Shown: piece by piece, positions 1-53,031 of the stretch
How the letters are laid out: each line of letters begins with the position of its first letter
How positions within the stretch are numbered: position 1 is the stretch's first letter
Translations under genes and position numbers: made by a program
Notes under the pieces: generated by a model
What the model was told of the DNA's origin: nothing
What the model saw: the letters and a program-made list of their open reading frames with translations, nothing else
Database searches by the model: none
IMG/VR virus record: IMGVR_UViG_3300035137_000015
Span: 1 to 53,031 of that record
Direction: 5' to 3' (one strand)
Length of the DNA stretch: 53,031 bases
Source of the DNA: a virus
Lineage: Duplodnaviria > Caudoviricetes

Positions 1-16
1 GGGCGCATACAAACAT
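1..16 (+). repeat. Terminal direct repeat, left copy (GGGCGCATACAAACAT)
   Basis: Identical to 53016-53031. Confidence 0.9.
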
Positions 17-67
17 GGCAGCCCCGGGGGTGGGGTTCACAGTACCTTTTTACAGTTGGGCTTTAAT

Positions 68-565
68 TTAGTATACAGGCATGTCCTCGTCAGCGACAAC
101 GGTCACTTTGCTCGCGCTGTCGAAGTCAACAACGTGCTCATGCGGAATCACCTCCTCGTGAAGTCGCTGGTGCGTCGCCTCATCCGGCGCGAGGTACATC
201 GTTATATCCAGCCTGTTGCCGCGCTTCTCCACCTGCGGCTTCGGCATCTTGATGCTGATATATTTGTACCAGTCGCAATACCGTTTGAATCCGTCCATGA
301 TGGCCCGTCTCGTCTTCGGTCTTATCCTGGACATCGTGGCCTTCTCACACTGGATGTTCGATCCAGTGAGCATATCTCTCACGGCGGCATAGACGGCGCC
401 AACGTAGATGGCCCGCTCCTTCTTCTTCCTCAGCCTCTTCCTACCCCTCATCGCCGTCCTCCTCGCGCATCTTCCTCTCAATCTCGTCAAGCCGCTTGTC
501 CATATGAACATAGCGCTCCATCCAAACCAGAAGCTTCTTCTCCACCTCGCAGACCTCGCGCCCAA
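68..565 (-). CDS. Hypothetical phage protein (start uncertain)
   Basis: 165-aa ORF on the dominant coding strand; no recognisable motif. Confidence 0.4.
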   Translation of the reverse strand: MGARSARWRRSFWFGWSAMFIWTSGLTRLRGRCARRTAMRGRKRLRKKKERAIYVGAVYAAVRDMLTGSNIQCEKATMSRIRPKTRRAIMDGFKRYCDWYKYISIKMPKPQVEKRGNRLDITMYLAPDEATHQRLHEEVIPHEHVVDFDSASKVTVVADEDMPVY

Positions 566-704
566 TGCCCTCGATTGCCCTGAGCCTTTCCAAGATGTCC
601 TCCTGGACCTTCTCTACTGCTGATACCCTGCTGACGAAGTCCTGATACATCCAAAAAAGCTTTGCGTGAAGCTCCGAAGGCTTCATATCGTCGATGTCTG
701 TCAT
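441..704 (-). CDS. Hypothetical coiled-coil protein
   Basis: MTDIDD... heptad-like E/K/L-rich sequence; start moved to ATG 704. Confidence 0.45.
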   Translation of the reverse strand: MTDIDDMKPSELHAKLFWMYQDFVSRVSAVEKVQEDILERLRAIEGIGREVCEVEKKLLVWMERYVHMDKRLDEIERKMREEDGDEG

Positions 705-816
705 TGATTTTCGCCTTTCGAATTCGATACATTGATCGAATATGCCATCCCGCGCCCCCTCCCACAGCGCCCTCAAACTCTACTATACGTTGGTATAGGG
801 GCGCAAGGGGGAGATC

Positions 817-1578
817 TTAACCCCTGTTCCGAAACGCCCGCTGCTTCTCAATCTGCCGGATCAGTGCGTCTCGGTAGTAGTCCCCGAGGTGGGCCGTTAC
901 AAACCGTGTAGGCGGCCCTAGCCAATCCCTTGCCCTCGTGTACAAGGTCGTGTGTTCCATGCTGTAGAGCATCCGGAGGCGGGCACCTGTGGGCCATCCG
1001 CGCTTGACTCTGCGCCCCCCGAGTACGCGGTAGAAGCCCTTTTTGTACTTGTTGGAGGCCTTCCCCCTGACACCAAGAAAAATCGTCCTGTCGCCCGACT
1101 CGACAGCATCCTGGACGCGCCTAATAACGGCCTGCTTGGTGTTCTTGTACTTTTCCCGAATGCGCTTCGCCACTTTGAGCCGGTTTATCCAGTTGGACCG
1201 ACGAATCACCCGGGTCCTCGGCTTCGCCCCCTCCTGGCCCGCTGCAGCCGACGTGGGCAGGGGGACTCCGTGCTTGCCCCGCGTGTGCTCGGTGAACCCT
1301 TCGGTCTGCTTCCGCATGAAGTCCTCGGTGGAACCGGCCGCGCTCTCCATGTCTTCGATTCGTCGCGAGAAGGTCTTCTGGAAGCGGATCGATCTCTGAA
1401 CGAAGGTGTTCCGGATGGTGAAGAGTTGCCCGACCTTTTTTTTGGACAAGTCGCTCGCCTTGTAGGCGGCGGTGTTGAGCGTGCCACGGATTGCGTAGGG
1501 CATCCCCTGTTTGCCGAACTTGTCGAGATCGTTCTCGTACTGCTCGAGGGGGTAGGTGTCTAGTTTGATGTCAAACAC
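817..1578 (-). CDS. Putative tail-completion/minor tail (gpZ-like) protein
   Basis: Basic protein with 'AIRGTLNTAA...FTIRNTFVQRSI' segment resembling gpZ-like neck proteins; GTG start at 1578 after GGAG. Confidence 0.4.
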   Translation of the reverse strand: MFDIKLDTYPLEQYENDLDKFGKQGMPYAIRGTLNTAAYKASDLSKKKVGQLFTIRNTFVQRSIRFQKTFSRRIEDMESAAGSTEDFMRKQTEGFTEHTRGKHGVPLPTSAAAGQEGAKPRTRVIRRSNWINRLKVAKRIREKYKNTKQAVIRRVQDAVESGDRTIFLGVRGKASNKYKKGFYRVLGGRRVKRGWPTGARLRMLYSMEHTTLYTRARDWLGPPTRFVTAHLGDYYRDALIRQIEKQRAFRNRG

Positions 1579-1822
1579 CGCCGTCTCCTCTCCCTGCGTC
1601 CGGATACCCGATGCCACCGGCGGGCTCCGGGTAGGTTTCGGCATCCTCGTCAGCATCCGTGTCGGTGTCGTCCGCTTCGGCGAGCAAGCCGTGGGCAAGC
1701 GGAGCATCCGTCCTCTCAAGCATCGGAACAACTGGCTCCGTGTCCGTGAGCGCTTCGGTGTCGGTGTCCGCCGGGGCCGCCTCGTGGCACCCGACGATAG
1801 CCATCACAAAAACAATCTTCAT
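1571..1822 (-). CDS. Small acidic lipoprotein
   Basis: MKIVFVMAIVG-C lipobox-like signal followed by DTDT-rich acidic stretch. Confidence 0.5.
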   Translation of the reverse strand: MKIVFVMAIVGCHEAAPADTDTEALTDTEPVVPMLERTDAPLAHGLLAEADDTDTDADEDAETYPEPAGGIGYPDAGRGDGGV

Positions 1823-2059
1823 CAGTTTTCCAAGCATTCATTCCTCCTTCGTTGGTCATCACTTGGATCGTAGCACTTCGTAGGTCTCCGAACCAATGTT
1901 TTCCGCACGCGCCTGAGCGTTCGAGCACCTGCGCCCCCAACGGATGTACGCGCACCCACCCTTGCTGGTTGTTTCGGCGCTGTAGCAATTCTCAAAGTGG
2001 GAGCACGGCGCTCCGCACACCCAGGGTGTTCGGAGCAGTATCCGTGCCTGGCTTCATGC

Positions 2060-2407
2060 TCACTCCCTAGATGCACCTTTCGGAATTTGTGGACAAGGCG
2101 AAACAGAATTCCACTTGTTTGTGACGTGGTTCACCCGGTCAACAAACGCCTCCATGGTACAGCCATGATCTGCAACAAACAGAGGCACCCCGTCTTCACC
2201 ATCCTTGCTGTCGTATAGCTCTACATGAAACATGCACTCCTTGTTCTGGCAATGTAGATAGAGGCGATATTGGCGGTCTCCAGCCTGCTGGAGGTACCAT
2301 GCCGGAAGCTTCCCGCAGTACGGGCATGGGCCTGGCCGCCAAATGAGAAATGCGCCAAACTCAGCGCTTTTTTTGGGTTCTACTTTTATATCCATCTTTG
2401 ACTCCAT
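2060..2407 (-). CDS. Hypothetical zinc-ribbon protein
   Basis: CPYC...CQNKEC motifs; true start MESKMD after AAGGA, downstream of the repeat array. Confidence 0.55.
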   Translation of the reverse strand: MESKMDIKVEPKKSAEFGAFLIWRPGPCPYCGKLPAWYLQQAGDRQYRLYLHCQNKECMFHVELYDSKDGEDGVPLFVADHGCTMEAFVDRVNHVTNKWNSVSPCPQIPKGASRE

Positions 2408-2441
2408 TCTTCGTTCCTTTCGTTTCCGAGTTAAAAACCGT

Positions 2442-2467
2442 GTTTTACACCCCGTCGGGTCTTTGCT
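2442..2467 (-). other. Conserved 3' hairpin motif of downstream pentamer array
   Basis: Minus strand AGCAAAGACCCGACGGGGTGTAAAAC, near-identical to motif at 3525-3548. Confidence 0.6.
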
Positions 2468-2769
2468 GGGCTCAGCCTGGCTGCGCCGTTCCTCTGCCCA
2501 TCCTTGCCACGCCGTTGCATCGCCACGCCTTGCGACGCATTGCCGTTGCAATGCTCGGCCGCGCCCTGCACAGCCGTTGCCCGGCCGAGCAATACGAAGC
2601 CGTTGCAGCGCCTGGCCGCGCAGCGCGAGGCCACGCCGCTGCCATGCCGTTCGAAGCCTCGCCCTGCCGTTGCAAAGCACTGCCCCGCCATGCGAGGCCA
2701 AGCCGTCGCAAGGCAGTACCGGGCCCTGCCAAGCCTTTGCCAAGCGGAGCCGCGCAACGCCGTCGCAAA
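2465..2769 (-). repeat. Pentamer-periodic array B (candidate guide ncRNA)
   Basis: Plus-strand GCNNN pentamers punctuated by GCCGTT-like hexamers at 2485, 2511, 2542, 2573, 2599, 2635, 2666, 2702, 2733, 2759 (spacing 26/31/36). Confidence 0.85.
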
Positions 2770-2770
2770 C

Positions 2771-3502
2771 CTATTGAATCTCTTCCCACTCAAACCGACC
2801 CATCCCGCTGTTCCGCCACTGTCCGATCCCCTTGCGCTTCCCGTAATCCAGTGCCTGGCGGACGAATTTCTCGTATCCCGGATACATTACCTCTACCTCA
2901 AATTCGATCTGAGAGCCCTTCGGGATCTTCTCCGAGCACGCCAGCGCGACGCGCTCCCCCTTCATCGTTTCGGCTCGGAGCGGCCTGACCTCAAGCTTGT
3001 CATTTTTGTGATCTGGTTCCAGCGACCTCTTGCACCAGTCGACAGAGCTTTGACCTTCTGGGAATTTGATCGGGATTTCGCGAGGGTAAACGAAAATGTA
3101 ATTGTCCACCCGGCGCTTCACGACAAAGAACGAAATCTCACTGCATCCTGTTGGCCGGATGACTCCGCCATTGTCGACGAATATTCCGAACATCTCCTTG
3201 ATGAACCCTTTGATCTGGTAATCCAAGAAGATCGGAACGTTCTCATCGTCCTCGGACCTGCGGAAAACGGTCATGCCCTTTTCCTCAAGCTCCTCCTGCG
3301 GGAGGTTTTTAAGCTCGTCCTTGACCTTCTCCTTGTCTGCCGAGTTTTTACCGATGTGCTTTGAGTATATCTCGGGATCGGCCGGAGATGTACCGAGGAC
3401 CGGCCTCGTGAATGTGAGCCGGACCTTGATGGTTTTCGGATCGAACTCTGCTGTTTTCTTCGGTGGTTTTGCGGTTTTCTTTTCGGTTTTCTTTTCAGTC
3501 AT
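2771..3502 (-). CDS. Stand-alone Cas7/RAMP-like protein between pentamer arrays
   Basis: N-terminal beta strand 'IKVRLTFTRPVLG', 'YQIKGFIKE' helix, 'SEKIPKGSQIEFEVEV' strand and C-terminal G-rich loop 'GIGQWRNSGMGRF' typical of RAMP fold. Confidence 0.75.
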   Translation of the reverse strand: MTEKKTEKKTAKPPKKTAEFDPKTIKVRLTFTRPVLGTSPADPEIYSKHIGKNSADKEKVKDELKNLPQEELEEKGMTVFRRSEDDENVPIFLDYQIKGFIKEMFGIFVDNGGVIRPTGCSEISFFVVKRRVDNYIFVYPREIPIKFPEGQSSVDWCKRSLEPDHKNDKLEVRPLRAETMKGERVALACSEKIPKGSQIEFEVEVMYPGYEKFVRQALDYGKRKGIGQWRNSGMGRFEWEEIQ

Positions 3503-3524
3503 TTTTCTTGCCTTTCAGCTGGTT

Positions 3525-3548
3525 GTTTCGCCCCGTGGGGCCTTTGCT
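3525..3548 (-). other. Conserved 3' hairpin motif of upstream pentamer array
   Basis: Minus strand AGCAAAGGCCCCACGGGGCGAAAC, near-identical to motif at 2442-2467. Confidence 0.6.
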
Positions 3549-3560
3549 TTTCAAGTCATC

Positions 3561-3810
3561 GCCTTGCTCTGCCGTTGCCGGGCAGTGCCGAGCATTGCCG
3601 TTGCCCTGCTGCGCCGCGCCACGCCGCTGCCATGCCGTGCAAAGCCTCGCCCTGCCGTTGCTACGCCGAGCGCCGCACTGCCGTTGCCGAGCTGCGCGAC
3701 GCTTTGCCGTTGCTCTGCCGGGCAAAGCCCTGCCCCGCCGTTGCTGGGCTTTGCTGCTCGCCGCGTTGCCGTTGCATTGCCAGGCAGATCTGAGCCAAGC
3801 CGTTGCTGCC
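3561..3810 (-). repeat. Pentamer-periodic array A (candidate guide ncRNA)
   Basis: GCNNN pentamers with GCCGTT/GCCGCT hexamers at 3571, 3597, 3623, 3654, 3680, 3706, 3737, 3768, 3799 (spacing 26/31). Confidence 0.85.
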
Positions 3811-3816
3811 ATCTGC

Positions 3817-4554
3817 TCATCGTCTCCTTGCCTTCGCATAAATCCGAATCCTCTCCTCTACATCAACCTGTATCTGCCGTATTCTCTCCCGCGTCAGCCC
3901 GAGGATATCCCCGACTTCAGCCAATGACATCCCGGCCGCGCGGCAGGTGAAGACGATCCGCTTCTTCGCATCCATCCGCATCACCGCGCACCATGCAACA
4001 CGGCGCATTTCATCGACGGAAATCCTGTCTACCGTCTCGTTTTCACCACCAGGCCCCGGTATGACATCTTTCAACGTGAACCCGTCGTCTTTGTGTCGAA
4101 GCTCAACGTCCATCGACTCGCAATAGACCAACGCTTCACAAATCTTCTTCGCGCCTTTTTTCGACAACTGCCCCCTTCGTAATTCGAGGGCCTCAACCGC
4201 CTCGTCAATGGTAGGCATTCTGCCCGTTCGCCGCTCTTCCTCCTTTCGGTACTTGTGAACCTTTCGGCGGATCTCGTCTGCGTGGAATGGGACATAAATG
4301 TGACTGCTCAGGACGATTGCGCGTTGAATAAAACACCGGATCCACCAGTGAGCGTAGGTCGAAAACTTGAAACCCCTCGATTCGTCGAAAAGCTCTGCCG
4401 CCCGCAGAAGTCCGATATATCCCTCCTGCTTGATGTCCTCGATGTCCATCCCAGATCGCCGATACTCGTTTGCTATGGCCGCGACGAGCCCCTTGTTCTC
4501 GATGGCGAGTTGGTTTCTGCGGTCAATCGCGGCATGATCCATCGCGGCGCTCAT
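3817..4554 (-). CDS. RNA polymerase sigma-70 family factor
   Basis: Region 2 'DIKQEGYIGLLRAAELFDESRGFKFSTYAHWWIR' and region 4 'SLAEVGDILGLTRERIRQIQ'; ATGA overlap with cysH-like stop. Confidence 0.92.
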   Translation of the reverse strand: MSAAMDHAAIDRRNQLAIENKGLVAAIANEYRRSGMDIEDIKQEGYIGLLRAAELFDESRGFKFSTYAHWWIRCFIQRAIVLSSHIYVPFHADEIRRKVHKYRKEEERRTGRMPTIDEAVEALELRRGQLSKKGAKKICEALVYCESMDVELRHKDDGFTLKDVIPGPGGENETVDRISVDEMRRVAWCAVMRMDAKKRIVFTCRAAGMSLAEVGDILGLTRERIRQIQVDVEERIRIYAKARRR

Positions 4555-5255
4555 TTGACAACGCCCGAAGCTGCGATTCTGTTCAAGACATCTGGGTAGT
4601 ACTCTCGCTCCCATTCGGTTCTCCCCATGCCGTTCCCTGTCGTTCCGGACAGCGAGTGTGTTCGGAGATTCTCTCTTTTGTACCGTCCTCCTCCCAGATA
4701 TCCGTAGACCGGTGAAAGCGGAAGTCCATTATCGTGGATGTATGCGAATATTTCAGACGATCTCCAAAGAGACAGCGGCCTACAACTGTTTTTGCTAGCG
4801 AAACCATTGACGCACCATTGCAATGAGCGAACCGAAGATTCATCATTTCTAATGCCAGAGCACCTCTTTCCATACTTTTCAAAAAGTATTTTCCAATGTT
4901 TGTCTCCTTTTCTCACATCGCGATATTCGAAAACTTCTTCTTTGTAATCGAAATCGTGGGTGCGCATGAAGACGTCTCTAACCGAATCACAGTCCGGATT
5001 TGCCCGGTCACTAAATCGCATATACACAACAGATCTTTCGATGCCGCATTTCAAAAATAAATCCAACAATACGATACTATCTTTTCCCCACGAAACCATA
5101 ACGCAAGATTTATCGTTAGAGGAAAGGAAATCTCGCATCACGGTTATTGACTGGTCGCATTTCTGCTCCGACCATTTAGACATCGCATCAATCTCCTCGT
5201 AGTCTGACCACAAAGCGAGATCTTCTGTTGAGTGCCTATCTGTACGTATCAGCAT
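4551..5255 (-). CDS. cysH: CysH/PAPS-reductase-like PP-loop protein associated with type IV-B Cas
   Basis: 'VSWGKDS' PP-loop, 'GIRNDES', 'RPLSLWRSSEIFAYI..NGLPLSPVY' motifs; adjacent to csf genes. Confidence 0.85.
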   Translation of the reverse strand: MLIRTDRHSTEDLALWSDYEEIDAMSKWSEQKCDQSITVMRDFLSSNDKSCVMVSWGKDSIVLLDLFLKCGIERSVVYMRFSDRANPDCDSVRDVFMRTHDFDYKEEVFEYRDVRKGDKHWKILFEKYGKRCSGIRNDESSVRSLQWCVNGFASKNSCRPLSLWRSSEIFAYIHDNGLPLSPVYGYLGGGRYKRENLRTHSLSGTTGNGMGRTEWEREYYPDVLNRIAASGVVK

Positions 5256-5440
5256 ATCCTATACCTGTTCCCTGGAAGTTCTTGCACCGGCAAAAACAAT
5301 GACAGTTCGTTGATTATCCTAATTGCTGTCCTGCGGTTCACTTCAAGCAATGCAGCAATTTCGGATGTAGTGTGCTCCCTTGATCTCAATGCGTCCTCGG
5401 CTCTCCTGCGCCGTTGGTATGGCGTGTCTGTTCTCAGCAT
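5249..5440 (-). CDS. Small HTH DNA-binding protein
   Basis: 'TTSEIAALLEVNRRTAIRII' HTH; overlaps both neighbours via ATGCTGA. Confidence 0.7.
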   Translation of the reverse strand: MLRTDTPYQRRRRAEDALRSREHTTSEIAALLEVNRRTAIRIINELSLFLPVQELPGNRYRIC

Positions 5441-6117
5441 GGTATCCCCACTTCCATGAATGTTTCTGGGTGCCAGTACGGTGGGAAAGCGCCACCGAAA
5501 GAATGTCGGTATCCGGTAGCATGGGCATCCTTTACGGCTCCTATCGGCAGCGTCTTCATTAGGACAGTCCCTCCCTTATTCGGTGCGAACAGGGAGTAAT
5601 CATCAGGCTGTTCGGAGTATTCCCATCCGGCTATTCTACCGTACCCGTATGACCTGCAATGCCCAAGCGCTACGATGCGCTTCAGGAGCTTGTTCATCTC
5701 CTTCCTGTCCCCGCGAACAAACCAGTTGACGGAATCTACAACGCGTATACGGAGCGGAACAAAACGCGATTTATAAGGGCCGCTCGAGGTGAGGAGCTTC
5801 TTCCTGCTTCGCGCGCCAAGAAGCGCCGCGCAAATGTCGGTATCGAACCTCTTTGATTGTCGCTCCGTGTATTCGGCAAACACGTTTCCGAGTATCGGAT
5901 CAGAGGAGCAGTAAAAATCGATCCCACCGATGGTTCGCTTGGAAACCGGGATCGGCGGGTGCTTGATTTCGGACAGCGGCACGTTCCGCGTGAGCTTCTT
6001 CGCCATCTTGTACCCGAGGCGAAGCGCCAGCTCGTATTCGAGCAACGCATCAATCCGAGGGGGGGCCCCGCAAAGCGGTGATGACAAGTTGCACTTCACT
6101 AGCCAGTTCTTCAGCAT
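5434..6117 (-). CDS. csf3: Type IV CRISPR-associated Csf3 (Cas5-like RAMP)
   Basis: 'LSSPL...IDALL', 'SGPYKS', G-loop 'LGHCRSYGYGRI', C-terminal 'PPYWHP'; ATG overlaps csf2 stop. Confidence 0.82.
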   Translation of the reverse strand: MLKNWLVKCNLSSPLCGAPPRIDALLEYELALRLGYKMAKKLTRNVPLSEIKHPPIPVSKRTIGGIDFYCSSDPILGNVFAEYTERQSKRFDTDICAALLGARSRKKLLTSSGPYKSRFVPLRIRVVDSVNWFVRGDRKEMNKLLKRIVALGHCRSYGYGRIAGWEYSEQPDDYSLFAPNKGGTVLMKTLPIGAVKDAHATGYRHSFGGAFPPYWHPETFMEVGIPC

Positions 6118-7016
6118 CAGAAATTCTCCCGTAGCCACTCGGAGAGCTCGTCGACGTGTGTATTGACGTGGGCGATGTAATCTTTGATAAGCTCGCACGG
6201 GTCTTTCAGCGCACCGAACCAATCTTCGAGACCCTCGATGTGCAGCGACGTGTTGAGCTTCCCGTGCCCGATTCTCGCGCTTCCACCGATGGTCCCGCCG
6301 CCGTTTTGCCAGAGGTGGATCGCGTGGAGCGCCGCCCCTACCTCCAACGGTGACACGTTGTACAGAATCACATCGTGATAAAATATCGCGCCCTGAATAA
6401 CGGTCTCTCCATTGTACACCATTAGATTTGATTTCGGTGCCGCGTCGCCCTTCACGATCTCTGAAGCGTCTTTCATTCTTGCCGCGTCACCTCGTGTATA
6501 CTGATACTTCGAAATGAACGATTGAGCGGGCATCAATTTTTCATCCACAATTCCGAATATTGATGGAGCGGTTTTTTCGAGCACGCCCTTATTCTCTTCG
6601 CAGACCAAAATACCGCGCGACACGAACAGGGACCCGCCGACGACCTGGTTCTTCAGCGCACCTCCGAGAAGACGATACAGTGGAGACACCGTGTGGAGCT
6701 TTGCGATCGCAGGGATGTTGTCCGTAGTGGAAGACTCCGTCAGGCTCCCGCCGGTGAACATGTAGTTCGCCTGGTCGATGTTCAGGTTCCCGCGTAAGCC
6801 GCAGGCGTCGACCAGGTACAGAGCCCCAGGCCCACGGATCATCCGGTGGCGAAGCGCATTGCCGCTGAGCACCGGAACTTCTACCACGTCGTTCTTGAAG
6901 ACGACCTTCTCTCGGTTAAGGATTGACTCGTTACCCGATACGCCTGACATGTGCGTAATCGGAGACATGGCCTCTGAGAGCATATGAATTTTGCATGTCC
7001 CGATCTGTTTCATCAC
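6117..7016 (-). CDS. csf2: Type IV CRISPR-associated Csf2 (Cas7 backbone)
   Basis: 'SPITH', 'VPVLSGNALRHRMIR', 'FTGGSL', 'LLGG', G-loop 'IGGSARIGHG'. Confidence 0.87.
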   Translation of the reverse strand: MMKQIGTCKIHMLSEAMSPITHMSGVSGNESILNREKVVFKNDVVEVPVLSGNALRHRMIRGPGALYLVDACGLRGNLNIDQANYMFTGGSLTESSTTDNIPAIAKLHTVSPLYRLLGGALKNQVVGGSLFVSRGILVCEENKGVLEKTAPSIFGIVDEKLMPAQSFISKYQYTRGDAARMKDASEIVKGDAAPKSNLMVYNGETVIQGAIFYHDVILYNVSPLEVGAALHAIHLWQNGGGTIGGSARIGHGKLNTSLHIEGLEDWFGALKDPCELIKDYIAHVNTHVDELSEWLRENF

Positions 7017-7474
7017 TCACCTTCCTTTAGGTCACGCTTAGCGTCTTTTATCGATCCCCACAGATTTCTGGCGTAAACCAGTATCACATTGCTCTTCTTC
7101 TCGATTGTCCGAAGGAATGCCATCTTGTCATCATCGCTCTTCTGCTCAAACGATATGAGCCATTTTTCGAGACGAGAGTTTGATGCAACCATAGCAGGAT
7201 TGGCCTTGATGAAATCCAGCGCCAAGTTGACAAACTCCTCGAAGTCTCCACCACACTTTTTGCATGATGAAACAATTCCATTTCCAATGCGTTCCCACAT
7301 CGTCATCCGGTCGAGCTCTGAAGAAAACAGCTCAGGCAAAATCGAACAGAAGCTGACCGCGTTTCCTTTCGCTTCCTCCATCATCTCGGCATTTTGATCG
7401 CTTGTTCGGTAATCGATCACTCCCGCAAGCTTCTGTCTGAACTCTTGCGCTGACAAAATCTTCATCTCTCGCAT
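7013..7474 (-). CDS. Cas11-like small helical subunit (type IV-B)
   Basis: ~150-aa helical-looking protein between csf1 and csf2, the cas11 position in IV-B loci; start at 7474 or 7465. Confidence 0.6.
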   Translation of the reverse strand: MREMKILSAQEFRQKLAGVIDYRTSDQNAEMMEEAKGNAVSFCSILPELFSSELDRMTMWERIGNGIVSSCKKCGGDFEEFVNLALDFIKANPAMVASNSRLEKWLISFEQKSDDDKMAFLRTIEKKSNVILVYARNLWGSIKDAKRDLKEGE

Positions 7475-8165
7475 CCTTTTTTCCTTTGCATACCCAAGCC
7501 GCAATTCGCGCCATGGGCTCATTGTGAATTTCGATCCATTCCTCAAGAATGGTTTCGTCTCCAAAATACTTCACGGTATTCAGAAAGCACGTAAACTCCT
7601 CTGGTGAAAGCAGCGCCTTCTTTCCAATCGCAGCGCTGGCCAACGTTGCTGCTTTCAAGAAATGTTCCCAGCGGCCTGCATCTATCTCAATCTGCTCTTC
7701 CTCGAGTTGGACAACAAACCATTCCCTATCGTTATTGACCGGAGCCCTAAAGATGATCTGCTTTTTCCCGCTTTCGGCGAGAACGATTGAAAACGGTGGA
7801 GCCGGGGGACATGACAAAATCTTCCTAGCGTAATCGAGATGTTTTTTACTGAACGCCGTGTTCCCCTGGGTTGATAGAACCCACGAATAGGTCCTAGGAG
7901 CTCCTCCCCTACCGGTCTTTACCTCGCCGTCAACGAGAGTTGTGTCGACGATGGTGTCCATTGATGCCACGCAGCATCCACAAACAAAATCGCTTCCAGG
8001 AAACTTGACTATGTCTCTATTGGTGAATGTCTTCTTTACGTATACGGATTTATTGTATTCGTTTCCGCATTCGAGACCGCAATAGTAACACCTGTTGTTA
8101 CCTGGAATATATTTATCTGGCGCGAATAGATATGGAGCAGTCATAAACGATGGGGTAATCATCAT
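7332..8165 (-). CDS. csf1: Type IV CRISPR-associated Csf1 (Cas8-like large subunit)
   Basis: Zn-finger CYYC...'TFTNRD..KFPGSDFVCGCC', 'PPAPPF..VLAESGKKQIIFRAPVN' motif. Confidence 0.8.
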   Translation of the reverse strand: MMITPSFMTAPYLFAPDKYIPGNNRCYYCGLECGNEYNKSVYVKKTFTNRDIVKFPGSDFVCGCCVASMDTIVDTTLVDGEVKTGRGGAPRTYSWVLSTQGNTAFSKKHLDYARKILSCPPAPPFSIVLAESGKKQIIFRAPVNNDREWFVVQLEEEQIEIDAGRWEHFLKAATLASAAIGKKALLSPEEFTCFLNTVKYFGDETILEEWIEIHNEPMARIAAWVCKGKKDARDEDFVSARVQTEACGSDRLPNKRSKCRDDGGSERKRGQLLFDFA

Positions 8166-8657
8166 TCACCTTCCAATCACGAGCGCACCGATGATAATTC
8201 CAACCCCGACACCAACCAGCGTCGCACCGCCGCCAATCAGTATCGCTCGTAGCTTTGCCTTCCTGGCCTCTCCCCCGGCTCTCTTCTGGTCGCTCTCGCG
8301 GAGTTGGTACACAAACTGCCTGTCGTCCTCTGCGGCCCTTAGCGTCGTGTTACAGCGCTCCAGGGATGTCTCGAGGGATGATAGGTGAAGCTCAATGTTT
8401 TCGACCTCATCATTCAGCTCAAGGTGCAACTCGGAGAGCGTCCGGTATGTCGCATAAATCCTGAGCACGCCCTGGAACCCGCGAAAGTCCGTCTTGACAA
8501 ACTCTTTCCCTCCGATCTCGAGTCGCTCGAAATCCGGGAGCGGCAAATCAAGGTTTATATCGGACCTTCCCTTGTCCGCGTAACTCATCCGCGATTGTAA
8601 GCAGGTCACCAATGCTGCCAGCAGAATCAATCCTGTCAACGGTCTCGGCGTTTGCAT
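8166..8657 (-). CDS. Coiled-coil membrane-associated protein (possibly spanin-like)
   Basis: N-terminal signal-like segment, coiled coil, C-terminal hydrophobic helix; in lysis-gene neighbourhood. Confidence 0.4.
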   Translation of the reverse strand: MQTPRPLTGLILLAALVTCLQSRMSYADKGRSDINLDLPLPDFERLEIGGKEFVKTDFRGFQGVLRIYATYRTLSELHLELNDEVENIELHLSSLETSLERCNTTLRAAEDDRQFVYQLRESDQKRAGGEARKAKLRAILIGGGATLVGVGVGIIIGALVIGR

Positions 8658-8928
8658 CGTATTTCTCCTTCACGTGCTCTTTTATTTCGTCTCGGATCTT
8701 CTTCATCCTGTCCCGGTCGGCTTCGGCCGCTGCCTCGGTCTCGAAGTGCGACTCAACGCGGTCGTCAACCGACGCCTTGTGATGGGTCACGATCTCTTCC
8801 GGGGTCACGCGTACCGAGCAGCGCCACATGAATAGTAGGGCGATGCCGAGCACCACGGGGATGGCGAGAAGTACCTTCCAATACCATTTCAGGTTGACGA
8901 ATCCATCCCATAGGGTTTTGGGTGTCAT
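8548..8928 (-). CDS. Membrane-anchored protein (possibly spanin-like)
   Basis: One N-terminal TM helix followed by charged helical region; overlaps next gene. Confidence 0.4.
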   Translation of the reverse strand: MTPKTLWDGFVNLKWYWKVLLAIPVVLGIALLFMWRCSVRVTPEEIVTHHKASVDDRVESHFETEAAAEADRDRMKKIRDEIKEHVKEKYDANAETVDRIDSAGSIGDLLTIADELRGQGKVRYKP

Positions 8929-9221
8929 GGCGTCTCCTTTCTGTTCTGGCTGGTCTCGCGCCGCTTTTCGAGATGGCCCTCAATGTCGTTCGAAAGCGCT
9001 CCCTTCACGGTCCCAAGAAACCGGTCCACCGTCGCCTGGTTTGTGAGGTACGACACCGTCACGGTTGTGAGCCCAAGGGCGATGATGCCCATTACAACCC
9101 CGGTCATCGTGTTGAACGCTGCGCCCTGGACGATGGCCAGCACCAGACACCCTCCAAGAACCGCGATCGACGCAAAGAATGCGGCGAACTTTTTCGAGTT
9201 AAAAATATTTTTGTCTTTCAT
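8925..9221 (-). CDS. Putative holin
   Basis: 98 aa, 'SKKF' N-terminus, two TM helices, charged C-terminus, near amidase. Confidence 0.55.
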   Translation of the reverse strand: MKDKNIFNSKKFAAFFASIAVLGGCLVLAIVQGAAFNTMTGVVMGIIALGLTTVTVSYLTNQATVDRFLGTVKGALSNDIEGHLEKRRETSQNRKETP

Positions 9222-9427
9222 TTCTCGACCCCCTTGAGTGTCTCCTTCCAGTTGGAGACGAAGAGGGGCACGCCGTAACCGTGTTTGAAGCTCCATCGGC
9301 TTTCAAGCGGCGTAACGTCTGCCCTCTCGGAGAACCCCCATGGTGTCCCCCATTGGTCAACGGCGAAGCGGTCGCAATCCACCGGCACCTCTACCTCGAT
9401 TTCGATCTTTACTCGTCTCGTTTTCAT
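9218..9427 (-). CDS. Hypothetical phage protein
   Basis: MKTRRVK... with 'FAVDQWG..WGF' motif; overlapping start/stop with neighbours. Confidence 0.45.
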   Translation of the reverse strand: MKTRRVKIEIEVEVPVDCDRFAVDQWGTPWGFSERADVTPLESRWSFKHGYGVPLFVSNWKETLKGVEK

Positions 9428-9663
9428 GGCGTCACGCCCTCCAGTTCGCACAAGCTTTTTTCCAAATCCTCGCAATACGGAGGAATGTCGACCTCGCAAG
9501 AATCCGCGCAATTCATCCATTGTCCTCGAAATTTTATTGGCTTGAAAACGCCAAAAACACGAACCGATTTATCCCAGTCAATCGCAATCCATTCAGCCCA
9601 GTTCGGGCACCAGACGGTATGGTCAACGCCATCGCACCTGAATTTCTTCATTACGATTCTCAT
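9424..9663 (-). CDS. Hypothetical phage protein
   Basis: 'WIAIDWD..V.VF..KP' motif, loosely similar to the adjacent ORF. Confidence 0.45.
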   Translation of the reverse strand: MRIVMKKFRCDGVDHTVWCPNWAEWIAIDWDKSVRVFGVFKPIKFRGQWMNCADSCEVDIPPYCEDLEKSLCELEGVTP

Positions 9664-10271
9664 GGCGTCACCGTGTCCATTTCATATCGAAGCATCGCCG
9701 CGACATGCGAAGCGGCGATCGCTTGTCGCCCTGCTGGCCGGGATAGAAGTTCGCAGTCGCTTTTCGATGTCATGAATCCGTTTTCGGTGAGCACGGCAGG
9801 CATCTTAGTGCGCTTCAAGACGTAAAAACCCGCCACCTTTATGCCCCTGTTTCGGAGAACTATTTGGGGGAGTTCTTCAGACAGAATTAACGCCAGGTTC
9901 TGTTCTGGAATGGATGCTCCAGGTTTTATGAACACCGCAAAACCTTCTGCGTTGCTCCACCCTCCTTTCCCGGACGCGTTCGCGTGAACAGAGATGAACG
10001 CGCAACGGTGCGTCTCGTTGAGCTTGTTTGCTCGCCGTACGCGCTCCCGCAATGGAATCGATTCTTTTTGGACCACGATGTCAACGCACTGAATACCTGC
10101 CGCCTCTCCGAGGCTTATGATCCGGTTGACAACATCTCGGTTGAACTCCCACTCATAGATCCCTGGCGGAATCTCCGGACTTCTTTTCCCAGGCGTGTCA
10201 CACCCGTGACCAGGGTCAAGAAGCCAAAGCAGTTTTGACGGGTCTATGTTTGTGATCTTGATGTCAGTCAT
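9660..10271 (-). CDS. N-acetylmuramoyl-L-alanine amidase (Amidase_3 endolysin)
   Basis: 'LDPGHG', 'E', 'FISVHANA', 'FYVLKRTKMPAVLTENGFM' zinc-amidase motifs. Confidence 0.92.
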   Translation of the reverse strand: MTDIKITNIDPSKLLWLLDPGHGCDTPGKRSPEIPPGIYEWEFNRDVVNRIISLGEAAGIQCVDIVVQKESIPLRERVRRANKLNETHRCAFISVHANASGKGGWSNAEGFAVFIKPGASIPEQNLALILSEELPQIVLRNRGIKVAGFYVLKRTKMPAVLTENGFMTSKSDCELLSRPAGRQAIAASHVAAMLRYEMDTVTP

Positions 10272-10477
10272 CTCACTTCTCCTTCGCGAGCAACTCGCGG
10301 AGCTTCGCGCGTGCGTCCGCGCGGGCATCTCGTGATGTGCATTTGCCGAATTCGGAGTTTTTGCAATACGGACTCATCATTTCCGGAACGCAAAAACGGC
10401 AATGTTTGTCGTCCCCCGTAGACCCGCAGAAATACCTCAACACTTTTCCCCTGGCGCTTACCGCGCACATGTTTCGT

Positions 10478-10714
10478 TTAGTCATCGTCCCTCCATTGGC
10501 ACGACAGATCGCGCCTCGTCTCCCAGTCGTCGCAACCGGACATATTGGCACTCACGTACCACTCGTTTTTGATGCACGCCCCGTACCATTGCGGGGGCGG
10601 CTTTTTCGGTAGTCTGATGAGCAGCGGAAGAGAGTCGCGTCGCTCGAAGTCTCTGCCCTTTTTCGATCTGCGGTAGTGGATGCACTTCCCGCAGGGTTTT
10701 TCCGGAGCGCCCAT
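10478..10714 (-). CDS. Small Cys-rich hypothetical protein
   Basis: CGKCIHY...GAC...GCDDW pattern common in phage early genes. Confidence 0.45.
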   Translation of the reverse strand: MGAPEKPCGKCIHYRRSKKGRDFERRDSLPLLIRLPKKPPPQWYGACIKNEWYVSANMSGCDDWETRRDLSCQWRDDD

Positions 10715-11103
10715 CAGTACACCTTCCCTTGGATAAACTCGCCTATCATGTAGGCTTCTATCGCGTTGATCCCTGACTGCGCCGGGTAGTCGGTCCTGGT
10801 CACGAATGTTGCAAATCCTTGTCTTCGGACGTATTCGCCAAACGCGATCTGTTCCGGTGACAACTTGTCCTCCCCGACTTTGACCTCGACGTACAGCCCG
10901 TTGTGCAAACTTCTAAAGTTGGGAACCGGCATAAACAGATCCCACACTCCGGCGAGGACTCCCTCGCGCTTGAGCTTCGCGGCCTCGGTTTTGCTGCGCT
11001 TGCCACCGTTCGGGCACGCGTAGATCCACTCCGCTCCGCCGCCACGGAGACGGCAATACCTGACGATCTCGCATTGGGCCTTGTGGTGTTCATCGGATCT
11101 CAA
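10714..11103 (-). CDS. VRR-NUC family nuclease
   Basis: 'PNGGKR...AKLKREGVLAGVWDL...LYVEVK...LSPEQ' motif; TTG start inferred from overlap. Confidence 0.88.
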   Translation of the reverse strand: MRSDEHHKAQCEIVRYCRLRGGGAEWIYACPNGGKRSKTEAAKLKREGVLAGVWDLFMPVPNFRSLHNGLYVEVKVGEDKLSPEQIAFGEYVRRQGFATFVTRTDYPAQSGINAIEAYMIGEFIQGKVY

Positions 11104-12140
11104 AACAGACTCCCTTGCTCGCTGGCTACACAGTGAGGAGAAAACCAAATCCTCTCCTTGTATTTGTTTTTGTTGCCATCAGAGTTCCGTGAAGCATATC
11201 CTCCTCTTGTTTTCCAAGATACGCATTCCCAGCTTGGCGGCATCTCGTGCTCTCCTTCATAGCCGCAGAGCGCGATCCGCATGTTCTTGTCTTCACCGTG
11301 TTCAATTGCCCACCTCCTCACATCATCGGACACCGAAAGCGACTCTTTTGCGTACAAAGATGAGCATCTTTGAGCGGCTTCGCCGTAGGGAGGGTCCAAA
11401 AATACGGCTGTGGTCCCCCGTATTGTGGTTGGTGTTGGGCCACATACCCGAGACCAGTCTCCGCAACAAACTCTCACGCGTCGCATGCGTTCGGACAGTT
11501 TTTCGAACCACTCATAAATTCCGCCCTTCCTGTGGACGCCTCGCCCGGCATTCCCGAGGTGGACGAGCTTCCTGTGGACGCCTCGCCCGGCATTCCCGAG
11601 GTGGACGAGCTTCCTGTGGACGCCTCGCCCGGCATTCCCGAGGTGGACGAGCTTCCTGTGGACGCCTCGCCCGGCATCCCCGAGGTGGACGAGCTGGCCG
11701 TCTACGACCTGCCACGGACCTTTCCCGCTGCAAAATTCGCTTCCTATCCAACAGCAGATCCCCCAGACCCACCACCCGGCTATTTTTGCGTCGTAGTAAT
11801 CCGGGTCACCCTCGAGGAGTGGAGTCAAACTTTCCCGCTGGTTGATCAACCACGCGTGACGCGCATGGAGATCATTTTCGTTCACAGGCCAATCTGCGTA
11901 ACGAGCCACTTCGCTAGGATCAGACGATACGGATCTCCAAAAGTTGGCAACAAATCCGTCCAGGTCGTTGATCGTTTCTGTCCTGTTAACGCGCGGAGAG
12001 CCGAGCAATACAGCACCAGATCCGAAAAACGGTTCAACGTAATTGTCAACCTGGCCAAATCTTTTCCAGACAAGATCGGCGACCATCGACTTTCCGCCAA
12101 ACCATGGGAACGGGGCCTTTAGCGGTTCATCGGATCTCAT
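11100..12140 (-). CDS. DNA adenine methyltransferase (Dam/D12 class)
   Basis: 'PFPWFGGK', 'YVEPFFGSGAV', 'INDLD', catalytic 'FLDPPY'. Confidence 0.92.
   Translation of the reverse strand: MRSDEPLKAPFPWFGGKSMVADLVWKRFGQVDNYVEPFFGSGAVLLGSPRVNRTETINDLDGFVANFWRSVSSDPSEVARYADWPVNENDLHARHAWLINQRESLTPLLEGDPDYYDAKIAGWWVWGICCWIGSEFCSGKGPWQVVDGQLVHLGDAGRGVHRKLVHLGNAGRGVHRKLVHLGNAGRGVHRKLVHLGNAGRGVHRKGGIYEWFEKLSERMRRVRVCCGDWSRVCGPTPTTIRGTTAVFLDPPYGEAAQRCSSLYAKESLSVSDDVRRWAIEHGEDKNMRIALCGYEGEHEMPPSWECVSWKTRGGYASRNSDGNKNKYKERIWFSPHCVASEQGSLF
11526..11693. repeat. 4 x 42-nt in-frame tandem repeat within methyltransferase
   Basis: CTTCCTGTGGACGCCTCGCCCGGCATTCCCGAGGTGGACGAG x4 (one mismatch) = (LVHLGN/DAGRGVHRK)4. 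Confidence 0.95.
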
Positions 12141-12645
12141 CGATCACCGTCCTGATTGCGCTGCGGACCTCTGGAGTCCAAACGATGTTTTCGTGGTTCG
12201 TGCCTTCGACCAGGGTATTGATCGCTCCGTATCCAGATACATCCACACCCTTCGGTGACGCGTCCCGCTGGTACAGGTTGATCGTCTTATGAGAGACTTT
12301 CTTCGCCTTCACAGCGTGACCAAACAGACCGTGTAGTACGCTGGTAGGGTCAATCGATATGACGCGCTCTACGCGCTCCCAGCGGTCTCCAGCGTTGAGC
12401 ATGCGGAACATCCGTACCGCTCCGAGGGATTTGCCGATGCACACAACACCTGTCCAGTCCACAAAAAAAGTGTCGAACAATCTTCCCATTTCTCGAGTTG
12501 ACGTAATTGGGAAAGTATAAAAATATAAGCCTCCAACTTCTTCCCTGACGACATCCTTCACCGCCCTGGCGACATCCGCCACCGCGTCATATAGCGGAGT
12601 GTCCCCGCTGCTCGAAGCAGCGCCCTCGAAACATATGATCCTCAT
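12127..12645 (-). CDS. Alpha/beta-hydrolase-like protein
   Basis: 'IGKSLGA' nucleophile elbow, 'SIDP', C-terminal 'TNHENI'. Confidence 0.6.
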   Translation of the reverse strand: MRIICFEGAASSSGDTPLYDAVADVARAVKDVVREEVGGLYFYTFPITSTREMGRLFDTFFVDWTGVVCIGKSLGAVRMFRMLNAGDRWERVERVISIDPTSVLHGLFGHAVKAKKVSHKTINLYQRDASPKGVDVSGYGAINTLVEGTNHENIVWTPEVRSAIRTVIDEIR

Positions 12646-12760
12646 TTCCTAATCACCGAAGTCCCTTCAAAAGAATATTTCCGGCCGCCGACTTCAACCG
12701 GCTCTTTTACTGCGTTTTCTGCCAACCCGATTATTGTGTCCAGTCCGTCTTTCAACCAAG

Positions 12761-13108
12761 TCATTTCGATCCTCCTTTGTGCGCCTCAAGGTGCGCTTCA
12801 ATACTCAATTGATCTGCCATTGGAATGCTCCCTATTCCATCCCTGGAGATGGTCACAAATCCAGTCCGTGGTATGTCTCCACCTCGTTTCAGATCGACTT
12901 CGCATTCTATTTGGGCCTGAGCCCTGGAGCCATCTGAAGGTGGCTTGAGCTTGATTTTGAGCGTTACAGTTCTGGTCTTTGTCGGGTGCGTGTTCGGATC
13001 TGCGATGTCCTTTGTTGCCTGCTTCAGTGCGTGATCTACATCCGCCACAACCCCTTGGTTTGCTGTAATTGCAGCGAGGCATATTTCTTCATACGGTAGC
13101 ATCCCCAT
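12761..13108 (-). CDS. Hypothetical phage protein
   Basis: 'DIADPNT..TKTRTVTLKIKLKP' motif familiar from small phage proteins. Confidence 0.55.
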   Translation of the reverse strand: MGMLPYEEICLAAITANQGVVADVDHALKQATKDIADPNTHPTKTRTVTLKIKLKPPSDGSRAQAQIECEVDLKRGGDIPRTGFVTISRDGIGSIPMADQLSIEAHLEAHKGGSK

Positions 13109-13112
13109 TGTC

Positions 13113-13553
13113 TTATTCCTTTCTTTGAGACATTCGTCTCCACGTCCGAAGGCGCTGTTTGATTGTTTTGACTCCACGATTGCATGAGCCTGTGGCGTAC
13201 CTTCGAAGCCCTTCTTCCAGAGAGCCGCAGAATCGCCTTGATTCGTCCATCAACATGGCCATGCAGTAGATGCCGCCTCGATAGGTTGCCGGGTTGTAGC
13301 CGCCATCCTCGCAGCGCTGGCGGGCAACCCCGTGGTATTGTCCGAGCCCTACCTCTCCAAGTTTCCCGGTCCGGTCTGTCCTGATGCTGCTCTCGCGATA
13401 TGCCCAGTACACAAGCAGGGTAGGGGGCACGTCGTATTGCAGCCCAGCCGCCTCGAAATACCCGGACACCTCTGCTCTCAGAACGGGGTCGTGGAGCTCG
13501 TGGCGCGGCGTCGCGGCGATGAGCATCAGGATTAGTTGGGCTACGGCGATCAC
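13113..13553 (-). CDS. Lytic transglycosylase (SLT-like)
   Basis: 'AYRESS', 'GEVGLGQ', 'LRRY' lysozyme-superfamily motifs, N-terminal hydrophobic segment. Confidence 0.7.
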   Translation of the reverse strand: MIAVAQLILMLIAATPRHELHDPVLRAEVSGYFEAAGLQYDVPPTLLVYWAYRESSIRTDRTGKLGEVGLGQYHGVARQRCEDGGYNPATYRGGIYCMAMLMDESRRFCGSLEEGLRRYATGSCNRGVKTIKQRLRTWRRMSQRKE

Positions 13554-13626
13554 CTCAGCACCTCCAATGCGATCTCCCCCGCCGCAGCCAGCAGGAGGAG
13601 GTAGATTGAAACTCCGGTCCGGTTCA

Positions 13627-14145
13627 TCACATCACCTCCAGTATCCATATGAGGTACTTCTCGAGCGCGGCGTACCTGGCGGCGTCGCTGATGGCAACAC
13701 GGGAAGCGTCCCTGGCGGCGTCGCTGATGGCAACACGGGAAGCGGCCCTGGCGGTGTCCCAGACAGCGTCCCAGGCGGCGGACCTGGCGGCGGCCCTGGC
13801 GGGGTTCCAGACAGCGTCCCAGGCGGTGTTCCAGGCGGTGTCCCAGGCGGTGTCCCAGGCGGCCTCATATCCGGTCACCAGATACCACCAGACCACGTCC
13901 GGACAGCCCCAGTATGGCTCCACGTCCAGCGCGATTCGTCGCGCCACTCGGTTTGCTCTCCACGGCGAGTGAGCGTGAAGCATCTCCGACAAAGCCCAAA
14001 TCCGGTCGAGGACCGGGATGTCTAGCCCCGCGATGTCGTCTTGGGTGAGAATCTCGCGCCCTGCCCACAGCTCTCGGACCCGCTCTTCGGGGTAGTCGTC
14101 GCAAGGACCGAAAGACATGATATCTTCTACGGTCGCGGTCAGCAT
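13627..14145 (-). CDS. Ala/Trp-repeat protein, paralog of 20861-21340
   Basis: AWDTAWDTAWNTAWDA repeats; strong N-terminal similarity to 20861-21340. Confidence 0.65.
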   Translation of the reverse strand: MLTATVEDIMSFGPCDDYPEERVRELWAGREILTQDDIAGLDIPVLDRIWALSEMLHAHSPWRANRVARRIALDVEPYWGCPDVVWWYLVTGYEAAWDTAWDTAWNTAWDAVWNPARAAARSAAWDAVWDTARAASRVAISDAARDASRVAISDAARYAALEKYLIWILEVM

Positions 14146-14381
14146 CACTCCACCCCCCTCGCCGGGTCGCACATGCGCTTGCCCCGCGTCCCGTTTGTTT
14201 CGCCGGTTTCCTCTGTTGCCACCTGCGCGGCGATGGATAGTCGCACTCGCTTGATCTCCGCGTCCTTCGATGAGATAAACCTATTGAGTCCGTGCAACTC
14301 CTCGATCATCTTGCTTCGCGCTCGGTCCATATCGTCACGTTGCGCGATGAGCTGTTTCAAAAGTTTGTATAGGTCAGTCAT
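14145..14381 (-). CDS. Hypothetical coiled-coil protein
   Basis: Coupled ORF on coding strand. Confidence 0.45.
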   Translation of the reverse strand: MTDLYKLLKQLIAQRDDMDRARSKMIEELHGLNRFISSKDAEIKRVRLSIAAQVATEETGETNGTRGKRMCDPARGVE

Positions 14382-14799
14382 TGTTTTCTCGCTTCCTGAT
14401 CAACCTGTCGATTTCGGCTGCAATCAGAGCCCCCGCCTTTTCAAGGGTCCGTATTCCTATACCGGGTTCGAAGCTGTCATCATCCCAATCGGAGGGATAA
14501 ATTGCCGTGGCTTCCTCAAACCAGTACAGGTGGTACAATAGATAAGATGCGGCAGCCCTAACCAACTCACCCCTATCGTGCCAGTCGTCTTCCTCCTCTG
14601 TATAATTCTCAACGTGTATTTGTCGCATCCTCTCGGTGTATATTCTTCCGACACCTGTATCACGTGGTGTTGCGTTTCTGGGTAAGGCCTGTGGTCCATC
14701 ATCTTTCTTGAGCGCACCGCAGCAAAGGCACCAGTGGATTGTCCCCATAACTCGGCTCATCGGGATGTTGCACGTTTCGCAAATATATTTATCCATCAC
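14374..14799 (-). CDS. Hypothetical phage protein
   Basis: N-terminal CxxC/CxxC plus 'ERMRQI..ENYT.EEDD.H..GEL..AA..Y...LEKAGALIAAEIDRL' domain common in phages. Confidence 0.65.
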   Translation of the reverse strand: MMDKYICETCNIPMSRVMGTIHWCLCCGALKKDDGPQALPRNATPRDTGVGRIYTERMRQIHVENYTEEEDDWHDRGELVRAAASYLLYHLYWFEEATAIYPSDWDDDSFEPGIGIRTLEKAGALIAAEIDRLIRKRENND

Positions 14800-15095
14800 T
14801 CCTCACTTTCCAATCGCGTAGATCTGAGCGTCTGCGATTATGCTGTTTTTTCGGTACGGGTATTCGATCGAGACGATGTCCTCCCCGATCTTCCCTTGGT
14901 TCCAGCGCGGCCTCATTTCGACACATCCCTCATTTCGCACTCGCTTTCGAACATGACTATATTTCCGCAGTGCGGACAGTCACAATCGTCATTTGATTTG
15001 AACGCCCACATTGCGTAGATAAAGCATCCGTTTAGACAATTATATATCTCAGACCACTCTCCGCATTTTGGGCATTTCGCTTCTGTTGTCATACC

Positions 15096-15419
15096 CTATC
15101 CCTCCAGTATCCGTCTCATGATCTCAGCCTTGGCCTCAGACTTTGCCTGTTCATATTCTATCCAATCCCGTTCCAGGAAAATCAGGTTCCTCGGAAGAAC
15201 CTCTTTGAGAGTTCCGTCATCAGCTTCGACGATTGCAACCGTCTGGTTTCCGACCCCGCCGTCAAATTCTTCGAAGTAACAACCCCAGCAATGAAAAATA
15301 CCCTCTCCGCGTTCTTGTGACCAATGTCCTTTAGTTTCGGCATCGGCGGGGACATATCTATTCAAAACGTATTTAACTCTTCTCATGGCATCTCCTCCCA
15401 CATGCGACCGTCGCACCAC
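15096..15419 (-). CDS. Hypothetical phage protein
   Basis: 'GIFHCWG..FEEF..GVGNQTVAIVE..DG' conserved-looking motif; start probably internal. Confidence 0.55.
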   Translation of the reverse strand: MVRRSHVGGDAMRRVKYVLNRYVPADAETKGHWSQERGEGIFHCWGCYFEEFDGGVGNQTVAIVEADDGTLKEVLPRNLIFLERDWIEYEQAKSEAKAEIMRRILEG

Positions 15420-15420
15420 T

Positions 15421-15672
15421 CTATTCCGGTTTTTTGTCCCATTGTTTCATCCTCCTGTTCATCCCGAGCCTCTCGATGTCGATCCATCTGCGCGGCGGGC
15501 TGTTCCGAGTCTCATCCGACAAACCGCATCCAAACTGGTCCTCGCACGTCCCACATGAGAGATAGTGATAAGCCCCAATCCCTGGTTCACCGCGCATTAA
15601 ATCAGTTGGCACGTGAGAGATGTGCCCGTCTCGGTCTATCTTCAGCGCGGTGATGCGGGGGCGGTTTATCAT
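15421..15672 (-). CDS. Hypothetical protein
   Basis: Coupled ORF with CxxC. Confidence 0.4.
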   Translation of the reverse strand: MINRPRITALKIDRDGHISHVPTDLMRGEPGIGAYHYLSCGTCEDQFGCGLSDETRNSPPRRWIDIERLGMNRRMKQWDKKPE

Positions 15673-15857
15673 TTTAGTTTTTTTCCAAAATCAAGCTGCT
15701 GCGGAAAAGACCCGATTGTAAAAGGATCCGGATCGTCCTCTTCTGGCTGGCATTGGCCGTACATCGCATTGCAGCACACAAGTTGCCTAATTCCATCTAC
15801 CCAAAACCAGGATAATCTTGCTCCACATATGTGACATCTTGCCACTTCTTCGCTCAT
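15669..15857 (-). CDS. Small Cys-rich hypothetical protein
   Basis: CHIC...CC; ATGA overlaps on both sides. Confidence 0.45.
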   Translation of the reverse strand: MSEEVARCHICGARLSWFWVDGIRQLVCCNAMYGQCQPEEDDPDPFTIGSFPQQLDFGKKLK

Positions 15858-16462
15858 CTTACACCTCTCGCCGTTTCTGCAATTCCGATCAAAACATCCC
15901 TGAATTCTAATGGCGTTGCAGCAGCCGTCGCCTTGCCTACCCTTGGACGTTTGTCAAATTTGTTTGTGTGGTTTCCGCACCAGCTGACCAGTGCTGTCGA
16001 CGCCGTATCCGGCGTCGAACCCCATTTCAAAGACGGCAGTTCTGTTCCGTAGGCATAGAGCCACGTTGCTTTTTTCGCCGGGTGTCCATATCTCCCCTGT
16101 TCGACATGGCATGACCAACCACCACACAAGCCGCGCTGCCATCCTCCATGGCGACCCGGAACAGGTAGATCAAATGCGTTCCACGCGTCGGAATAGGCAG
16201 GGTGCTCAAGAACTCCACCAAAGCTCCTGACAGAGATCAGTGCCGATTCAAAGCACCCACCATCATCTCCTCGCTTATGTCCCCATCTCGCCTCTACAAG
16301 GCCAGCCAGACGGCACCATCTAGAACATGGTGGGTGGGCGACAACAGGTAATGGTCCATTGTACAGGCGGGCATCACGTTCTTCGTCCCATGGGTCGACG
16401 TTTGGTAGCCCAAAATAAATCCCGTTTTTGTGGACAAACAGAGCTGCTATTTTAATACTCAC
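15854..16462 (-). CDS. DNA cytosine methyltransferase-like protein
   Basis: 'VVAHPPC' catalytic-type motif, 'GVLEHP', 'YGH..KKATW'; GTG start overlaps upstream stop. Confidence 0.6.
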   Translation of the reverse strand: MSIKIAALFVHKNGIYFGLPNVDPWDEERDARLYNGPLPVVAHPPCSRWCRLAGLVEARWGHKRGDDGGCFESALISVRSFGGVLEHPAYSDAWNAFDLPVPGRHGGWQRGLCGGWSCHVEQGRYGHPAKKATWLYAYGTELPSLKWGSTPDTASTALVSWCGNHTNKFDKRPRVGKATAAATPLEFRDVLIGIAETARGVR

Positions 16463-17607
16463 TCCGCTCCTCCCGTCTTCAGACTCTCTCGGCAAATCCG
16501 CCGTATTTCCTCCGGCGTCGCCTCAACCCTCGGAGAGGACAGCGTCTCCGCCGTCTCTCCCGTCACGTAGTGCGCCGCTCTTTCGATTTTTCCGCTTCCC
16601 GGCCGTCTCTCTACCCACCCGGAAGAAACGGACTTGTCGACCAATCTCGTGACGCTCAGGGGGATTCGTTGCCCATCCTCAACGGCCGTGTTATACGCAA
16701 GCACCAATTTATCCGGATCTATCGCCAATCCCCGATCGATGCACTGCTCAACGTACTTCATGGCGTTGTATCCGACCGTTGCTGCGTCCGGTCTACCCGG
16801 CTCGGCTTTGAGCTTGTATCTCCGCGAGTAGTCTCGAGCCTTGCCGTTGACAAATGTTTTGACGTCTCTCCAACAACCAAGCGCAAGGCCCCTAGCTGCC
16901 ACATCTGTTCTGATCTGCTCAAGAATGGCGTCGATGTCGGTGTCTGATTTGCAGTAGGACTCACGGAGCAATACCGCGAAGGCCGGACCGTCCAGCGGGT
17001 CGTAACACTCACCGGCAAGATCGGTCACCAATGCGTCAATCTTTTTCGCAGTGGGATCTTTTACCACTTCGATGTCTCGTCTATTCGACTCCGACAACGA
17101 TGTCTTGTCCGATTCGACTCTCGTAGAAGAAAATATATGTTTGTTTTCAGCACAGTTAGGCACAGTACGGGTAAGAGTGACGCGCTGTGACGCGCTGTGA
17201 CGCGCCGTGACGTTTTCGTTCGTTTTGTGACTGCATGTCACGTTTTGTGACGCATCGAGCCGCGCCTTCGCCTTCCTCTTCTCCCGAGATGTCCTCGCTC
17301 TTTGCGCGTCGCTCTGTGATGCTTCCTGCGCATCAGCAAAATTCGGCCAGAACAAACCGTCTTCGACGATGGTCCAAACGTTTTTCTCAAGGAGGCGTCT
17401 GAGCCCCTTCTCAGCTGTTTCTACCGGGAAACCGTAGCCAATCATCACGGCGACATCCTCGCCGTTGTAGACGTCGTCTACGAGCCCTGCGCGGTCAAAT
17501 CGCCTGGCCAATAATGTCATCACGGCTTGTGCCTCCCATCCGAGGAGCTTCCACGTTTTGGTGTCCCTCGTGTAAATCCTCACATATCGTTCGTTCGACC
17601 AGTCCAA
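16459..17607 (-). CDS. Putative replication initiator protein
   Basis: Winged-helix-like N-terminus, 'SDAQRARTSREKRK' basic helix, internal iteron-like DNA repeats; follows recombination genes. Confidence 0.6.
   Translation of the reverse strand: MDWSNERYVRIYTRDTKTWKLLGWEAQAVMTLLARRFDRAGLVDDVYNGEDVAVMIGYGFPVETAEKGLRRLLEKNVWTIVEDGLFWPNFADAQEASQSDAQRARTSREKRKAKARLDASQNVTCSHKTNENVTARHSASQRVTLTRTVPNCAENKHIFSSTRVESDKTSLSESNRRDIEVVKDPTAKKIDALVTDLAGECYDPLDGPAFAVLLRESYCKSDTDIDAILEQIRTDVAARGLALGCWRDVKTFVNGKARDYSRRYKLKAEPGRPDAATVGYNAMKYVEQCIDRGLAIDPDKLVLAYNTAVEDGQRIPLSVTRLVDKSVSSGWVERRPGSGKIERAAHYVTGETAETLSSPRVEATPEEIRRICRESLKTGGAE
17177..17253. repeat. 10-bp-phased GTGAC iteron-like repeats (candidate origin)
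   Basis: GTGAC at 17177, 17187, 17197, 17207, 17227, 17247; inverted GTCAC at 17237. Confidence 0.6.
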
Positions 17608-17610
17608 TCC

Positions 17611-17901
17611 CTACGCCTTCAACGCCTCCGGCTCGTTGTAGGACCGGTCCATCTCTTCGATGATCGTCGCGTCTCTCTCAAAACGCCTGTGTGAATTGAG
17701 TTTGCGTCGACCAAGTGGCGCCCGGTTGGCAACCCAGCCCTCGTGTTTCAATCTCGCCTTGGCTCTCTTTTCGTTGCGCTTGCGAAGCCTGCGGCGGCGG
17801 TTTCTCTCGTTGCGATAATCAAGCAAATCTTTCAACATGGTCCCAATTGTCACTTTCGTACCGTCCACCTCTCCACCTCCTGCTGCGTCTGTGTATTTCA
17901 T
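17611..17901 (-). CDS. Basic hypothetical protein
   Basis: MKYTD... Arg-rich ORF directly downstream of RNA cluster. Confidence 0.45.
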   Translation of the reverse strand: MKYTDAAGGGEVDGTKVTIGTMLKDLLDYRNERNRRRRLRKRNEKRAKARLKHEGWVANRAPLGRRKLNSHRRFERDATIIEEMDRSYNEPEALKA

Positions 17902-17919
17902 TTTACAATATCCGAATAG

Positions 17920-18046
17920 TGGGCCGGGCAGGGCTCGAACCTGCAATACGTGTTTCCCCTTCATTCAACCTCGATGAGGTGGAGTAGGGCGGGGTGCAAC
18001 GAGCTGTCCCTACCAGGCATGCGTCTGCCAATTCCGCCACCGGCCC
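17920..18046 (-). ncRNA. tRNA-like RNA 1 (Leu-type D arm, expanded anticodon domain, 127 nt)
   Basis: Acceptor GGGCCGG/CCGGCCC-A, D arm TGGCGGAATTGGCAGACGC, T arm GCAGG-TTCGAGC-CCTGC; ~75-nt middle without canonical anticodon stem-loop. Confidence 0.7.
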
Positions 18047-18096
18047 AAGTTGCCCCAATCGCTCCAGGGGCATCGGAGAACAGCTGCCAACTGTTG

Positions 18097-18373
18097 TGGA
18101 GGCGCCGGGAGTCGAACCCGGGTCCATCTTCCCATTCAGGTACCGATCATTCACGTGCGTAGTCTCACAGACAGTAAAGAAAAATGTGAATTGATTCCCG
18201 TAAAATGGCGCCGCATACGATACACGGGAACTCTCGCATGTGACGGAAGGTCTAAGCCGCCTTCTGTTGTTGTACGTCTTCGACGATTCTGAGTTTACGG
18301 ATTTTTGCCCTGATTCCGTCACCAGGGGCACGCACGATATCTTTCTGTTGGATGTCGAAACCAGTTCGCCCCC
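18097..18373 (-). ncRNA. ssrA: tmRNA (compact, 277 nt)
   Basis: 5' GGGGGCGAACTGGTTTCGAC, 3' GACCCGGGTTCGACTCCCGGCGCCTCCA with G3-U70 pair; pseudoknot CCCTG/CAGGG + ACGGA/TCCGT; tag frame ...VEDVQQQKAA* at 18252-18284. Confidence 0.9.
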
Positions 18374-18616
18374 AAGTTGCCCCGTACACCCGGGGCCACG
18401 GTGGCTGTGTACAGCCATAGCCATTTCACATGTTTTAGACTTAGTCTTTTTCAGTAGCCCGGTGGAACCACCCCCTTTCGGATTTTTATATTTGTTAGGG
18501 TTAAACTGCCCCGTATGCCCGAGACCACGGCTTCGTGCCAATCGGTAGACCGTACGGTTGCCATATTTATGGCGTGCTGTCGCAACTCGATGCACTCCTG
18601 GTGCCGATTGACACTG

Positions 18617-18751
18617 TCCGGCCACTACGAATCGAACGTAGCTTTCCACCTCATGCGAGCGCCCAATATTACCAGCCTGTTTTGTATCGCATCCCATGCG
18701 ACACGATACACTGATAGCAGTAGGCAGATGGGCTTGCACCATCATGGCCGG
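18617..18751 (-). ncRNA. tRNA-like RNA 2 (expanded anticodon domain, 135 nt)
   Basis: Acceptor CCGGCCA/TGGCCGG-A, D-like stem ATGG/CCAT, T arm CTACG-TTCGATT-CGTAG, long nested stem in the middle. Confidence 0.6.
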
Positions 18752-18759
18752 GTCGTTTG

Positions 18760-19971
18760 TCACTTCTGCTCCTTCGCCGCCGCCCTGGGCTCCATCTCGC
18801 TGATCGCCCAGGTGAGCTGCTCTTTGGTCGCGGACATCACCGCAAAGTTCTGTTTGCGGCAAAACTCGGACAGCTTCACCATGTTGTTATCGCTGCCCCA
18901 TACGCGCTTTGAAAGATCGATGAGCCGCTGGCGAAGTTCCCCTGTCGCATCGGGTGCAGCCTTTGGTTGGTCCGGTTTCTCCGGCTGCTTCTTCTCATCC
19001 GTGATCCGCCTGTTATCTTCGGCGATGGTGGAGAGAGTCGGCTTCGGCTTCTCTTTCGGTGCATCATCACCGTTGCCCTCTCGCTCTTCGCGGACCTCTT
19101 CAATTACGGCCTTCCATGTTGTTTCGCCGCTCTTGATTGCCTTGTGAAGCTGGCGCATATGGTCAATCTGCGCAGGAGACAACTTGTCGAGATCATCGCC
19201 TGCATACTCTTCGAGGTCTCCGGGGGTAACGTTAAGCGCGGCAAACGCGTCTATCATCCGTTTCCGAGCCCCGTCCGGATCCTTGGCCGCGTCGCCATGT
19301 CTAATCTCCATGATTCGGCGTCGGCATTCGGCCTGGATGTCACCCGGAACGAGCCGAAGAATTGCGTTTCTGATCGCCTTGGACTCGGCCGAGCTCTGCT
19401 TCTTCGTCATCTCTGCCTCATCTGCCGGGAGGATGTAGTTGACCTTGTTTGATGATGTAACACGTGTTCCAAGCGCAACCTCTCCCCTCTTCACAAATCG
19501 GCGCTCCATCGTCTTTTCGAGAACGGTTTGTTTTGGGATCGCGATATTGTTCTCGATGTCGAATACGGTCACTTCTATGATTCTTTTTTTGTCGTCCTCC
19601 CATAGAATGGATGACTTTACGTCGAGGTTCCCCATAACCCTCATGCACTCCTCGGCAAACCGAATGGAAAACCCCTCTGCGTTGTCGTATCCGGGGAGCT
19701 TGTACCAAGCCGATCCAGGCTGTTTTCCGTTTCCCTTGTCGATGTCGGAATCAGCAAACCCAGGGCGCTCAACGGCCTTCAGGAGCTTCGAGCGGACGGC
19801 GTCCATGCTCCTCGGGAATTTCTTTGCAACCACGAACCGGGCTTCAACCATCGCTTTCTCTCGAGCCGCCATTACCGCCTCGACGGTCGACCCGGTAGTC
19901 TCTATCGATTGTTCTGAAAAGCCATCCCGGGCGACTATTGCGCCGCCTGTGTGTTCGGTTTCTTGAATCAT
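18760..19971 (-). CDS. Putative recombination/ssDNA-annealing partner protein
   Basis: Directly downstream of YqaJ exonuclease; 'AKKFPRS...WYKLP..GFSIRFAEE...SKAIRNAILRLVP' phage family motifs. Confidence 0.55.
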   Translation of the reverse strand: MIQETEHTGGAIVARDGFSEQSIETTGSTVEAVMAAREKAMVEARFVVAKKFPRSMDAVRSKLLKAVERPGFADSDIDKGNGKQPGSAWYKLPGYDNAEGFSIRFAEECMRVMGNLDVKSSILWEDDKKRIIEVTVFDIENNIAIPKQTVLEKTMERRFVKRGEVALGTRVTSSNKVNYILPADEAEMTKKQSSAESKAIRNAILRLVPGDIQAECRRRIMEIRHGDAAKDPDGARKRMIDAFAALNVTPGDLEEYAGDDLDKLSPAQIDHMRQLHKAIKSGETTWKAVIEEVREEREGNGDDAPKEKPKPTLSTIAEDNRRITDEKKQPEKPDQPKAAPDATGELRQRLIDLSKRVWGSDNNMVKLSEFCRKQNFAVMSATKEQLTWAISEMEPRAAAKEQK

Positions 19972-20861
19972 ACCCTTTTCCTCCTCATCGTTCGAGATGT
20001 TGTTGGCTTGACGGTGCACGTATACCCCTTTCGCGTGGTGGTCGTGAGCGTCAAAATTGTTCCGTCTGGAAGAGCGCCGAATGTCGCGTCTCCAATCATG
20101 GCGCGGAGCTTGGCCTCAAGCTCGTCCAGCGACCTCTTGCAGCTCGTGATATTCTCCTTGGCCTGCTCCCATTCGTTCGCCAGCTCTACTGCATATGAGT
20201 CGAGGGGAACCGTCTCGCCGTTGTCCTCAGGGTAGAGCCTCTTGATTGCATCGAGGCACTTCGGTGACGAGACGGGCGGCGGATCCTTGTCAATGATTCG
20301 CTGCCGGAATATCTCGAGCCGTGGGATCATTGATTCAATGAAATCATCGTTTCGATCCATGTCGCCGAGGTGGATCTCAATCCCTCCGACGACTCCGCAG
20401 TAGGCCCCCCACGAAGCATCTTTGCAGGCAACCTGGGTCTGAAGCTGTATCTGCAACCAAATGGGAATGTCCCCGTCCCACTCGCGGCGTTTCATAAATC
20501 CGGCGTGCTTGATCTCGAGCGGGGAAGGGGGATCGAGCATTGGATCTTCGTCGATGTCCCATGTGTCCCGGTCCACTGTCGCACCGAGCCACGGTATCGA
20601 CGGGTGGATGGTGATGTCGGTTGCTCCCGTGTCGCGCACATATCGCCCCGTTTTGGCCGCGTAGACGTTCGCTATTCCGTCCTCTAGCTCCCTGCCGAGG
20701 AGCATGGCGTCATTGTCCTCGATCTCTTCTCCGGTCACTTTTGAGACGTAAACATCAAGCGCCGTCCGACGCGGATCGAATCCAAGGATCGCCGCAACGT
20801 CGGACGCGGTGATAAGCTCTCGGCGCTTGGCCAGCCATTCGGCGCGGGATATGGTTTTCAT
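19968..20861 (-). CDS. YqaJ-like viral recombinase/exonuclease
   Basis: 'EWLAKRRELITASDVAAILG', 'GRELE', 'HPSIPWLGATVD', 'LEIK', 'QLQTQ'. Confidence 0.92.
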   Translation of the reverse strand: MKTISRAEWLAKRRELITASDVAAILGFDPRRTALDVYVSKVTGEEIEDNDAMLLGRELEDGIANVYAAKTGRYVRDTGATDITIHPSIPWLGATVDRDTWDIDEDPMLDPPSPLEIKHAGFMKRREWDGDIPIWLQIQLQTQVACKDASWGAYCGVVGGIEIHLGDMDRNDDFIESMIPRLEIFRQRIIDKDPPPVSSPKCLDAIKRLYPEDNGETVPLDSYAVELANEWEQAKENITSCKRSLDELEAKLRAMIGDATFGALPDGTILTLTTTTRKGYTCTVKPTTSRTMRRKRV

Positions 20862-21340
20862 TACATCACCTCCAGTATCCAGGACATGTATTTTTCAAAC
20901 GCCGAAGGAACATCGGATGACAGGTCGGCGGCCCAGGAGATACACATGGGGCACCCGTCTGCGTTGCCAACGGCGGCGTTAAATGCGGCGTAGCTGGAAG
21001 CCCCCCTGTGAGCCTTGGTGGCCCTGGCGGCGGCCATCAAGGCCGCCTTTCTTGCGGCCTCGTATCCGGTCACCAGATACCACCAGACGATGTCAGGACA
21101 GTCCCACAGGTGTGCTACGTCAAGCGCGACACGCCTCGACACTCGGTTGGCTCTCCACGGCGAACGGTCGTAGAGCATGCGTGACAGCACCCATATGCGG
21201 TCAAATAAATTGACATCGAGCGCGGCGATCTCGTCCTGTGAGAGCTTCTCGCGACAGCCCCAGAGCCAGCGCAGCCGTCCCTCTGTGTAGCCGGCGCACG
21301 GGCCGTATGACAGGATCTGCTCTACGGTCGCGGTGATCAC
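20861..21340 (-). CDS. Paralog of 13627-14145
   Basis: Shared 'TATVE.I.S.GPC', 'SPWRANRV', 'CPD.VWWYLVTGYEAA', 'EKY..WILEVM'. Confidence 0.65.
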   Translation of the reverse strand: MITATVEQILSYGPCAGYTEGRLRWLWGCREKLSQDEIAALDVNLFDRIWVLSRMLYDRSPWRANRVSRRVALDVAHLWDCPDIVWWYLVTGYEAARKAALMAAARATKAHRGASSYAAFNAAVGNADGCPMCISWAADLSSDVPSAFEKYMSWILEVM

Positions 21341-22761
21341 TTCGTCACCTTCATCTCACCGCCATCCACGCGGGCGATGAACGCAGTGGCGCCGGCGGCC
21401 TTCAGCTCGGCTACGAGGGCTTTGAAGTTGTCCGGGTCCAGCTTCTCCGCGTCGTCGATGAACACCGGTTTGAACCCGTCTTTGAATCGCAGCGTGGACA
21501 ACGTGACGGCCGTCTTGAGCTTCGCGGCGCTGTTTACCGTTGGCCATGCGACGCCGTCGATGTACATCTCACCGTCTTTGATTTCGAGACCGTCGATCGG
21601 TATGTTCTTGGCAAGCTCTGACCGAAACAGATCTATCTCTTTGAGTGCTGCGGTCATCCGATCGCTGAGCTTCTTCAACTCTTCAGCACCCTGTTCATTT
21701 TCGTCCGCGATGCGTGCGGTGTTTTGGAGCTGGAGAATGTGCTTCTCCCGCTCGCGTAGCTCGGCAAGATCTGCGGCCAGCTGGGATGCCCGCTCGCTAT
21801 CGGCTTCGACCTGGGAAAGCTCCGCGAGGCGGACATCGTCGGCGATGGCGTGTGCGTCTCGGTATTCGGCCTGAGCGTCGCCCATTTCGGCGTCTGCCAA
21901 GGCGCGGCGATCTTTCAGCTCGGCTTCCATCTCGGCCCTGAGTTTCGCCTCGAGCTGCGCCAAGTCGTCTCTGAGCTCGGCCTCCTTTGCGTCCAAGGCC
22001 CTTGCCGCTTCGACTTTACGCGCCTTGCATTTTCCATCGATGCTTTCACGTCGCGTCGCCACAGACTCGCGGATCGCCTGCAGCTCGGCGTCAATCTCGG
22101 CGATGCCCTCGACGGTCGGCATCTCTGCGGGGAGGTCTCTCCGTAGCTGCTCCGCCGTTTTCTTCTTGCCTTGGTGATCGACGTTCACGCCCGTGCGGGC
22201 CTTGTAAATGACCCCCCTTATCCGGTCTATCTGCTTGAGGGGATGGATCCCCGTGGGAACTGGATCAAAACCGGCGGGGTCAAAACCGATCCGTTCCCAC
22301 AGGGAGGTGGGGTTGAACTCAATTGGCATGGCTTCCAGGAGTAGCTCTATGCGCCGCTCCTTTTTGGCGGCAATGAACTCTACCGGGTTCATGGATGGGC
22401 CGTCGAAAAGGGCGTCAAGCACCTTCTGCGGCGCGTTGACTTTTTTGAATGCCTGGGAGTCTCCGACCTGCTGTTTAACGGTCAGCTTGTTGTTGATCTT
22501 CTCGATGATCATCCGTCCGGCATCGCCGTCGAGCACCAGCACGCCCTCGGCGGGCTCATCCTCGGGGGCGTCTTTGCTCTTTAGGGTAGCCAGGTTTCCG
22601 CCGCCAATGAGGCATTTATAACCTTTCAAGACCGACGATTTGCCGACGCCGTTCTCTCCGGATAGGATGGTAACTCCGGATTCCATGTCCACGCTGAACT
22701 CTCGGATACCGAGAATGTTTTTCAGTGTCATGCTGACAGCGTAAATCTTCGGGGCGGTCAT
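21337..22761 (-). CDS. SMC/Rad50-like ABC ATPase
   Basis: Walker A 'GENGVGKSS', long coiled coil, Walker B 'VFIDDAEKLD'. Confidence 0.85.
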   Translation of the reverse strand: MTAPKIYAVSMTLKNILGIREFSVDMESGVTILSGENGVGKSSVLKGYKCLIGGGNLATLKSKDAPEDEPAEGVLVLDGDAGRMIIEKINNKLTVKQQVGDSQAFKKVNAPQKVLDALFDGPSMNPVEFIAAKKERRIELLLEAMPIEFNPTSLWERIGFDPAGFDPVPTGIHPLKQIDRIRGVIYKARTGVNVDHQGKKKTAEQLRRDLPAEMPTVEGIAEIDAELQAIRESVATRRESIDGKCKARKVEAARALDAKEAELRDDLAQLEAKLRAEMEAELKDRRALADAEMGDAQAEYRDAHAIADDVRLAELSQVEADSERASQLAADLAELREREKHILQLQNTARIADENEQGAEELKKLSDRMTAALKEIDLFRSELAKNIPIDGLEIKDGEMYIDGVAWPTVNSAAKLKTAVTLSTLRFKDGFKPVFIDDAEKLDPDNFKALVAELKAAGATAFIARVDGGEMKVTK

Positions 22762-23198
22762 GATACCACCTCCATCTCATCGGCCTGGTCTCGGGTGAGG
22801 AGCTTGAAGTCAACGAGCTTGTCACCGATATCGGCGATCCCCTTTTCGGTCGTGTATTGGTAACCCGCCACGAGGGCGCTCGCCGGGTTTTTAAACGGCT
22901 TTCTACTGACCAGTTTTCCGCCAAATGTCGCGAAATATGCCGCCTCACATGCGGCGTTGATGCGCTTCCTGGCCATCTCGTAACTGGTTGCGGTCCGAGG
23001 AATCTCGAAGACATCAGTCCGGCCGTTTTTCTTGGCAATCTCGCGGGCGCGGCCAAGGTACCCGACCGCGTAGAAAAACACCCTGTCCTCGACGACCATT
23101 ACGCCATCGACAGAGTCGTACTGGTAGTGTCGAGAGTTCATCCAGTCGCAGAAACGCGACCAGTCATCCAGTCTTAAATCGTGTGCCCTTGATTCCAT
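22758..23198 (-). CDS. Hypothetical protein (first gene of leftward early operon)
   Basis: ATG after GGAGG; ATGA overlap with ATPase. Confidence 0.55.
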   Translation of the reverse strand: MESRAHDLRLDDWSRFCDWMNSRHYQYDSVDGVMVVEDRVFFYAVGYLGRAREIAKKNGRTDVFEIPRTATSYEMARKRINAACEAAYFATFGGKLVSRKPFKNPASALVAGYQYTTEKGIADIGDKLVDFKLLTRDQADEMEVVS

Positions 23199-23427
23199 TG
23201 ATTCCTCCGTTGAAAAGGCGGTGGCCGGGCCAATTGACGAACCAGCCCGGCCACCGAGTCCCATCTTCGGAGGGAAAGGTGGGATCCTAAACGCGCGTCA
23301 TTGTTTCATATTTGCCTGTCTGTCTTTCCTCCGAAGACACCAGCTATTAGTGCACGGCCTGTGCCACGAAAACGCCCTAGTAATTTCGGATATTTACAGA
23401 TTTGTCGTTTTCATGGTTGCAACAAGG

Positions 23428-23457
23428 ACTTGACATAATATATCGATTATGCGTAAC
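23428..23457 (-). other. dif-like XerC/XerD recombination site
   Basis: Minus strand GTTACGCATAA-TCGATATA-TTATGTCAAGT vs E. coli dif GGTGCGCATAA-TGTATA-TTATGTTAAAT; in AT-rich divergent intergenic region. Confidence 0.7.
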
Positions 23458-23700
23458 AGATTTCGAAACTGCCCTAATTTGTTAAAGAAATAGCGTCATT
23501 GCAATACTGTTATTCTTTTTTTCAGATTTGAAACCGTGATTTTGATAATCATGTAATTTGCAAGGTATCCCAAAACAGTGTGCACGCGGTGGATCTTCGC
23601 AGACTCCTGGAGACATGTCAAAAAAATAAACGGTTGCGAATACCAAAATGATGGATTATGTTTCTGAACAGGCGAACCGAAACGCGCGGAGGAGGGAATA

Positions 23701-24222
23701 ATGAGATCGATAATCTTTGTGATGGCGCTTGCGCTCGGTTGCAGCGAAGAGCCCGACACGTACTGGGTCGGTGACGGTGACGACACCGACACGGAGACGG
23801 TGACGATGTTCGGCGACACGGATGCCGATTCCGATACGGACGCCGATGGCGACGGCGACATCGACGCGGATACGGATTCCGACGCGGACGCGGATTCCGA
23901 TGCGGACGCGGACGCCGATGGTGACACCGGTATTGAGATCGGGACTGATACGGGGCCGGATTTGAGTCACTGCGAAGGGGACGACAGAGAGTGTGCCATG
24001 GGTTTTGAGCAAGCAGATATTTGCGAAGATCGCGGGGGCACCCTGGTAGCTGCTGGTGGCTGTAACTGCTGTCTATACGCCCCAATTTGCCCCACCGATC
24101 AATCCGGCTACGAGTGCTTTCAGGGTGATAACGGAGCCCAGGATTGTCGAGACGCCGGTGGAAGCGTAACCAAGGACTTCAGGTGTGACCCGTCTGTCGG
24201 CGGGTACTGCTGCGAGGTGTGA
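23701..24222 (+). CDS. Lipoprotein with DxDxD linker and Cys-rich C-terminal domain
   Basis: LALG-C lipobox, long DTDADSD repeat, multiple Cys. Confidence 0.8.
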   Translation: MRSIIFVMALALGCSEEPDTYWVGDGDDTDTETVTMFGDTDADSDTDADGDGDIDADTDSDADADSDADADADGDTGIEIGTDTGPDLSHCEGDDRECAMGFEQADICEDRGGTLVAAGGCNCCLYAPICPTDQSGYECFQGDNGAQDCRDAGGSVTKDFRCDPSVGGYCCEV

Positions 24223-24223
24223 C

Positions 24224-24646
24224 ATGGCCAAAAACGCTGGGGCGAGCGTTGGATCAATAGTTACGGTACTGATTCCGATTGTGATACTTTTCATGATCGT
24301 CGATACAGTTGGATGGCTTACCGTTATCGCCGCCGTAGTGGTCGGAATAGTGCTTCTCATATTTTTAAATTCCAGGTCGAAGAAGCAACACAGAAAGGCA
24401 CTTGCCCAAAAGTATGGATCAGACCTCGAGATTTTCGAGCGGATTATTGGTGGTACTGTCTGGATGGGGGAGACAGCGGAGCAGCTCACCGACTCAATAG
24501 GTTATCCGGTGGCGGTTGACCGCAAAATTCTGAAGACCAAGATCAAGGAGATCTGGAAATACGATCACCTTGGGAACAATCGATTTGCGATGAGGGTCAC
24601 TCTCGAAAATGACATTGTTGTTGGATGGGACCAGAAGGACGCGTAA
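24224..24646 (+). CDS. Membrane protein with small C-terminal soluble domain
   Basis: Two N-terminal TM helices; 'WMGET.EQL..SIGYP...EIWKY' SmpA/OmlA-like pattern. Confidence 0.6.
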   Translation: MAKNAGASVGSIVTVLIPIVILFMIVDTVGWLTVIAAVVVGIVLLIFLNSRSKKQHRKALAQKYGSDLEIFERIIGGTVWMGETAEQLTDSIGYPVAVDRKILKTKIKEIWKYDHLGNNRFAMRVTLENDIVVGWDQKDA

Positions 24647-25144
24647 CTACCTGAACCGCCTTCGTCTCCACGCATCAGAACGCGCGTAGGTCCCCTCCTC
24701 AAGGCAGCTGCCTCGGTATGGATCCTCACCCCTCAGCCACGCCACAAAAACCGACAGGGCGTAGAACAGGGGCCACGCGACGAGCCACATGGCGAGGCAC
24801 AGGATCCAGTTGGCGCCTGCGGCCAATGACGCACCGGCCGCAACCGCTGCGAACAGCTCCACCACCTCGTATTGCTCGACGTGGTCGTTCTCGTGGTACT
24901 CGATTTCCGTGTCAATCCCAGGCCCCCCCTCGTGGCCCTCCAGGATGAGCCCGCCGTGCCCGAGGGTTACGCCGTGAGCTCCACGCATCGGCACCCTGGC
25001 GAGCCATGATCCGCTTTTGACGATACACCAAAGCCCGCGGTTCCATCGGAGGCCCCTGCCCCATGCTGCTCGGCAGAGCAGAATCAGGAGCCAGACCAGC
25101 GCATCCCACCCAAAAGACCAGAGATAAACGAGATAGGTTTTCAT
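24647..25144 (-). CDS. Membrane protein, possible zinc metalloprotease-like motif
   Basis: Hydrophobic helices, 'GVTLGH...HENDHVEQ...PY...LEE..Y'. Confidence 0.5.
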   Translation of the reverse strand: MKTYLVYLWSFGWDALVWLLILLCRAAWGRGLRWNRGLWCIVKSGSWLARVPMRGAHGVTLGHGGLILEGHEGGPGIDTEIEYHENDHVEQYEVVELFAAVAAGASLAAGANWILCLAMWLVAWPLFYALSVFVAWLRGEDPYRGSCLEEGTYARSDAWRRRRFR

Positions 25145-26568
25145 ATTGATCCTCCCGGGTTTACAAAGCGATAGACGAGACCGTCATAGGTGACCAACCA
25201 GATGTCGATTCCGTCGAAGAGCACGTTTCCTGAAACGTGATCCACGGCTCCAAAGGCCGTCACGGAGTTTGTTCTAGCCACGGACTCTCCTATGAACGCA
25301 GGCGACGGAGATGATCCACAGTCAGAAGACATCTCCGCTATTCGCCTCTTGTGAATCAGCCAGTAATCCTCTCCAGATGGCTGCGAATTTTCGAGAAACG
25401 CCATGTGGAAGTGAGTGTGATCCGAGCCAATCATGACGCCGTATTGAGTCTGGTTTTCCATTACCGTCAGGGTCGACGAGTTGTAGGTCCTCGCTGTGGC
25501 CTCCCCGGTCCTGTGGATAAAAACCTCGCCTTGATTGCTCGTTGCAACAATCAGATCTCTACCGTGAACCAAACCTGTCGGGTGCTCTTCGTAGTCAGAG
25601 CTGTTTGAAGATTTTATCGAATCATCGTACTGGGTTGACACATCGGATATCTCAGCCCATAGCAGGCTGAAAACTCGGGGGACAGATCCGCCGTCATGCC
25701 CGAGTGTGTAGAGATAGGTCCCGTCAGATACAAGCTTGGCCAGCTTGTCTTCTGAGTAGAAGGCCGAAAAGCTCTGGATGCTACAGCTTGCGAGGGTCTT
25801 GGGAAGCACCCCAATATGTGGCCTCGCCGGAATACCCTGGACCAGGATTCCGATGTTGTCTGAATCAGCAACACATAGCCTGCACCCTTCTGACCCACTG
25901 TTTTGCTCTACGCCTGTGTCGCGCGTGGCAAGCTCGGTTCCTGTCCATGGATTTATTGCAAACCTGGAGACCTGAACGTCTCCGCCTGTCACGTCCCACG
26001 CTACGTAAAGATAGTTTCCGTCGCAACATATCGCATAGATTTTGTCAGGTGTTGTTCCCCACGAGAACGAAAGCGGTGAGCCAAGCACCGGCGCTTGAGA
26101 GTAGTCGATACACCCGGTAATCTTCGCGATGGACGTGGTGCCGTAGAGAATAAACAGAAAGTGCTTGCCAATCGACGCATCCCACCCAATGCAGGAATCC
26201 CGGATGGTCTCGCCTGTGTCCAGATAATTGAGTGCGGCGTTCGGATTTGCCCAGTCAGCATCTACGAGTCCAGAGCATATGTCGCCCGGTGTCGCGGCAG
26301 GGTGGCGTGTCGATTTTGCAAAAAGCACATCAAGGGCGTTCAAGTTTTGGTTTGTGAACGCGTCGTCGACGACCCCGTTTGCGACTATTCCGGCGCGTGC
26401 TCGAAGGCCCTGAGTGAGACCTTCAATATCATTGCCCCATGCTTTTTCCAAAGGCGTCCCGTCGTTCATTCCCGAAACGGTTTCGTTTTTGATGCTTCCG
26501 TCTGGGTAGGTGTTTGGGTCCTTTCCCGTGGCCCTTCCTGGGTATTTGTCGTAGATGCTGATAGACAT
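25141..26568 (-). CDS. Tail fibre / receptor-binding protein
   Basis: N-terminal 'YPDGSIKNET...DGTPLEKAWGND' fibre-anchoring motif, beta-propeller-like C-terminus. Confidence 0.7.
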   Translation of the reverse strand: MSISIYDKYPGRATGKDPNTYPDGSIKNETVSGMNDGTPLEKAWGNDIEGLTQGLRARAGIVANGVVDDAFTNQNLNALDVLFAKSTRHPAATPGDICSGLVDADWANPNAALNYLDTGETIRDSCIGWDASIGKHFLFILYGTTSIAKITGCIDYSQAPVLGSPLSFSWGTTPDKIYAICCDGNYLYVAWDVTGGDVQVSRFAINPWTGTELATRDTGVEQNSGSEGCRLCVADSDNIGILVQGIPARPHIGVLPKTLASCSIQSFSAFYSEDKLAKLVSDGTYLYTLGHDGGSVPRVFSLLWAEISDVSTQYDDSIKSSNSSDYEEHPTGLVHGRDLIVATSNQGEVFIHRTGEATARTYNSSTLTVMENQTQYGVMIGSDHTHFHMAFLENSQPSGEDYWLIHKRRIAEMSSDCGSSPSPAFIGESVARTNSVTAFGAVDHVSGNVLFDGIDIWLVTYDGLVYRFVNPGGSI

Positions 26569-26572
26569 GGTA

Positions 26573-27043
26573 CTATTCCTCTGTGTCGTCGACTACTGCG
26601 TCAATCGCCATAAGGGCGTCGGCGAACTGCGCCCCGATTGCCTGGAGCTGCTCTTTTCCGACACCGTTTTTTTCATCCATGGGTAAGGATTTCAGGTTGT
26701 CGCAGATCTTCGAAAGCTTCATTTTGTACGGCTCGAATTCGACCTCTTCTTTGAGCGCGTTTCGAAGGGCGTCATCGCCGCTTTCGATTTGATCCTTGGT
26801 GGGCTCCTCGATTTTTTCTGCTGCGCCGTCTTTGTTTTTTTTCGTACGTGGCGTCGGTCTTTCGTTTCTTATTTCCGTGGCCCAGCACATCGGCTCCTTG
26901 TCGATTTCCTCCCGAAACTGCTTAAGGGCGTCCACAATGCGGTCCAGGTTTTTTCCCGTTCCGTAGTTCGTTGGAAAGTCCCCGCGCCCTTTGGCCTCCC
27001 TGAGTGCGTACTCAGCATTCAATAACAATCCGATCGTTTTCAT
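26573..27043 (-). CDS. Hypothetical protein
   Basis: Coupled ORF in tail-distal region. Confidence 0.55.
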   Translation of the reverse strand: MKTIGLLLNAEYALREAKGRGDFPTNYGTGKNLDRIVDALKQFREEIDKEPMCWATEIRNERPTPRTKKNKDGAAEKIEEPTKDQIESGDDALRNALKEEVEFEPYKMKLSKICDNLKSLPMDEKNGVGKEQLQAIGAQFADALMAIDAVVDDTEE

Positions 27044-27471
27044 TTTCGTTTGCCTTTCATTTTTGTCAGTTCTTTGAGTGCCCGTTTTATCTCATCGATG
27101 TCGTCGGTTGTTACCTCGGTTGGAACGTCAAGCGATGTCTTTAGTTCATGCTGTGCTGTCACCACGCGGTCAACCGTGTCTGAGACCTCGACTATCTTGG
27201 AGCCGACGTTGTCGAGACCGTTTTCCATCCTGGTAACTCGCTCGGCAGCTGACCACGCCATCACCGCAATAGACACCAAAGCTCCAAGTAAGGTGATCGT
27301 GATTCCCATCCACCACCTGGTCCAGCGCTGGATACCCATTTTTAACTCCTCTATAGTGTGCTCCTGCCTGCATGCCGCAGCATCGGCCCTGGCCTCTTCT
27401 ACGCCCTTCTCGAGCGTCTCAAACTTGACCTTGGCCCAGTGATACTGGGCGTATTGCTGCGGTGGCGACAA
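27040..27471 (-). CDS. Single-TM coiled-coil protein
   Basis: Central TM helix flanked by coiled coils. Confidence 0.55.
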   Translation of the reverse strand: MSPPQQYAQYHWAKVKFETLEKGVEEARADAAACRQEHTIEELKMGIQRWTRWWMGITITLLGALVSIAVMAWSAAERVTRMENGLDNVGSKIVEVSDTVDRVVTAQHELKTSLDVPTEVTTDDIDEIKRALKELTKMKGKRK

Positions 27472-27472
27472 T

Positions 27473-27829
27473 TCACTTAGTCCACGAGATGTCTTTCGCA
27501 GACGCCTTTAGTGGATCCTTCTTGGCCATCTTGGCGCATTGTCGGGAAAGATCCAGACCAATCACATCTTTGACCGCGTTCAGAAAGTTCTCCCAAGCCG
27601 GAAGAACGACCTTTTCGAAGTCTTCTCCGCCGATCTCAACCCTGGTCGGGAAGATGGCACCTCCGACCGATTGACAATTGGAATCGTCGGCTGATTTTGA
27701 ATCGGCGTAGACGCCAAGCTCGAGGGAGAACCTCCCGGAGTCGGTGTTGACTTTCCCCGTCCTCGGTTTCACCGCAGCGGCCGGTAGACTGATGCCCATG
27801 TTCGTTTCAATTTTTCTTGTGAATTTCAT
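27473..27829 (-). CDS. Hypothetical protein
   Basis: Strong AGGAG RBS, 118 aa. Confidence 0.55.
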   Translation of the reverse strand: MKFTRKIETNMGISLPAAAVKPRTGKVNTDSGRFSLELGVYADSKSADDSNCQSVGGAIFPTRVEIGGEDFEKVVLPAWENFLNAVKDVIGLDLSRQCAKMAKKDPLKASAKDISWTK

Positions 27830-27840
27830 TTTTTCTCCTG

Positions 27841-28329
27841 TTAAATTGGACTACACAAACTCTGTAGACCGTTTTTACTGTTTCCCCAAAGTGACATTCT
27901 GGTGCTCTTGGTTCCAACGCTAAACCCTGACCCTGCGGGATTTGGTGCCGTGAATGATGAATATGTCGCGGATTTGTATCTTAGATTTCCGAGATCGGCG
28001 CTCACTGAAATAATGTCTGAAGACTCAGGATTGTAACCGAGCCAGATATACTGACCAACCTCAACCCTGTAAAAAACGTCTACAGGCACGTAGACCACAG
28101 ATGAGCCGATATATACACCGGAGTCATCTGACCAAATTAAAGCTCCAGGCTCTACGCCTGATTGCTCATAGATGCTGAGTTTTAAATTCCCGCTACCCGT
28201 GCCCTTGTCTATTCGTAATGATCTGATTACTCCGCTTTTTGTGCACAAATATTGATTCAGAACAAACAGATCAGTTTGACTTCTAGAGTCATCATATGTT
28301 CCGGTGTCCCCAAGCAGCTTAACTCCCAT
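27841..28329 (-). CDS. Putative tail-fibre-associated beta-sandwich protein
   Basis: Beta-rich, immediately after large fibre gene. Confidence 0.5.
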   Translation of the reverse strand: MGVKLLGDTGTYDDSRSQTDLFVLNQYLCTKSGVIRSLRIDKGTGSGNLKLSIYEQSGVEPGALIWSDDSGVYIGSSVVYVPVDVFYRVEVGQYIWLGYNPESSDIISVSADLGNLRYKSATYSSFTAPNPAGSGFSVGTKSTRMSLWGNSKNGLQSLCSPI

Positions 28330-28332
28330 CTG

Positions 28333-30780
28333 TTACACTCCACCTATATGAGACCCGTAATACTTGTCAGTATTCGCGTCGTAGACGAATGAGAAAATCC
28401 CGACCTCACTGTGACCTATTTCCACAGCCCCTGGGTCCCCGTTTGGCCAATAAACATTTGCGGGCCATCCATCGATTGTGATTGTTCCGCCTGGGTTATT
28501 GGCTTCTATAATTAGATGGCATCCAACCGCGACTCCGTTCGGATCGGCGAATGATACAGATGTGATGTTACCGGTTGCCGTGCATTTCTGGAGCGGCTTT
28601 CCGGTTGCCCATTGTACCGAAAGAGATGAACTGTAAGAGTATAATGTGGGAGTGCCTCCGAAGCTAAAGTTTAGGCAATCCCTCACTGAGATAGCGTTTA
28701 GATCTATTTCACTTGCCCCTGAAAAACCTATTGAATCATCGCATGTAAAAAGTATTCTGGAATAGCTTCCATAGGCATAGACCTGGATATTTGCGTAATG
28801 CGACCCGTCGTTGTTTTTTGCGTACAGTTCGGATTTTAAATGAGTCAATCCAAGTGCAGACACACCACAATTGGCGGATGCACCGGTGTTTTTGCGAAAT
28901 ACCCAAAGCTCACCATCCTCATTGGCGATGCTGTGAATGTTGTCTGGAGACGTTCCTCCGTTTATCAGAATATCCCTTGGTCCATCCCACTGCTGGCCGT
29001 ACAGGGCGCAACCCGTGTTGTATATATTTATTACCCCAGGCCTGTTTGATGTATCCGTCTGACTCAAGTACAGGCAGACGGATCCGTCCCCTGCGGATGG
29101 AATATAGATCGCACCTTTGCCGGTAGAGATGTTGAAGTTCGTTCCATTGTGCTTGATCAGGCCGTATTTATCGGGGTCCGTTGCGTCGGAAGCGTGAAAA
29201 ATAAGAGCGGGGTTGTCCTGCATCGGGTACCCAAAATCTGTCGCAACGTCAGCCTGCTCGCAGATAATGATCGTCCTGGATGAAGAGGGGGTTGATATCA
29301 TGAGGGCGTCGAATGTCTGCGCCGTACTGTATCTCATGCTCGCGTCAAACCCTTCGCCGAAGTACACCGGGACCGCATCCTGAACCATGAATCCGGCCTG
29401 ACACTCTATGTATCCGTGGACATAGAGATCGTCATCTGAATTGCAGAGTACGGGTGCACCGTCCCCGAGATGGATTCCGCACGCCGCAGCGCCGGAGGTC
29501 CGGTTGATATTCAGAAAGTCGTTGACGCTGTCCCACTTGAACGTTGACTCGCTATCGACTCCGGACCCGGTTCCATAAACGATCTGGCCCGCCGGTTCGG
29601 AAACCCCGCCGGAAGCTCCGTAGAGTTGGTGAAGGGCGTTGATGATGGACACCTGCCCGAACTCACTTTCAAACGTAGCCCACTGTGCGCTCCCGTCTCC
29701 AAGTAGAATGTAGGGCGTCGTCCAATTCGTTATGATGTAGTTTCCGGTGAATCTGATATCCCCATCGGCCGTTGGGTAAAGAACGATTGATGCTTTGTTG
29801 TTCCCCGATTCGAGCCTGACAACTTCGGAGGCGTCCAACAAAATGTCTCCGTTGGAAACGAGATTGATTTCTCCGTTGTTCGCCCCCTGCGCTGTAGCAG
29901 TGAGGTTGATTACCGCATCACCGCCGGCGGCTGAGTAAACCGGAGCGGCCTCGATGTCTACCTGACAATTCGTATCGGTATCGGTAGCTGTAACTCCGAA
30001 GGTTGCCCCGGTGTAGTAAAAATTGGCCCCGTCAGTGTTGAGCTTCTTCGTTGCGTCGAACCACGGCACCCCGTTATCGTCGTAGCTGTAGCCGTAGAGC
30101 CAAACTCCGATATGGGCGGTTCCAACCGTCTCGAAGTCAAAGCAAAAAACATCATCATCCGAAAACACGTGAGACGGAGATGATGCCCCCATGTGAAGAC
30201 CGCATGCTGGAGCGGCACCGCCACGGTTGATTCCGAGAAAATCATTCGTGTCGTCCCACCAAAGGCTGTTTGGGTCCTCATCGAGGTCCCCTGTGGCGCT
30301 TCCAAACTGAATAGCGCCAGGCGTTAGCCCTGACACCCCCCCGGATGAAATGGCGTCCAGAGCGTCGTCTATGCCCTTCAGATGGGACGCCAGGTGATCG
30401 ACATGGGAAGAGGTGGGGGCAACCGCTGGGGTGTAGTAGCTCGGCGCGTAGTCGATGTCCAGTAAGTCTCCGTCGATTTCGTCCGCTCCGCCTCGGATGT
30501 GTCTTGCCGCGTGGTCTGATACGTCAACCCCATCGACGAGGCTTACGTCTGTGATGTTCTGCGAGTGCATGTTGAGATCGCCGGAGGTAATGTCAAGCGT
30601 CGTCACGCGGGCCGGCTTGTTCTTCGCGAGGAACTTCGTGACATTTCCGTCTCCGTCTTTGCCACCCCACATCTTGAAGCCGAGGTCTGAATCTGCGATG
30701 TCCTCGACGGCGAGCTGCGTATTGAGAATCGAGCTTATATCGTCTTCGATGTGGAATATTCTTTTTTCTTCGAGGGCCAT
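28333..30780 (-). CDS. Tail fibre protein
   Basis: 815 aa G/S/T/D-rich with internal duplicated 'WD..NDFL.INR..GAA.ACG.H.G' module; follows baseplate genes. Confidence 0.7.
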   Translation of the reverse strand: MALEEKRIFHIEDDISSILNTQLAVEDIADSDLGFKMWGGKDGDGNVTKFLAKNKPARVTTLDITSGDLNMHSQNITDVSLVDGVDVSDHAARHIRGGADEIDGDLLDIDYAPSYYTPAVAPTSSHVDHLASHLKGIDDALDAISSGGVSGLTPGAIQFGSATGDLDEDPNSLWWDDTNDFLGINRGGAAPACGLHMGASSPSHVFSDDDVFCFDFETVGTAHIGVWLYGYSYDDNGVPWFDATKKLNTDGANFYYTGATFGVTATDTDTNCQVDIEAAPVYSAAGGDAVINLTATAQGANNGEINLVSNGDILLDASEVVRLESGNNKASIVLYPTADGDIRFTGNYIITNWTTPYILLGDGSAQWATFESEFGQVSIINALHQLYGASGGVSEPAGQIVYGTGSGVDSESTFKWDSVNDFLNINRTSGAAACGIHLGDGAPVLCNSDDDLYVHGYIECQAGFMVQDAVPVYFGEGFDASMRYSTAQTFDALMISTPSSSRTIIICEQADVATDFGYPMQDNPALIFHASDATDPDKYGLIKHNGTNFNISTGKGAIYIPSAGDGSVCLYLSQTDTSNRPGVINIYNTGCALYGQQWDGPRDILINGGTSPDNIHSIANEDGELWVFRKNTGASANCGVSALGLTHLKSELYAKNNDGSHYANIQVYAYGSYSRILFTCDDSIGFSGASEIDLNAISVRDCLNFSFGGTPTLYSYSSSLSVQWATGKPLQKCTATGNITSVSFADPNGVAVGCHLIIEANNPGGTITIDGWPANVYWPNGDPGAVEIGHSEVGIFSFVYDANTDKYYGSHIGGV

Positions 30781-30795
30781 GTCAAACCACCTTTT

Positions 30796-31608
30796 TCAAA
30801 ATTTGTCCTGTAGGTCGTCCGGGAACGACGTTCCGTCCTGCAACCACGTATCGGACGTGTAGGTGTCCTGGATGTCAAATTCGGTATCAGGCTCAGGGTC
30901 TATGTACAGAATGACCCTTGTGTGAACCGGCTTGACCTTGTAGATCATTCGAATCAGAGTCCTCACTCGAGACTCCGGAACAATTGCCCTATCCGGATAT
31001 GGCTCACCCGGCAACCATTCCTCCCCGCAGACGTACCAATAGACCGGATACTCGCTTGGTATGTCTGGGCACGGGTATTGCTTCCCGATGAGCAGCTGCC
31101 CATCGTAGGCGCCAAACGAAACGCTCTCGTCCCCGACGAATTGCGCATCGTTTCCAGACGACTGGAACTGATACAGGTAGTCTCTTTCGCCATGATACAG
31201 GTCATTGACCAGCACGTAAGAGATCGGAACCAATGGAATGGGATTCCGGGCTTCAACCGGATTGCTCCCGGGAACCCACCACTCGTGGACATAAACGTCG
31301 AACCCGGCGGACCTCAGATAGTTCTGGATGTAGTGGGGAGACTGCCCGCCAAAGGCCCCCCATTCGGCGTCAAGCTCTACGTCTGTCATGGTGACCGGTG
31401 AACCGAATTGCTTCGACCAGTCAACGAGCCTCGACGTGCTCAGCGGAAACGCCTCCAGCAGCAACGATTGAAAATGCTCGTGGATTGTCTTTGGAAGGAT
31501 CGCGAGGCCGTGAAAAAACTTTCTCAGCGTGCGGTCGATGACGAGGCCCCACGCGCGACTGCGCGGAAGCAGTTTGTCAAAAACTTTTACCCAGCGATCC
31601 AGATCCAT
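30796..31608 (-). CDS. Baseplate wedge protein (Mu gp48-like)
   Basis: 'LLPRSRAW', 'GGQSPHYI', 'KVKPVHT' motifs. Confidence 0.8.
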   Translation of the reverse strand: MDLDRWVKVFDKLLPRSRAWGLVIDRTLRKFFHGLAILPKTIHEHFQSLLLEAFPLSTSRLVDWSKQFGSPVTMTDVELDAEWGAFGGQSPHYIQNYLRSAGFDVYVHEWWVPGSNPVEARNPIPLVPISYVLVNDLYHGERDYLYQFQSSGNDAQFVGDESVSFGAYDGQLLIGKQYPCPDIPSEYPVYWYVCGEEWLPGEPYPDRAIVPESRVRTLIRMIYKVKPVHTRVILYIDPEPDTEFDIQDTYTSDTWLQDGTSFPDDLQDKF

Positions 31609-32064
31609 TTATTCCTCGACGCACCGCTCTGGGTGGTTGTTGCACCATCCGACGCGCTTTCCAGGGTACTCACCGCCTGTTGCCGTGATGAGAGCCCTCA
31701 TCGCGGTATACGTCCCATTGGTTGCCCAGTACGGGCCGTAGTAGGTGGTCAAAAAATAAGTTACCCCAGTGGGAGGGCTTTGCGCTTCGGCTTCGGCGTA
31801 ATTCGAAAAGTCGTCGGTAAGCTTTTTGATAATCCCTCGGTTGACCTCATCCATTCGCACGCACTCAGGGATGCTGAAACACCCGGTGGTGAGCGGCTCC
31901 GAAAGCTCTCCGACGACAACGCCGTTGATGATCACGTCCTCTTTTTCAACGGTGACAATCTTGCCGTCCTGCATGGCGTCGACGATAAAGTTCTCATCGA
32001 CCTTCTTGGTCTCAGGCTCGCACGCGCAAAGCGAGACAACGATTACTAAAGCGATCCATTTCAT
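31609..32064 (-). CDS. Lipoprotein inserted in baseplate module
   Basis: MKWIALVIVVSLCA-C lipobox. Confidence 0.6.
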   Translation of the reverse strand: MKWIALVIVVSLCACEPETKKVDENFIVDAMQDGKIVTVEKEDVIINGVVVGELSEPLTTGCFSIPECVRMDEVNRGIIKKLTDDFSNYAEAEAQSPPTGVTYFLTTYYGPYWATNGTYTAMRALITATGGEYPGKRVGWCNNHPERCVEE

Positions 32065-32076
32065 TTCTTCTTCTCC

Positions 32077-32949
32077 CTATTCATTTACTGTCACCGACCA
32101 TCCATTACCCAACAGGGCAATCAACGCGGCGTCACTTGCCGATGTTCTGGAAGCGTTGTTTCCGTCAATCTTCAGGGTGCCCCCCGTGCCTCCTGCGTCA
32201 TTTAGTTTATTCAGGCAGTTGTCGACCTCTGTTGATGTCCAGTTGCAATTATGAGCCTGGAGAGTGATATTGCCCCATTCCGCCAAAGCGTCCGTCGTGC
32301 ACCCGATATCAGTATTATAGACCCAGAGGTGTGTTAGATTCGTGAGTGCCGACAAATCAGACAGATCCCCTGTGACAGGATCATCTCGAAGAGCCATCTG
32401 TATGGTCGCGGTCAACTCCGACAATGATGACAGGTCGCCAACGACTTCAGAATCCTGCAAAAAGATATACTGCAGAGATGTAAGCCCGGCGATGGATGAG
32501 AGGTTGCCACCGATCTTGGTCCCCTGAATTTCGACATATGTAAGACCAGGAAAGCTACGAAGGCTTTCAATGTCGCCCACAAGGTTTGAATCGTTCACCG
32601 TCTTCAGGTAGTCGAGGTTTTTTAGAGCGTTGAGGTTGTACGCCGTTAGCCCTTGGCTGTTGCTCGAAAACCTTGTAACCGCATCGATGTTTCCAGAGAT
32701 GACGATCCTCTTTGTTCCAGACACGCCGGTGTAATCGTGGTTCCAGGTCGCATCTGTTCCAGGGCCGAGAAGCGTTACTTCGTCGACAGCCGACCCGTCA
32801 CCTGCGGCTACCGTTATCACCTCGCCGTTCGTTCCTCGAAAAACCAATGCTGTCGCAGACTCTTTGACCGTTTCGACCCACGCTGACACATTGGCCGCAA
32901 CTGATGCGATTGATCGCTGCTTCAATACATGGTGCGGAAGCAGAATCAT
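32077..32949 (-). CDS. Leucine-rich-repeat protein
   Basis: Repeats 'GDIESLRSFPGLTYVEI', 'GNLSSIAGLTSLQYIFL', 'GDLSSLSELT', 'GDLSDLSALTNLTHLWV'. Confidence 0.75.
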   Translation of the reverse strand: MILLPHHVLKQRSIASVAANVSAWVETVKESATALVFRGTNGEVITVAAGDGSAVDEVTLLGPGTDATWNHDYTGVSGTKRIVISGNIDAVTRFSSNSQGLTAYNLNALKNLDYLKTVNDSNLVGDIESLRSFPGLTYVEIQGTKIGGNLSSIAGLTSLQYIFLQDSEVVGDLSSLSELTATIQMALRDDPVTGDLSDLSALTNLTHLWVYNTDIGCTTDALAEWGNITLQAHNCNWTSTEVDNCLNKLNDAGGTGGTLKIDGNNASRTSASDAALIALLGNGWSVTVNE

Positions 32950-33269
32950 GACGGGCTGTACCTCGTCAGCTTTGTGATTTGAAGCGTTCCAGCCGATGCC
33001 GAAGATCCCTTTATCGCCGCAACCTTCAGCGCCGCCGAAGGCGTGAAGTAGTAAGGCATGTTCGCAACGAGCCTCACGTTGGCGGTTGTCGCTGTCGGGG
33101 TCTCTCCGAAAACGATGTGGCAATCCTGGTCAGACTGAAACATGTATACCAATCCGGCCTCAAGCGCGGAAGCCGTCGCTACACTGCCGTCAAACGAAAT
33201 TTCAACCGGCGTTCCCGGCTCGCCGATGAGCGGCTCTCCTGCCTCGAAGTAGGGGCTTTCTCTTTTCAT
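32946..33269 (-). CDS. Hypothetical beta-rich virion-type protein
   Basis: ATG after GGAG, ATGA overlap with LRR gene. Confidence 0.55.
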   Translation of the reverse strand: MKRESPYFEAGEPLIGEPGTPVEISFDGSVATASALEAGLVYMFQSDQDCHIVFGETPTATTANVRLVANMPYYFTPSAALKVAAIKGSSASAGTLQITKLTRYSPS

Positions 33270-33280
33270 TTCTTCTTCTC

Positions 33281-34510
33281 CTATTGGACCCACGAGAGTT
33301 GTCCCAGCTTGGCCTTCTCGCCCTCCTGGAGCTGGTAATAACCCTGAGTCAATCCGGATACCTCCACGCCTTTTATGTAGCCCCCGTATGCAGCCGCGAT
33401 CCTTGCCGCGACTCCGGCGACTATTCCATCGCTTATAATGTCTTCCTTCGGCATGAGTGACACGCCGGTGATAAATGGCTCGAAGTCAAGAAACAGCTGA
33501 GTGAGTGCATCCTGGATCGCTGTTTTCGCGGCGTCCTCATCCTCTGAGACGAGCCCTATGACGTCCACGTCAAACGCTGTTCTCGAGATGGGGAAAACCT
33601 TCACGTATGCGTTGATATTTCTGCGATTGGGCCAGACGGTTGTCCCGTCGCCTTCGAGGTGTTCCCAGACGTCTTGACAGACCCCAGAAGATTCGGGATC
33701 TGATGGCCTCCCACTTCCATCGGGATTTATCGCCGGTGGAATGCCGTCATTGTCAGAAGCACTCTCGACAAACACAAACACCTGGCCCGCGTGGCTATCC
33801 GGTATCGTGATGTCGTACCATCCAGAATATGGATAGGCGTTTCTGACCCCGACCACCTCCTCAGCCCAGTCCTTGTAATCGGCATACGCTCCACCTTGGG
33901 GACGAGCGGCGTATCTTTCGAGGATGCGCTCCCTGAAGACTTCAGTGTCTTCCGTGTCTACACCGCTGGCCGATGTAGTGGTGACGGTTGCGACCTTCTC
34001 AACGCTCGACGGTGGGTTCATGAAATGGATCTCTTCGAACTCATCCATGTTGCCGAGCTCTCCGACGTCCACCGCTCGGATCGTCGCCGTCTTCGTCGCC
34101 GCATCGAGGGGTACGTCTCCAATCAAGACGTAGATCATTTTCGTGACCGGGTTGATAAAACGTGTCCCGCTCGTCAAGCTTCCGGTCTGATTGAGAACGG
34201 TGATGGTAATGTTCAATTCTGCCCGCTGGCCAGGCTTTTGGAAGATTTCAACCAGCTCACCCCATAACTTCAGCGGTGTGAGCGTAACCCCGCCGATGGT
34301 CACCTCCACATTGCTCGCGGTCTTGACGAACATTTGGAGCATGATCCAGCTGGCGTACTGGTAGAGCAGCACAAACACGCCGCCGAGAACCTTCGCGAGA
34401 ACCCTGACAAACGACTTCGGAAGTATCGGGATGGAGCGATTCAGGCTCGTCTCGAGCTGGATGATTATCATCTCCGAGATCTGGGCTGATGTTTTTCTTG
34501 TCATGCTCAT
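33281..34510 (-). CDS. Baseplate J-like protein (Mu gp47)
   Basis: 'GELGN', 'GVDTEDTEVFRERIL...PQGGAYADYKDWAEEV.GV..AY'. Confidence 0.9.
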   Translation of the reverse strand: MSMTRKTSAQISEMIIIQLETSLNRSIPILPKSFVRVLAKVLGGVFVLLYQYASWIMLQMFVKTASNVEVTIGGVTLTPLKLWGELVEIFQKPGQRAELNITITVLNQTGSLTSGTRFINPVTKMIYVLIGDVPLDAATKTATIRAVDVGELGNMDEFEEIHFMNPPSSVEKVATVTTTSASGVDTEDTEVFRERILERYAARPQGGAYADYKDWAEEVVGVRNAYPYSGWYDITIPDSHAGQVFVFVESASDNDGIPPAINPDGSGRPSDPESSGVCQDVWEHLEGDGTTVWPNRRNINAYVKVFPISRTAFDVDVIGLVSEDEDAAKTAIQDALTQLFLDFEPFITGVSLMPKEDIISDGIVAGVAARIAAAYGGYIKGVEVSGLTQGYYQLQEGEKAKLGQLSWVQ

Positions 34511-35007
34511 GCTTCACCAACTGGCAATGTCATCTCCACGGGGACAATTTCCCCTCCGAAAATAGTGATCGCAACACTGATGCTCACGGTTTTGTTTCTC
34601 GGCATCGATACCGACACGGAAACCGCGACGGCGTATCCACCGTCAATCAAAAGAGTCTCGAGCTGCGATTGCGCCACTCCTTGAAGCTCTGACAGTGTTT
34701 TACTCGTAAGCGGCGATCCCTTTATGATCGATTGAAACTTGCTTCGGTACTGTCTGTTTTGTGGCTCACCCTCGTTGCCCCACCACTGCAGCGTTGAGGC
34801 GGCCTCGCTTCCGTCGTCTCCGTCGTTTCCTCCGACCAGCTCGAGATAAACCATTGTCTCAAAAAGCTCTGTCATCTCCACAAGCGAAGACGTCGCCCCT
34901 GTAGACGGATTGTATCCACCGACCAAGCTGATGTCCCCTCCGTCGCCTACGTCGAACATGAGGACGTCTCCGGCCTGTGTCGCGTTGTTGCCGTAGTCAG
35001 TGCTCAT
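34507..35007 (-). CDS. Baseplate protein (Mu gp46-like)
   Basis: 'GDV...DGGDI', 'WWGN', 'RSK' motifs; synteny. Confidence 0.7.
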   Translation of the reverse strand: MSTDYGNNATQAGDVLMFDVGDGGDISLVGGYNPSTGATSSLVEMTELFETMVYLELVGGNDGDDGSEAASTLQWWGNEGEPQNRQYRSKFQSIIKGSPLTSKTLSELQGVAQSQLETLLIDGGYAVAVSVSVSMPRNKTVSISVAITIFGGEIVPVEMTLPVGEA

Positions 35008-35531
35008 TGGTCCGCCTTTAGATTTGTGGATGCGATAGAGCCAATTGCTGGCCATGAAGCATCAAGAGCCGCAATAATATTTTCCTTGAACGCGGCACCA
35101 CCGTCTGCCGATCCAACCGCTGCTACGCTTATCGCGGTTTTGATTGCCTCTATTTTTGCGTCCGTTTTCGTCGCCATCGCCACGAAGTCGATCCCGTTCC
35201 CAATGTTCGCGGTCATTCCTTGTCCCGGCTTGATCTCTATGGTTCCGTCCGCCTTGAGATGAACGATAGCGGTAATGACCCCCGGAGCGCTTCGCGAGAA
35301 TATGACCGCCTCACCTGGCCCTGCCTGGTTGTCCTCTGAGAACACCGCAGAGATGCAGATCTCCTGCCCGGACCGATGGAACAAAACCGAGTCGCCTGGC
35401 AGCGGCTGGAAATCGAGCGATCCCATCGGCATCACTGTTGCCGTCACCGCAGGGCCTGCGCCGGTCTCTATCGTCGCCACAACCTGCCCGTCTCCGACGG
35501 TGACACTCTTGATGTGACCGATCATTGCCAT
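35004..35531 (-). CDS. Baseplate spike (Mu gp45-like)
   Basis: OB-fold-like N-terminus 'PLPGD', 'GPGEAVIFS', 'HLKADGTIEI'. Confidence 0.75.
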   Translation of the reverse strand: MAMIGHIKSVTVGDGQVVATIETGAGPAVTATVMPMGSLDFQPLPGDSVLFHRSGQEICISAVFSEDNQAGPGEAVIFSRSAPGVITAIVHLKADGTIEIKPGQGMTANIGNGIDFVAMATKTDAKIEAIKTAISVAAVGSADGGAAFKENIIAALDASWPAIGSIASTNLKADQ

Positions 35532-36742
35532 GGGAGGGCCTCCGGTATCTCCCCGCTGTACACCCCAGGGAGAACCAGGCGAAGCGATGTTGTACGGGAT
35601 TCTGCGCTTTGTACGCGTGTCACATCGGCTATAAGAAACTCGAATGAGTCATTGATAAAATCCTCTTCGGATTTGAATCTGACGGTCGTGTTCGGCTTAT
35701 AGAGATTGCCGCTGTCGTCCCTCCACGTTGCGAGATGGACGGTGATTGAGAAGATGTCCGAGAACAGTCTTCCGGCTACGGTCTTGACGGCGGCCTCCAA
35801 CTCTCCTTCATCGATGTCCGGAAGCTCAACGGTGAAGGGCCTTACTTGGTCCGTCGCAAATGGGTTTTGGACGGTAAGCTCTGCGCCTCGCCCGTTTGAT
35901 TTTTTACCCCGGCGCTTGGTTTTGGCTGGGATGTATCCGGTCACCGACGAATAGAATTTCGACTCGTCAATCACTGGCGGCTCGACCGCGTAGACCGGCG
36001 CTCTCCCCTTCTCGAGGTCGGACACCGGTCTACCGGCTGAAACGCCTGTCCATACAACGAGCTTCCCGTCGTCCCCTGAGCTGATGACCGGGCCTCGCTG
36101 CCTGGCGAGGTCTGACAGGAACCCGAGGACCTCCTGATTTTCTTGGATGTCGACGCGCTTGAATACCGGCCCCGGCTCGGCTCTAAAATCGCACCCGACA
36201 CCATGGTGAAGGCACAGGTCGTTCGCAATCCTAGTCAGATCAGAGTCGGTCCACTCGAGGGGCATCGCCGAAATTGGAGGCATACTGAACTCAAGGACCC
36301 CGGGGTGAGCATATGCCGACACCATTAGGTTTCTACTGTTGCCGCCCTGGACGGTCTCCGGGGTCACTCCTCGCCCCGACAACAGGACCTCCCCGTCAAC
36401 CGATATGTCGATTTTTGGGGCCGACAACGGGCGAAAGAGAGCCCTTATCTCCGGCTCATTTGGAACGACAAAGCGGGCCTTTGCGACTGCGTCGATAGAC
36501 TCGGCAACCTCGAGCCCGTCCCACGTTCCGAGCGCCTTTCCGTTGACAGAGATCTGAACGCCGGGAATGTCCGCCGGGGACCCTTCGATTTCTTCCGGAA
36601 TTTGCAGAGATGTCCCGGCGGCGATGGGCGCCAGCACTCCGGGGTTTGCCTGCTGTATCCTCGCGGCGTCGAGATCGTCGCCGGTCGTGACCCTGGCGAT
36701 GTCGCTCCACGTCTCCCCCCCTGAAGCAATGTGCCTACCCAT
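35522..36742 (-). CDS. Baseplate hub (Mu gp44/gpP-like) with N-terminal LysM-like domain
   Basis: 'GETWSDIA...IQQANP' LysM-like start; 'FLSDLARQRG', 'TWRDDSGNLYKPN'. Confidence 0.8.
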   Translation of the reverse strand: MGRHIASGGETWSDIARVTTGDDLDAARIQQANPGVLAPIAAGTSLQIPEEIEGSPADIPGVQISVNGKALGTWDGLEVAESIDAVAKARFVVPNEPEIRALFRPLSAPKIDISVDGEVLLSGRGVTPETVQGGNSRNLMVSAYAHPGVLEFSMPPISAMPLEWTDSDLTRIANDLCLHHGVGCDFRAEPGPVFKRVDIQENQEVLGFLSDLARQRGPVISSGDDGKLVVWTGVSAGRPVSDLEKGRAPVYAVEPPVIDESKFYSSVTGYIPAKTKRRGKKSNGRGAELTVQNPFATDQVRPFTVELPDIDEGELEAAVKTVAGRLFSDIFSITVHLATWRDDSGNLYKPNTTVRFKSEEDFINDSFEFLIADVTRVQSAESRTTSLRLVLPGVYSGEIPEALPWQ

Positions 36743-38063
36743 ACCACACCACCTCTCTACCCTTTGGAATCAAGATGTGTTCGTCACCAGCGATCTGGTT
36801 GGTCAGCAAAAACATGTCCATCGTATCCGGCGCCGTTGTTCCGTACAGCTCGAAGCAAAGATCGATTGGCGTCCGCTCGCGCGTGAGCGCGGCCCTGAAC
36901 TGCGTCTTGGCCTTCAGGGATGCTGTTATCAAATCAGATATGGAGGCCCTGACAACCTCTCTAAGCTCCGGAACTCCGTCACCGGTGTCAGACGTTGACT
37001 CGTCTATTTCGCCGCCCTCGACGGCCGTGTAGTTGCTGTCGTGCCATTCCTGGTAACCGTCTTCGAGCGCCTTGAGCCCATCGACCGCGGAAATAAAATC
37101 GGATCTGCTCTGAAACTCTCCCGAACCATCGGCGGCCATCATGGCTGAGTTCGCAATGAGAGCCGATGCGATCACCTTGTTGAGGTGGAATGTGTTGATC
37201 GAATCGTTCGAGTATTGTCTTACCTCGGCATCTGTTCCGCCGAATATGTCATTTGCAAGGTTTTTGTATCCGGCGAGCTTCGTCTTTGTCCCTTCTGCCT
37301 GGCGGCGCGGCTCGCCTACCATGATCTGAACCTGGCGTGCGAGAGCCAAGGGCTTCCCGATGACGGTGTCAATACCTCTGTCAATCGAGTCTCCGACGTC
37401 TTCCATCCCCTGGGTCACCGCTCCGACGCCTGCCGAAGCCTTATCCATCACATCGCCGATTTTTTTCACGGCCTTCAGGACCTTGTCCATAAACCCGGCT
37501 TTGTCTACTGGGTCTGAGAGCTTGGCCTTGTTGGAGAAGTCAACCGCCGACGCATCGAGAAGCGAGTCAAACAGCGACTTTCTGCCGCTGTCCCCTCCAA
37601 CCTGCAATCCGGTCGTTTCGAAAAACGACACATCGAAAATTACTTGTCCGGCGCCGCTCTTGTAGGGGTCGGTCCTGGTGACTTCTCCGACGAGCACGAC
37701 GGGGATGTCTTGGCGATACGACGGGTGAGATAGAACGCCCTCTCCTGGCTCCAGGATTGCGCTCAAAAACGCTTCGGCCTTGTCCCTGTATCCTGAGCCT
37801 GAGAAGAACACCCGCATCGGGAACCGCCCACCGGTGCGCTTGCCTGGTTGCACATAAGTGCCGTTTCCAGATGCCAACTCGAACGGCGCGGACTTCGACT
37901 CTACACTCGATGTGAGGTCCTCAAAGTCAAACGGAACCTTGAGCCCGCTGGGGCTTTTGTAGACGGCTTTCTCCGGGAAAACCATGGGCTCGCCCTCAAA
38001 CCTCTTCGGCCCGGAAAAGATGTCCTTAATGGCGTTGATCGTGTTGGTGACGGGGTTGCTCAT
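36735..38063 (-). CDS. DNA circularisation/tail initiator protein (Mu gpN-like)
   Basis: 'LEPGEGVLSHP', 'FDVSFFET', C-terminal 'LCFELYG...N.I'; follows tape measure. Confidence 0.75.
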   Translation of the reverse strand: MSNPVTNTINAIKDIFSGPKRFEGEPMVFPEKAVYKSPSGLKVPFDFEDLTSSVESKSAPFELASGNGTYVQPGKRTGGRFPMRVFFSGSGYRDKAEAFLSAILEPGEGVLSHPSYRQDIPVVLVGEVTRTDPYKSGAGQVIFDVSFFETTGLQVGGDSGRKSLFDSLLDASAVDFSNKAKLSDPVDKAGFMDKVLKAVKKIGDVMDKASAGVGAVTQGMEDVGDSIDRGIDTVIGKPLALARQVQIMVGEPRRQAEGTKTKLAGYKNLANDIFGGTDAEVRQYSNDSINTFHLNKVIASALIANSAMMAADGSGEFQSRSDFISAVDGLKALEDGYQEWHDSNYTAVEGGEIDESTSDTGDGVPELREVVRASISDLITASLKAKTQFRAALTRERTPIDLCFELYGTTAPDTMDMFLLTNQIAGDEHILIPKGREVVWYG

Positions 38064-39694
38064 TGCGCGGCCCCCGTGTGGACGAGGTTGAGAGATGTTC
38101 CTCCGCCACGGCGTCCGCTCTGCTTCACGGATGCCCGGCCGGTCTCGTCCTTGATGTTGATCTCGACCTCGGACCTGTTGACCGTTTCGGTCCTGGATGT
38201 GGACACCGTTGGGGTTGACACCGGAAACGGTTCCTCCCACGGGGCGACGTCTCCAAAGCTTTGATTAGGCGCGTATCGCTCCTTGTTCTGCTTGGTGTTC
38301 AATGCTGACTGAAGCTTTTCGCGATTGTATTTCGCACCCTCCATGCCGAGGTTCTTCCACGTATCCATTCCAGGGAGATAGTTCAGGAGCACGTTTTTCT
38401 CTATCTCGGCCTCGGCCTTGTTTACCGTTTTGATGTCCTGCTGAAGCTGCGCCGTGTTTCTCTTTGATAGGTCACGCCCCATCGTGTCATTGATGTCGAG
38501 CGATAGATCATAAAGACGCTGGTTGGCCTCCATAAGCGGCTCTACGAGCTTGTCATGGATAATCGTCCCGATCTCCCACCCGACCGCGAACGCGGCGAGC
38601 GCTCCCATGGCTCCCTGGATCTTCCCGATGGATCCGGCGGCGGCATTCGCCTTGCCGGGTATCGCGTCGATTTTCGCCCCGGCCTTTCCGACGCCTCCGA
38701 CACTGAGCGCCGCCGCCTTCGACGACGTATTGAGCAGCCACATCGCCGCGCTGGCGACTTTGACCGCTGCGGACAGTCCGTAAAAAACGGCGACGTATTT
38801 GGCGATCTTCTTTCCCCAGTAGGCGATATCCTCCATGTACTCGGGGACCTTTTTGATAAACTCCAAAAACTTGGTGCTGATAATCCCCTTGTTTGCAACC
38901 ATCCATTTACGGGTTGAGTCGGCAAGCTTTGTAAGCTCGGGGAGCAGCGGGCTGATAACGTCAACGAGGAACCCCTTCACCGTCCGTCCAAGGCGATTCA
39001 TCATGTCGTTGTACTCTTCGGCCTTGGCCGCTTGTTCGGCCGTCACAATGCCGTTCTCTTCCTGCTGACGCATGAGGCGTCCGATCTCTCCGGTCCCCGC
39101 GTTGGCGAGGTTGATCATGTCCATCCCGGAGCGACCAAAGCCGGCCGTCGCCATCGCGGCCTTTCCCATCGCCCCGGGGGTCTTCTCGATGGCACCGAGG
39201 TACAACTTGAAAGCATCGCTCACGTCGTCGGTATCCTTGAGCTGCTTCAACAACTCCGGGTTGGTCTTCTTGAGAGCGGTGTACATGGCGCCGTATCCGC
39301 CCTTCAGCTCCCCGACCGTCTTCGTGAACTTTTGTAACGACTTATCGAAGATCTCCGTCTTCACCCCCGATTGCTCGGCAGCAAATTGGAACTTTTGATA
39401 CTCCTCGATTGGGAAGTCCATCGCCCTTGTTTTTTTGGCGAGCGCGTCCATTGACTCAGTCGTTCGGTTGACGGCGTGGAAGACACCGGCGAGCGCGGCC
39501 CCTCCGGCGAGTGCCCCGTATTTGAGCCCACGGGTGAGGTGACCCGAAATGGTTGACATCGCACGGTTGACGCTTCGAAGGGCCATCGATGCCCGCGCAC
39601 TGAACCGCATAATCTTTCCCTGGATTCCTGAGATGACCCGAGAGGACTTGTCGACGGCCCTGAACGTGGTCTTTATTTCGAGGTTCTTACTCAC
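38060..39694 (-). CDS. Tail tape measure protein
   Basis: 'FRAVDKSS' N-terminus, Ala/Gly-rich helical, synteny after chaperones. Confidence 0.85.
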   Translation of the reverse strand: MSKNLEIKTTFRAVDKSSRVISGIQGKIMRFSARASMALRSVNRAMSTISGHLTRGLKYGALAGGAALAGVFHAVNRTTESMDALAKKTRAMDFPIEEYQKFQFAAEQSGVKTEIFDKSLQKFTKTVGELKGGYGAMYTALKKTNPELLKQLKDTDDVSDAFKLYLGAIEKTPGAMGKAAMATAGFGRSGMDMINLANAGTGEIGRLMRQQEENGIVTAEQAAKAEEYNDMMNRLGRTVKGFLVDVISPLLPELTKLADSTRKWMVANKGIISTKFLEFIKKVPEYMEDIAYWGKKIAKYVAVFYGLSAAVKVASAAMWLLNTSSKAAALSVGGVGKAGAKIDAIPGKANAAAGSIGKIQGAMGALAAFAVGWEIGTIIHDKLVEPLMEANQRLYDLSLDINDTMGRDLSKRNTAQLQQDIKTVNKAEAEIEKNVLLNYLPGMDTWKNLGMEGAKYNREKLQSALNTKQNKERYAPNQSFGDVAPWEEPFPVSTPTVSTSRTETVNRSEVEINIKDETGRASVKQSGRRGGGTSLNLVHTGAAQ

Positions 39695-39923
39695 GTGGTG
39701 CGCTTTCCGCGATCAGCCTCGGACGAATTCCGTCGTAAAAAAACTCGATTTCATCGAGGTCCATCGTCCGAACATCCGGCAACCCTGGATAGTGGAGGCA
39801 TATTTCGAGAATCATCGTTCTCATAACATTGAGCCTCGTATGCATCGGGTTCCCATTTCTGTCTTCTCTCAGTCGCTGCTCCCGTCCGTTTCGAACAAGT
39901 AACGGATGTGTTATCTCACTCAT
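39687..39923 (-). CDS. Tail assembly chaperone, downstream (GT-like) part
   Basis: Short ORF between chaperone and tape measure; 'PDVRTMDLDEIEFFY'. Confidence 0.6.
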   Translation of the reverse strand: MSEITHPLLVRNGREQRLREDRNGNPMHTRLNVMRTMILEICLHYPGLPDVRTMDLDEIEFFYDGIRPRLIAESAPRE

Positions 39924-40323
39924 CCAGAAAAAGGTAGAACACCTCCTTCACCATCTTGATGTCATGCTGCTCGAGCTTGGCCAGTCTCGAAGGGGCGATA
40001 TTCGTCACCCTGGCGAGCCAGGCGTCCTCTTTCTCCTCGACGTGGGTGAGCTTGCATGTATCCATCGCCTTTCTATCGCCCTGCCTCGGGCGACGGGTAA
40101 AGACGACCTCCGGCAGCGCTTCGCTTTCGGTGCTGCATGTCACCGCTCCGTCTTCGTCTACGGCGATGCGTCCCTTCATCACATTCTCGATGAAGTGCTG
40201 TCGGTACGTTTCCATTTTTTCCTGAGCAGACTCGCTCCGAAACGAATCCATTTCGAGCCGTGCGAATTCGGCGAATCTGTCGAACTCCGCGACGGCAACC
40301 TCTCTTGAAATCTTCTCATCCAT
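39916..40323 (-). CDS. Tail assembly chaperone
   Basis: Position after tube; 'RRPRQGD...LAKLEQHD...FYLFL'. Confidence 0.7.
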   Translation of the reverse strand: MDEKISREVAVAEFDRFAEFARLEMDSFRSESAQEKMETYRQHFIENVMKGRIAVDEDGAVTCSTESEALPEVVFTRRPRQGDRKAMDTCKLTHVEEKEDAWLARVTNIAPSRLAKLEQHDIKMVKEVFYLFLDE

Positions 40324-40404
40324 GATCTTGCCTTTCAAAACGCGCCGCCCCTTTTTTCGGGGTGAAAGGCGGCCCCGAGGGCGGCGCTTAAGTCCTGCCT
40401 TTCG

Positions 40405-40779
40405 TTATGTCCTCTTCAGGTCTCCCGTGCCGGAAACGTCGAATGTCGCCGTCGCCTTTGCCGGGTTGTATTTGATCGTTCCGGACGGGCCTCCCTCGGT
40501 TCCTACGAGAACGACGCCGTCGTGAAGCTCGATGGCGACATCGCCATCATCAGCCGAGTTTTTGATCTCAATGAGACGGTCGAACTTTGCGGCGTTGCAT
40601 TCGACAGTGCATCCGTTTGCCATCCACGGACCGACCTTGACGATCTTCCTGGCTGTCTTGTCCGCGTTGCTCTCACGGGTGACCTCAATTCCGTCATCGA
40701 TTTCGGGCTCGTTGTCTCCGGTGAATTTGAACGACTCACCCCCGAAGGCGATCGTTTTTGGCGTTCCTCCAACAATCAT
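40405..40779 (-). CDS. Tail tube protein
   Basis: 124 aa directly after sheath, Mu-like size and beta-rich pattern. Confidence 0.75.
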   Translation of the reverse strand: MIVGGTPKTIAFGGESFKFTGDNEPEIDDGIEVTRESNADKTARKIVKVGPWMANGCTVECNAAKFDRLIEIKNSADDGDVAIELHDGVVLVGTEGGPSGTIKYNPAKATATFDVSGTGDLKRT

Positions 40780-42272
40780 GACTGGCCTCCATAGTAGAAT
40801 CCGAATTGCAGCGTGATGGGAAGCACGTTGACATTTCCGGACAGTTTGAATGTTGCGATGATGTCGAGCCGCTTCGGGTTTGTTGACGAGATCGTGGCCG
40901 TGCTGTTTGCAATCGCGAAGTCGACATCAGAGATGATCGCGGCTAGGCCAGCGTTGGCGTAGATTCTCGCCATTGCCGAAACAGCGTCCTTCGGCTTCTT
41001 TGCGGCGTCGTTGTCCGTCGCCTGACCGTTTGGAAGGAGTGGGACACCCTTCCATTTTGTGCTGTTGAACTCCAGCTCGAAGTTGTAGATCATCGTCGCG
41101 ATCTTCTGTTGGTCCACCGCGTAGGCGTAGGCCGGAGGATCTTCCCCGGTCGGGTGATAGCAAGTGACCGTATCAGAGATTTGAACCTCTCCGTCGACGA
41201 TCTCGACGGTGGAGCACCCGGCCTTGACCGCCGTATCACGCTGATTGCTTCCCCATTGGACAGAGTCCAGACCAGGGGTAAGCTCTGGGCATGCAAGCCC
41301 GGCGTAATCGTACGGGGGATTTTCATTTGCCCGCTTTGCCGACCGCCTCACATGGTCCGCCGCGATGACGAACGGAAGGTCGTTCGAACCCGGATTGGCG
41401 ATGATGCAGTTCGTTCGGTCCGTCTTTCGCGCGTCTGTAACGGCTGTGACCGTTGCCAGCGTGGCCTCGTTTGTCCCTGTGAAGACGAGCAGCGGCTTTC
41501 GGACTTCCGGAGCCCATCGCCCCTCGCCAAACGCCGAGAACGAGTCCAGGTTGGTCGTGTCGTCGTAGTCGAGGGCGTTTACAATGTGCGTGTCCCATGC
41601 CTCTCCGATGAGGTTGAGACCCTCGCCAGCCGCTTCCACGCTGATTGTTCCGCCGCCGCCGGTCGGCTGCGTGTATGCGAAGCTCAGCTCGGCATCATCC
41701 GGAGAGACCATCTCCAGGTAGACGTTGTCTCCTGTGTCTCCGTCCCATCCGACTGTGAAATCGAGCTTTGTTGTCCCATCAGACGCCGCACCGGGCATGC
41801 CGAGCTTTCCATTGATGGCTGCAATGGCCTTCGTGATGAACTCGGATACGCTGTCCCCGGATACAATGACGATCGGATTGGACAACACGTTGTTGATCTT
41901 CGCGTAGTACGTCTGCGTCTTTGTCGCTGTGCCGGTCGGGGTAATGTCCCCGACTGACTGAAGCGGTGTGCCGGTAACCGAAATCGGATATACCCACACT
42001 GGGATGCTCCCGACGCCGTCACCGTTCGATGGAAGCAGCGATCGGACCATCAGGTAGAGCGGGCTCGTGTAGCCGTACAGTGACCCGACCTCATCGGCCG
42101 TGAACACCTGGCGCTTGGCCATCGAGTCCGAGTAGCTCGCGTCCGCCTGGCCGAATACCGCAATGCGAACCGGTCGATACCTGGTCCCCGGGTTTCCGAG
42201 CTGCTTGTATTCGGTCTTCATTGCGAAGCCACGAGCCCGCCAATCTTGTGGAAATGCTGTTGATGCAGTCAT
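40776..42272 (-). CDS. Tail sheath protein (Mu gpL-like)
   Basis: 'IAVFGQ', 'LYGYTSPLYLM', 'AVKAGCST', 'DTVTCYH', 'NPKRLDI'. Confidence 0.9.
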   Translation of the reverse strand: MTASTAFPQDWRARGFAMKTEYKQLGNPGTRYRPVRIAVFGQADASYSDSMAKRQVFTADEVGSLYGYTSPLYLMVRSLLPSNGDGVGSIPVWVYPISVTGTPLQSVGDITPTGTATKTQTYYAKINNVLSNPIVIVSGDSVSEFITKAIAAINGKLGMPGAASDGTTKLDFTVGWDGDTGDNVYLEMVSPDDAELSFAYTQPTGGGGTISVEAAGEGLNLIGEAWDTHIVNALDYDDTTNLDSFSAFGEGRWAPEVRKPLLVFTGTNEATLATVTAVTDARKTDRTNCIIANPGSNDLPFVIAADHVRRSAKRANENPPYDYAGLACPELTPGLDSVQWGSNQRDTAVKAGCSTVEIVDGEVQISDTVTCYHPTGEDPPAYAYAVDQQKIATMIYNFELEFNSTKWKGVPLLPNGQATDNDAAKKPKDAVSAMARIYANAGLAAIISDVDFAIANSTATISSTNPKRLDIIATFKLSGNVNVLPITLQFGFYYGGQS

Positions 42273-42296
42273 TTCGCTATTTCTCCTTGCGGCCCA

Positions 42297-42980
42297 TTAG
42301 CCGCTGTGGTCGTACTCGAGCTCGGCGATGACCTGACCACCGACCTCGTGGTAAAATTTCACGTTGATGATTTCGATAACGCTCGGGTCCTCGAAATCGA
42401 TTGTTTCGTTGTGCTCCACGGCAAGCGTCAAACGAGCCGCGCGGACGTGCTCTACAGGCTGATTTCCAATGCTCGGCTGAAACGGCGTGATCTTTTCAAT
42501 CCACCTGCTCCAGATGAATCCAGCACCGAGCAGCCCGAGATATCCGTACTTGTCGTGCATCAAGATGTTTCGAACGAGCCTGACAGTTCTGTGACTCAGG
42601 ATGGCTGATTGCATGTCTCCGGGAGTGTGCCCGCCAGCGGTCTCCTCTGATTCTGCGTAGGCGTAGACGTCGATGTTGTATCTGCTGGTGTGCTTCTGGC
42701 GATCGGATCTATTGGAAGTCCCCTCGTCGGGGCCGCTGTCGTCGAAAAACACGTTGACGATTGGAGAGGGCAGGGCGCCGCCTTGGAACTCTTCCCATGG
42801 ATTGTCCCGCTCGAGATAGACACGAAATGACCACTCGGTCGGATCGGTCTTCCCGGCCGCCGTTGCTTTTGCAACTTGATCGGCCCCCTCGGCGGCGAGT
42901 ATCCAAGCGATTTTGTCGCGGATGACTTCGAAGCCGTCCTGGCTGTCAATCAGGGGGATGCTTTGGGACTCCTGCGTCAT
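42297..42980 (-). CDS. Putative tail terminator/neck protein
   Basis: Synteny between head closure and sheath. Confidence 0.55.
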   Translation of the reverse strand: MTQESQSIPLIDSQDGFEVIRDKIAWILAAEGADQVAKATAAGKTDPTEWSFRVYLERDNPWEEFQGGALPSPIVNVFFDDSGPDEGTSNRSDRQKHTSRYNIDVYAYAESEETAGGHTPGDMQSAILSHRTVRLVRNILMHDKYGYLGLLGAGFIWSRWIEKITPFQPSIGNQPVEHVRAARLTLAVEHNETIDFEDPSVIEIINVKFYHEVGGQVIAELEYDHSG

Positions 42981-43360
42981 AGCGGCGTATACCCCTCGAG
43001 CATAAGAACCATCGATCCGTGACTTCGGTCCGGATGGTGCGCGACGACCTTGAAGGTGTGCTGGTGTCCATTGGCGTCGACCGTTTCAACAACCCACGGC
43101 TTCGATGCGCTTTGGGCTACGCCTCGAACGCCTTCGAATCCGACATCTTCTAGATCGCGAATAGAAACAGAAACAGAGCATTGACGCCCGGTCACGGTTT
43201 CTCCGGTACCGGGGTCCATCGCGAGGTGAATGTCACTCGAGAATGCCTTGAACTGATGTAACTCAGACGCGGGCGAGATGATATCAATGTCAATTCCGCC
43301 CGTGTCCTCGTCGTGGAGGATTTCGAGATAATCCGCGTGGGCTGTTCCAATCAGGCTCAT
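42977..43360 (-). CDS. Putative head closure (FII-like) protein
   Basis: Beta-rich 127 aa 'F.V....PD...G.....L' after capsid. Confidence 0.55.
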   Translation of the reverse strand: MSLIGTAHADYLEILHDEDTGGIDIDIISPASELHQFKAFSSDIHLAMDPGTGETVTGRQCSVSVSIRDLEDVGFEGVRGVAQSASKPWVVETVDANGHQHTFKVVAHHPDRSHGSMVLMLEGYTPL

Positions 43361-43659
43361 TTCTGAACCAACACCCCTTTACTGACCCAGAAGTTCAGAG
43401 TCGATTGTCCGCCGGGAAATGTTTCCGCCGTCACTCCGCCGATGCGAGTGGACGTTTCGTGATCGAGAATCCCGGCCTTGGTTGAGAGCGCTGGCTTGCC
43501 CTCGGCGATGATCCACCGTGGCGGCCCTTCTTCCTTCGGTTTATCTTCCGGCTTCACGTCGGGCTCTTTCGACTCTTCTGCCGATGCCTCTTCCGGCTTC
43601 TCTTCCGGCTTCTCTTCCGGCTCGTCGTTGCGCTTGGCTTTTTTCCATCCCTTTGCCAT
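43357..43659 (-). CDS. Hypothetical protein after capsid
   Basis: EEKP-repeat N-terminus, coupled to next gene. Confidence 0.6.
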   Translation of the reverse strand: MAKGWKKAKRNDEPEEKPEEKPEEASAEESKEPDVKPEDKPKEEGPPRWIIAEGKPALSTKAGILDHETSTRIGGVTAETFPGGQSTLNFWVSKGVLVQK

Positions 43660-43661
43660 GA

Positions 43662-44768
43662 CTAGAATCCCTTCGTTGTGATGCAGCCGAAACGATCACG
43701 GGTGATGGGGCACAGCGCTGGACGGGTTCCAACTCCGAAGTTGAATACCTCGCGGTCCGGGCTGAACCACATGTTGTAGGAAAGATCGACCAGGCCGGAC
43801 CTGGACGTCGCGCGACCCACTCTGCGAAGTACCGCTGCGGCCTCCGTGTCGATCCCGAACTTGTTGATTGCTCCGAATGTGGCGTCCAATCGGGGGCTGG
43901 CCTCCAACAGGAACTTTGTGTCACCGATGTATTCGGTCTTGGTTCCAGACGCGTTTTCGTGCCACTCGTCATAGATGTAAAGGTCGATTTTCCGAGCGCC
44001 GCGAATTTTGAGAACACCCACGAAGATCGCGCCGTTGTTGAGCCTCGGGTGAACCGGTTCCGAAGTTTCGTCGAGCCTGTAGATCTCTCCGGTGTAGTCC
44101 TTCGAGGCCCCGTTCTTGAATTGTGTGGTGGCCTTCATTTCGTCGAAACACGAAGAGTTGCAGATCGCTCGACGCACTCTCGATTTCCCGTCCCTTTCGA
44201 TCACGTCACAAAGGTTTGCGATGTCGGTAAACGGAACCGCCGATCCCGCGGTTGTCCACGCGACGGACGCATTCGGAAAGTGAGTGCTCAAAACCTCGAA
44301 ATCCTCTGAATAGACCGTTCCTGTCCCATCTGTGAGGGTGACTTCTCCGGTGGTGAGAATCTGGGATGCCTGGATCTCGATGGCCCGCTTGATCATCTCG
44401 ATGATCTCGGTAATCGTCGGGGCGACTACCTCTTGAACGCGAGCCATGAAGGCCGGGTTTTCGTACGGCGTCCGATTGAACGAACGTCCAGACATGACCT
44501 CGTCCGCTGATGCCGAAACGCCTTCTTTGTAGGTGGTCGGCTTGATTTGCTTGATGTCGAACCCCTTCAGGCCGTTCATGCGATATCCGGTGGTCGCGTC
44601 CCGTTGCGGATATGCGATTTCGCGGGAAGTTCTGCGAATGTGGAACTCGACCTTGTCTTTGTTGTGAATCCCGTCCGGAGGCACGGAAAACATGCTCGAC
44701 AGGAGGAGCGGACCTTCGTCTTGCTCGACGTAGGGCGCTACAAGTTGAATGGTTTCTGTTACTGACAT
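43662..44768 (-). CDS. Major capsid protein (lambda gpE family)
   Basis: 'IKPTTYKE', 'RAIEIQASQILTTG', 'W...SAVPFTDI'; follows decoration protein. Confidence 0.88.
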   Translation of the reverse strand: MSVTETIQLVAPYVEQDEGPLLLSSMFSVPPDGIHNKDKVEFHIRRTSREIAYPQRDATTGYRMNGLKGFDIKQIKPTTYKEGVSASADEVMSGRSFNRTPYENPAFMARVQEVVAPTITEIIEMIKRAIEIQASQILTTGEVTLTDGTGTVYSEDFEVLSTHFPNASVAWTTAGSAVPFTDIANLCDVIERDGKSRVRRAICNSSCFDEMKATTQFKNGASKDYTGEIYRLDETSEPVHPRLNNGAIFVGVLKIRGARKIDLYIYDEWHENASGTKTEYIGDTKFLLEASPRLDATFGAINKFGIDTEAAAVLRRVGRATSRSGLVDLSYNMWFSPDREVFNFGVGTRPALCPITRDRFGCITTKGF

Positions 44769-44782
44769 CTCGTCGTCCTCCC

Positions 44783-45493
44783 TTAGCTGATCTCGGATAC
44801 GCTGAGATCGTTCACCGATTGCAGCGTGATGCCGGTGTTCTTCAGCAGCTTGTCGAAGACGAGCGTGTCGATTGCCGTCGCGTCGTCGAGCTTGCTGAGT
44901 TTGGTTTTGTTGAGCTTCCCGGACTTGATTACTCGCGTCCGAAGATCGCCGCTCGCGGCGAACGTGAGCGCTTCTCTGAGCACCGCAACGGGCTCATTTG
45001 TTCCTGTGCCGCCGCCGTCGACGTACGGGACAAGCTTCTTGGTGGAGCTGTTCCGGGCCAGTAGGGTTCCCTTGGGCCAGGTCGCGGATTGACCGGTGCC
45101 TGCCACTGCCGTGTCCCAAACCATCGTTGCCGTACCGGCGCCGATGGCGATGGTGGTGCCGAGCCCGCCAATGTCGTTGACGATGACGACGTGCCCGCTT
45201 CCGTCCACGTCCGCGTGACATCCGACGCACTGGTCATTGATGGCGGCTGCCTTCTCGAGCGCGGTGTCAGTGCTCGCCGGGTAAGTTACCGTCTGCGCGA
45301 CGCCGTCCCATGCCTGTCCGGATCCATCTGTGACGGTCAGAATCAGCGTCTTTGTCGAGTCGTCGTCGGTCTCACCGCTGGCGCTCGTTACCGATGCCGC
45401 CGTACCGGTGAGGTCGGCTGTCAGAGTCTCATCCTCGAAGGTGCACGGACCGAGAAGGAGATCGTCCCTTGTCTCTTGTTGGGTTTCCATCAT
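44783..45493 (-). CDS. Head decoration protein (gpD-like) with inserted domain
   Basis: C-terminal 'GTLLAR.....KLVPY...GT.EPVAVL' gpD motif; ~110-aa insertion. Confidence 0.7.
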   Translation of the reverse strand: MMETQQETRDDLLLGPCTFEDETLTADLTGTAASVTSASGETDDDSTKTLILTVTDGSGQAWDGVAQTVTYPASTDTALEKAAAINDQCVGCHADVDGSGHVVIVNDIGGLGTTIAIGAGTATMVWDTAVAGTGQSATWPKGTLLARNSSTKKLVPYVDGGGTGTNEPVAVLREALTFAASGDLRTRVIKSGKLNKTKLSKLDDATAIDTLVFDKLLKNTGITLQSVNDLSVSEIS

Positions 45494-46596
45494 TCCACCT
45501 CGATTCCGGAGTGCGCCGCCTCATACGCGGCCTTGGCCTTCGCGTCGGTTTCGGCATCGTCACCGGTCGTGCTTTTGCCCGCGCCGATCTCTGGCGGGTC
45601 GTCTTCCTGGCGTTCCTGGCGCATGCCGCGCTTCATTGCCGCCGAATAGTGGGTTGAGGTAATCAGCGGAGTGATCCCTGTTCCCTCCCTGATCGCCTTG
45701 TGCGCCGCCTCGATGTCTCCGCTGCCCTCAGCGAGGACCAGGTGAGCGCATGCTTGCTCCCGCTCTGCCTTCCTGCCCGCCTCGTAGATGGCGTCGTAGG
45801 TTTCGCGGTGCTCCTCTTTGAGGGTTTTCGCGTCCATCTTGTCTCCTTGGTTTGCCGCCGGTTTGGCGGTTGGTTTGTTTACGCCTATGGCGTCAATCAT
45901 CTTGAGCTGAAGGGCTTTTCTCGCCGTCATCACGGCGCCTTGCCCGTACTCGTTTTTCACGGTTTCGGTTGATACCTTTCGGCCGATTGCGATGTTTTCG
46001 GCGAGCACCTGAAAAATGTCGTCGAGTTGCTCTCTCGCATTGGCCTTTCCTTCCGGAGTCGACAGGTCATTGTCCTTCTTTGGGCTGTCGGTATTGGTGA
46101 CGGTGTGCGTCTTGAAAATGCTCGCCTGGCTCGTCTTCACCCCGACGCTTCCAATGATGGACAGATCGTTTTCCGCGACGATCTCGCCGGTCTGACTGGC
46201 CAGCATGTAAGCCGCCGAAGCCATCGTCGGACCTGCTATTGCTCGCGTCTTTACAGGGGCCTCGCGAATTGCCGCCATGGTCCCGTGAATTCCATCGACA
46301 ATTCCGCCCGGTGAGTTGATGTCAAAGTCGATGCGCCTCGCGCCCTTGGAAACCGCCTCTGTAATCTGGCTTCTGATGTCTCCATATGTCGTGTATTCGG
46401 AGCCGAAGTAATCGAGCATACGAGATCTCTCGTTGAGGAGAGGCCCCTTTACCGATATCGTGGCGACCTTTCCGCGACCCATGCGCATCGGCGCGGATGC
46501 ATGAACCGCATCGTCGAGATCGTCTTGAGCGACGCGCTCTCGCATGATTGCTTCAATTCGTTCGACAGCGTCAGGCAGCATGAGCCAAAGCGTCAT
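45490..46596 (-). CDS. S49 prohead protease/scaffold (gpC-like)
   Basis: 'DINSPGG', 'MASAAYMLAS', 'IGSVGV', 'A...KMIDAI'. Confidence 0.9.
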   Translation of the reverse strand: MTLWLMLPDAVERIEAIMRERVAQDDLDDAVHASAPMRMGRGKVATISVKGPLLNERSRMLDYFGSEYTTYGDIRSQITEAVSKGARRIDFDINSPGGIVDGIHGTMAAIREAPVKTRAIAGPTMASAAYMLASQTGEIVAENDLSIIGSVGVKTSQASIFKTHTVTNTDSPKKDNDLSTPEGKANAREQLDDIFQVLAENIAIGRKVSTETVKNEYGQGAVMTARKALQLKMIDAIGVNKPTAKPAANQGDKMDAKTLKEEHRETYDAIYEAGRKAEREQACAHLVLAEGSGDIEAAHKAIREGTGITPLITSTHYSAAMKRGMRQERQEDDPPEIGAGKSTTGDDAETDAKAKAAYEAAHSGIEVE

Positions 46597-48275
46597 GATT
46601 CAATCTCTCTTTCTGTGGACATCGCGGCCGCGAGCATGGCCGGGGCAATGCGTGACATCGCCTCAACCGCGTCGGTTCCGTATTCCTTATGGAGTTCAAG
46701 AAGCGGACGCATCGCGGCGACCTTCTGCTCGTTCTCCTTCGCGACCTGCTTGATGTTGTGCGACCACTTCGACCCGTTGATTTCCCTGGCCGTCCGCGTG
46801 TTGGTCGTCCATCCTTCTGTCACTTGTGTTTTGTAGGCGGCGGCCTGTTTTACCGGGTCTACAGACGGCTCGACCTGTCCGAACCATTCCGTTTGCAACC
46901 ATGCCCGCTTGATGTCGTATTGTTTCGGATCGCTGTAAGCGGATAGGAACCCTTGTGCCTCAATTTTCCCGAGGAGAAGTTCGGATACGAACCACTCTTC
47001 CCAAAGGTTCTTGCAATGGGCGGCCGCAAAGCGGGGCCGCTCCTTGGCCTTGAACGTGCTCCATTTGTTGTTCGCCGCCTGAGATGCCGAATAGTTTTTG
47101 TTGAACGACATCATGAGGATCTCCGGAGGACAACCGAGAGACCACGCGAGCCCGACCATCACCGCCGCCTCGAACGCGCCGAAGTTGATGTCACTTCCGT
47201 CTCGGAATACGGTCGGCTCTTCTCCCACCGCGAGGCGCTCCATGAACAGCCCAGGCATGATCTTGTTGAGCTGAAGCGGTCCAGCGGTACCGGCCGGATC
47301 TACAACCGTGTCCTTCCGGGTCGCTGCCTTTCCAAATGGCATCGTTCCAGGCGCGGCCTTGTCGCGCTTGATAAATCCAATGATGTACGAAGAAATTTCG
47401 GCCTTGAGCTGAGCGGCTCCGCGCTGTTTCAGAATCGAGTTGAGGGGCTGTATTGCAATGGAAAGCAGGGGCTCTCCACGTACGCCGTCCTCGCGCTTGT
47501 CGATACCGTAGACCATCCACGCGATGAGCCGGTTTGACTTGGCGCCGCGAGCCGAAACATAGGTGTATCGGTCGTCGAAGACTTCGTTTGTCCCCTCGTA
47601 TACCCAGTAACCGAGGTGGCGTCCGTTTTTGTCCCGGTGGACTCCATCAACCACGGACTCATCCAGTGCCTTGTCCGGTGGCGTCTGGATTCGGTCACCG
47701 TTGACTATCGAGATCTGCGGTAGGTTTGTCGCCCTGTCCTGGCGACAGATGACCAGGCAATCCCCGGAGACCAATGCCTCCGTGTAGATCTGAGCCTGTA
47801 GCTGACCGTCCTCGCGGCTGCCCTTTGCGTCGATGATCTCCTTGGACTCACCGTAGATGCGCCAACGCTTTTCGAGCGTTTCCGTCCACGACGGGGCACC
47901 GTTGGCCGATACGCCGGAAAGGGCGTCCTCCGGAAGACCGAGAATCGACTCCTCGGGGATGGACTCGGGACACAGTCCGGTATTGATGATGTCGGTGACA
48001 AAACGACGGACTATTCCGCGCCCGTACGAGTTTCCGTAGAACAGTGCCGCAGACCGGCGCCGCAGCTTCCAGTAGTCGAGCCCGCGTAGCTCCTCGAGAG
48101 TTTCGCCGATGCCGTCGAAAAACTGGCTACCGTCGTAGTATCCCGAGCCGTTGGAAAAATTGACCGTCGATGCGGTCGCCGGTGACGGCTGCTCGACTGC
48201 GTCCGTCGACTCCGGCCACGTCCAGGGCAACTCTTCCTCGGCGGCCAGGCGGCGGTCTCGTCTCCAGAGCGCCAT
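46593..48275 (-). CDS. Portal protein (lambda family)
   Basis: 'LRRRSAALFYGN', 'VRGEPLL', 'NYSASQAA', 'VDPVKQ'. Confidence 0.92.
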   Translation of the reverse strand: MALWRRDRRLAAEEELPWTWPESTDAVEQPSPATASTVNFSNGSGYYDGSQFFDGIGETLEELRGLDYWKLRRRSAALFYGNSYGRGIVRRFVTDIINTGLCPESIPEESILGLPEDALSGVSANGAPSWTETLEKRWRIYGESKEIIDAKGSREDGQLQAQIYTEALVSGDCLVICRQDRATNLPQISIVNGDRIQTPPDKALDESVVDGVHRDKNGRHLGYWVYEGTNEVFDDRYTYVSARGAKSNRLIAWMVYGIDKREDGVRGEPLLSIAIQPLNSILKQRGAAQLKAEISSYIIGFIKRDKAAPGTMPFGKAATRKDTVVDPAGTAGPLQLNKIMPGLFMERLAVGEEPTVFRDGSDINFGAFEAAVMVGLAWSLGCPPEILMMSFNKNYSASQAANNKWSTFKAKERPRFAAAHCKNLWEEWFVSELLLGKIEAQGFLSAYSDPKQYDIKRAWLQTEWFGQVEPSVDPVKQAAAYKTQVTEGWTTNTRTAREINGSKWSHNIKQVAKENEQKVAAMRPLLELHKEYGTDAVEAMSRIAPAMLAAAMSTEREIES

Positions 48276-48538
48276 CAGCCGTTACCCCGCAGATAGAGGC
48301 CCTCGCCGTTGATTCGGTTGTCAAGGTAGTCAAGGCGGGCGTAGAGGGAGTCAATAAACATCTGGAGGGACGCCAGGTTGCGCTTGGTGACGGTCTGCGT
48401 GGTCTGGCCGGTGTCGATTGTGTAGGAGGCGAGCGTACCGGCCGATAGGGCGAGCATGGCGGTTTCGGCCGCCTCGATCTGCGCCTGGACGGCCTCGAGG
48501 CGGGACTGGAGCCATGCGTCTGTGATAGATGTCGCCAT
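48275..48538 (-). CDS. Head-tail joining protein (gpW-like)
   Basis: Helix-hairpin-helix 87 aa 'SYTIDTGQT.Q.VT..NL..L' directly before portal. Confidence 0.75.
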   Translation of the reverse strand: MATSITDAWLQSRLEAVQAQIEAAETAMLALSAGTLASYTIDTGQTTQTVTKRNLASLQMFIDSLYARLDYLDNRINGEGLYLRGNG

Positions 48539-48917
48539 AATGCACTTGCGGAGTCGCAAAAATGATTCTCCTTTGTTACTATATGGCGACTATTGCTGCT
48601 AACCATCAAGGCAAAAACGCAACAAAGGTAGCAAAAACGCGCCTCGCAAAAAGGTAATGCGCAGTATGACAGAAATGTCGTAGCCTACAAAGTCTTGTAT
48701 TTATTAGACTATTCTGTTTTTGAACCCAGGTTTACGCGGTTCAGTATGATCCAAATGTCGTGATAAATGCGGATGGCTGGAAAGACGTTCGCTTCGAAGC
48801 ATCCGGTAAGTCGTTGTTTTTGTTTGCAAATGTAGTTTTGTGCGCCATGTCTTGCGCATTGGCATACGCATTGCACTGTTTAGGGGCATGAACGGCAACG
48901 AAACAAAGGAGAGGAAA

Positions 48918-49115
48918 ATGAGAAAAGTAAAAGAAATCAATAACCGATGCGCCCTCAACCATGCGGTAGACTGTCTACTCAATCAAATCGGAGAGTCCGA
49001 GAATGCACTCGGAGAGTCCTATGAGGAAACCGCAGACCGAATCGATGATGACCACCCGCGAGCCGCTCAGTATCTCCGCGAGGCGGAGACTCGTTGGTTC
49101 GAACTGGGCGACTGA
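48918..49115 (+). CDS. Hypothetical protein (plus-strand cassette)
   Basis: ATG after GGAGAGG. Confidence 0.55.
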   Translation: MRKVKEINNRCALNHAVDCLLNQIGESENALGESYEETADRIDDDHPRAAQYLREAETRWFELGD

Positions 49116-49190
49116 CTTCGACCTCCACTCCGCTCGCCTCCCCGAGGCGGGCGGCGATGGACGCCGAAACGGCACAACAAGGAGGACAAA

Positions 49191-49487
49191 ATGAGACTTA
49201 CAGGACAAGACGCAATAAAGGCAAAGAATATTCTAAAATCTACGGTGCTGTGCAAATTTGGAGACCCGGTAGAGGGTCCTAAGTCTGACATCGAAACAGA
49301 ATTTGCCGAGGATGTTATTCGCGAAGACCCGCAACTCGTATACACAGACGTGGATCTAGAGGCGCTCTGGTGGGCATGGCACGACCAGGATATGGATAGG
49401 TGGTCGCCTACTGTAGAAGAGGCGGAACAGCGATGCATAAAGTGGGTCGACGGAGGGTCGGATGATGGCCCGGATATAGAACGGTAG
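49191..49487 (+). CDS. Hypothetical protein (plus-strand cassette)
   Basis: ATG after AAGGAGG. Confidence 0.6.
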   Translation: MRLTGQDAIKAKNILKSTVLCKFGDPVEGPKSDIETEFAEDVIREDPQLVYTDVDLEALWWAWHDQDMDRWSPTVEEAEQRCIKWVDGGSDDGPDIER

Positions 49488-49492
49488 TACGA

Positions 49493-49545
49493 TTTAGGCC
49501 TCCACTCTGCCCGCCTCGAGGAGGCGGGCAGAGTGGAGGCCTAAA
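49493..49545. repeat. Perfect 25-bp inverted repeat with 3-nt loop
   Basis: TTTAGGCCTCCACTCTGCCCGCCTC-GAG-GAGGCGGGCAGAGTGGAGGCCTAAA; degenerate copy at ~49122-49153. Confidence 0.9.
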
Positions 49546-49559
49546 CAAAGGAGAGAAAA

Positions 49560-49964
49560 ATGCCAAATAAAAACCTATCTTTATCACCCACAACCATCGG
49601 TCTGCTCGCGAAGCTCGGCAACGCAAGCGGCTACGTTGAGTCATCGATATCAATGAGGTGGCCGCGCGTTATCCAAGCGCTCGAGCACCTCCGAGCCCGG
49701 GGATGGCAGAGTAACGAGATCCTCGCCGCCTGCGACGTGCTCAACGGGTGCTGGATGTTCGTCCATGATCCGACCTGGCACGGGGCATCCATGACTGACG
49801 GCCAGGAGTACGCCGTGAAATGGGATATATCAGAGAAACGGTGGAAGGAACTGGCCCGGGTCGTGTCGGAGAGCGCCGGCGTGGCGTTCGCACTGGACCT
49901 GGTCGTGTCCGAGTTCTGGACGGGGAACACCTACCTGGAACGGCTCATCAGGGGGGCCGAATGA
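49560..49964 (+). CDS. Hypothetical protein, possible ribbon-helix-helix N-terminus
   Basis: 'KNLSLSPTTIGLLAKLGNASGYVE' RHH-like pattern; GGAG RBS. Confidence 0.55.
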   Translation: MPNKNLSLSPTTIGLLAKLGNASGYVESSISMRWPRVIQALEHLRARGWQSNEILAACDVLNGCWMFVHDPTWHGASMTDGQEYAVKWDISEKRWKELARVVSESAGVAFALDLVVSEFWTGNTYLERLIRGAE

Positions 49965-50317
49965 GTTACACGGCAGAAGAAGCCGCGACTGCGTCGAAAA
50001 ACCGGGCAGAGCGGGAGGCGCGGGAGTCGGCCCGATGGGAATTCTCGGTCGGAATCAAAAAGCCTAACCCGATGGCGTGGTCAATCCGCTCCGTCAACAC
50101 AATGGCGGAGCGCATGATTCAGATCATTCGCAAATCCCGAGGCACCATCGTCACCCGGGTCACACGGCTCATGGACGCTGAAGACGATCCGCTCGATGAC
50201 GATGTGCGGTTTGTGATCGATCTGCTGATGGCCGCCGAGCAACCCGGATCCGATCGGTCAAAAGTCCTCGACGCGATCCAGAGAAACTCCCAGAGATCAT
50301 ACGCAAAATCAGCGTAA
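49961..50317 (+). CDS. Hypothetical protein (plus-strand cassette)
   Basis: ATGA overlap with previous gene; stop abuts terminase stop. Confidence 0.5.
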   Translation: MSYTAEEAATASKNRAEREARESARWEFSVGIKKPNPMAWSIRSVNTMAERMIQIIRKSRGTIVTRVTRLMDAEDDPLDDDVRFVIDLLMAAEQPGSDRSKVLDAIQRNSQRSYAKSA

Positions 50318-52309
50318 TCACGCCGCCTCGAAGAACGCCCCCGCCTTGCAGGCCCCCCAGAAATAGGACCAGTCAACCACCACCTGGCCGTCCGGAACGT
50401 CCTGCGCCTGCTTGCACATGAGCCACGCCAGGACTTCCACCGATGCATGGGCGTAGACCATGAGGTCCCACAGCTCCTGTGGCGCGTTCCCAGGGCGGTG
50501 CCAGACCCATTTGTCCTGGCCGTTTGGGCGTCGCTCGTGGCGCTTCACCTCGCGGGTGAGCTCCCGGAGCTCGTCGTCGGTCGTGTCCACCGGGGCGTTG
50601 AAGGTGTAGGCCTCCTGGTTTCCGTCGTCTGGTCTCCACGTGCGCCTGAGCACCGGGGCGAGCCGGTCCTTGTAGTAGTCGACGAAGATGTGATACCCGA
50701 GCGTCCCGAGCTGGGTGGTGTATGGGCGCCACTCCTTCGGGCTATTCCGAGTCGTCTCCCGACCCATGATCGGGTAGACACCTCCCGCATACTCAGAGCA
50801 AAAACCGGTCACCGTCGGAGAGTACGGGTTCGCGTCGATAAACGTCACGACTATGCTGTATTTTTTGCCGTTGTCCGAGATCCACTCCCCCTCCTCGATG
50901 AGCCGACGCAGCTCAGACCAGACCGGCGACTCGGGAAGGGAGACGCCCTCGGGGGTGTCGGTGTCGTCGTAGATCCGATTGTAGCTCACGAGCCAACAGA
51001 CAAAGTCGAGCCCGGACATGGCCCACCCCCAGACCGCGACGGCGAGGTTGTCGCCGTGGACGTCGACGGTGCAGGTGAGGAAGAGGATCTCGGAGTCGCA
51101 GTGCTTCGCTACCTCGACATTTTTGATCTCGTCCTTGCGGTACCACACCCGGCGGTGAGCGGACGCCATCGAGAACGCCACCTTACCGGTGTAGACCGTG
51201 AAGGTCTCGGCAAGGAAGTTGTTGTAGAAAACCTGAAGCTTGGCAGGATCCTTGATTTTTCCGTTCTTGTCGACGGCGGCGAGCCAACGCATCACACCGG
51301 AATACCATTTTCCGCGACGACTCATCATCCCCGTGACCTGGTAGCTCCGCATCTCCGGTATAACCGGGTCCGCGGTCGGCTTCCAAAACGCGTTATCCCT
51401 GGTGATAAGCCGGACCTTGTCGTGTTCCATGTGGGGATTGTCACAGTTTTTACAGTGATACCGTACCGTTTCGATGTCGAGCGTCTCATTTTTGGCGCCC
51501 TTGTAATCCCACGCGAGCCCGTATTTCGATCCGTTATCACGCTTCCCGGAGAACCTCAGAATCTGCGGCATTCCGCATTTCAGACACCGAACATTGTATT
51601 GACGCTGGTCCCCTTTGAGATATTGCTCCTTGATGAAGCTCATCCCCTCGATTGTAGGGGTGCACCCGAGGAATGCCTTGTAGACGTCCTTGAATCCCTC
51701 CGTGCGGTCCTTGAACAGCTGGATAGTGTCTCCATCAGCCACCCTTGCGTAATCGTCAAGCTCGTCCATGAGGAGCAAAAGGATCGCAATCTCGCGGGCC
51801 ATGCGCGGATTCTGCGCCCCCCTCGGGACCAGGTACCCGCCTCCGACCCACTGGAGTTCGTCCTTTGTGATTCCGCGCTTTCGGCTGTTGCCCGCGTCGG
51901 ACGACTGGAAAATGTCACCGAGCCCGGACTGCTGAAACATCGGAATGTAGTTGCGCTTGATGCGAGCCCGGGCCGCGTCGATGGTGGTGTTGACGTACAT
52001 GCACGGCGCCGTGCGGATATGGGCGGCATAGTACAACAGGATTGACTCAAGGATCGTTGAGTAGGCCGTTTGGACGGCCTTCATGATGGCGACCTCTCGG
52101 ACTGGAGAGCGGACGTCGAAGCACTCGAGCGGCTCTATCCAGTACGGCGTCCGATCGAAGTTGATGTACCCTGGGTCTGCGGTCACCGATGCCGGAAGAA
52201 ACCGGCGCCGCTGGTTGAACTCTACGGGTGAGAGCTGAACAATCTCATGGGTCAGCCCATCGGCCATCTCTCCGGCCCACGAAGAGCCAATCACATCAAT
52301 GTTGCACAT
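50318..52309 (-). CDS. Terminase large subunit (lambda gpA family)
   Basis: 'RTPY', 'MKAVQTAYS' Walker A variant, 'LLMDELD', 'GDQRQYNVRC..CG', 'LTCTVDVH', 'E.WD..VYA'. Confidence 0.93.
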   Translation of the reverse strand: MCNIDVIGSSWAGEMADGLTHEIVQLSPVEFNQRRRFLPASVTADPGYINFDRTPYWIEPLECFDVRSPVREVAIMKAVQTAYSTILESILLYYAAHIRTAPCMYVNTTIDAARARIKRNYIPMFQQSGLGDIFQSSDAGNSRKRGITKDELQWVGGGYLVPRGAQNPRMAREIAILLLLMDELDDYARVADGDTIQLFKDRTEGFKDVYKAFLGCTPTIEGMSFIKEQYLKGDQRQYNVRCLKCGMPQILRFSGKRDNGSKYGLAWDYKGAKNETLDIETVRYHCKNCDNPHMEHDKVRLITRDNAFWKPTADPVIPEMRSYQVTGMMSRRGKWYSGVMRWLAAVDKNGKIKDPAKLQVFYNNFLAETFTVYTGKVAFSMASAHRRVWYRKDEIKNVEVAKHCDSEILFLTCTVDVHGDNLAVAVWGWAMSGLDFVCWLVSYNRIYDDTDTPEGVSLPESPVWSELRRLIEEGEWISDNGKKYSIVVTFIDANPYSPTVTGFCSEYAGGVYPIMGRETTRNSPKEWRPYTTQLGTLGYHIFVDYYKDRLAPVLRRTWRPDDGNQEAYTFNAPVDTTDDELRELTREVKRHERRPNGQDKWVWHRPGNAPQELWDLMVYAHASVEVLAWLMCKQAQDVPDGQVVVDWSYFWGACKAGAFFEAA

Positions 52310-52889
52310 CTTGAAGCTTCAGCGCCCTCTGAATTGAGTCTTTGAGCGGACCGATGAATGAGGTCAGCTCGGATCGTATGGCCACCTCGATCTCTTCTCG
52401 GGTACCTCCAGATTTAGCGAGGGGGTACACAGTCGACGCCATCGTCTTCGCTCCGTCCGTCAATATTCGAACCAGAAACGTCTCCAGTGGGTTCCACACG
52501 CCACGGATCATCACCTCGCGGGCAACTAGCCTGCCCTCAATCTGTGCGTTCTTCAGCTCGATTTGCTGGGCCTGGGCAGCAAGCTTTCGGCGGGTGAGGG
52601 TGTCCTTGTCGACCAGGCCTGAAATGTCAACGTCGTCCGGAGGGGTAGGACGGCCACGCCCCTTTCTTGACGGTCGCTTCGTCTTCTTCGGCTTGGCGCC
52701 CGGGTTGATGCCCTTCTTGGCGAGGTAGGACTGGACGTCGTTGTCATCGGTATCGATGCCGCCTCCCGACACCGGAAGCCTGCCCCTGGCGATGAGCTTG
52801 GAGACAGCGGACGGGGAGATTCCGGCCAGCTCTGCGAAGTCGCGCTTTGACACAACACCCATACTGTACTTATGTCCACTTGTTGACAT
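52296..52889 (-). CDS. Terminase small subunit (Nu1-like)
   Basis: N-terminal HTH 'SKRDFAELAGISPSAVSKLI', 'AQAQQIELKNAQIEGRLV' coiled coil; upstream of terL. Confidence 0.8.
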   Translation of the reverse strand: MSTSGHKYSMGVVSKRDFAELAGISPSAVSKLIARGRLPVSGGGIDTDDNDVQSYLAKKGINPGAKPKKTKRPSRKGRGRPTPPDDVDISGLVDKDTLTRRKLAAQAQQIELKNAQIEGRLVAREVMIRGVWNPLETFLVRILTDGAKTMASTVYPLAKSGGTREEIEVAIRSELTSFIGPLKDSIQRALKLQDVQH

Positions 52890-53015
52890 TAGGTCAACTC
52901 ATGGGTTGACAGTCAATCAGCTACAGATGTGTGCTCTTGTCGTACATCAAAAGACAAGAACGGCCGATTCTGGATGTCAACTGGTTGAAAAACCTCGCAG
53001 AGCGTGAAAGGCGGC

Positions 53016-53031
53016 GGGCGCATACAAACAT
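53016..53031 (+). repeat. Terminal direct repeat, right copy
   Basis: Identical to 1-16. Confidence 0.9.

Follow-up and report, generated by a model that had tools for sequence, protein, structure and literature searches.

A probable VIPR-type locus with hexamer-punctuated pentamer arrays in a wetland tailed phage

Results

A RAMP-like gene lies between two co-oriented arrays

We analysed a 53,031-nucleotide stretch of viral DNA (IMG/VR record IMGVR_UViG_3300035137_000015), referred to here as the window. It encodes a large and a small terminase, a portal, a major head protein, a sheath, a tape measure, a baseplate and an endolysin, and its carrier is a myovirus-like tailed phage from a wetland. 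On the minus strand, two co-oriented arrays of short units bracket the gene of a 243-residue protein (Table 1). The gene, with its C-terminal GIGQWRNSGMGRF loop, and the two flanking arrays had been noticed in a sequence-only reading of this DNA and were found as described, the downstream array (A1) beginning directly behind the stop codon. The upstream array (A2) starts ≈ 7 nt past the stop codon of a sigma-factor gene. Its last hexamer (3540-3545) overlaps part of its 3′ tail, the end of which lies ≈ 17 nt ahead of the start codon of the protein gene. The neighbours of this gene are a sigma-70 factor gene and a weakly Lar-like zinc-ribbon ORF. The earlier description of the gene as "lone" has to be dropped, as the sigma factor and a type IV-B-like cas module lie directly upstream. 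The 53 kb window yielded no CRISPR repeat-spacer array.

Table 1. Positions of the locus features in the window
Feature	Position	Strand	Content	Basis
vipr-like gene	2771..3502	-	243 aa	ORF list, AlphaFold2, Foldseek, VIA-align, hhalign
Upstream array A2	3546..3809	-	42 NNNGC pentamers and 10 hexamers, counted over 3540-3809	
A2 3′ tail	3520..3547	-	GCAAAGG motif, then 4-bp G:C hairpin	Fold and tail alignment
Downstream array A1	2465..2770	-	47 NNNGC pentamers and 10 hexamers, counted over 2472-2770	
A1 3′ tail	2435..2466	-	GCAAAGA motif, short G:C hairpin, then U-rich stretch	

The arrays are built of pentamers punctuated by hexamers

Re-parsing of the minus strand resolved the two arrays together into 89 NNNGC pentamers and 20 AACGGC-type hexamers. 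This upheld the 5-nt units and 6-nt delimiters of the sequence-only reading; its count of 80 pentamers was lower than ours, the difference being where the array ends are set. Position 4 of the pentamer was G in 89/89 cases, position 5 was C in 81/89 and position 3 was G in 43/89, while positions 1 and 2 were mixed; on the plus strand the same bases had been read as a constant C at position 2, a predominant G at position 1 and C in about half of the units at position 3. The tiling score favours G and C at positions 4 and 5, and the parser therefore accounts in part for the 89/89 figure; neither the shuffle controls nor the lag-5 scan given below has this bias. The hexamer was AACGGC in 13 of 20 cases and AGCGGC, AAAGGC, GACGGC or AGAGGA in the others. 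Successive hexamers were separated by 3-6 pentamers, and their start-to-start spacing was mostly 26 or 31 nt. As the GC step is a palindrome, period 5 is visible on both strands.

Dynamic-programming tiling gave a score of 118 for A1, compared with 45.1 (sd 4.7) in 500 dinucleotide-preserving shuffles (z = 15.4), and of 108 for A2, compared with 42.3 (sd 4.9) in as many shuffles (z = 13.5). Over the whole window and both strands, all top-scoring 280-nt stretches fell in the two arrays, with nothing comparable elsewhere. The top 25 windows of an independent lag-5 identity scan were likewise all within the arrays.

Each array has one tail, rather than one for each hexamer-bounded block. A GCAAAG-R-CC motif and a 4-bp hairpin are common to the tails of A1 and A2 and occur also in one relative (L004); the fold energies of the tails were no better than those of shuffles (z = -0.8 and 0.3). 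A 261-nt contig from a metatranscriptome library matched positions 2636-2896 with 100% identity at a depth of 2.3, and crosses the junction between the gene and A1. With a second contig (1800-1935) it makes up the RNA-library cover, which is of low depth and strandless and may reflect DNA carry-over; the lack of cover outside these two stretches carries no weight. No sigma-70-like promoter was found beside either array, and an Rfam search of positions 1-12000 returned no match.

The 243-residue protein has a predicted Cas7-type fold and is remotely related to Vipr

The AlphaFold2 model of the protein (mean pLDDT 74, pTM 0.71) has a β-α-β-β-α-β core with a G-loop between the last helix and the last strand. 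The model also has a Lys-rich N-terminal extension and, at residues ≈ 173-188, a flexible thumb-like β-hairpin that was predicted with low confidence. In a Foldseek search of the PDB, the best match was a chain of a type VII CRISPR-Cas complex (E = 2.8e-7), followed by type III-A Csm entries. There were 130 matches at E ≤ 0.001, and the top matches listed were CRISPR effector complexes (type VII, type III Csm/Cmr and Cas7-11/gRAMP). VIA-align yielded a Z of 12.7 to 9g9a_D, a chain of a type III-A Csm complex (rmsd 4.2 over 153 residues), and of 12.2 to Csm3 (6ae2_B). Sequence identity to the structural matches was 8-18%. Pfam, NCBIfam and PHROGs had no match for the protein, and a sequence search against PDB chains gave chance matches only (E ≥ 0.34). 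Judged by its predicted structure, the protein is a compact, single-RRM Cas7-type RAMP, in line with the Cas7/RAMP likeness proposed from the letters.

VIPR (Viral Interference Programmable Repeat) was reported only in 2026 and has been proposed to be older than CRISPR. In print, it consists of a Vipr RAMP and a vrRNA of GGY/NN repeats (10.64898/2026.04.26.720920). The system silences competing elements and skips 1 nt in its recognition of dsDNA (10.64898/2026.04.26.720920). The sequence-only reading had pointed to a resemblance to such systems. We aligned a profile of the window family (109 sequences) with one of the Vipr family of phage SUSP1 (56 sequences) by hhalign; the probability was 84.6% (E = 6.8e-6) over 181 colinear columns, which bears out the resemblance. 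Smaller profiles reached 38.5% and 9.3%, confined to the G-loop, and SUSP1 was out of reach of tblastn against 50,697 phage records. The relationship of the window protein to published Vipr is thus remote at the sequence level.

In the structure of Vipr, G1 is contacted by H17 and D177, G2 by R138 and W178, and Y3 by R179 (10.64898/2026.04.26.720927). The hhalign alignment places W178 and R179 of Vipr opposite W229 and R230 of the window protein, whereas D177 is aligned with Q228 and H17 falls in a gap. These last two changes fit the loss of the first fixed G.

The punctuated array is a property of the clade

The family comprises 1985 proteins at E ≤ 0.001 and 1499 representatives at 50% identity; more than 554 relatives are in viral contigs, and their core is ≈ 200 residues. 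In 66 of 80 viral loci, a punctuated array was present within 1.5 kb and on the strand of the gene, usually from the stop codon onward; the opposite strand had one in only 1/80. Of 80 genome loci, 58 had a same-strand punctuated array. The search for period-5 arrays beside homologues, suggested by the sequence-only reading, thus met with success, and the hexamer punctuation that it had noticed proved to be real and clade-wide. The family-wide pentamer is NNN-G(95%)-C/A and the hexamer is AAHGG[A/C]. Among 610 hexamer-to-hexamer intervals, 145, 190 and 145 contain 4, 5 and 6 pentamers, respectively.

In 240 pairs of similar blocks, substitutions at pentamer positions 1-5 numbered 102/157/215/41/97, and there were none in the GG of the hexamer. 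Three positions thus vary per unit in the clade, and not a dinucleotide as first supposed. Related arrays differ in whole blocks, as is seen from the index offsets of the blocks they share. The closest viral relative (L001) encodes a SUSP1-type Vipr as well (hhalign 95%, E = 3.6e-8); this Vipr, with its own NNGGC array, lies directly upstream of the window-gene homologue. We found no conserved neighbour or vap-like accessory gene across the 80 viral loci, in a clustering that was swamped by spurious array ORFs; the closest relatives have mutually unrelated genes immediately upstream.

A type IV-B-like module lies upstream of the locus

A csf1-cas11-csf2-csf3-cysH module is located ≈ 0.3-4.7 kb upstream of the locus, on the same strand and nearly without intergenic space. 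NCBIfam matches to Csf1 (E = 2.2e-15), Csf2 (1.2e-6) and Csf3 (4.8e-8) were below the curated cut-offs; the cysH-like gene matched PAPS_reduct (2e-9), and cas11 was assigned by gene position only. The Csf2-like gene encodes a separate protein of 299 residues. By sequence, these genes probably form a type IV-B module, with csf1, cas11, csf2, csf3 and a cysH-like gene in a row and without an array; this type is also marked by the absence of Cas6 and DinG.

A single-protein search with Csf2 retrieved no relatives from viral contigs. An alignment-based search of the same kind of contigs recovered the module in 29 viral loci (csf3 and csf2 in 29, cas11 in 28, csf1 in 27 and cysH in 23). In two of these other phage loci (L180 and L183), a VIPR of another dialect is located less than 10 kb from the module, with several unrelated genes in between; in the remaining 27/29, neither a Vipr nor a period-5 array was found within 10 kb. 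Apparent arrays in L182 and L186 were rejected as false positives, being Gly-rich and Pro/Ala-rich coding repeats. Counting the window, three different repeat dialects stand beside array-less type IV-B modules, in 3/30 phage loci. Homologues of csf1, cas11, csf2, csf3 and cysH were absent near all 160 loci of the Vipr clade to which the window belongs.

Target searches

The gapped target search that the sequence-only reading had called for, run with 2- and 3-base rules and skips of 0-3, did not yield more matches than shuffled controls; the databases were of 0.1-4.7 Mb and the power was low. When the blocks of the 80 viral loci and the window were compared with 1.8 Mb of masked loci, an excess was seen at a target period of 5 nt alone, most likely due to arrays that had escaped masking. 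Window blocks against the phage's own genome gave equal numbers for real and control sequences, again at low power. Multi-block patterns running across hexamers had 12 and 8 matches at 16 specified bases in 3.8 Mb, with ≈ 5 expected by chance; five of these matches were followed outward and did not extend past the seed. No target of the window blocks was found in relatives with the type IV-B module or in the closest Vipr relatives, which form a small database. Site counts compared with unit-order shuffles in 4.7 Mb gave no support at the low power of this test. Sense stop triplets were modestly depleted among the NNN triplets (67 observed, 104.3 expected), and a block-level test was equal to shuffles.

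Discussion

The sequence evidence supports a non-CRISPR RNA-guided system in which a RAMP would read an RNA of fixed and variable bases in 5-nt steps. We consider it probable that the locus is a VIPR-type system of a tailed phage, a further example of the published kind with an unusual array layout. From the anatomy of the locus and the biochemistry of type II VIPR, we infer that the minus strand is transcribed through A2, vipr and A1. Vipr protomers would line up along the RNA, one per 5-nt unit; each would hold the fixed G and C with the Trp-Arg pair of its G-loop and its thumb and present the variable bases. The resulting RNP filament would bind and silence matching dsDNA of competitors, be they phages, satellites or other mobile elements. 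The clade differs from the SUSP1 type in that only G-C is fixed, that a conserved AAHGG[C/A] hexamer breaks the array at intervals of about six units and that the short hairpin tail comes once per array.

If the locus is a VIPR, we lean slightly towards hexamers that bound guide modules of 26, 31 or 36 nt and act as processing or register-reset sites; the alternative is a single continuous filament of ≈ 50 units. The published Vipr filament has six subunits per turn (10.64898/2026.04.26.720927). This number equals the mean block length here, and we infer that the two may be connected.

Position 3 is at least as variable as positions 1 and 2, both type II contacts to the first G are missing or altered, whole blocks distinguish related arrays, and stop triplets are depleted (67 versus 104.3). 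All this would suit pairing of all three variable bases with the target, as a contiguous code of three bases per protomer or with another skip, the hexamer-bounded blocks being mini-guides. However, stop triplets are depleted yet present, the high substitution count at position 3 fits an unconstrained base equally well, tails come with arrays and not with blocks, and searches of small databases under 3-base rules gave no excess over shuffles; we regard such a code as doubtful. It is very unlikely that the arrays provide guide or scaffold RNA to the adjacent type IV-B Csf complex, besides or instead of Vipr, even though the csf1-cas11-csf2-csf3-cysH module is the immediate upstream neighbour on the same strand, no CRISPR array is present in the window and type IV-B complexes have been reported to assemble on RNA that is heterogeneous and not of CRISPR origin (PMC7937560). 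VIPRs of other dialects within 10 kb of the module in 2/29 other viral loci would fit such a supply, but the other 27/29 have no Vipr or period-5 array in that range, the two systems of L180 and L183 are separated by unrelated genes, and 0/160 loci of the window's own Vipr clade have a csf1, cas11, csf2, csf3 or cysH homologue. Moreover, Cas7 backbones step 6 nt, not 5.

The arrays could also act as DNA, in the form of iteron-like binding sites or of a structural or recombination element. The palindromic GC step, with its period on both strands, and the lack of a promoter-like site beside the arrays are compatible with this; yet the orientation of the hexamers tracks the gene strand (66/80 and 58/80 loci), the arrays abut the stop codon, the partner protein is predicted to have an RNA-binding RAMP fold, and an RNA-library contig covers the gene/array junction. 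We give a DNA role hardly any credence. Nor do we attach more than a negligible probability to protein-coding arrays. Long open frames, of 105-227 aa and on both strands, do overlap the arrays in several frames, but these are explained by the G+C-rich sequence, and a 5-nt step with blocks of 26 or 31 nt cannot hold a periodic reading frame. The sequence-only reading had held that codon-level conservation would speak for proteins; conservation falls instead on the G and C of the unit, with no 3-nt pattern.

On the preferred reading, a VIPR-type system, the window adds a clear and intact VIPR example from a wetland phage. The clade is very large (≈ 1,500 clusters at 50% identity) and its array grammar is regular but different: each unit has two fixed bases, and a hexamer recurs at intervals of about six units. 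Biochemical characterisation is limited to type II VIPR. The clade, with its lost or altered residues for reading the first G, lends itself to testing how the code is set by the protein, and also how long arrays are measured or cut. The adjacency to an array-less type IV-B module gives a concrete pair of systems for joint study, and it could mean functional cross-talk beyond a common accessory-gene hotspot. It is conceivable, but on balance improbable, that such cross-talk exists and, separately, that the clade uses an undescribed syntax, in which hexamers split a single tailed transcript of ≈ 300 nt into modules that each span roughly a turn of the filament (26, 31 or 36 nt). If this syntax were real, the modules would work like a repeat-spacer array in miniature, or decoding in the clade would obey some rule besides the 1-nt skip known from print.

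Comparison with known systems

Type II VIPR (Escherichia phage SUSP1 and a Pseudomonas fulva prophage) and the window system are both phage-encoded and without a CRISPR array. SUSP1 Vipr and the window protein are RAMPs of ≈ 200 residues with an RRM, a thumb and a C-terminal G-loop that carries a Trp-Arg pair, and same-strand arrays of 5-nt units flank the gene in both cases; at the SUSP1 locus (L081), one array is upstream of the genes and arrays are downstream. The units are NN-GG-T with both G fixed in SUSP1, whereas the window units fix only G-C. SUSP1 runs are of 9-16 units (10.64898/2026.04.26.720920), and those examined contain no hexamers; in the window a hexamer occurs about every six units. 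A structured tail is present on each ≈ 100-nt SUSP1 vrRNA, compared with one short tail per ≈ 300-nt array here. The vap gene of VIPR loci was not recognised at the window locus.

One preprint counts 2,664 Vipr proteins of seven types and lists the variant repeats YNNNG, NNNGG and NNNNG as well as staggered arrays (10.64898/2026.04.26.720920); other consensus repeats are GAC/NN, CAC/NN, WGT/NN and TGH/NN (10.64898/2026.10.21.760802). Read from its C, the window unit is C-NNN-G and fits the YNNNG class (10.64898/2026.04.26.720920), to which the "relaxed third base" of the sequence-only reading corresponds. The legend to fig. S18 of that preprint speaks of vrRNAs at "1 nt overlapping positions" (10.64898/2026.04.26.720920). 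A 6-nt unit shifts the register of the pentamers by 1 base and may be what is meant there. We found no mention of a conserved hexamer or of a block length of 4-6 units in 10.64898/2026.04.26.720920 and 10.64898/2026.10.21.760802.

The best structural matches are the Cas7 backbones of type III-A Csm and type VII complexes, which are alike in fold, G-loop and thumb hairpin. The window differs from class 1 Cas7 effectors in having no repeat-spacer array and in a presumed RNA step of 5 nt. Type IV-B (Csf) modules, of which the one in the window has four subunits and a cysH-like gene, belong to protein families different from the window Vipr; like the window locus, they are found on mobile elements without a CRISPR array, and they form RAMP filaments, as the window Vipr would.

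Two punctuated arrays flank a vipr-like gene

Both flanks of the 243-aa ORF are G+C-rich stretches, which were tiled, when read on the minus strand, by 89 pentamers and 20 hexamers. G occupied pentamer position 4 in all 89 units, C position 5 in 81 and G position 3 in 43, with mixed bases at positions 1 and 2. AACGGC accounted for 13 of the 20 hexamers, and neighbouring hexamers were 3 to 6 pentamers apart. The tiling scores of the two arrays were 13.5 and 15.4 SD above those of 500 dinucleotide-preserving shuffles. The top-scoring 280-nt stretches on both strands of the whole window were all within the two array sites, and a lag-5 identity scan that was blind to G or C returned the same sites. 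The downstream array (A1, 2465–2770) starts with the first bases 3′ of the vipr-like stop codon, and the upstream array (A2, 3546–3809) starts ≈ 7 nt past the stop codon of the sigma-70 family gene that precedes it. Thus, the parse, the scans and the positions bear out the sequence-only reading, which had described two pentamer arrays with hexamer delimiters around this gene. A1 and A2 end in a common tail with a 4-bp hairpin; hence, there is one tail per ≈ 300-nt array. A stretch of ≈ 79 nt, or roughly two blocks (a block is a hexamer plus the pentamers up to the next hexamer), was 80% identical between A1 (2615–2693) and A2 (3603–3681), which suggests that the same guide module or modules appear in both arrays.

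In one wetland metatranscriptome library, a 261-nt contig was identical to 2636–2896 and reached from the final part of vipr into A1; 1800–1935 was covered by another contig. Since the contigs have a depth of ≈ 2 and no given strand, and may stem from DNA carry-over, they provide a weak hint that vipr and A1 are co-transcribed. The whole stretch is contained in one DNA run, possibly the one from which the window derives, and parts of it in another wetland DNA run.

Coordinates of the genes at the vipr-like locus and in its closest viral relative, contig locus L001
Feature	Position	Strand	Remarks
vipr-like ORF	2771–3502	minus	ATG start, 243 aa
sigma-70 family factor (regions 2 and 4)	3817–4614	minus	ends ≈ 7 nt before A2
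PAPS-reductase/CysH-like gene	4551–5255	minus	
small HTH ORF	5249–5440	minus	
Csf3-like gene	5434–6222	minus	
Csf2-like gene	6117–7016	minus	matches phrog_22746 (E 1e-67)
putative Cas11 gene	7013–7564	minus	
Csf1-like gene	7332–8165	minus	
SUSP1-type Vipr of L001	1198–1851		hhalign 95%, E 3.6e-8; own NNGGC array upstream
L001 homologue of the window's gene	1864–2538		own NNNGC array downstream

The 243-aa protein is a predicted RAMP

Pfam, NCBIfam and PHROGs held no match for the 243-aa protein, and PDB chains, searched by sequence, gave chance matches only. An AlphaFold2 model based on 40 homologues (mean pLDDT 74, pTM 0.71) has a beta-alpha-beta-beta-alpha-beta core, in which the GIGQWRNSGMGRF loop sits between the last helix and the last strand, and a poorly ordered beta-hairpin at residues 173–188. 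With this model, Foldseek returned at least 130 PDB matches at E ≤ 0.001; among the matches listed, the top ones were to entries of CRISPR effector complexes, led by type VII (best E 2.8e-7), with type III Csm/Cmr and Cas7-11/gRAMP next. In an independent all-against-all comparison of structures, the model matched a type III-A Csm complex chain (Z 12.7, rmsd 4.2, 153 residues) and Csm3 (Z 12.2), and the match list consisted of RAMPs almost throughout. The best viral model match (40% identity) bears the depositor name 'Cas system-associated RAMP superfamily protein'. At the level of the predicted structure, the proposed RAMP identity of the protein therefore holds. The window's Vipr also has a Lys-rich N-terminal extension (residues about 1–22) and a 15-residue insertion (about 157–171) before the thumb-like hairpin; the insertion occurs in none of 39 aligned relatives.

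The array grammar is shared within the clade

One collection contained 1985 proteins of the large family to which this protein belongs (E ≤ 0.001), and a second contributed 1499 representatives at 50% identity; most have a length of ≈ 197–200 aa. When homologues were checked for neighbouring period-5 arrays, as had been proposed, an NNNGC array was present on the same strand within 1.5 kb in 66 of the 80 best viral contig loci and in 58 of the 80 best loci of bacterial and archaeal assemblies, the misses including some loci cut short. In the viral loci, the gene's stop codon is usually where the array begins, and only one of the 80 scored for an array on the opposite strand as well. The best 80 genome loci were mostly from gut Clostridia bins, the closest being from a Dehalococcoidia bin (44% identity).

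In 71 arrays, the unit was N-N-N-G(95%)-C(67%)/A(20%) (3354 pentamers), and the hexamer was AAHGG[A/C] (681 hexamers; the parser favours A or G at hexamer positions 1 and 2). Spacing was not forced by the parser, and 4, 5 and 6 pentamers were found in 145, 190 and 145 of 610 hexamer-to-hexamer intervals, respectively. Among 240 similar, non-identical block pairs, which are not independent of each other, pentamer positions 1 to 5 had 102, 157, 215, 41 and 97 substitutions, and the GG of the hexamer had none. Therefore, the punctuated grammar is a property of the clade, beyond this phage. Conservation as protein-coding sequence had been raised as the counter-possibility; the conservation pattern of the arrays differs from that of codons. 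Across the 80 viral loci and the window, the NNN triplets contained 67 sense stop codons versus 104.3 predicted from position-wise frequencies, and 86 antisense stops versus 88.9 expected.

Genomic context of the locus

The window represents all or much of the genome of a myovirus-like phage. All ORFs read as genes are on the minus strand, and no CRISPR array was found in the window. Going upstream from A2, the sigma-70 gene is followed by the CysH-like gene, the HTH ORF and the Csf3-, Csf2-, putative Cas11- and Csf1-like genes. Together, the genes at 4551–8165 form a type IV-B-like, array-less Cas module, although with NCBIfam scores below curated cut-offs. Such a module was found again in 29 viral contig loci. 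It was near none of 160 loci of the window's Vipr clade; hence, Vipr and type IV-B are not obligate partners. The sigma-70 family factor was found beside Vipr in none of the 160 other loci and in none of the 29 type IV-B loci. In two of these 29, a Vipr of the SUSP1 type lies within 10 kb of the module and is accompanied by its own array: L180 (14624–15290) has hexamer-free NNGGC units, 2.3 kb downstream of cysH, and L183 (330–1760) has NN[C/T]GA units and long hairpin tails, ≈ 4–5 kb upstream of csf1. Including the window, VIPR is thus near a type IV-B module in 3 of 30 phage loci by raw count.

Just downstream of A1, a 115-aa zinc-ribbon ORF (2060–2407, minus strand) weakly resembles Lar-family restriction alleviation proteins, below cut-off (E 0.0021). 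A near-perfect 42-nt tandem repeat (11526–11695; four copies, 99% matches) lies within a 346-aa ORF that matches, at its N-terminus, a family of phage DNA methyltransferases. A 300-nt direct repeat (13834–14133 and 21029–21328; 70% identity, 7.2 kb apart) is adjoined by a 46-nt repeat pair (13623–13668 and 20857–20902).

Relation to published VIPR systems

The preprint texts describe VIPR as a minimal RAMP (Vipr) that is encoded by phages, together with vrRNAs that consist of 9–16 YNNGG repeats and a 3′ tail (10.64898/2026.04.26.720920). One protomer binds per repeat, with GGY flipped out and held (10.64898/2026.04.26.720920, 10.64898/2026.04.26.720927); NN forms the base pairs with dsDNA, each third base of the target being passed over, and competing phages and satellites are silenced (10.64898/2026.04.26.720920). 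Seven VIPR types are named in the same text, which also mentions ribozyme-interspersed arrays and 'staggered arrays with overlapping vrRNAs' and, in its methods, lists NNNGG, YNNNG and NNNNG as alternative repeats (10.64898/2026.04.26.720920). In the Escherichia phage SUSP1, our type II reference, we found a 195-aa gene with NNGGT arrays both upstream and downstream, in agreement with the publication.

Using hhalign, a 40-sequence profile of the window's family gave 9.3% against the single SUSP1 protein and 38.5%, at the G-loop only, against 32 sequences of the SUSP1 Vipr family; 109 versus 56 sequences gave 84.6% (E 6.8e-6) over 181 columns, which are colinear and extend from the first strand as far as the G-loop. 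This suggests, not overwhelmingly, that the two families are remote homologues. Independent support for VIPR membership comes from L001, where 926–2749 contains a tandem of two Vipr genes: one of the SUSP1 type lies directly upstream of the window-type homologue, and each clade has its own repeat dialect.

We infer function, hexamer role and targets: by homology, the array RNA would be the guide and the Vipr-like protein its backbone. In the published structure, G1 is read by H17 and D177, G2 by R138 and W178, and Y3 by R179 (10.64898/2026.04.26.720927). In the alignment of 109 versus 56 sequences, W178 and R179 are opposite the invariant W229 and R230 of the window's protein, D177 is opposite Q228, and H17 falls within a 5-residue gap. 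The latter two fit a unit whose first G may no longer be read by Vipr in this clade, which would account for the relaxed third base noted in the sequence-only reading. G occurs at unit position 3 in 22% of cases across the family; its presence in half of the window's units is probably due to the G+C-rich phage. The hexamer retains both G's.

A hexamer with 4–6 pentamers makes a block of about six units, which could correspond to one turn of the published filament, with its six subunits (10.64898/2026.04.26.720927). Cut sites, register resets and once-per-turn spacers are candidates for the hexamer role. We lean towards module boundaries, given the invariance of the GG and the differences of entire blocks between related arrays. 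No search for guide targets gave matches above controls, which says little since the databases scannable with mismatches were of 0.1–4.7 Mb. Self-targets above control were not found in the phage either, in agreement with their reported absence from other VIPR types (10.64898/2026.04.26.720920).

The array grammar of the window's clade is distinct. The passages of the VIPR preprints covered here name YNNNG repeats but no hexamer punctuation, so that this grammar may or may not have been described there. The family alignment and the L001 tandem pair support the resemblance to VIPR proposed in the sequence-only reading. Our results thus support the interpretation of the locus as a VIPR-type system, and therefore as one already known in kind.

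Follow-up and report, generated by a model that had tools for sequence, protein, structure and literature searches.

We found that a locus at the left end of the window, which is the full 53,031-bp record of a virus and is linear, is very probably a VIPR (Viral Interference Programmable Repeat) system, in which the gene of a small predicted RAMP protein is flanked by two arrays of five-base repeats that are punctuated by a six-base unit after every 4-6 repeats. This kind of system is already in print, and the initial annotation of the arrays had not named it. Two features may be new: the punctuation by a +1 hexamer, which sets off modules of 4-6 repeats, and a Q-for-D change in the protein that accompanies a relaxed repeat.

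VIPR was first described in 2026 as a CRISPR-like RNA-guided system. As set out in the accessible parts of that paper (10.64898/2026.04.26.720920), it consists of a small phage-encoded stand-alone RAMP (Vipr) and of vrRNAs in which 9-16 YNNGG repeats are followed by a tail; the protein holds GGY, and NN pairs with double-stranded DNA, with one base skipped per repeat. The same source distinguishes seven types, six vap genes, the alternative repeats NNNGG, YNNNG and NNNNG and several array architectures, and it notes that RAMPs have little sequence similarity among themselves. According to the accessible parts of the structural work (10.64898/2026.04.26.720927), the filament contains one protomer per repeat, with six protomers per turn when free and five on DNA, and the Vipr of Escherichia phage SUSP1 reads G1 by H17 and D177, G2 by R138 and W178, and Y3 in a pocket with R179.

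The vipr gene of the window (2771..3502, minus strand) encodes a protein of 243 aa, P0001, predicted to be a stand-alone Cas7/Csm3-like RAMP with the G-loop GIGQWRNSGMGRF. It lies between array A (approximately 3510..3816), which fills the interval between the stop of a sigma-factor gene and the vipr start, and array B (approximately 2441..2770), which is directly 3′ of vipr; both arrays are intergenic and on the minus strand. On the plus strand, both tracts follow the pattern [GCCGTT][GCNNN]x4-6. Read in the sense of the gene, they consist of NNNG[C/A] pentamers with one AANGG[C/A] hexamer (AACGGC and variants) per 4-6 pentamers. The repeat tracts are longer than the initial annotation had placed them, the coordinates of which span array B alone.

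Dynamic-programming segmentation, in which 4-, 5-, 6- and 7-mers were permitted, resolved array B into 50 pentamers and 10 hexamers and array A into 41 pentamers and 10 hexamers; the two cores thus contain 91 pentamers, 20 hexamers and no 4-mers or 7-mers. The plus-strand starts of the hexamers are 2485, 2511, 2542, 2573, 2599, 2635, 2666, 2702, 2733 and 2759 in array B and 3540, 3571, 3597, 3623, 3654, 3680, 3706, 3737, 3768 and 3799 in array A. The delimiter spacings are 26,31,31,26,36,31,36,31,26 in array B and, from 3571 on, 26,26,31,26,26,31,31,31 in array A (motif GCCG[TC][TC]), a count that requires degenerate delimiters to be accepted: 4 of 10 in array B (GCCGCT at 2635, GCCGTC at 2702 and 2759, GCCTTT at 2733) and 1 of 9 in array A (GCCGCT at 3623), with a further degenerate one, GCCTTT, at 3540. 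On this basis, all 17 spacings of 26, 31 or 36 nt listed in the initial annotation were reproduced, and its statement that phase-breaking indels are absent held for both cores, given that they segment into pentamers and hexamers throughout. An exact GCCGTT at 2646 leaves the phase intact, because it is an in-phase pentamer (sense ACGGC) with an A before it and not a delimiter.

The pattern exceeds what chance would give. GCCGTTGC occurs in 14 copies on the plus strand, 13 of them inside the arrays, and in none on the minus strand. In a motif-free scan of the 53-kb window for spectral power at a period of about 5, 52 of the 53 sliding windows above the 99th percentile fell in the two arrays, and the peak was located in array B. 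The arrays share a block of 42 nt (3618..3659 in array A and 2630..2671 in array B, minus strand), in which 40 of 42 bases are identical; both mismatches are at pentamer positions 3 and 5 in the sense orientation, with none at positions 1-2. Because the block crosses a hexamer (AGCGGC) into the following pentamer, it does not correspond to exactly one unit.

A short hairpin is found at the sense 3′ end of each array. That of array A, the G+C hairpin GCCCCACGGGGC (3525..3541, minus strand), was taken from an inverted-repeat listing and is just 5′ of the vipr ribosome-binding site. That of array B, CCCGACGGGG (2433..2460, minus strand), is followed by GUGUAAAACAC and a U run and is possibly a terminator or cap; its fold is not significant (z -0.88). 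No consistent RNA structure was found in the arrays, with z-scores of -0.20 for array A, -3.15 for array B and -0.88 for the 3′ flank of array B. The Rfam search returned no match above the gathering threshold over the arrays and sub-threshold noise alone at E <= 10; because a hammerhead was not found in this search, the arrays are not of the ribozyme-interspersed architecture. One contig of 261 nt from an RNA library (metatranscriptome) spans 2636-2896 with no mismatch, from the vipr 3′ end into array B, and is uninformative on strand, ends or level, with DNA carry-over possible. The three genes at the left end of the window, which encode a sigma-70-like factor (3817-4614), P0001 and a Cys-rich product (2060-2395), are all on the minus strand. 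The Cys-rich ORF (111 aa) adjoins array B and has a weak match to the Lar family of restriction alleviation proteins (E 0.011, below the cut-off).

P0001 belongs to no Pfam or PHROG family. Its homologues, of about 200 aa, number at least 1,985 (E <= 0.001); a peptide-pattern search with P0001 alone found no relative, so that an alignment was required, and blastn of 2000-6000 against phage records gave no match. An AF2 model built from an alignment of 29 homologues (pLDDT 72.6) has the topology beta-alpha-beta-beta-alpha-beta; a hairpin modelled at low confidence spans 174-187, and residues 225-236 form a G-rich loop. The top Foldseek matches of this model were type VII Cas7 (E 1.6e-8, the best), Cas7-11 and Csm3, and independent structural alignments by VIA gave Z scores of 13.4 with Csm3 and 11.9 with type VII Cas7. 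A profile search of solved structures likewise retrieved type VII Cas7 (E 2.6e-4), by way of the C-terminal glycine-rich loop. As modelled, P0001 is a small stand-alone RAMP with an RRM core, a G-loop and a thumb.

Within the G-loop, Q228, W229 and R230 are invariant across the 29 sequences and align with D177, W178 and R179 of SUSP1 Vipr, the gene of which (KT454805, 28474-29061) was found through its period-5 arrays. The likeness of P0001 to SUSP1 Vipr in sequence is limited to this loop, which was the one segment aligned (hhalign E 0.0035, probability 9%; BLASTP E 0.045). The family HMM of P0001 found nothing in a comparison with SUSP1, and hhalign of the family against a SUSP1-like Vipr from locus L272 gave nothing useful. 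Homology to a tested Vipr is therefore argued from fold, motif and context instead of from a significant alignment.

Among known systems, type II VIPR, as described from Escherichia phage SUSP1 and a P. fulva prophage, comes closest to the locus of the window. Both there and in the window, a small stand-alone RAMP is carried by a phage, intergenic arrays lie upstream and downstream of its gene and on its strand, the repeats are 5 nt long and combine variable bases with a fixed G/pyrimidine part, the G-loop carries the motif G-x-G-x-W-R, and no cas genes or CRISPR array were seen. Two further hallmarks of VIPR are present here, namely flanking pentanucleotide repeats on the strand of the gene, with their fixed GGY-like part and variable bases, and a linkage of gene and array over relatives that are mostly phages and prophages. 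The window motif NNNG[C/A] corresponds to a 'YNNNG'-like alternative named in the accessible text of the VIPR paper (10.64898/2026.04.26.720920).

There are also clear differences. SUSP1 vrRNAs are separate transcripts of about 100 nt with about 15 uninterrupted GGYNN repeats and a structured, hairpin-containing tail of about 40 nt, whereas the window has 50-60 tail-less repeats with a variable first G and one hexamer per 4-6 repeats. SUSP1 has a vap gene beside vipr, and none that is conserved was found in P0001-type loci. In the G-loop, D177 of SUSP1 Vipr, the G1 reader, is replaced by the invariant Q228 in the P0001 clade, a change that, judged from the alignment, would fit the loss of the first G. 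In place of vrRNAs with 9-16 repeats and a conserved 3′ tail, we found one short hairpin after each whole array; because other architectures are allowed in the accessible text of 10.64898/2026.04.26.720920, repeat number and 3′ tail define type II and not all VIPR.

We compared the gene and its arrays across two independent sets of related loci, and found the pairing kept in hundreds of phages and prophages. Among the best 80 viral loci encoding a P0001 homologue, a strong period-5 tract was near the gene in 77, mostly directly downstream and sometimes upstream, with none at L128, L129 and L202; among the 80 best matches in prokaryote genomes, largely gut Clostridia together with Dehalococcoidia, Planctomycetota and others, a tract was near the gene in 74. 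Read in the sense of the gene, position 4 is G in 92-93% of 2,818 + 5,413 (= 8,231) pentamers, C or A occupies position 5 in about 85%, and positions 1-3 are near-random; the figures for positions 4 and 5 are partly built in, as the segmentation favours those same bases there, whereas the spectral scan and the exact-motif spacing are free of this bias. The arrays thus have the orientation of the gene, since it is in this sense that the G falls at position 4.

Regarding the neighbours of vipr, a divergent cI-like HTH gene was present in 59 of 82 related loci, and vipr came after a small Cro-like HTH gene in 20 of 82. With these neighbours (L126-L205), vipr is part of the region where temperate phages switch between lysis and lysogeny. 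The window is unlike its relatives in that vipr comes after a phage sigma factor. Neither the sigma factor (3817-4614) nor the Cys-rich ORF (2060-2395) has a homologue in the 82 related loci compared; as neither is kept beside vipr in relatives, both were set aside as candidate accessory genes. A conserved accessory (vap) gene or same-operon partner of vipr was not found among the related loci. In a subset of gut-phage arrays (L132, L134, L143, L146, L159, L170, L174 and L179), a strong G+C hairpin and then the conserved GGAACAAATCT follow about 40-110 nt past the last hexamer, and these may serve as a terminator or as a tail of the whole array, or may be an element of their own.

The unit lengths seen in the window are a property of the clade. 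We counted 2,818 pentamers, 523 hexamers, 25 four-mers and 5 seven-mers in 45 non-redundant viral arrays, and 5,413 pentamers, 1,011 hexamers, 60 four-mers and 4 seven-mers in 89 non-redundant arrays from prokaryote genomes. The proposal of the initial annotation that selection acts on the register rather than on the sequence is borne out by these 134 arrays, in which 4-mers and 7-mers together make up 94 of the 9,859 units. From one hexamer to the next, runs of 4-6 pentamers account for 356 of 464 clean runs in the viral set and 623 of 884 in the prokaryote-genome set (about 70-77%), and random (geometric) placement of the same number of hexamers would yield about 20%. Because such runs are far above random placement, the units of 26, 31 and 36 nt represent a regulated, clade-wide property; they result from a six-base mark inserted per 4-6 five-base repeats.

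The hexamer itself differs in composition from the repeats around it. At the place of the first G of GGY, G is present in 41-52% of the window repeats and in 23-26% across the clade. The hexamer retains its GG (87% and 99%) and has A at its first two positions in 58-76%, and the pentamer after it begins with A in 72%. The conserved GG, the AA and the following A indicate that the hexamer is a fixed signal and not a guide position. The initial annotation had also proposed that related arrays be compared for biased substitution, and the changes between homologous units were indeed mostly at positions 1-3, with substitutions per column of 0.17 at position 3, 0.12 at position 2, 0.09 at positions 1 and 5, and 0.04 at position 4. 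Among 431 distinct units, 109 were common to different arrays, in differing orders and with single units replaced. The ends of homology blocks cluster around the hexamer: relative to its start, the interval from +5 to +12 nt contains 419 of the 725 right ends, and that from -8 to +3 contains 382 of the 549 left ends. Hexamer-bounded units are exchanged as cassettes between related arrays, which break at the hexamers.

Support for the assignment to VIPR comes from two related loci that encode a second RAMP beside the P0001-type gene (L272, 4414-5091; L126, 1198-1851). In L272, the homology of this protein to SUSP1 Vipr extends along 210 aa (E 2e-8). In both loci, the second, SUSP1-like Vipr gene adjoins canonical NNGGY arrays of its own (L272 4156-4215 and 5090-5441; L126 923-1146), and the P0001-type gene keeps its NNNG[C/A] arrays of the hexamer type; two VIPR systems of different clades are thus side by side. 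The canonical arrays contain an NGGY 4-mer (AGGC, AGGT or TGGC) per 7-16 repeats, which is a -1 shift that results in units of 5n+4 nt, and a register shift as punctuation is therefore not unique to the P0001 clade.

This observation bears on the 'staggered' arrays of 10.64898/2026.04.26.720920, which, as presented in the accessible parts of that paper, resemble those of the window in being tail-less and contiguous, with the end of one vrRNA being the start of the next; their confirmation by small-RNA sequencing is not reported in those parts. The overlap of 1 nt given in the legend fits the -1 NGGY shift of L126 and L272 better than the +1 hexamer described here, and because of this fit a register shift may be a general boundary mark. 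The 'staggered' figure may nevertheless depict the hexamer type. The accessible text of the paper contains no mention of hexamer punctuation or of 4-6-repeat modules, which its figures, data S4 and figs S17-S18 may show, and 10.64898/2026.10.15.759431 does not mention 'staggered' arrays.

By analogy with type II VIPR, the arrays would be transcribed together with vipr, and each repeat would be bound by one Vipr protomer. The initial annotation had suggested one subunit per pentamer, and this agrees with the published VIPR structures, in the accessible parts of which one Vipr protomer is seen per repeat (10.64898/2026.04.26.720927). The invariant G at sense position 4 and the following C/A would be clamped by W229 and R230 of the G-loop and by the thumb, and positions 1-2 would be exposed and pair with two bases of the target DNA, one base being skipped per repeat. 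Pairing with the target would then silence a competing phage or another mobile element. At the hexamer, the +1 register shift could break the clamp that two protomers form on a repeat, so that one Vipr filament would end and the next start, with or without RNA cleavage, and each hexamer-bounded unit would be a separate exchangeable guide module of 5-7 protomers. We lean, with modest confidence, towards this reading of the hexamer as a guide or filament boundary, and the idea in the initial annotation that the AACGGC delimiters are candidate processing sites or edges of separate guides with 4-6 subunits is plausible.

The main competing explanation, which we regard as possible yet rather doubtful, accepts the VIPR array and takes the hexamers as internal register marks: the whole array or 2-3 units would be one long vrRNA in a continuous Vipr filament, and the extra base per 5-7 repeats would fit the helical repeat of the filament or add a skipped target base. 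This explanation is consistent with the 9-16 repeats of the vrRNAs described in the accessible text of 10.64898/2026.04.26.720920, with the 6 protomers per turn of the free SUSP1-type filament and 5 on DNA as published, which are near the 5-7 repeats per unit here, and with the small hairpin that is present once, after each whole array. The 42-nt block common to arrays A and B also counts against units as guides, because it crosses a hexamer, and modules with 8-12 specified bases would be poorly specific compared with the 18-32 bases of the published 9-16-repeat vrRNAs, which argues against modules of 4-6 repeats as stand-alone guides. By contrast, internal marks would not explain why single units are exchanged between related arrays with break points at hexamers, or why the AA of the hexamer and the following A are conserved, unlike guide positions; the break points could reflect recombination alone, because the hexamer is the only conserved micro-homology. 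A target pattern of two units with a 3-bp hexamer footprint remained unmatched, which speaks weakly against internal marks, as one exact 10-repeat pattern was used. It is very improbable that the arrays act as DNA, either as iterons or as sites to which a replication, partition or packaging protein binds, with a GC per half helical turn and the RAMP as a bystander. The mean repeat of about 5.17 bp puts two repeats near one turn of DNA, and the arrays are near one end of a linear record, but their strand polarity tracks the RAMP gene in about 150 loci, upstream or downstream alike, the partner protein has an RNA-binding fold, and homologous systems make protein-bound RNA, as reported in the accessible text of 10.64898/2026.04.26.720920.

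Least credible of all, to the point of being negligible, is a slippage microsatellite or a low-complexity coding repeat without function. All six frames are open over the arrays, and a delimiter scan of viral contigs yielded at least 117 stretches, nearly all of them coding (GCCGTT)n hexamer repeats in other phages. However, a 5-nt period cannot stay in a reading frame, the register is kept in the arrays even though the unit sequences differ, and the coding hexamer repeats are spaced in multiples of 6 (6-60 in steps of 6, against 26/31/36 here) and vary at the wobble position, unlike the arrays, which are therefore not (GCCGTT)n or (Asn-Gly)n coding repeats. The scan recovered L020 and L094 as its only true relatives; L035 was rejected as one. 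The long (GCCGTT)n-type hexamer or 27-nt repeats (L083 3180-3490, L090 5890-6030, L013 4440-4720, L049 4-330, L066 2790-3212 and most of L009-L125) read as Asn-Gly, Tyr-Gly or Asp-Gly dipeptide repeats or as nonapeptide repeats on the opposite strand, and they share the delimiter letters by chance.

The closest solved folds to P0001 are those of the Cas7 backbone of class 1 CRISPR systems (Csm3/Cmr4; type VII Cas7), RAMPs that polymerise along a guide RNA, whose bases they flip out at regular intervals. Type III crRNAs mature to lengths that differ by one subunit footprint (6 nt). Class 1 Cas7 has a period of 6 nt with 5 paired bases and needs CRISPR repeats, Cas5, Cas6 and other cas genes, whereas the window locus has a period of 5 and a single protein. 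Tandem Repeats Finder detected no CRISPR-like array in the window, and no Cas family was found among the 10 ORFs at 68-7016 (Pfam, PHROGs), so that, within this coverage, the locus lacks the CRISPR array and the further cas genes of class 1 CRISPR-Cas (type III or VII).

A search for natural targets in 3.1 Mb gave matches at chance level alone under the NNN+0 and NNN+1 rules. One exact 10-repeat pattern of two units, with a 3-bp footprint for the hexamer, had no match. Over 8 repeats, the same pattern had 29 matches, about the number estimated for 16 fixed bases, and the match did not extend; three further guides, from L174 (10 repeats), L274 (12 repeats) and L272 (11 repeats), gave 0 exact matches. 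Because exact matching misses mismatched targets, these null results are no evidence against targeting.

A broader and more doubtful form of the boundary reading extends it beyond the P0001 clade. Register shifts might tentatively be taken as the general punctuation of tail-less VIPR arrays (+1 AANGGY here and -1 NGGY in the canonical arrays), which would end and seed filaments without a nuclease and, in the P0001 clade, give about 10 one-turn mini-filaments per array. Because two neighbouring protomers jointly clamp each fixed trinucleotide, a shift of one base could end one filament and seed the next. If this were true, mini-filaments of 5-7 protomers with 8-12 read bases each would make target choice combinatorial or cooperative across modules, a logic unlike that of the single long guides known to date.

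It has been proposed that CRISPR RAMP effectors descend from VIPR and that VIPR is a minimal programmable DNA binder; the tested VIPR systems all have long uninterrupted guides with a tail. In the large P0001 clade, the repeat is relaxed (NGY) and the +1 hexamer recurs at strict spacing. If guide boundaries are set by the hexamer, a single protein divides an array into guides through register alone, and a guide can span as little as one filament turn; if the hexamer is internal, a second rule of the recognition code is revealed. Either reading poses the concrete and testable question of what sets the length of a vrRNA.

Elsewhere in the window, Rfam matched the whole length of the tmRNA model at 18094-18373 on the minus strand (85.1 bits, with a gathering score of 47; E 1.2e-31); ARAGORN called no tmRNA and no tRNA in the entire window. 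Further tandem repeats are located at 11526-11695 (42 nt x 4, 99% identity) and at 13670-13863 (a 12/24/36/48-nt family).
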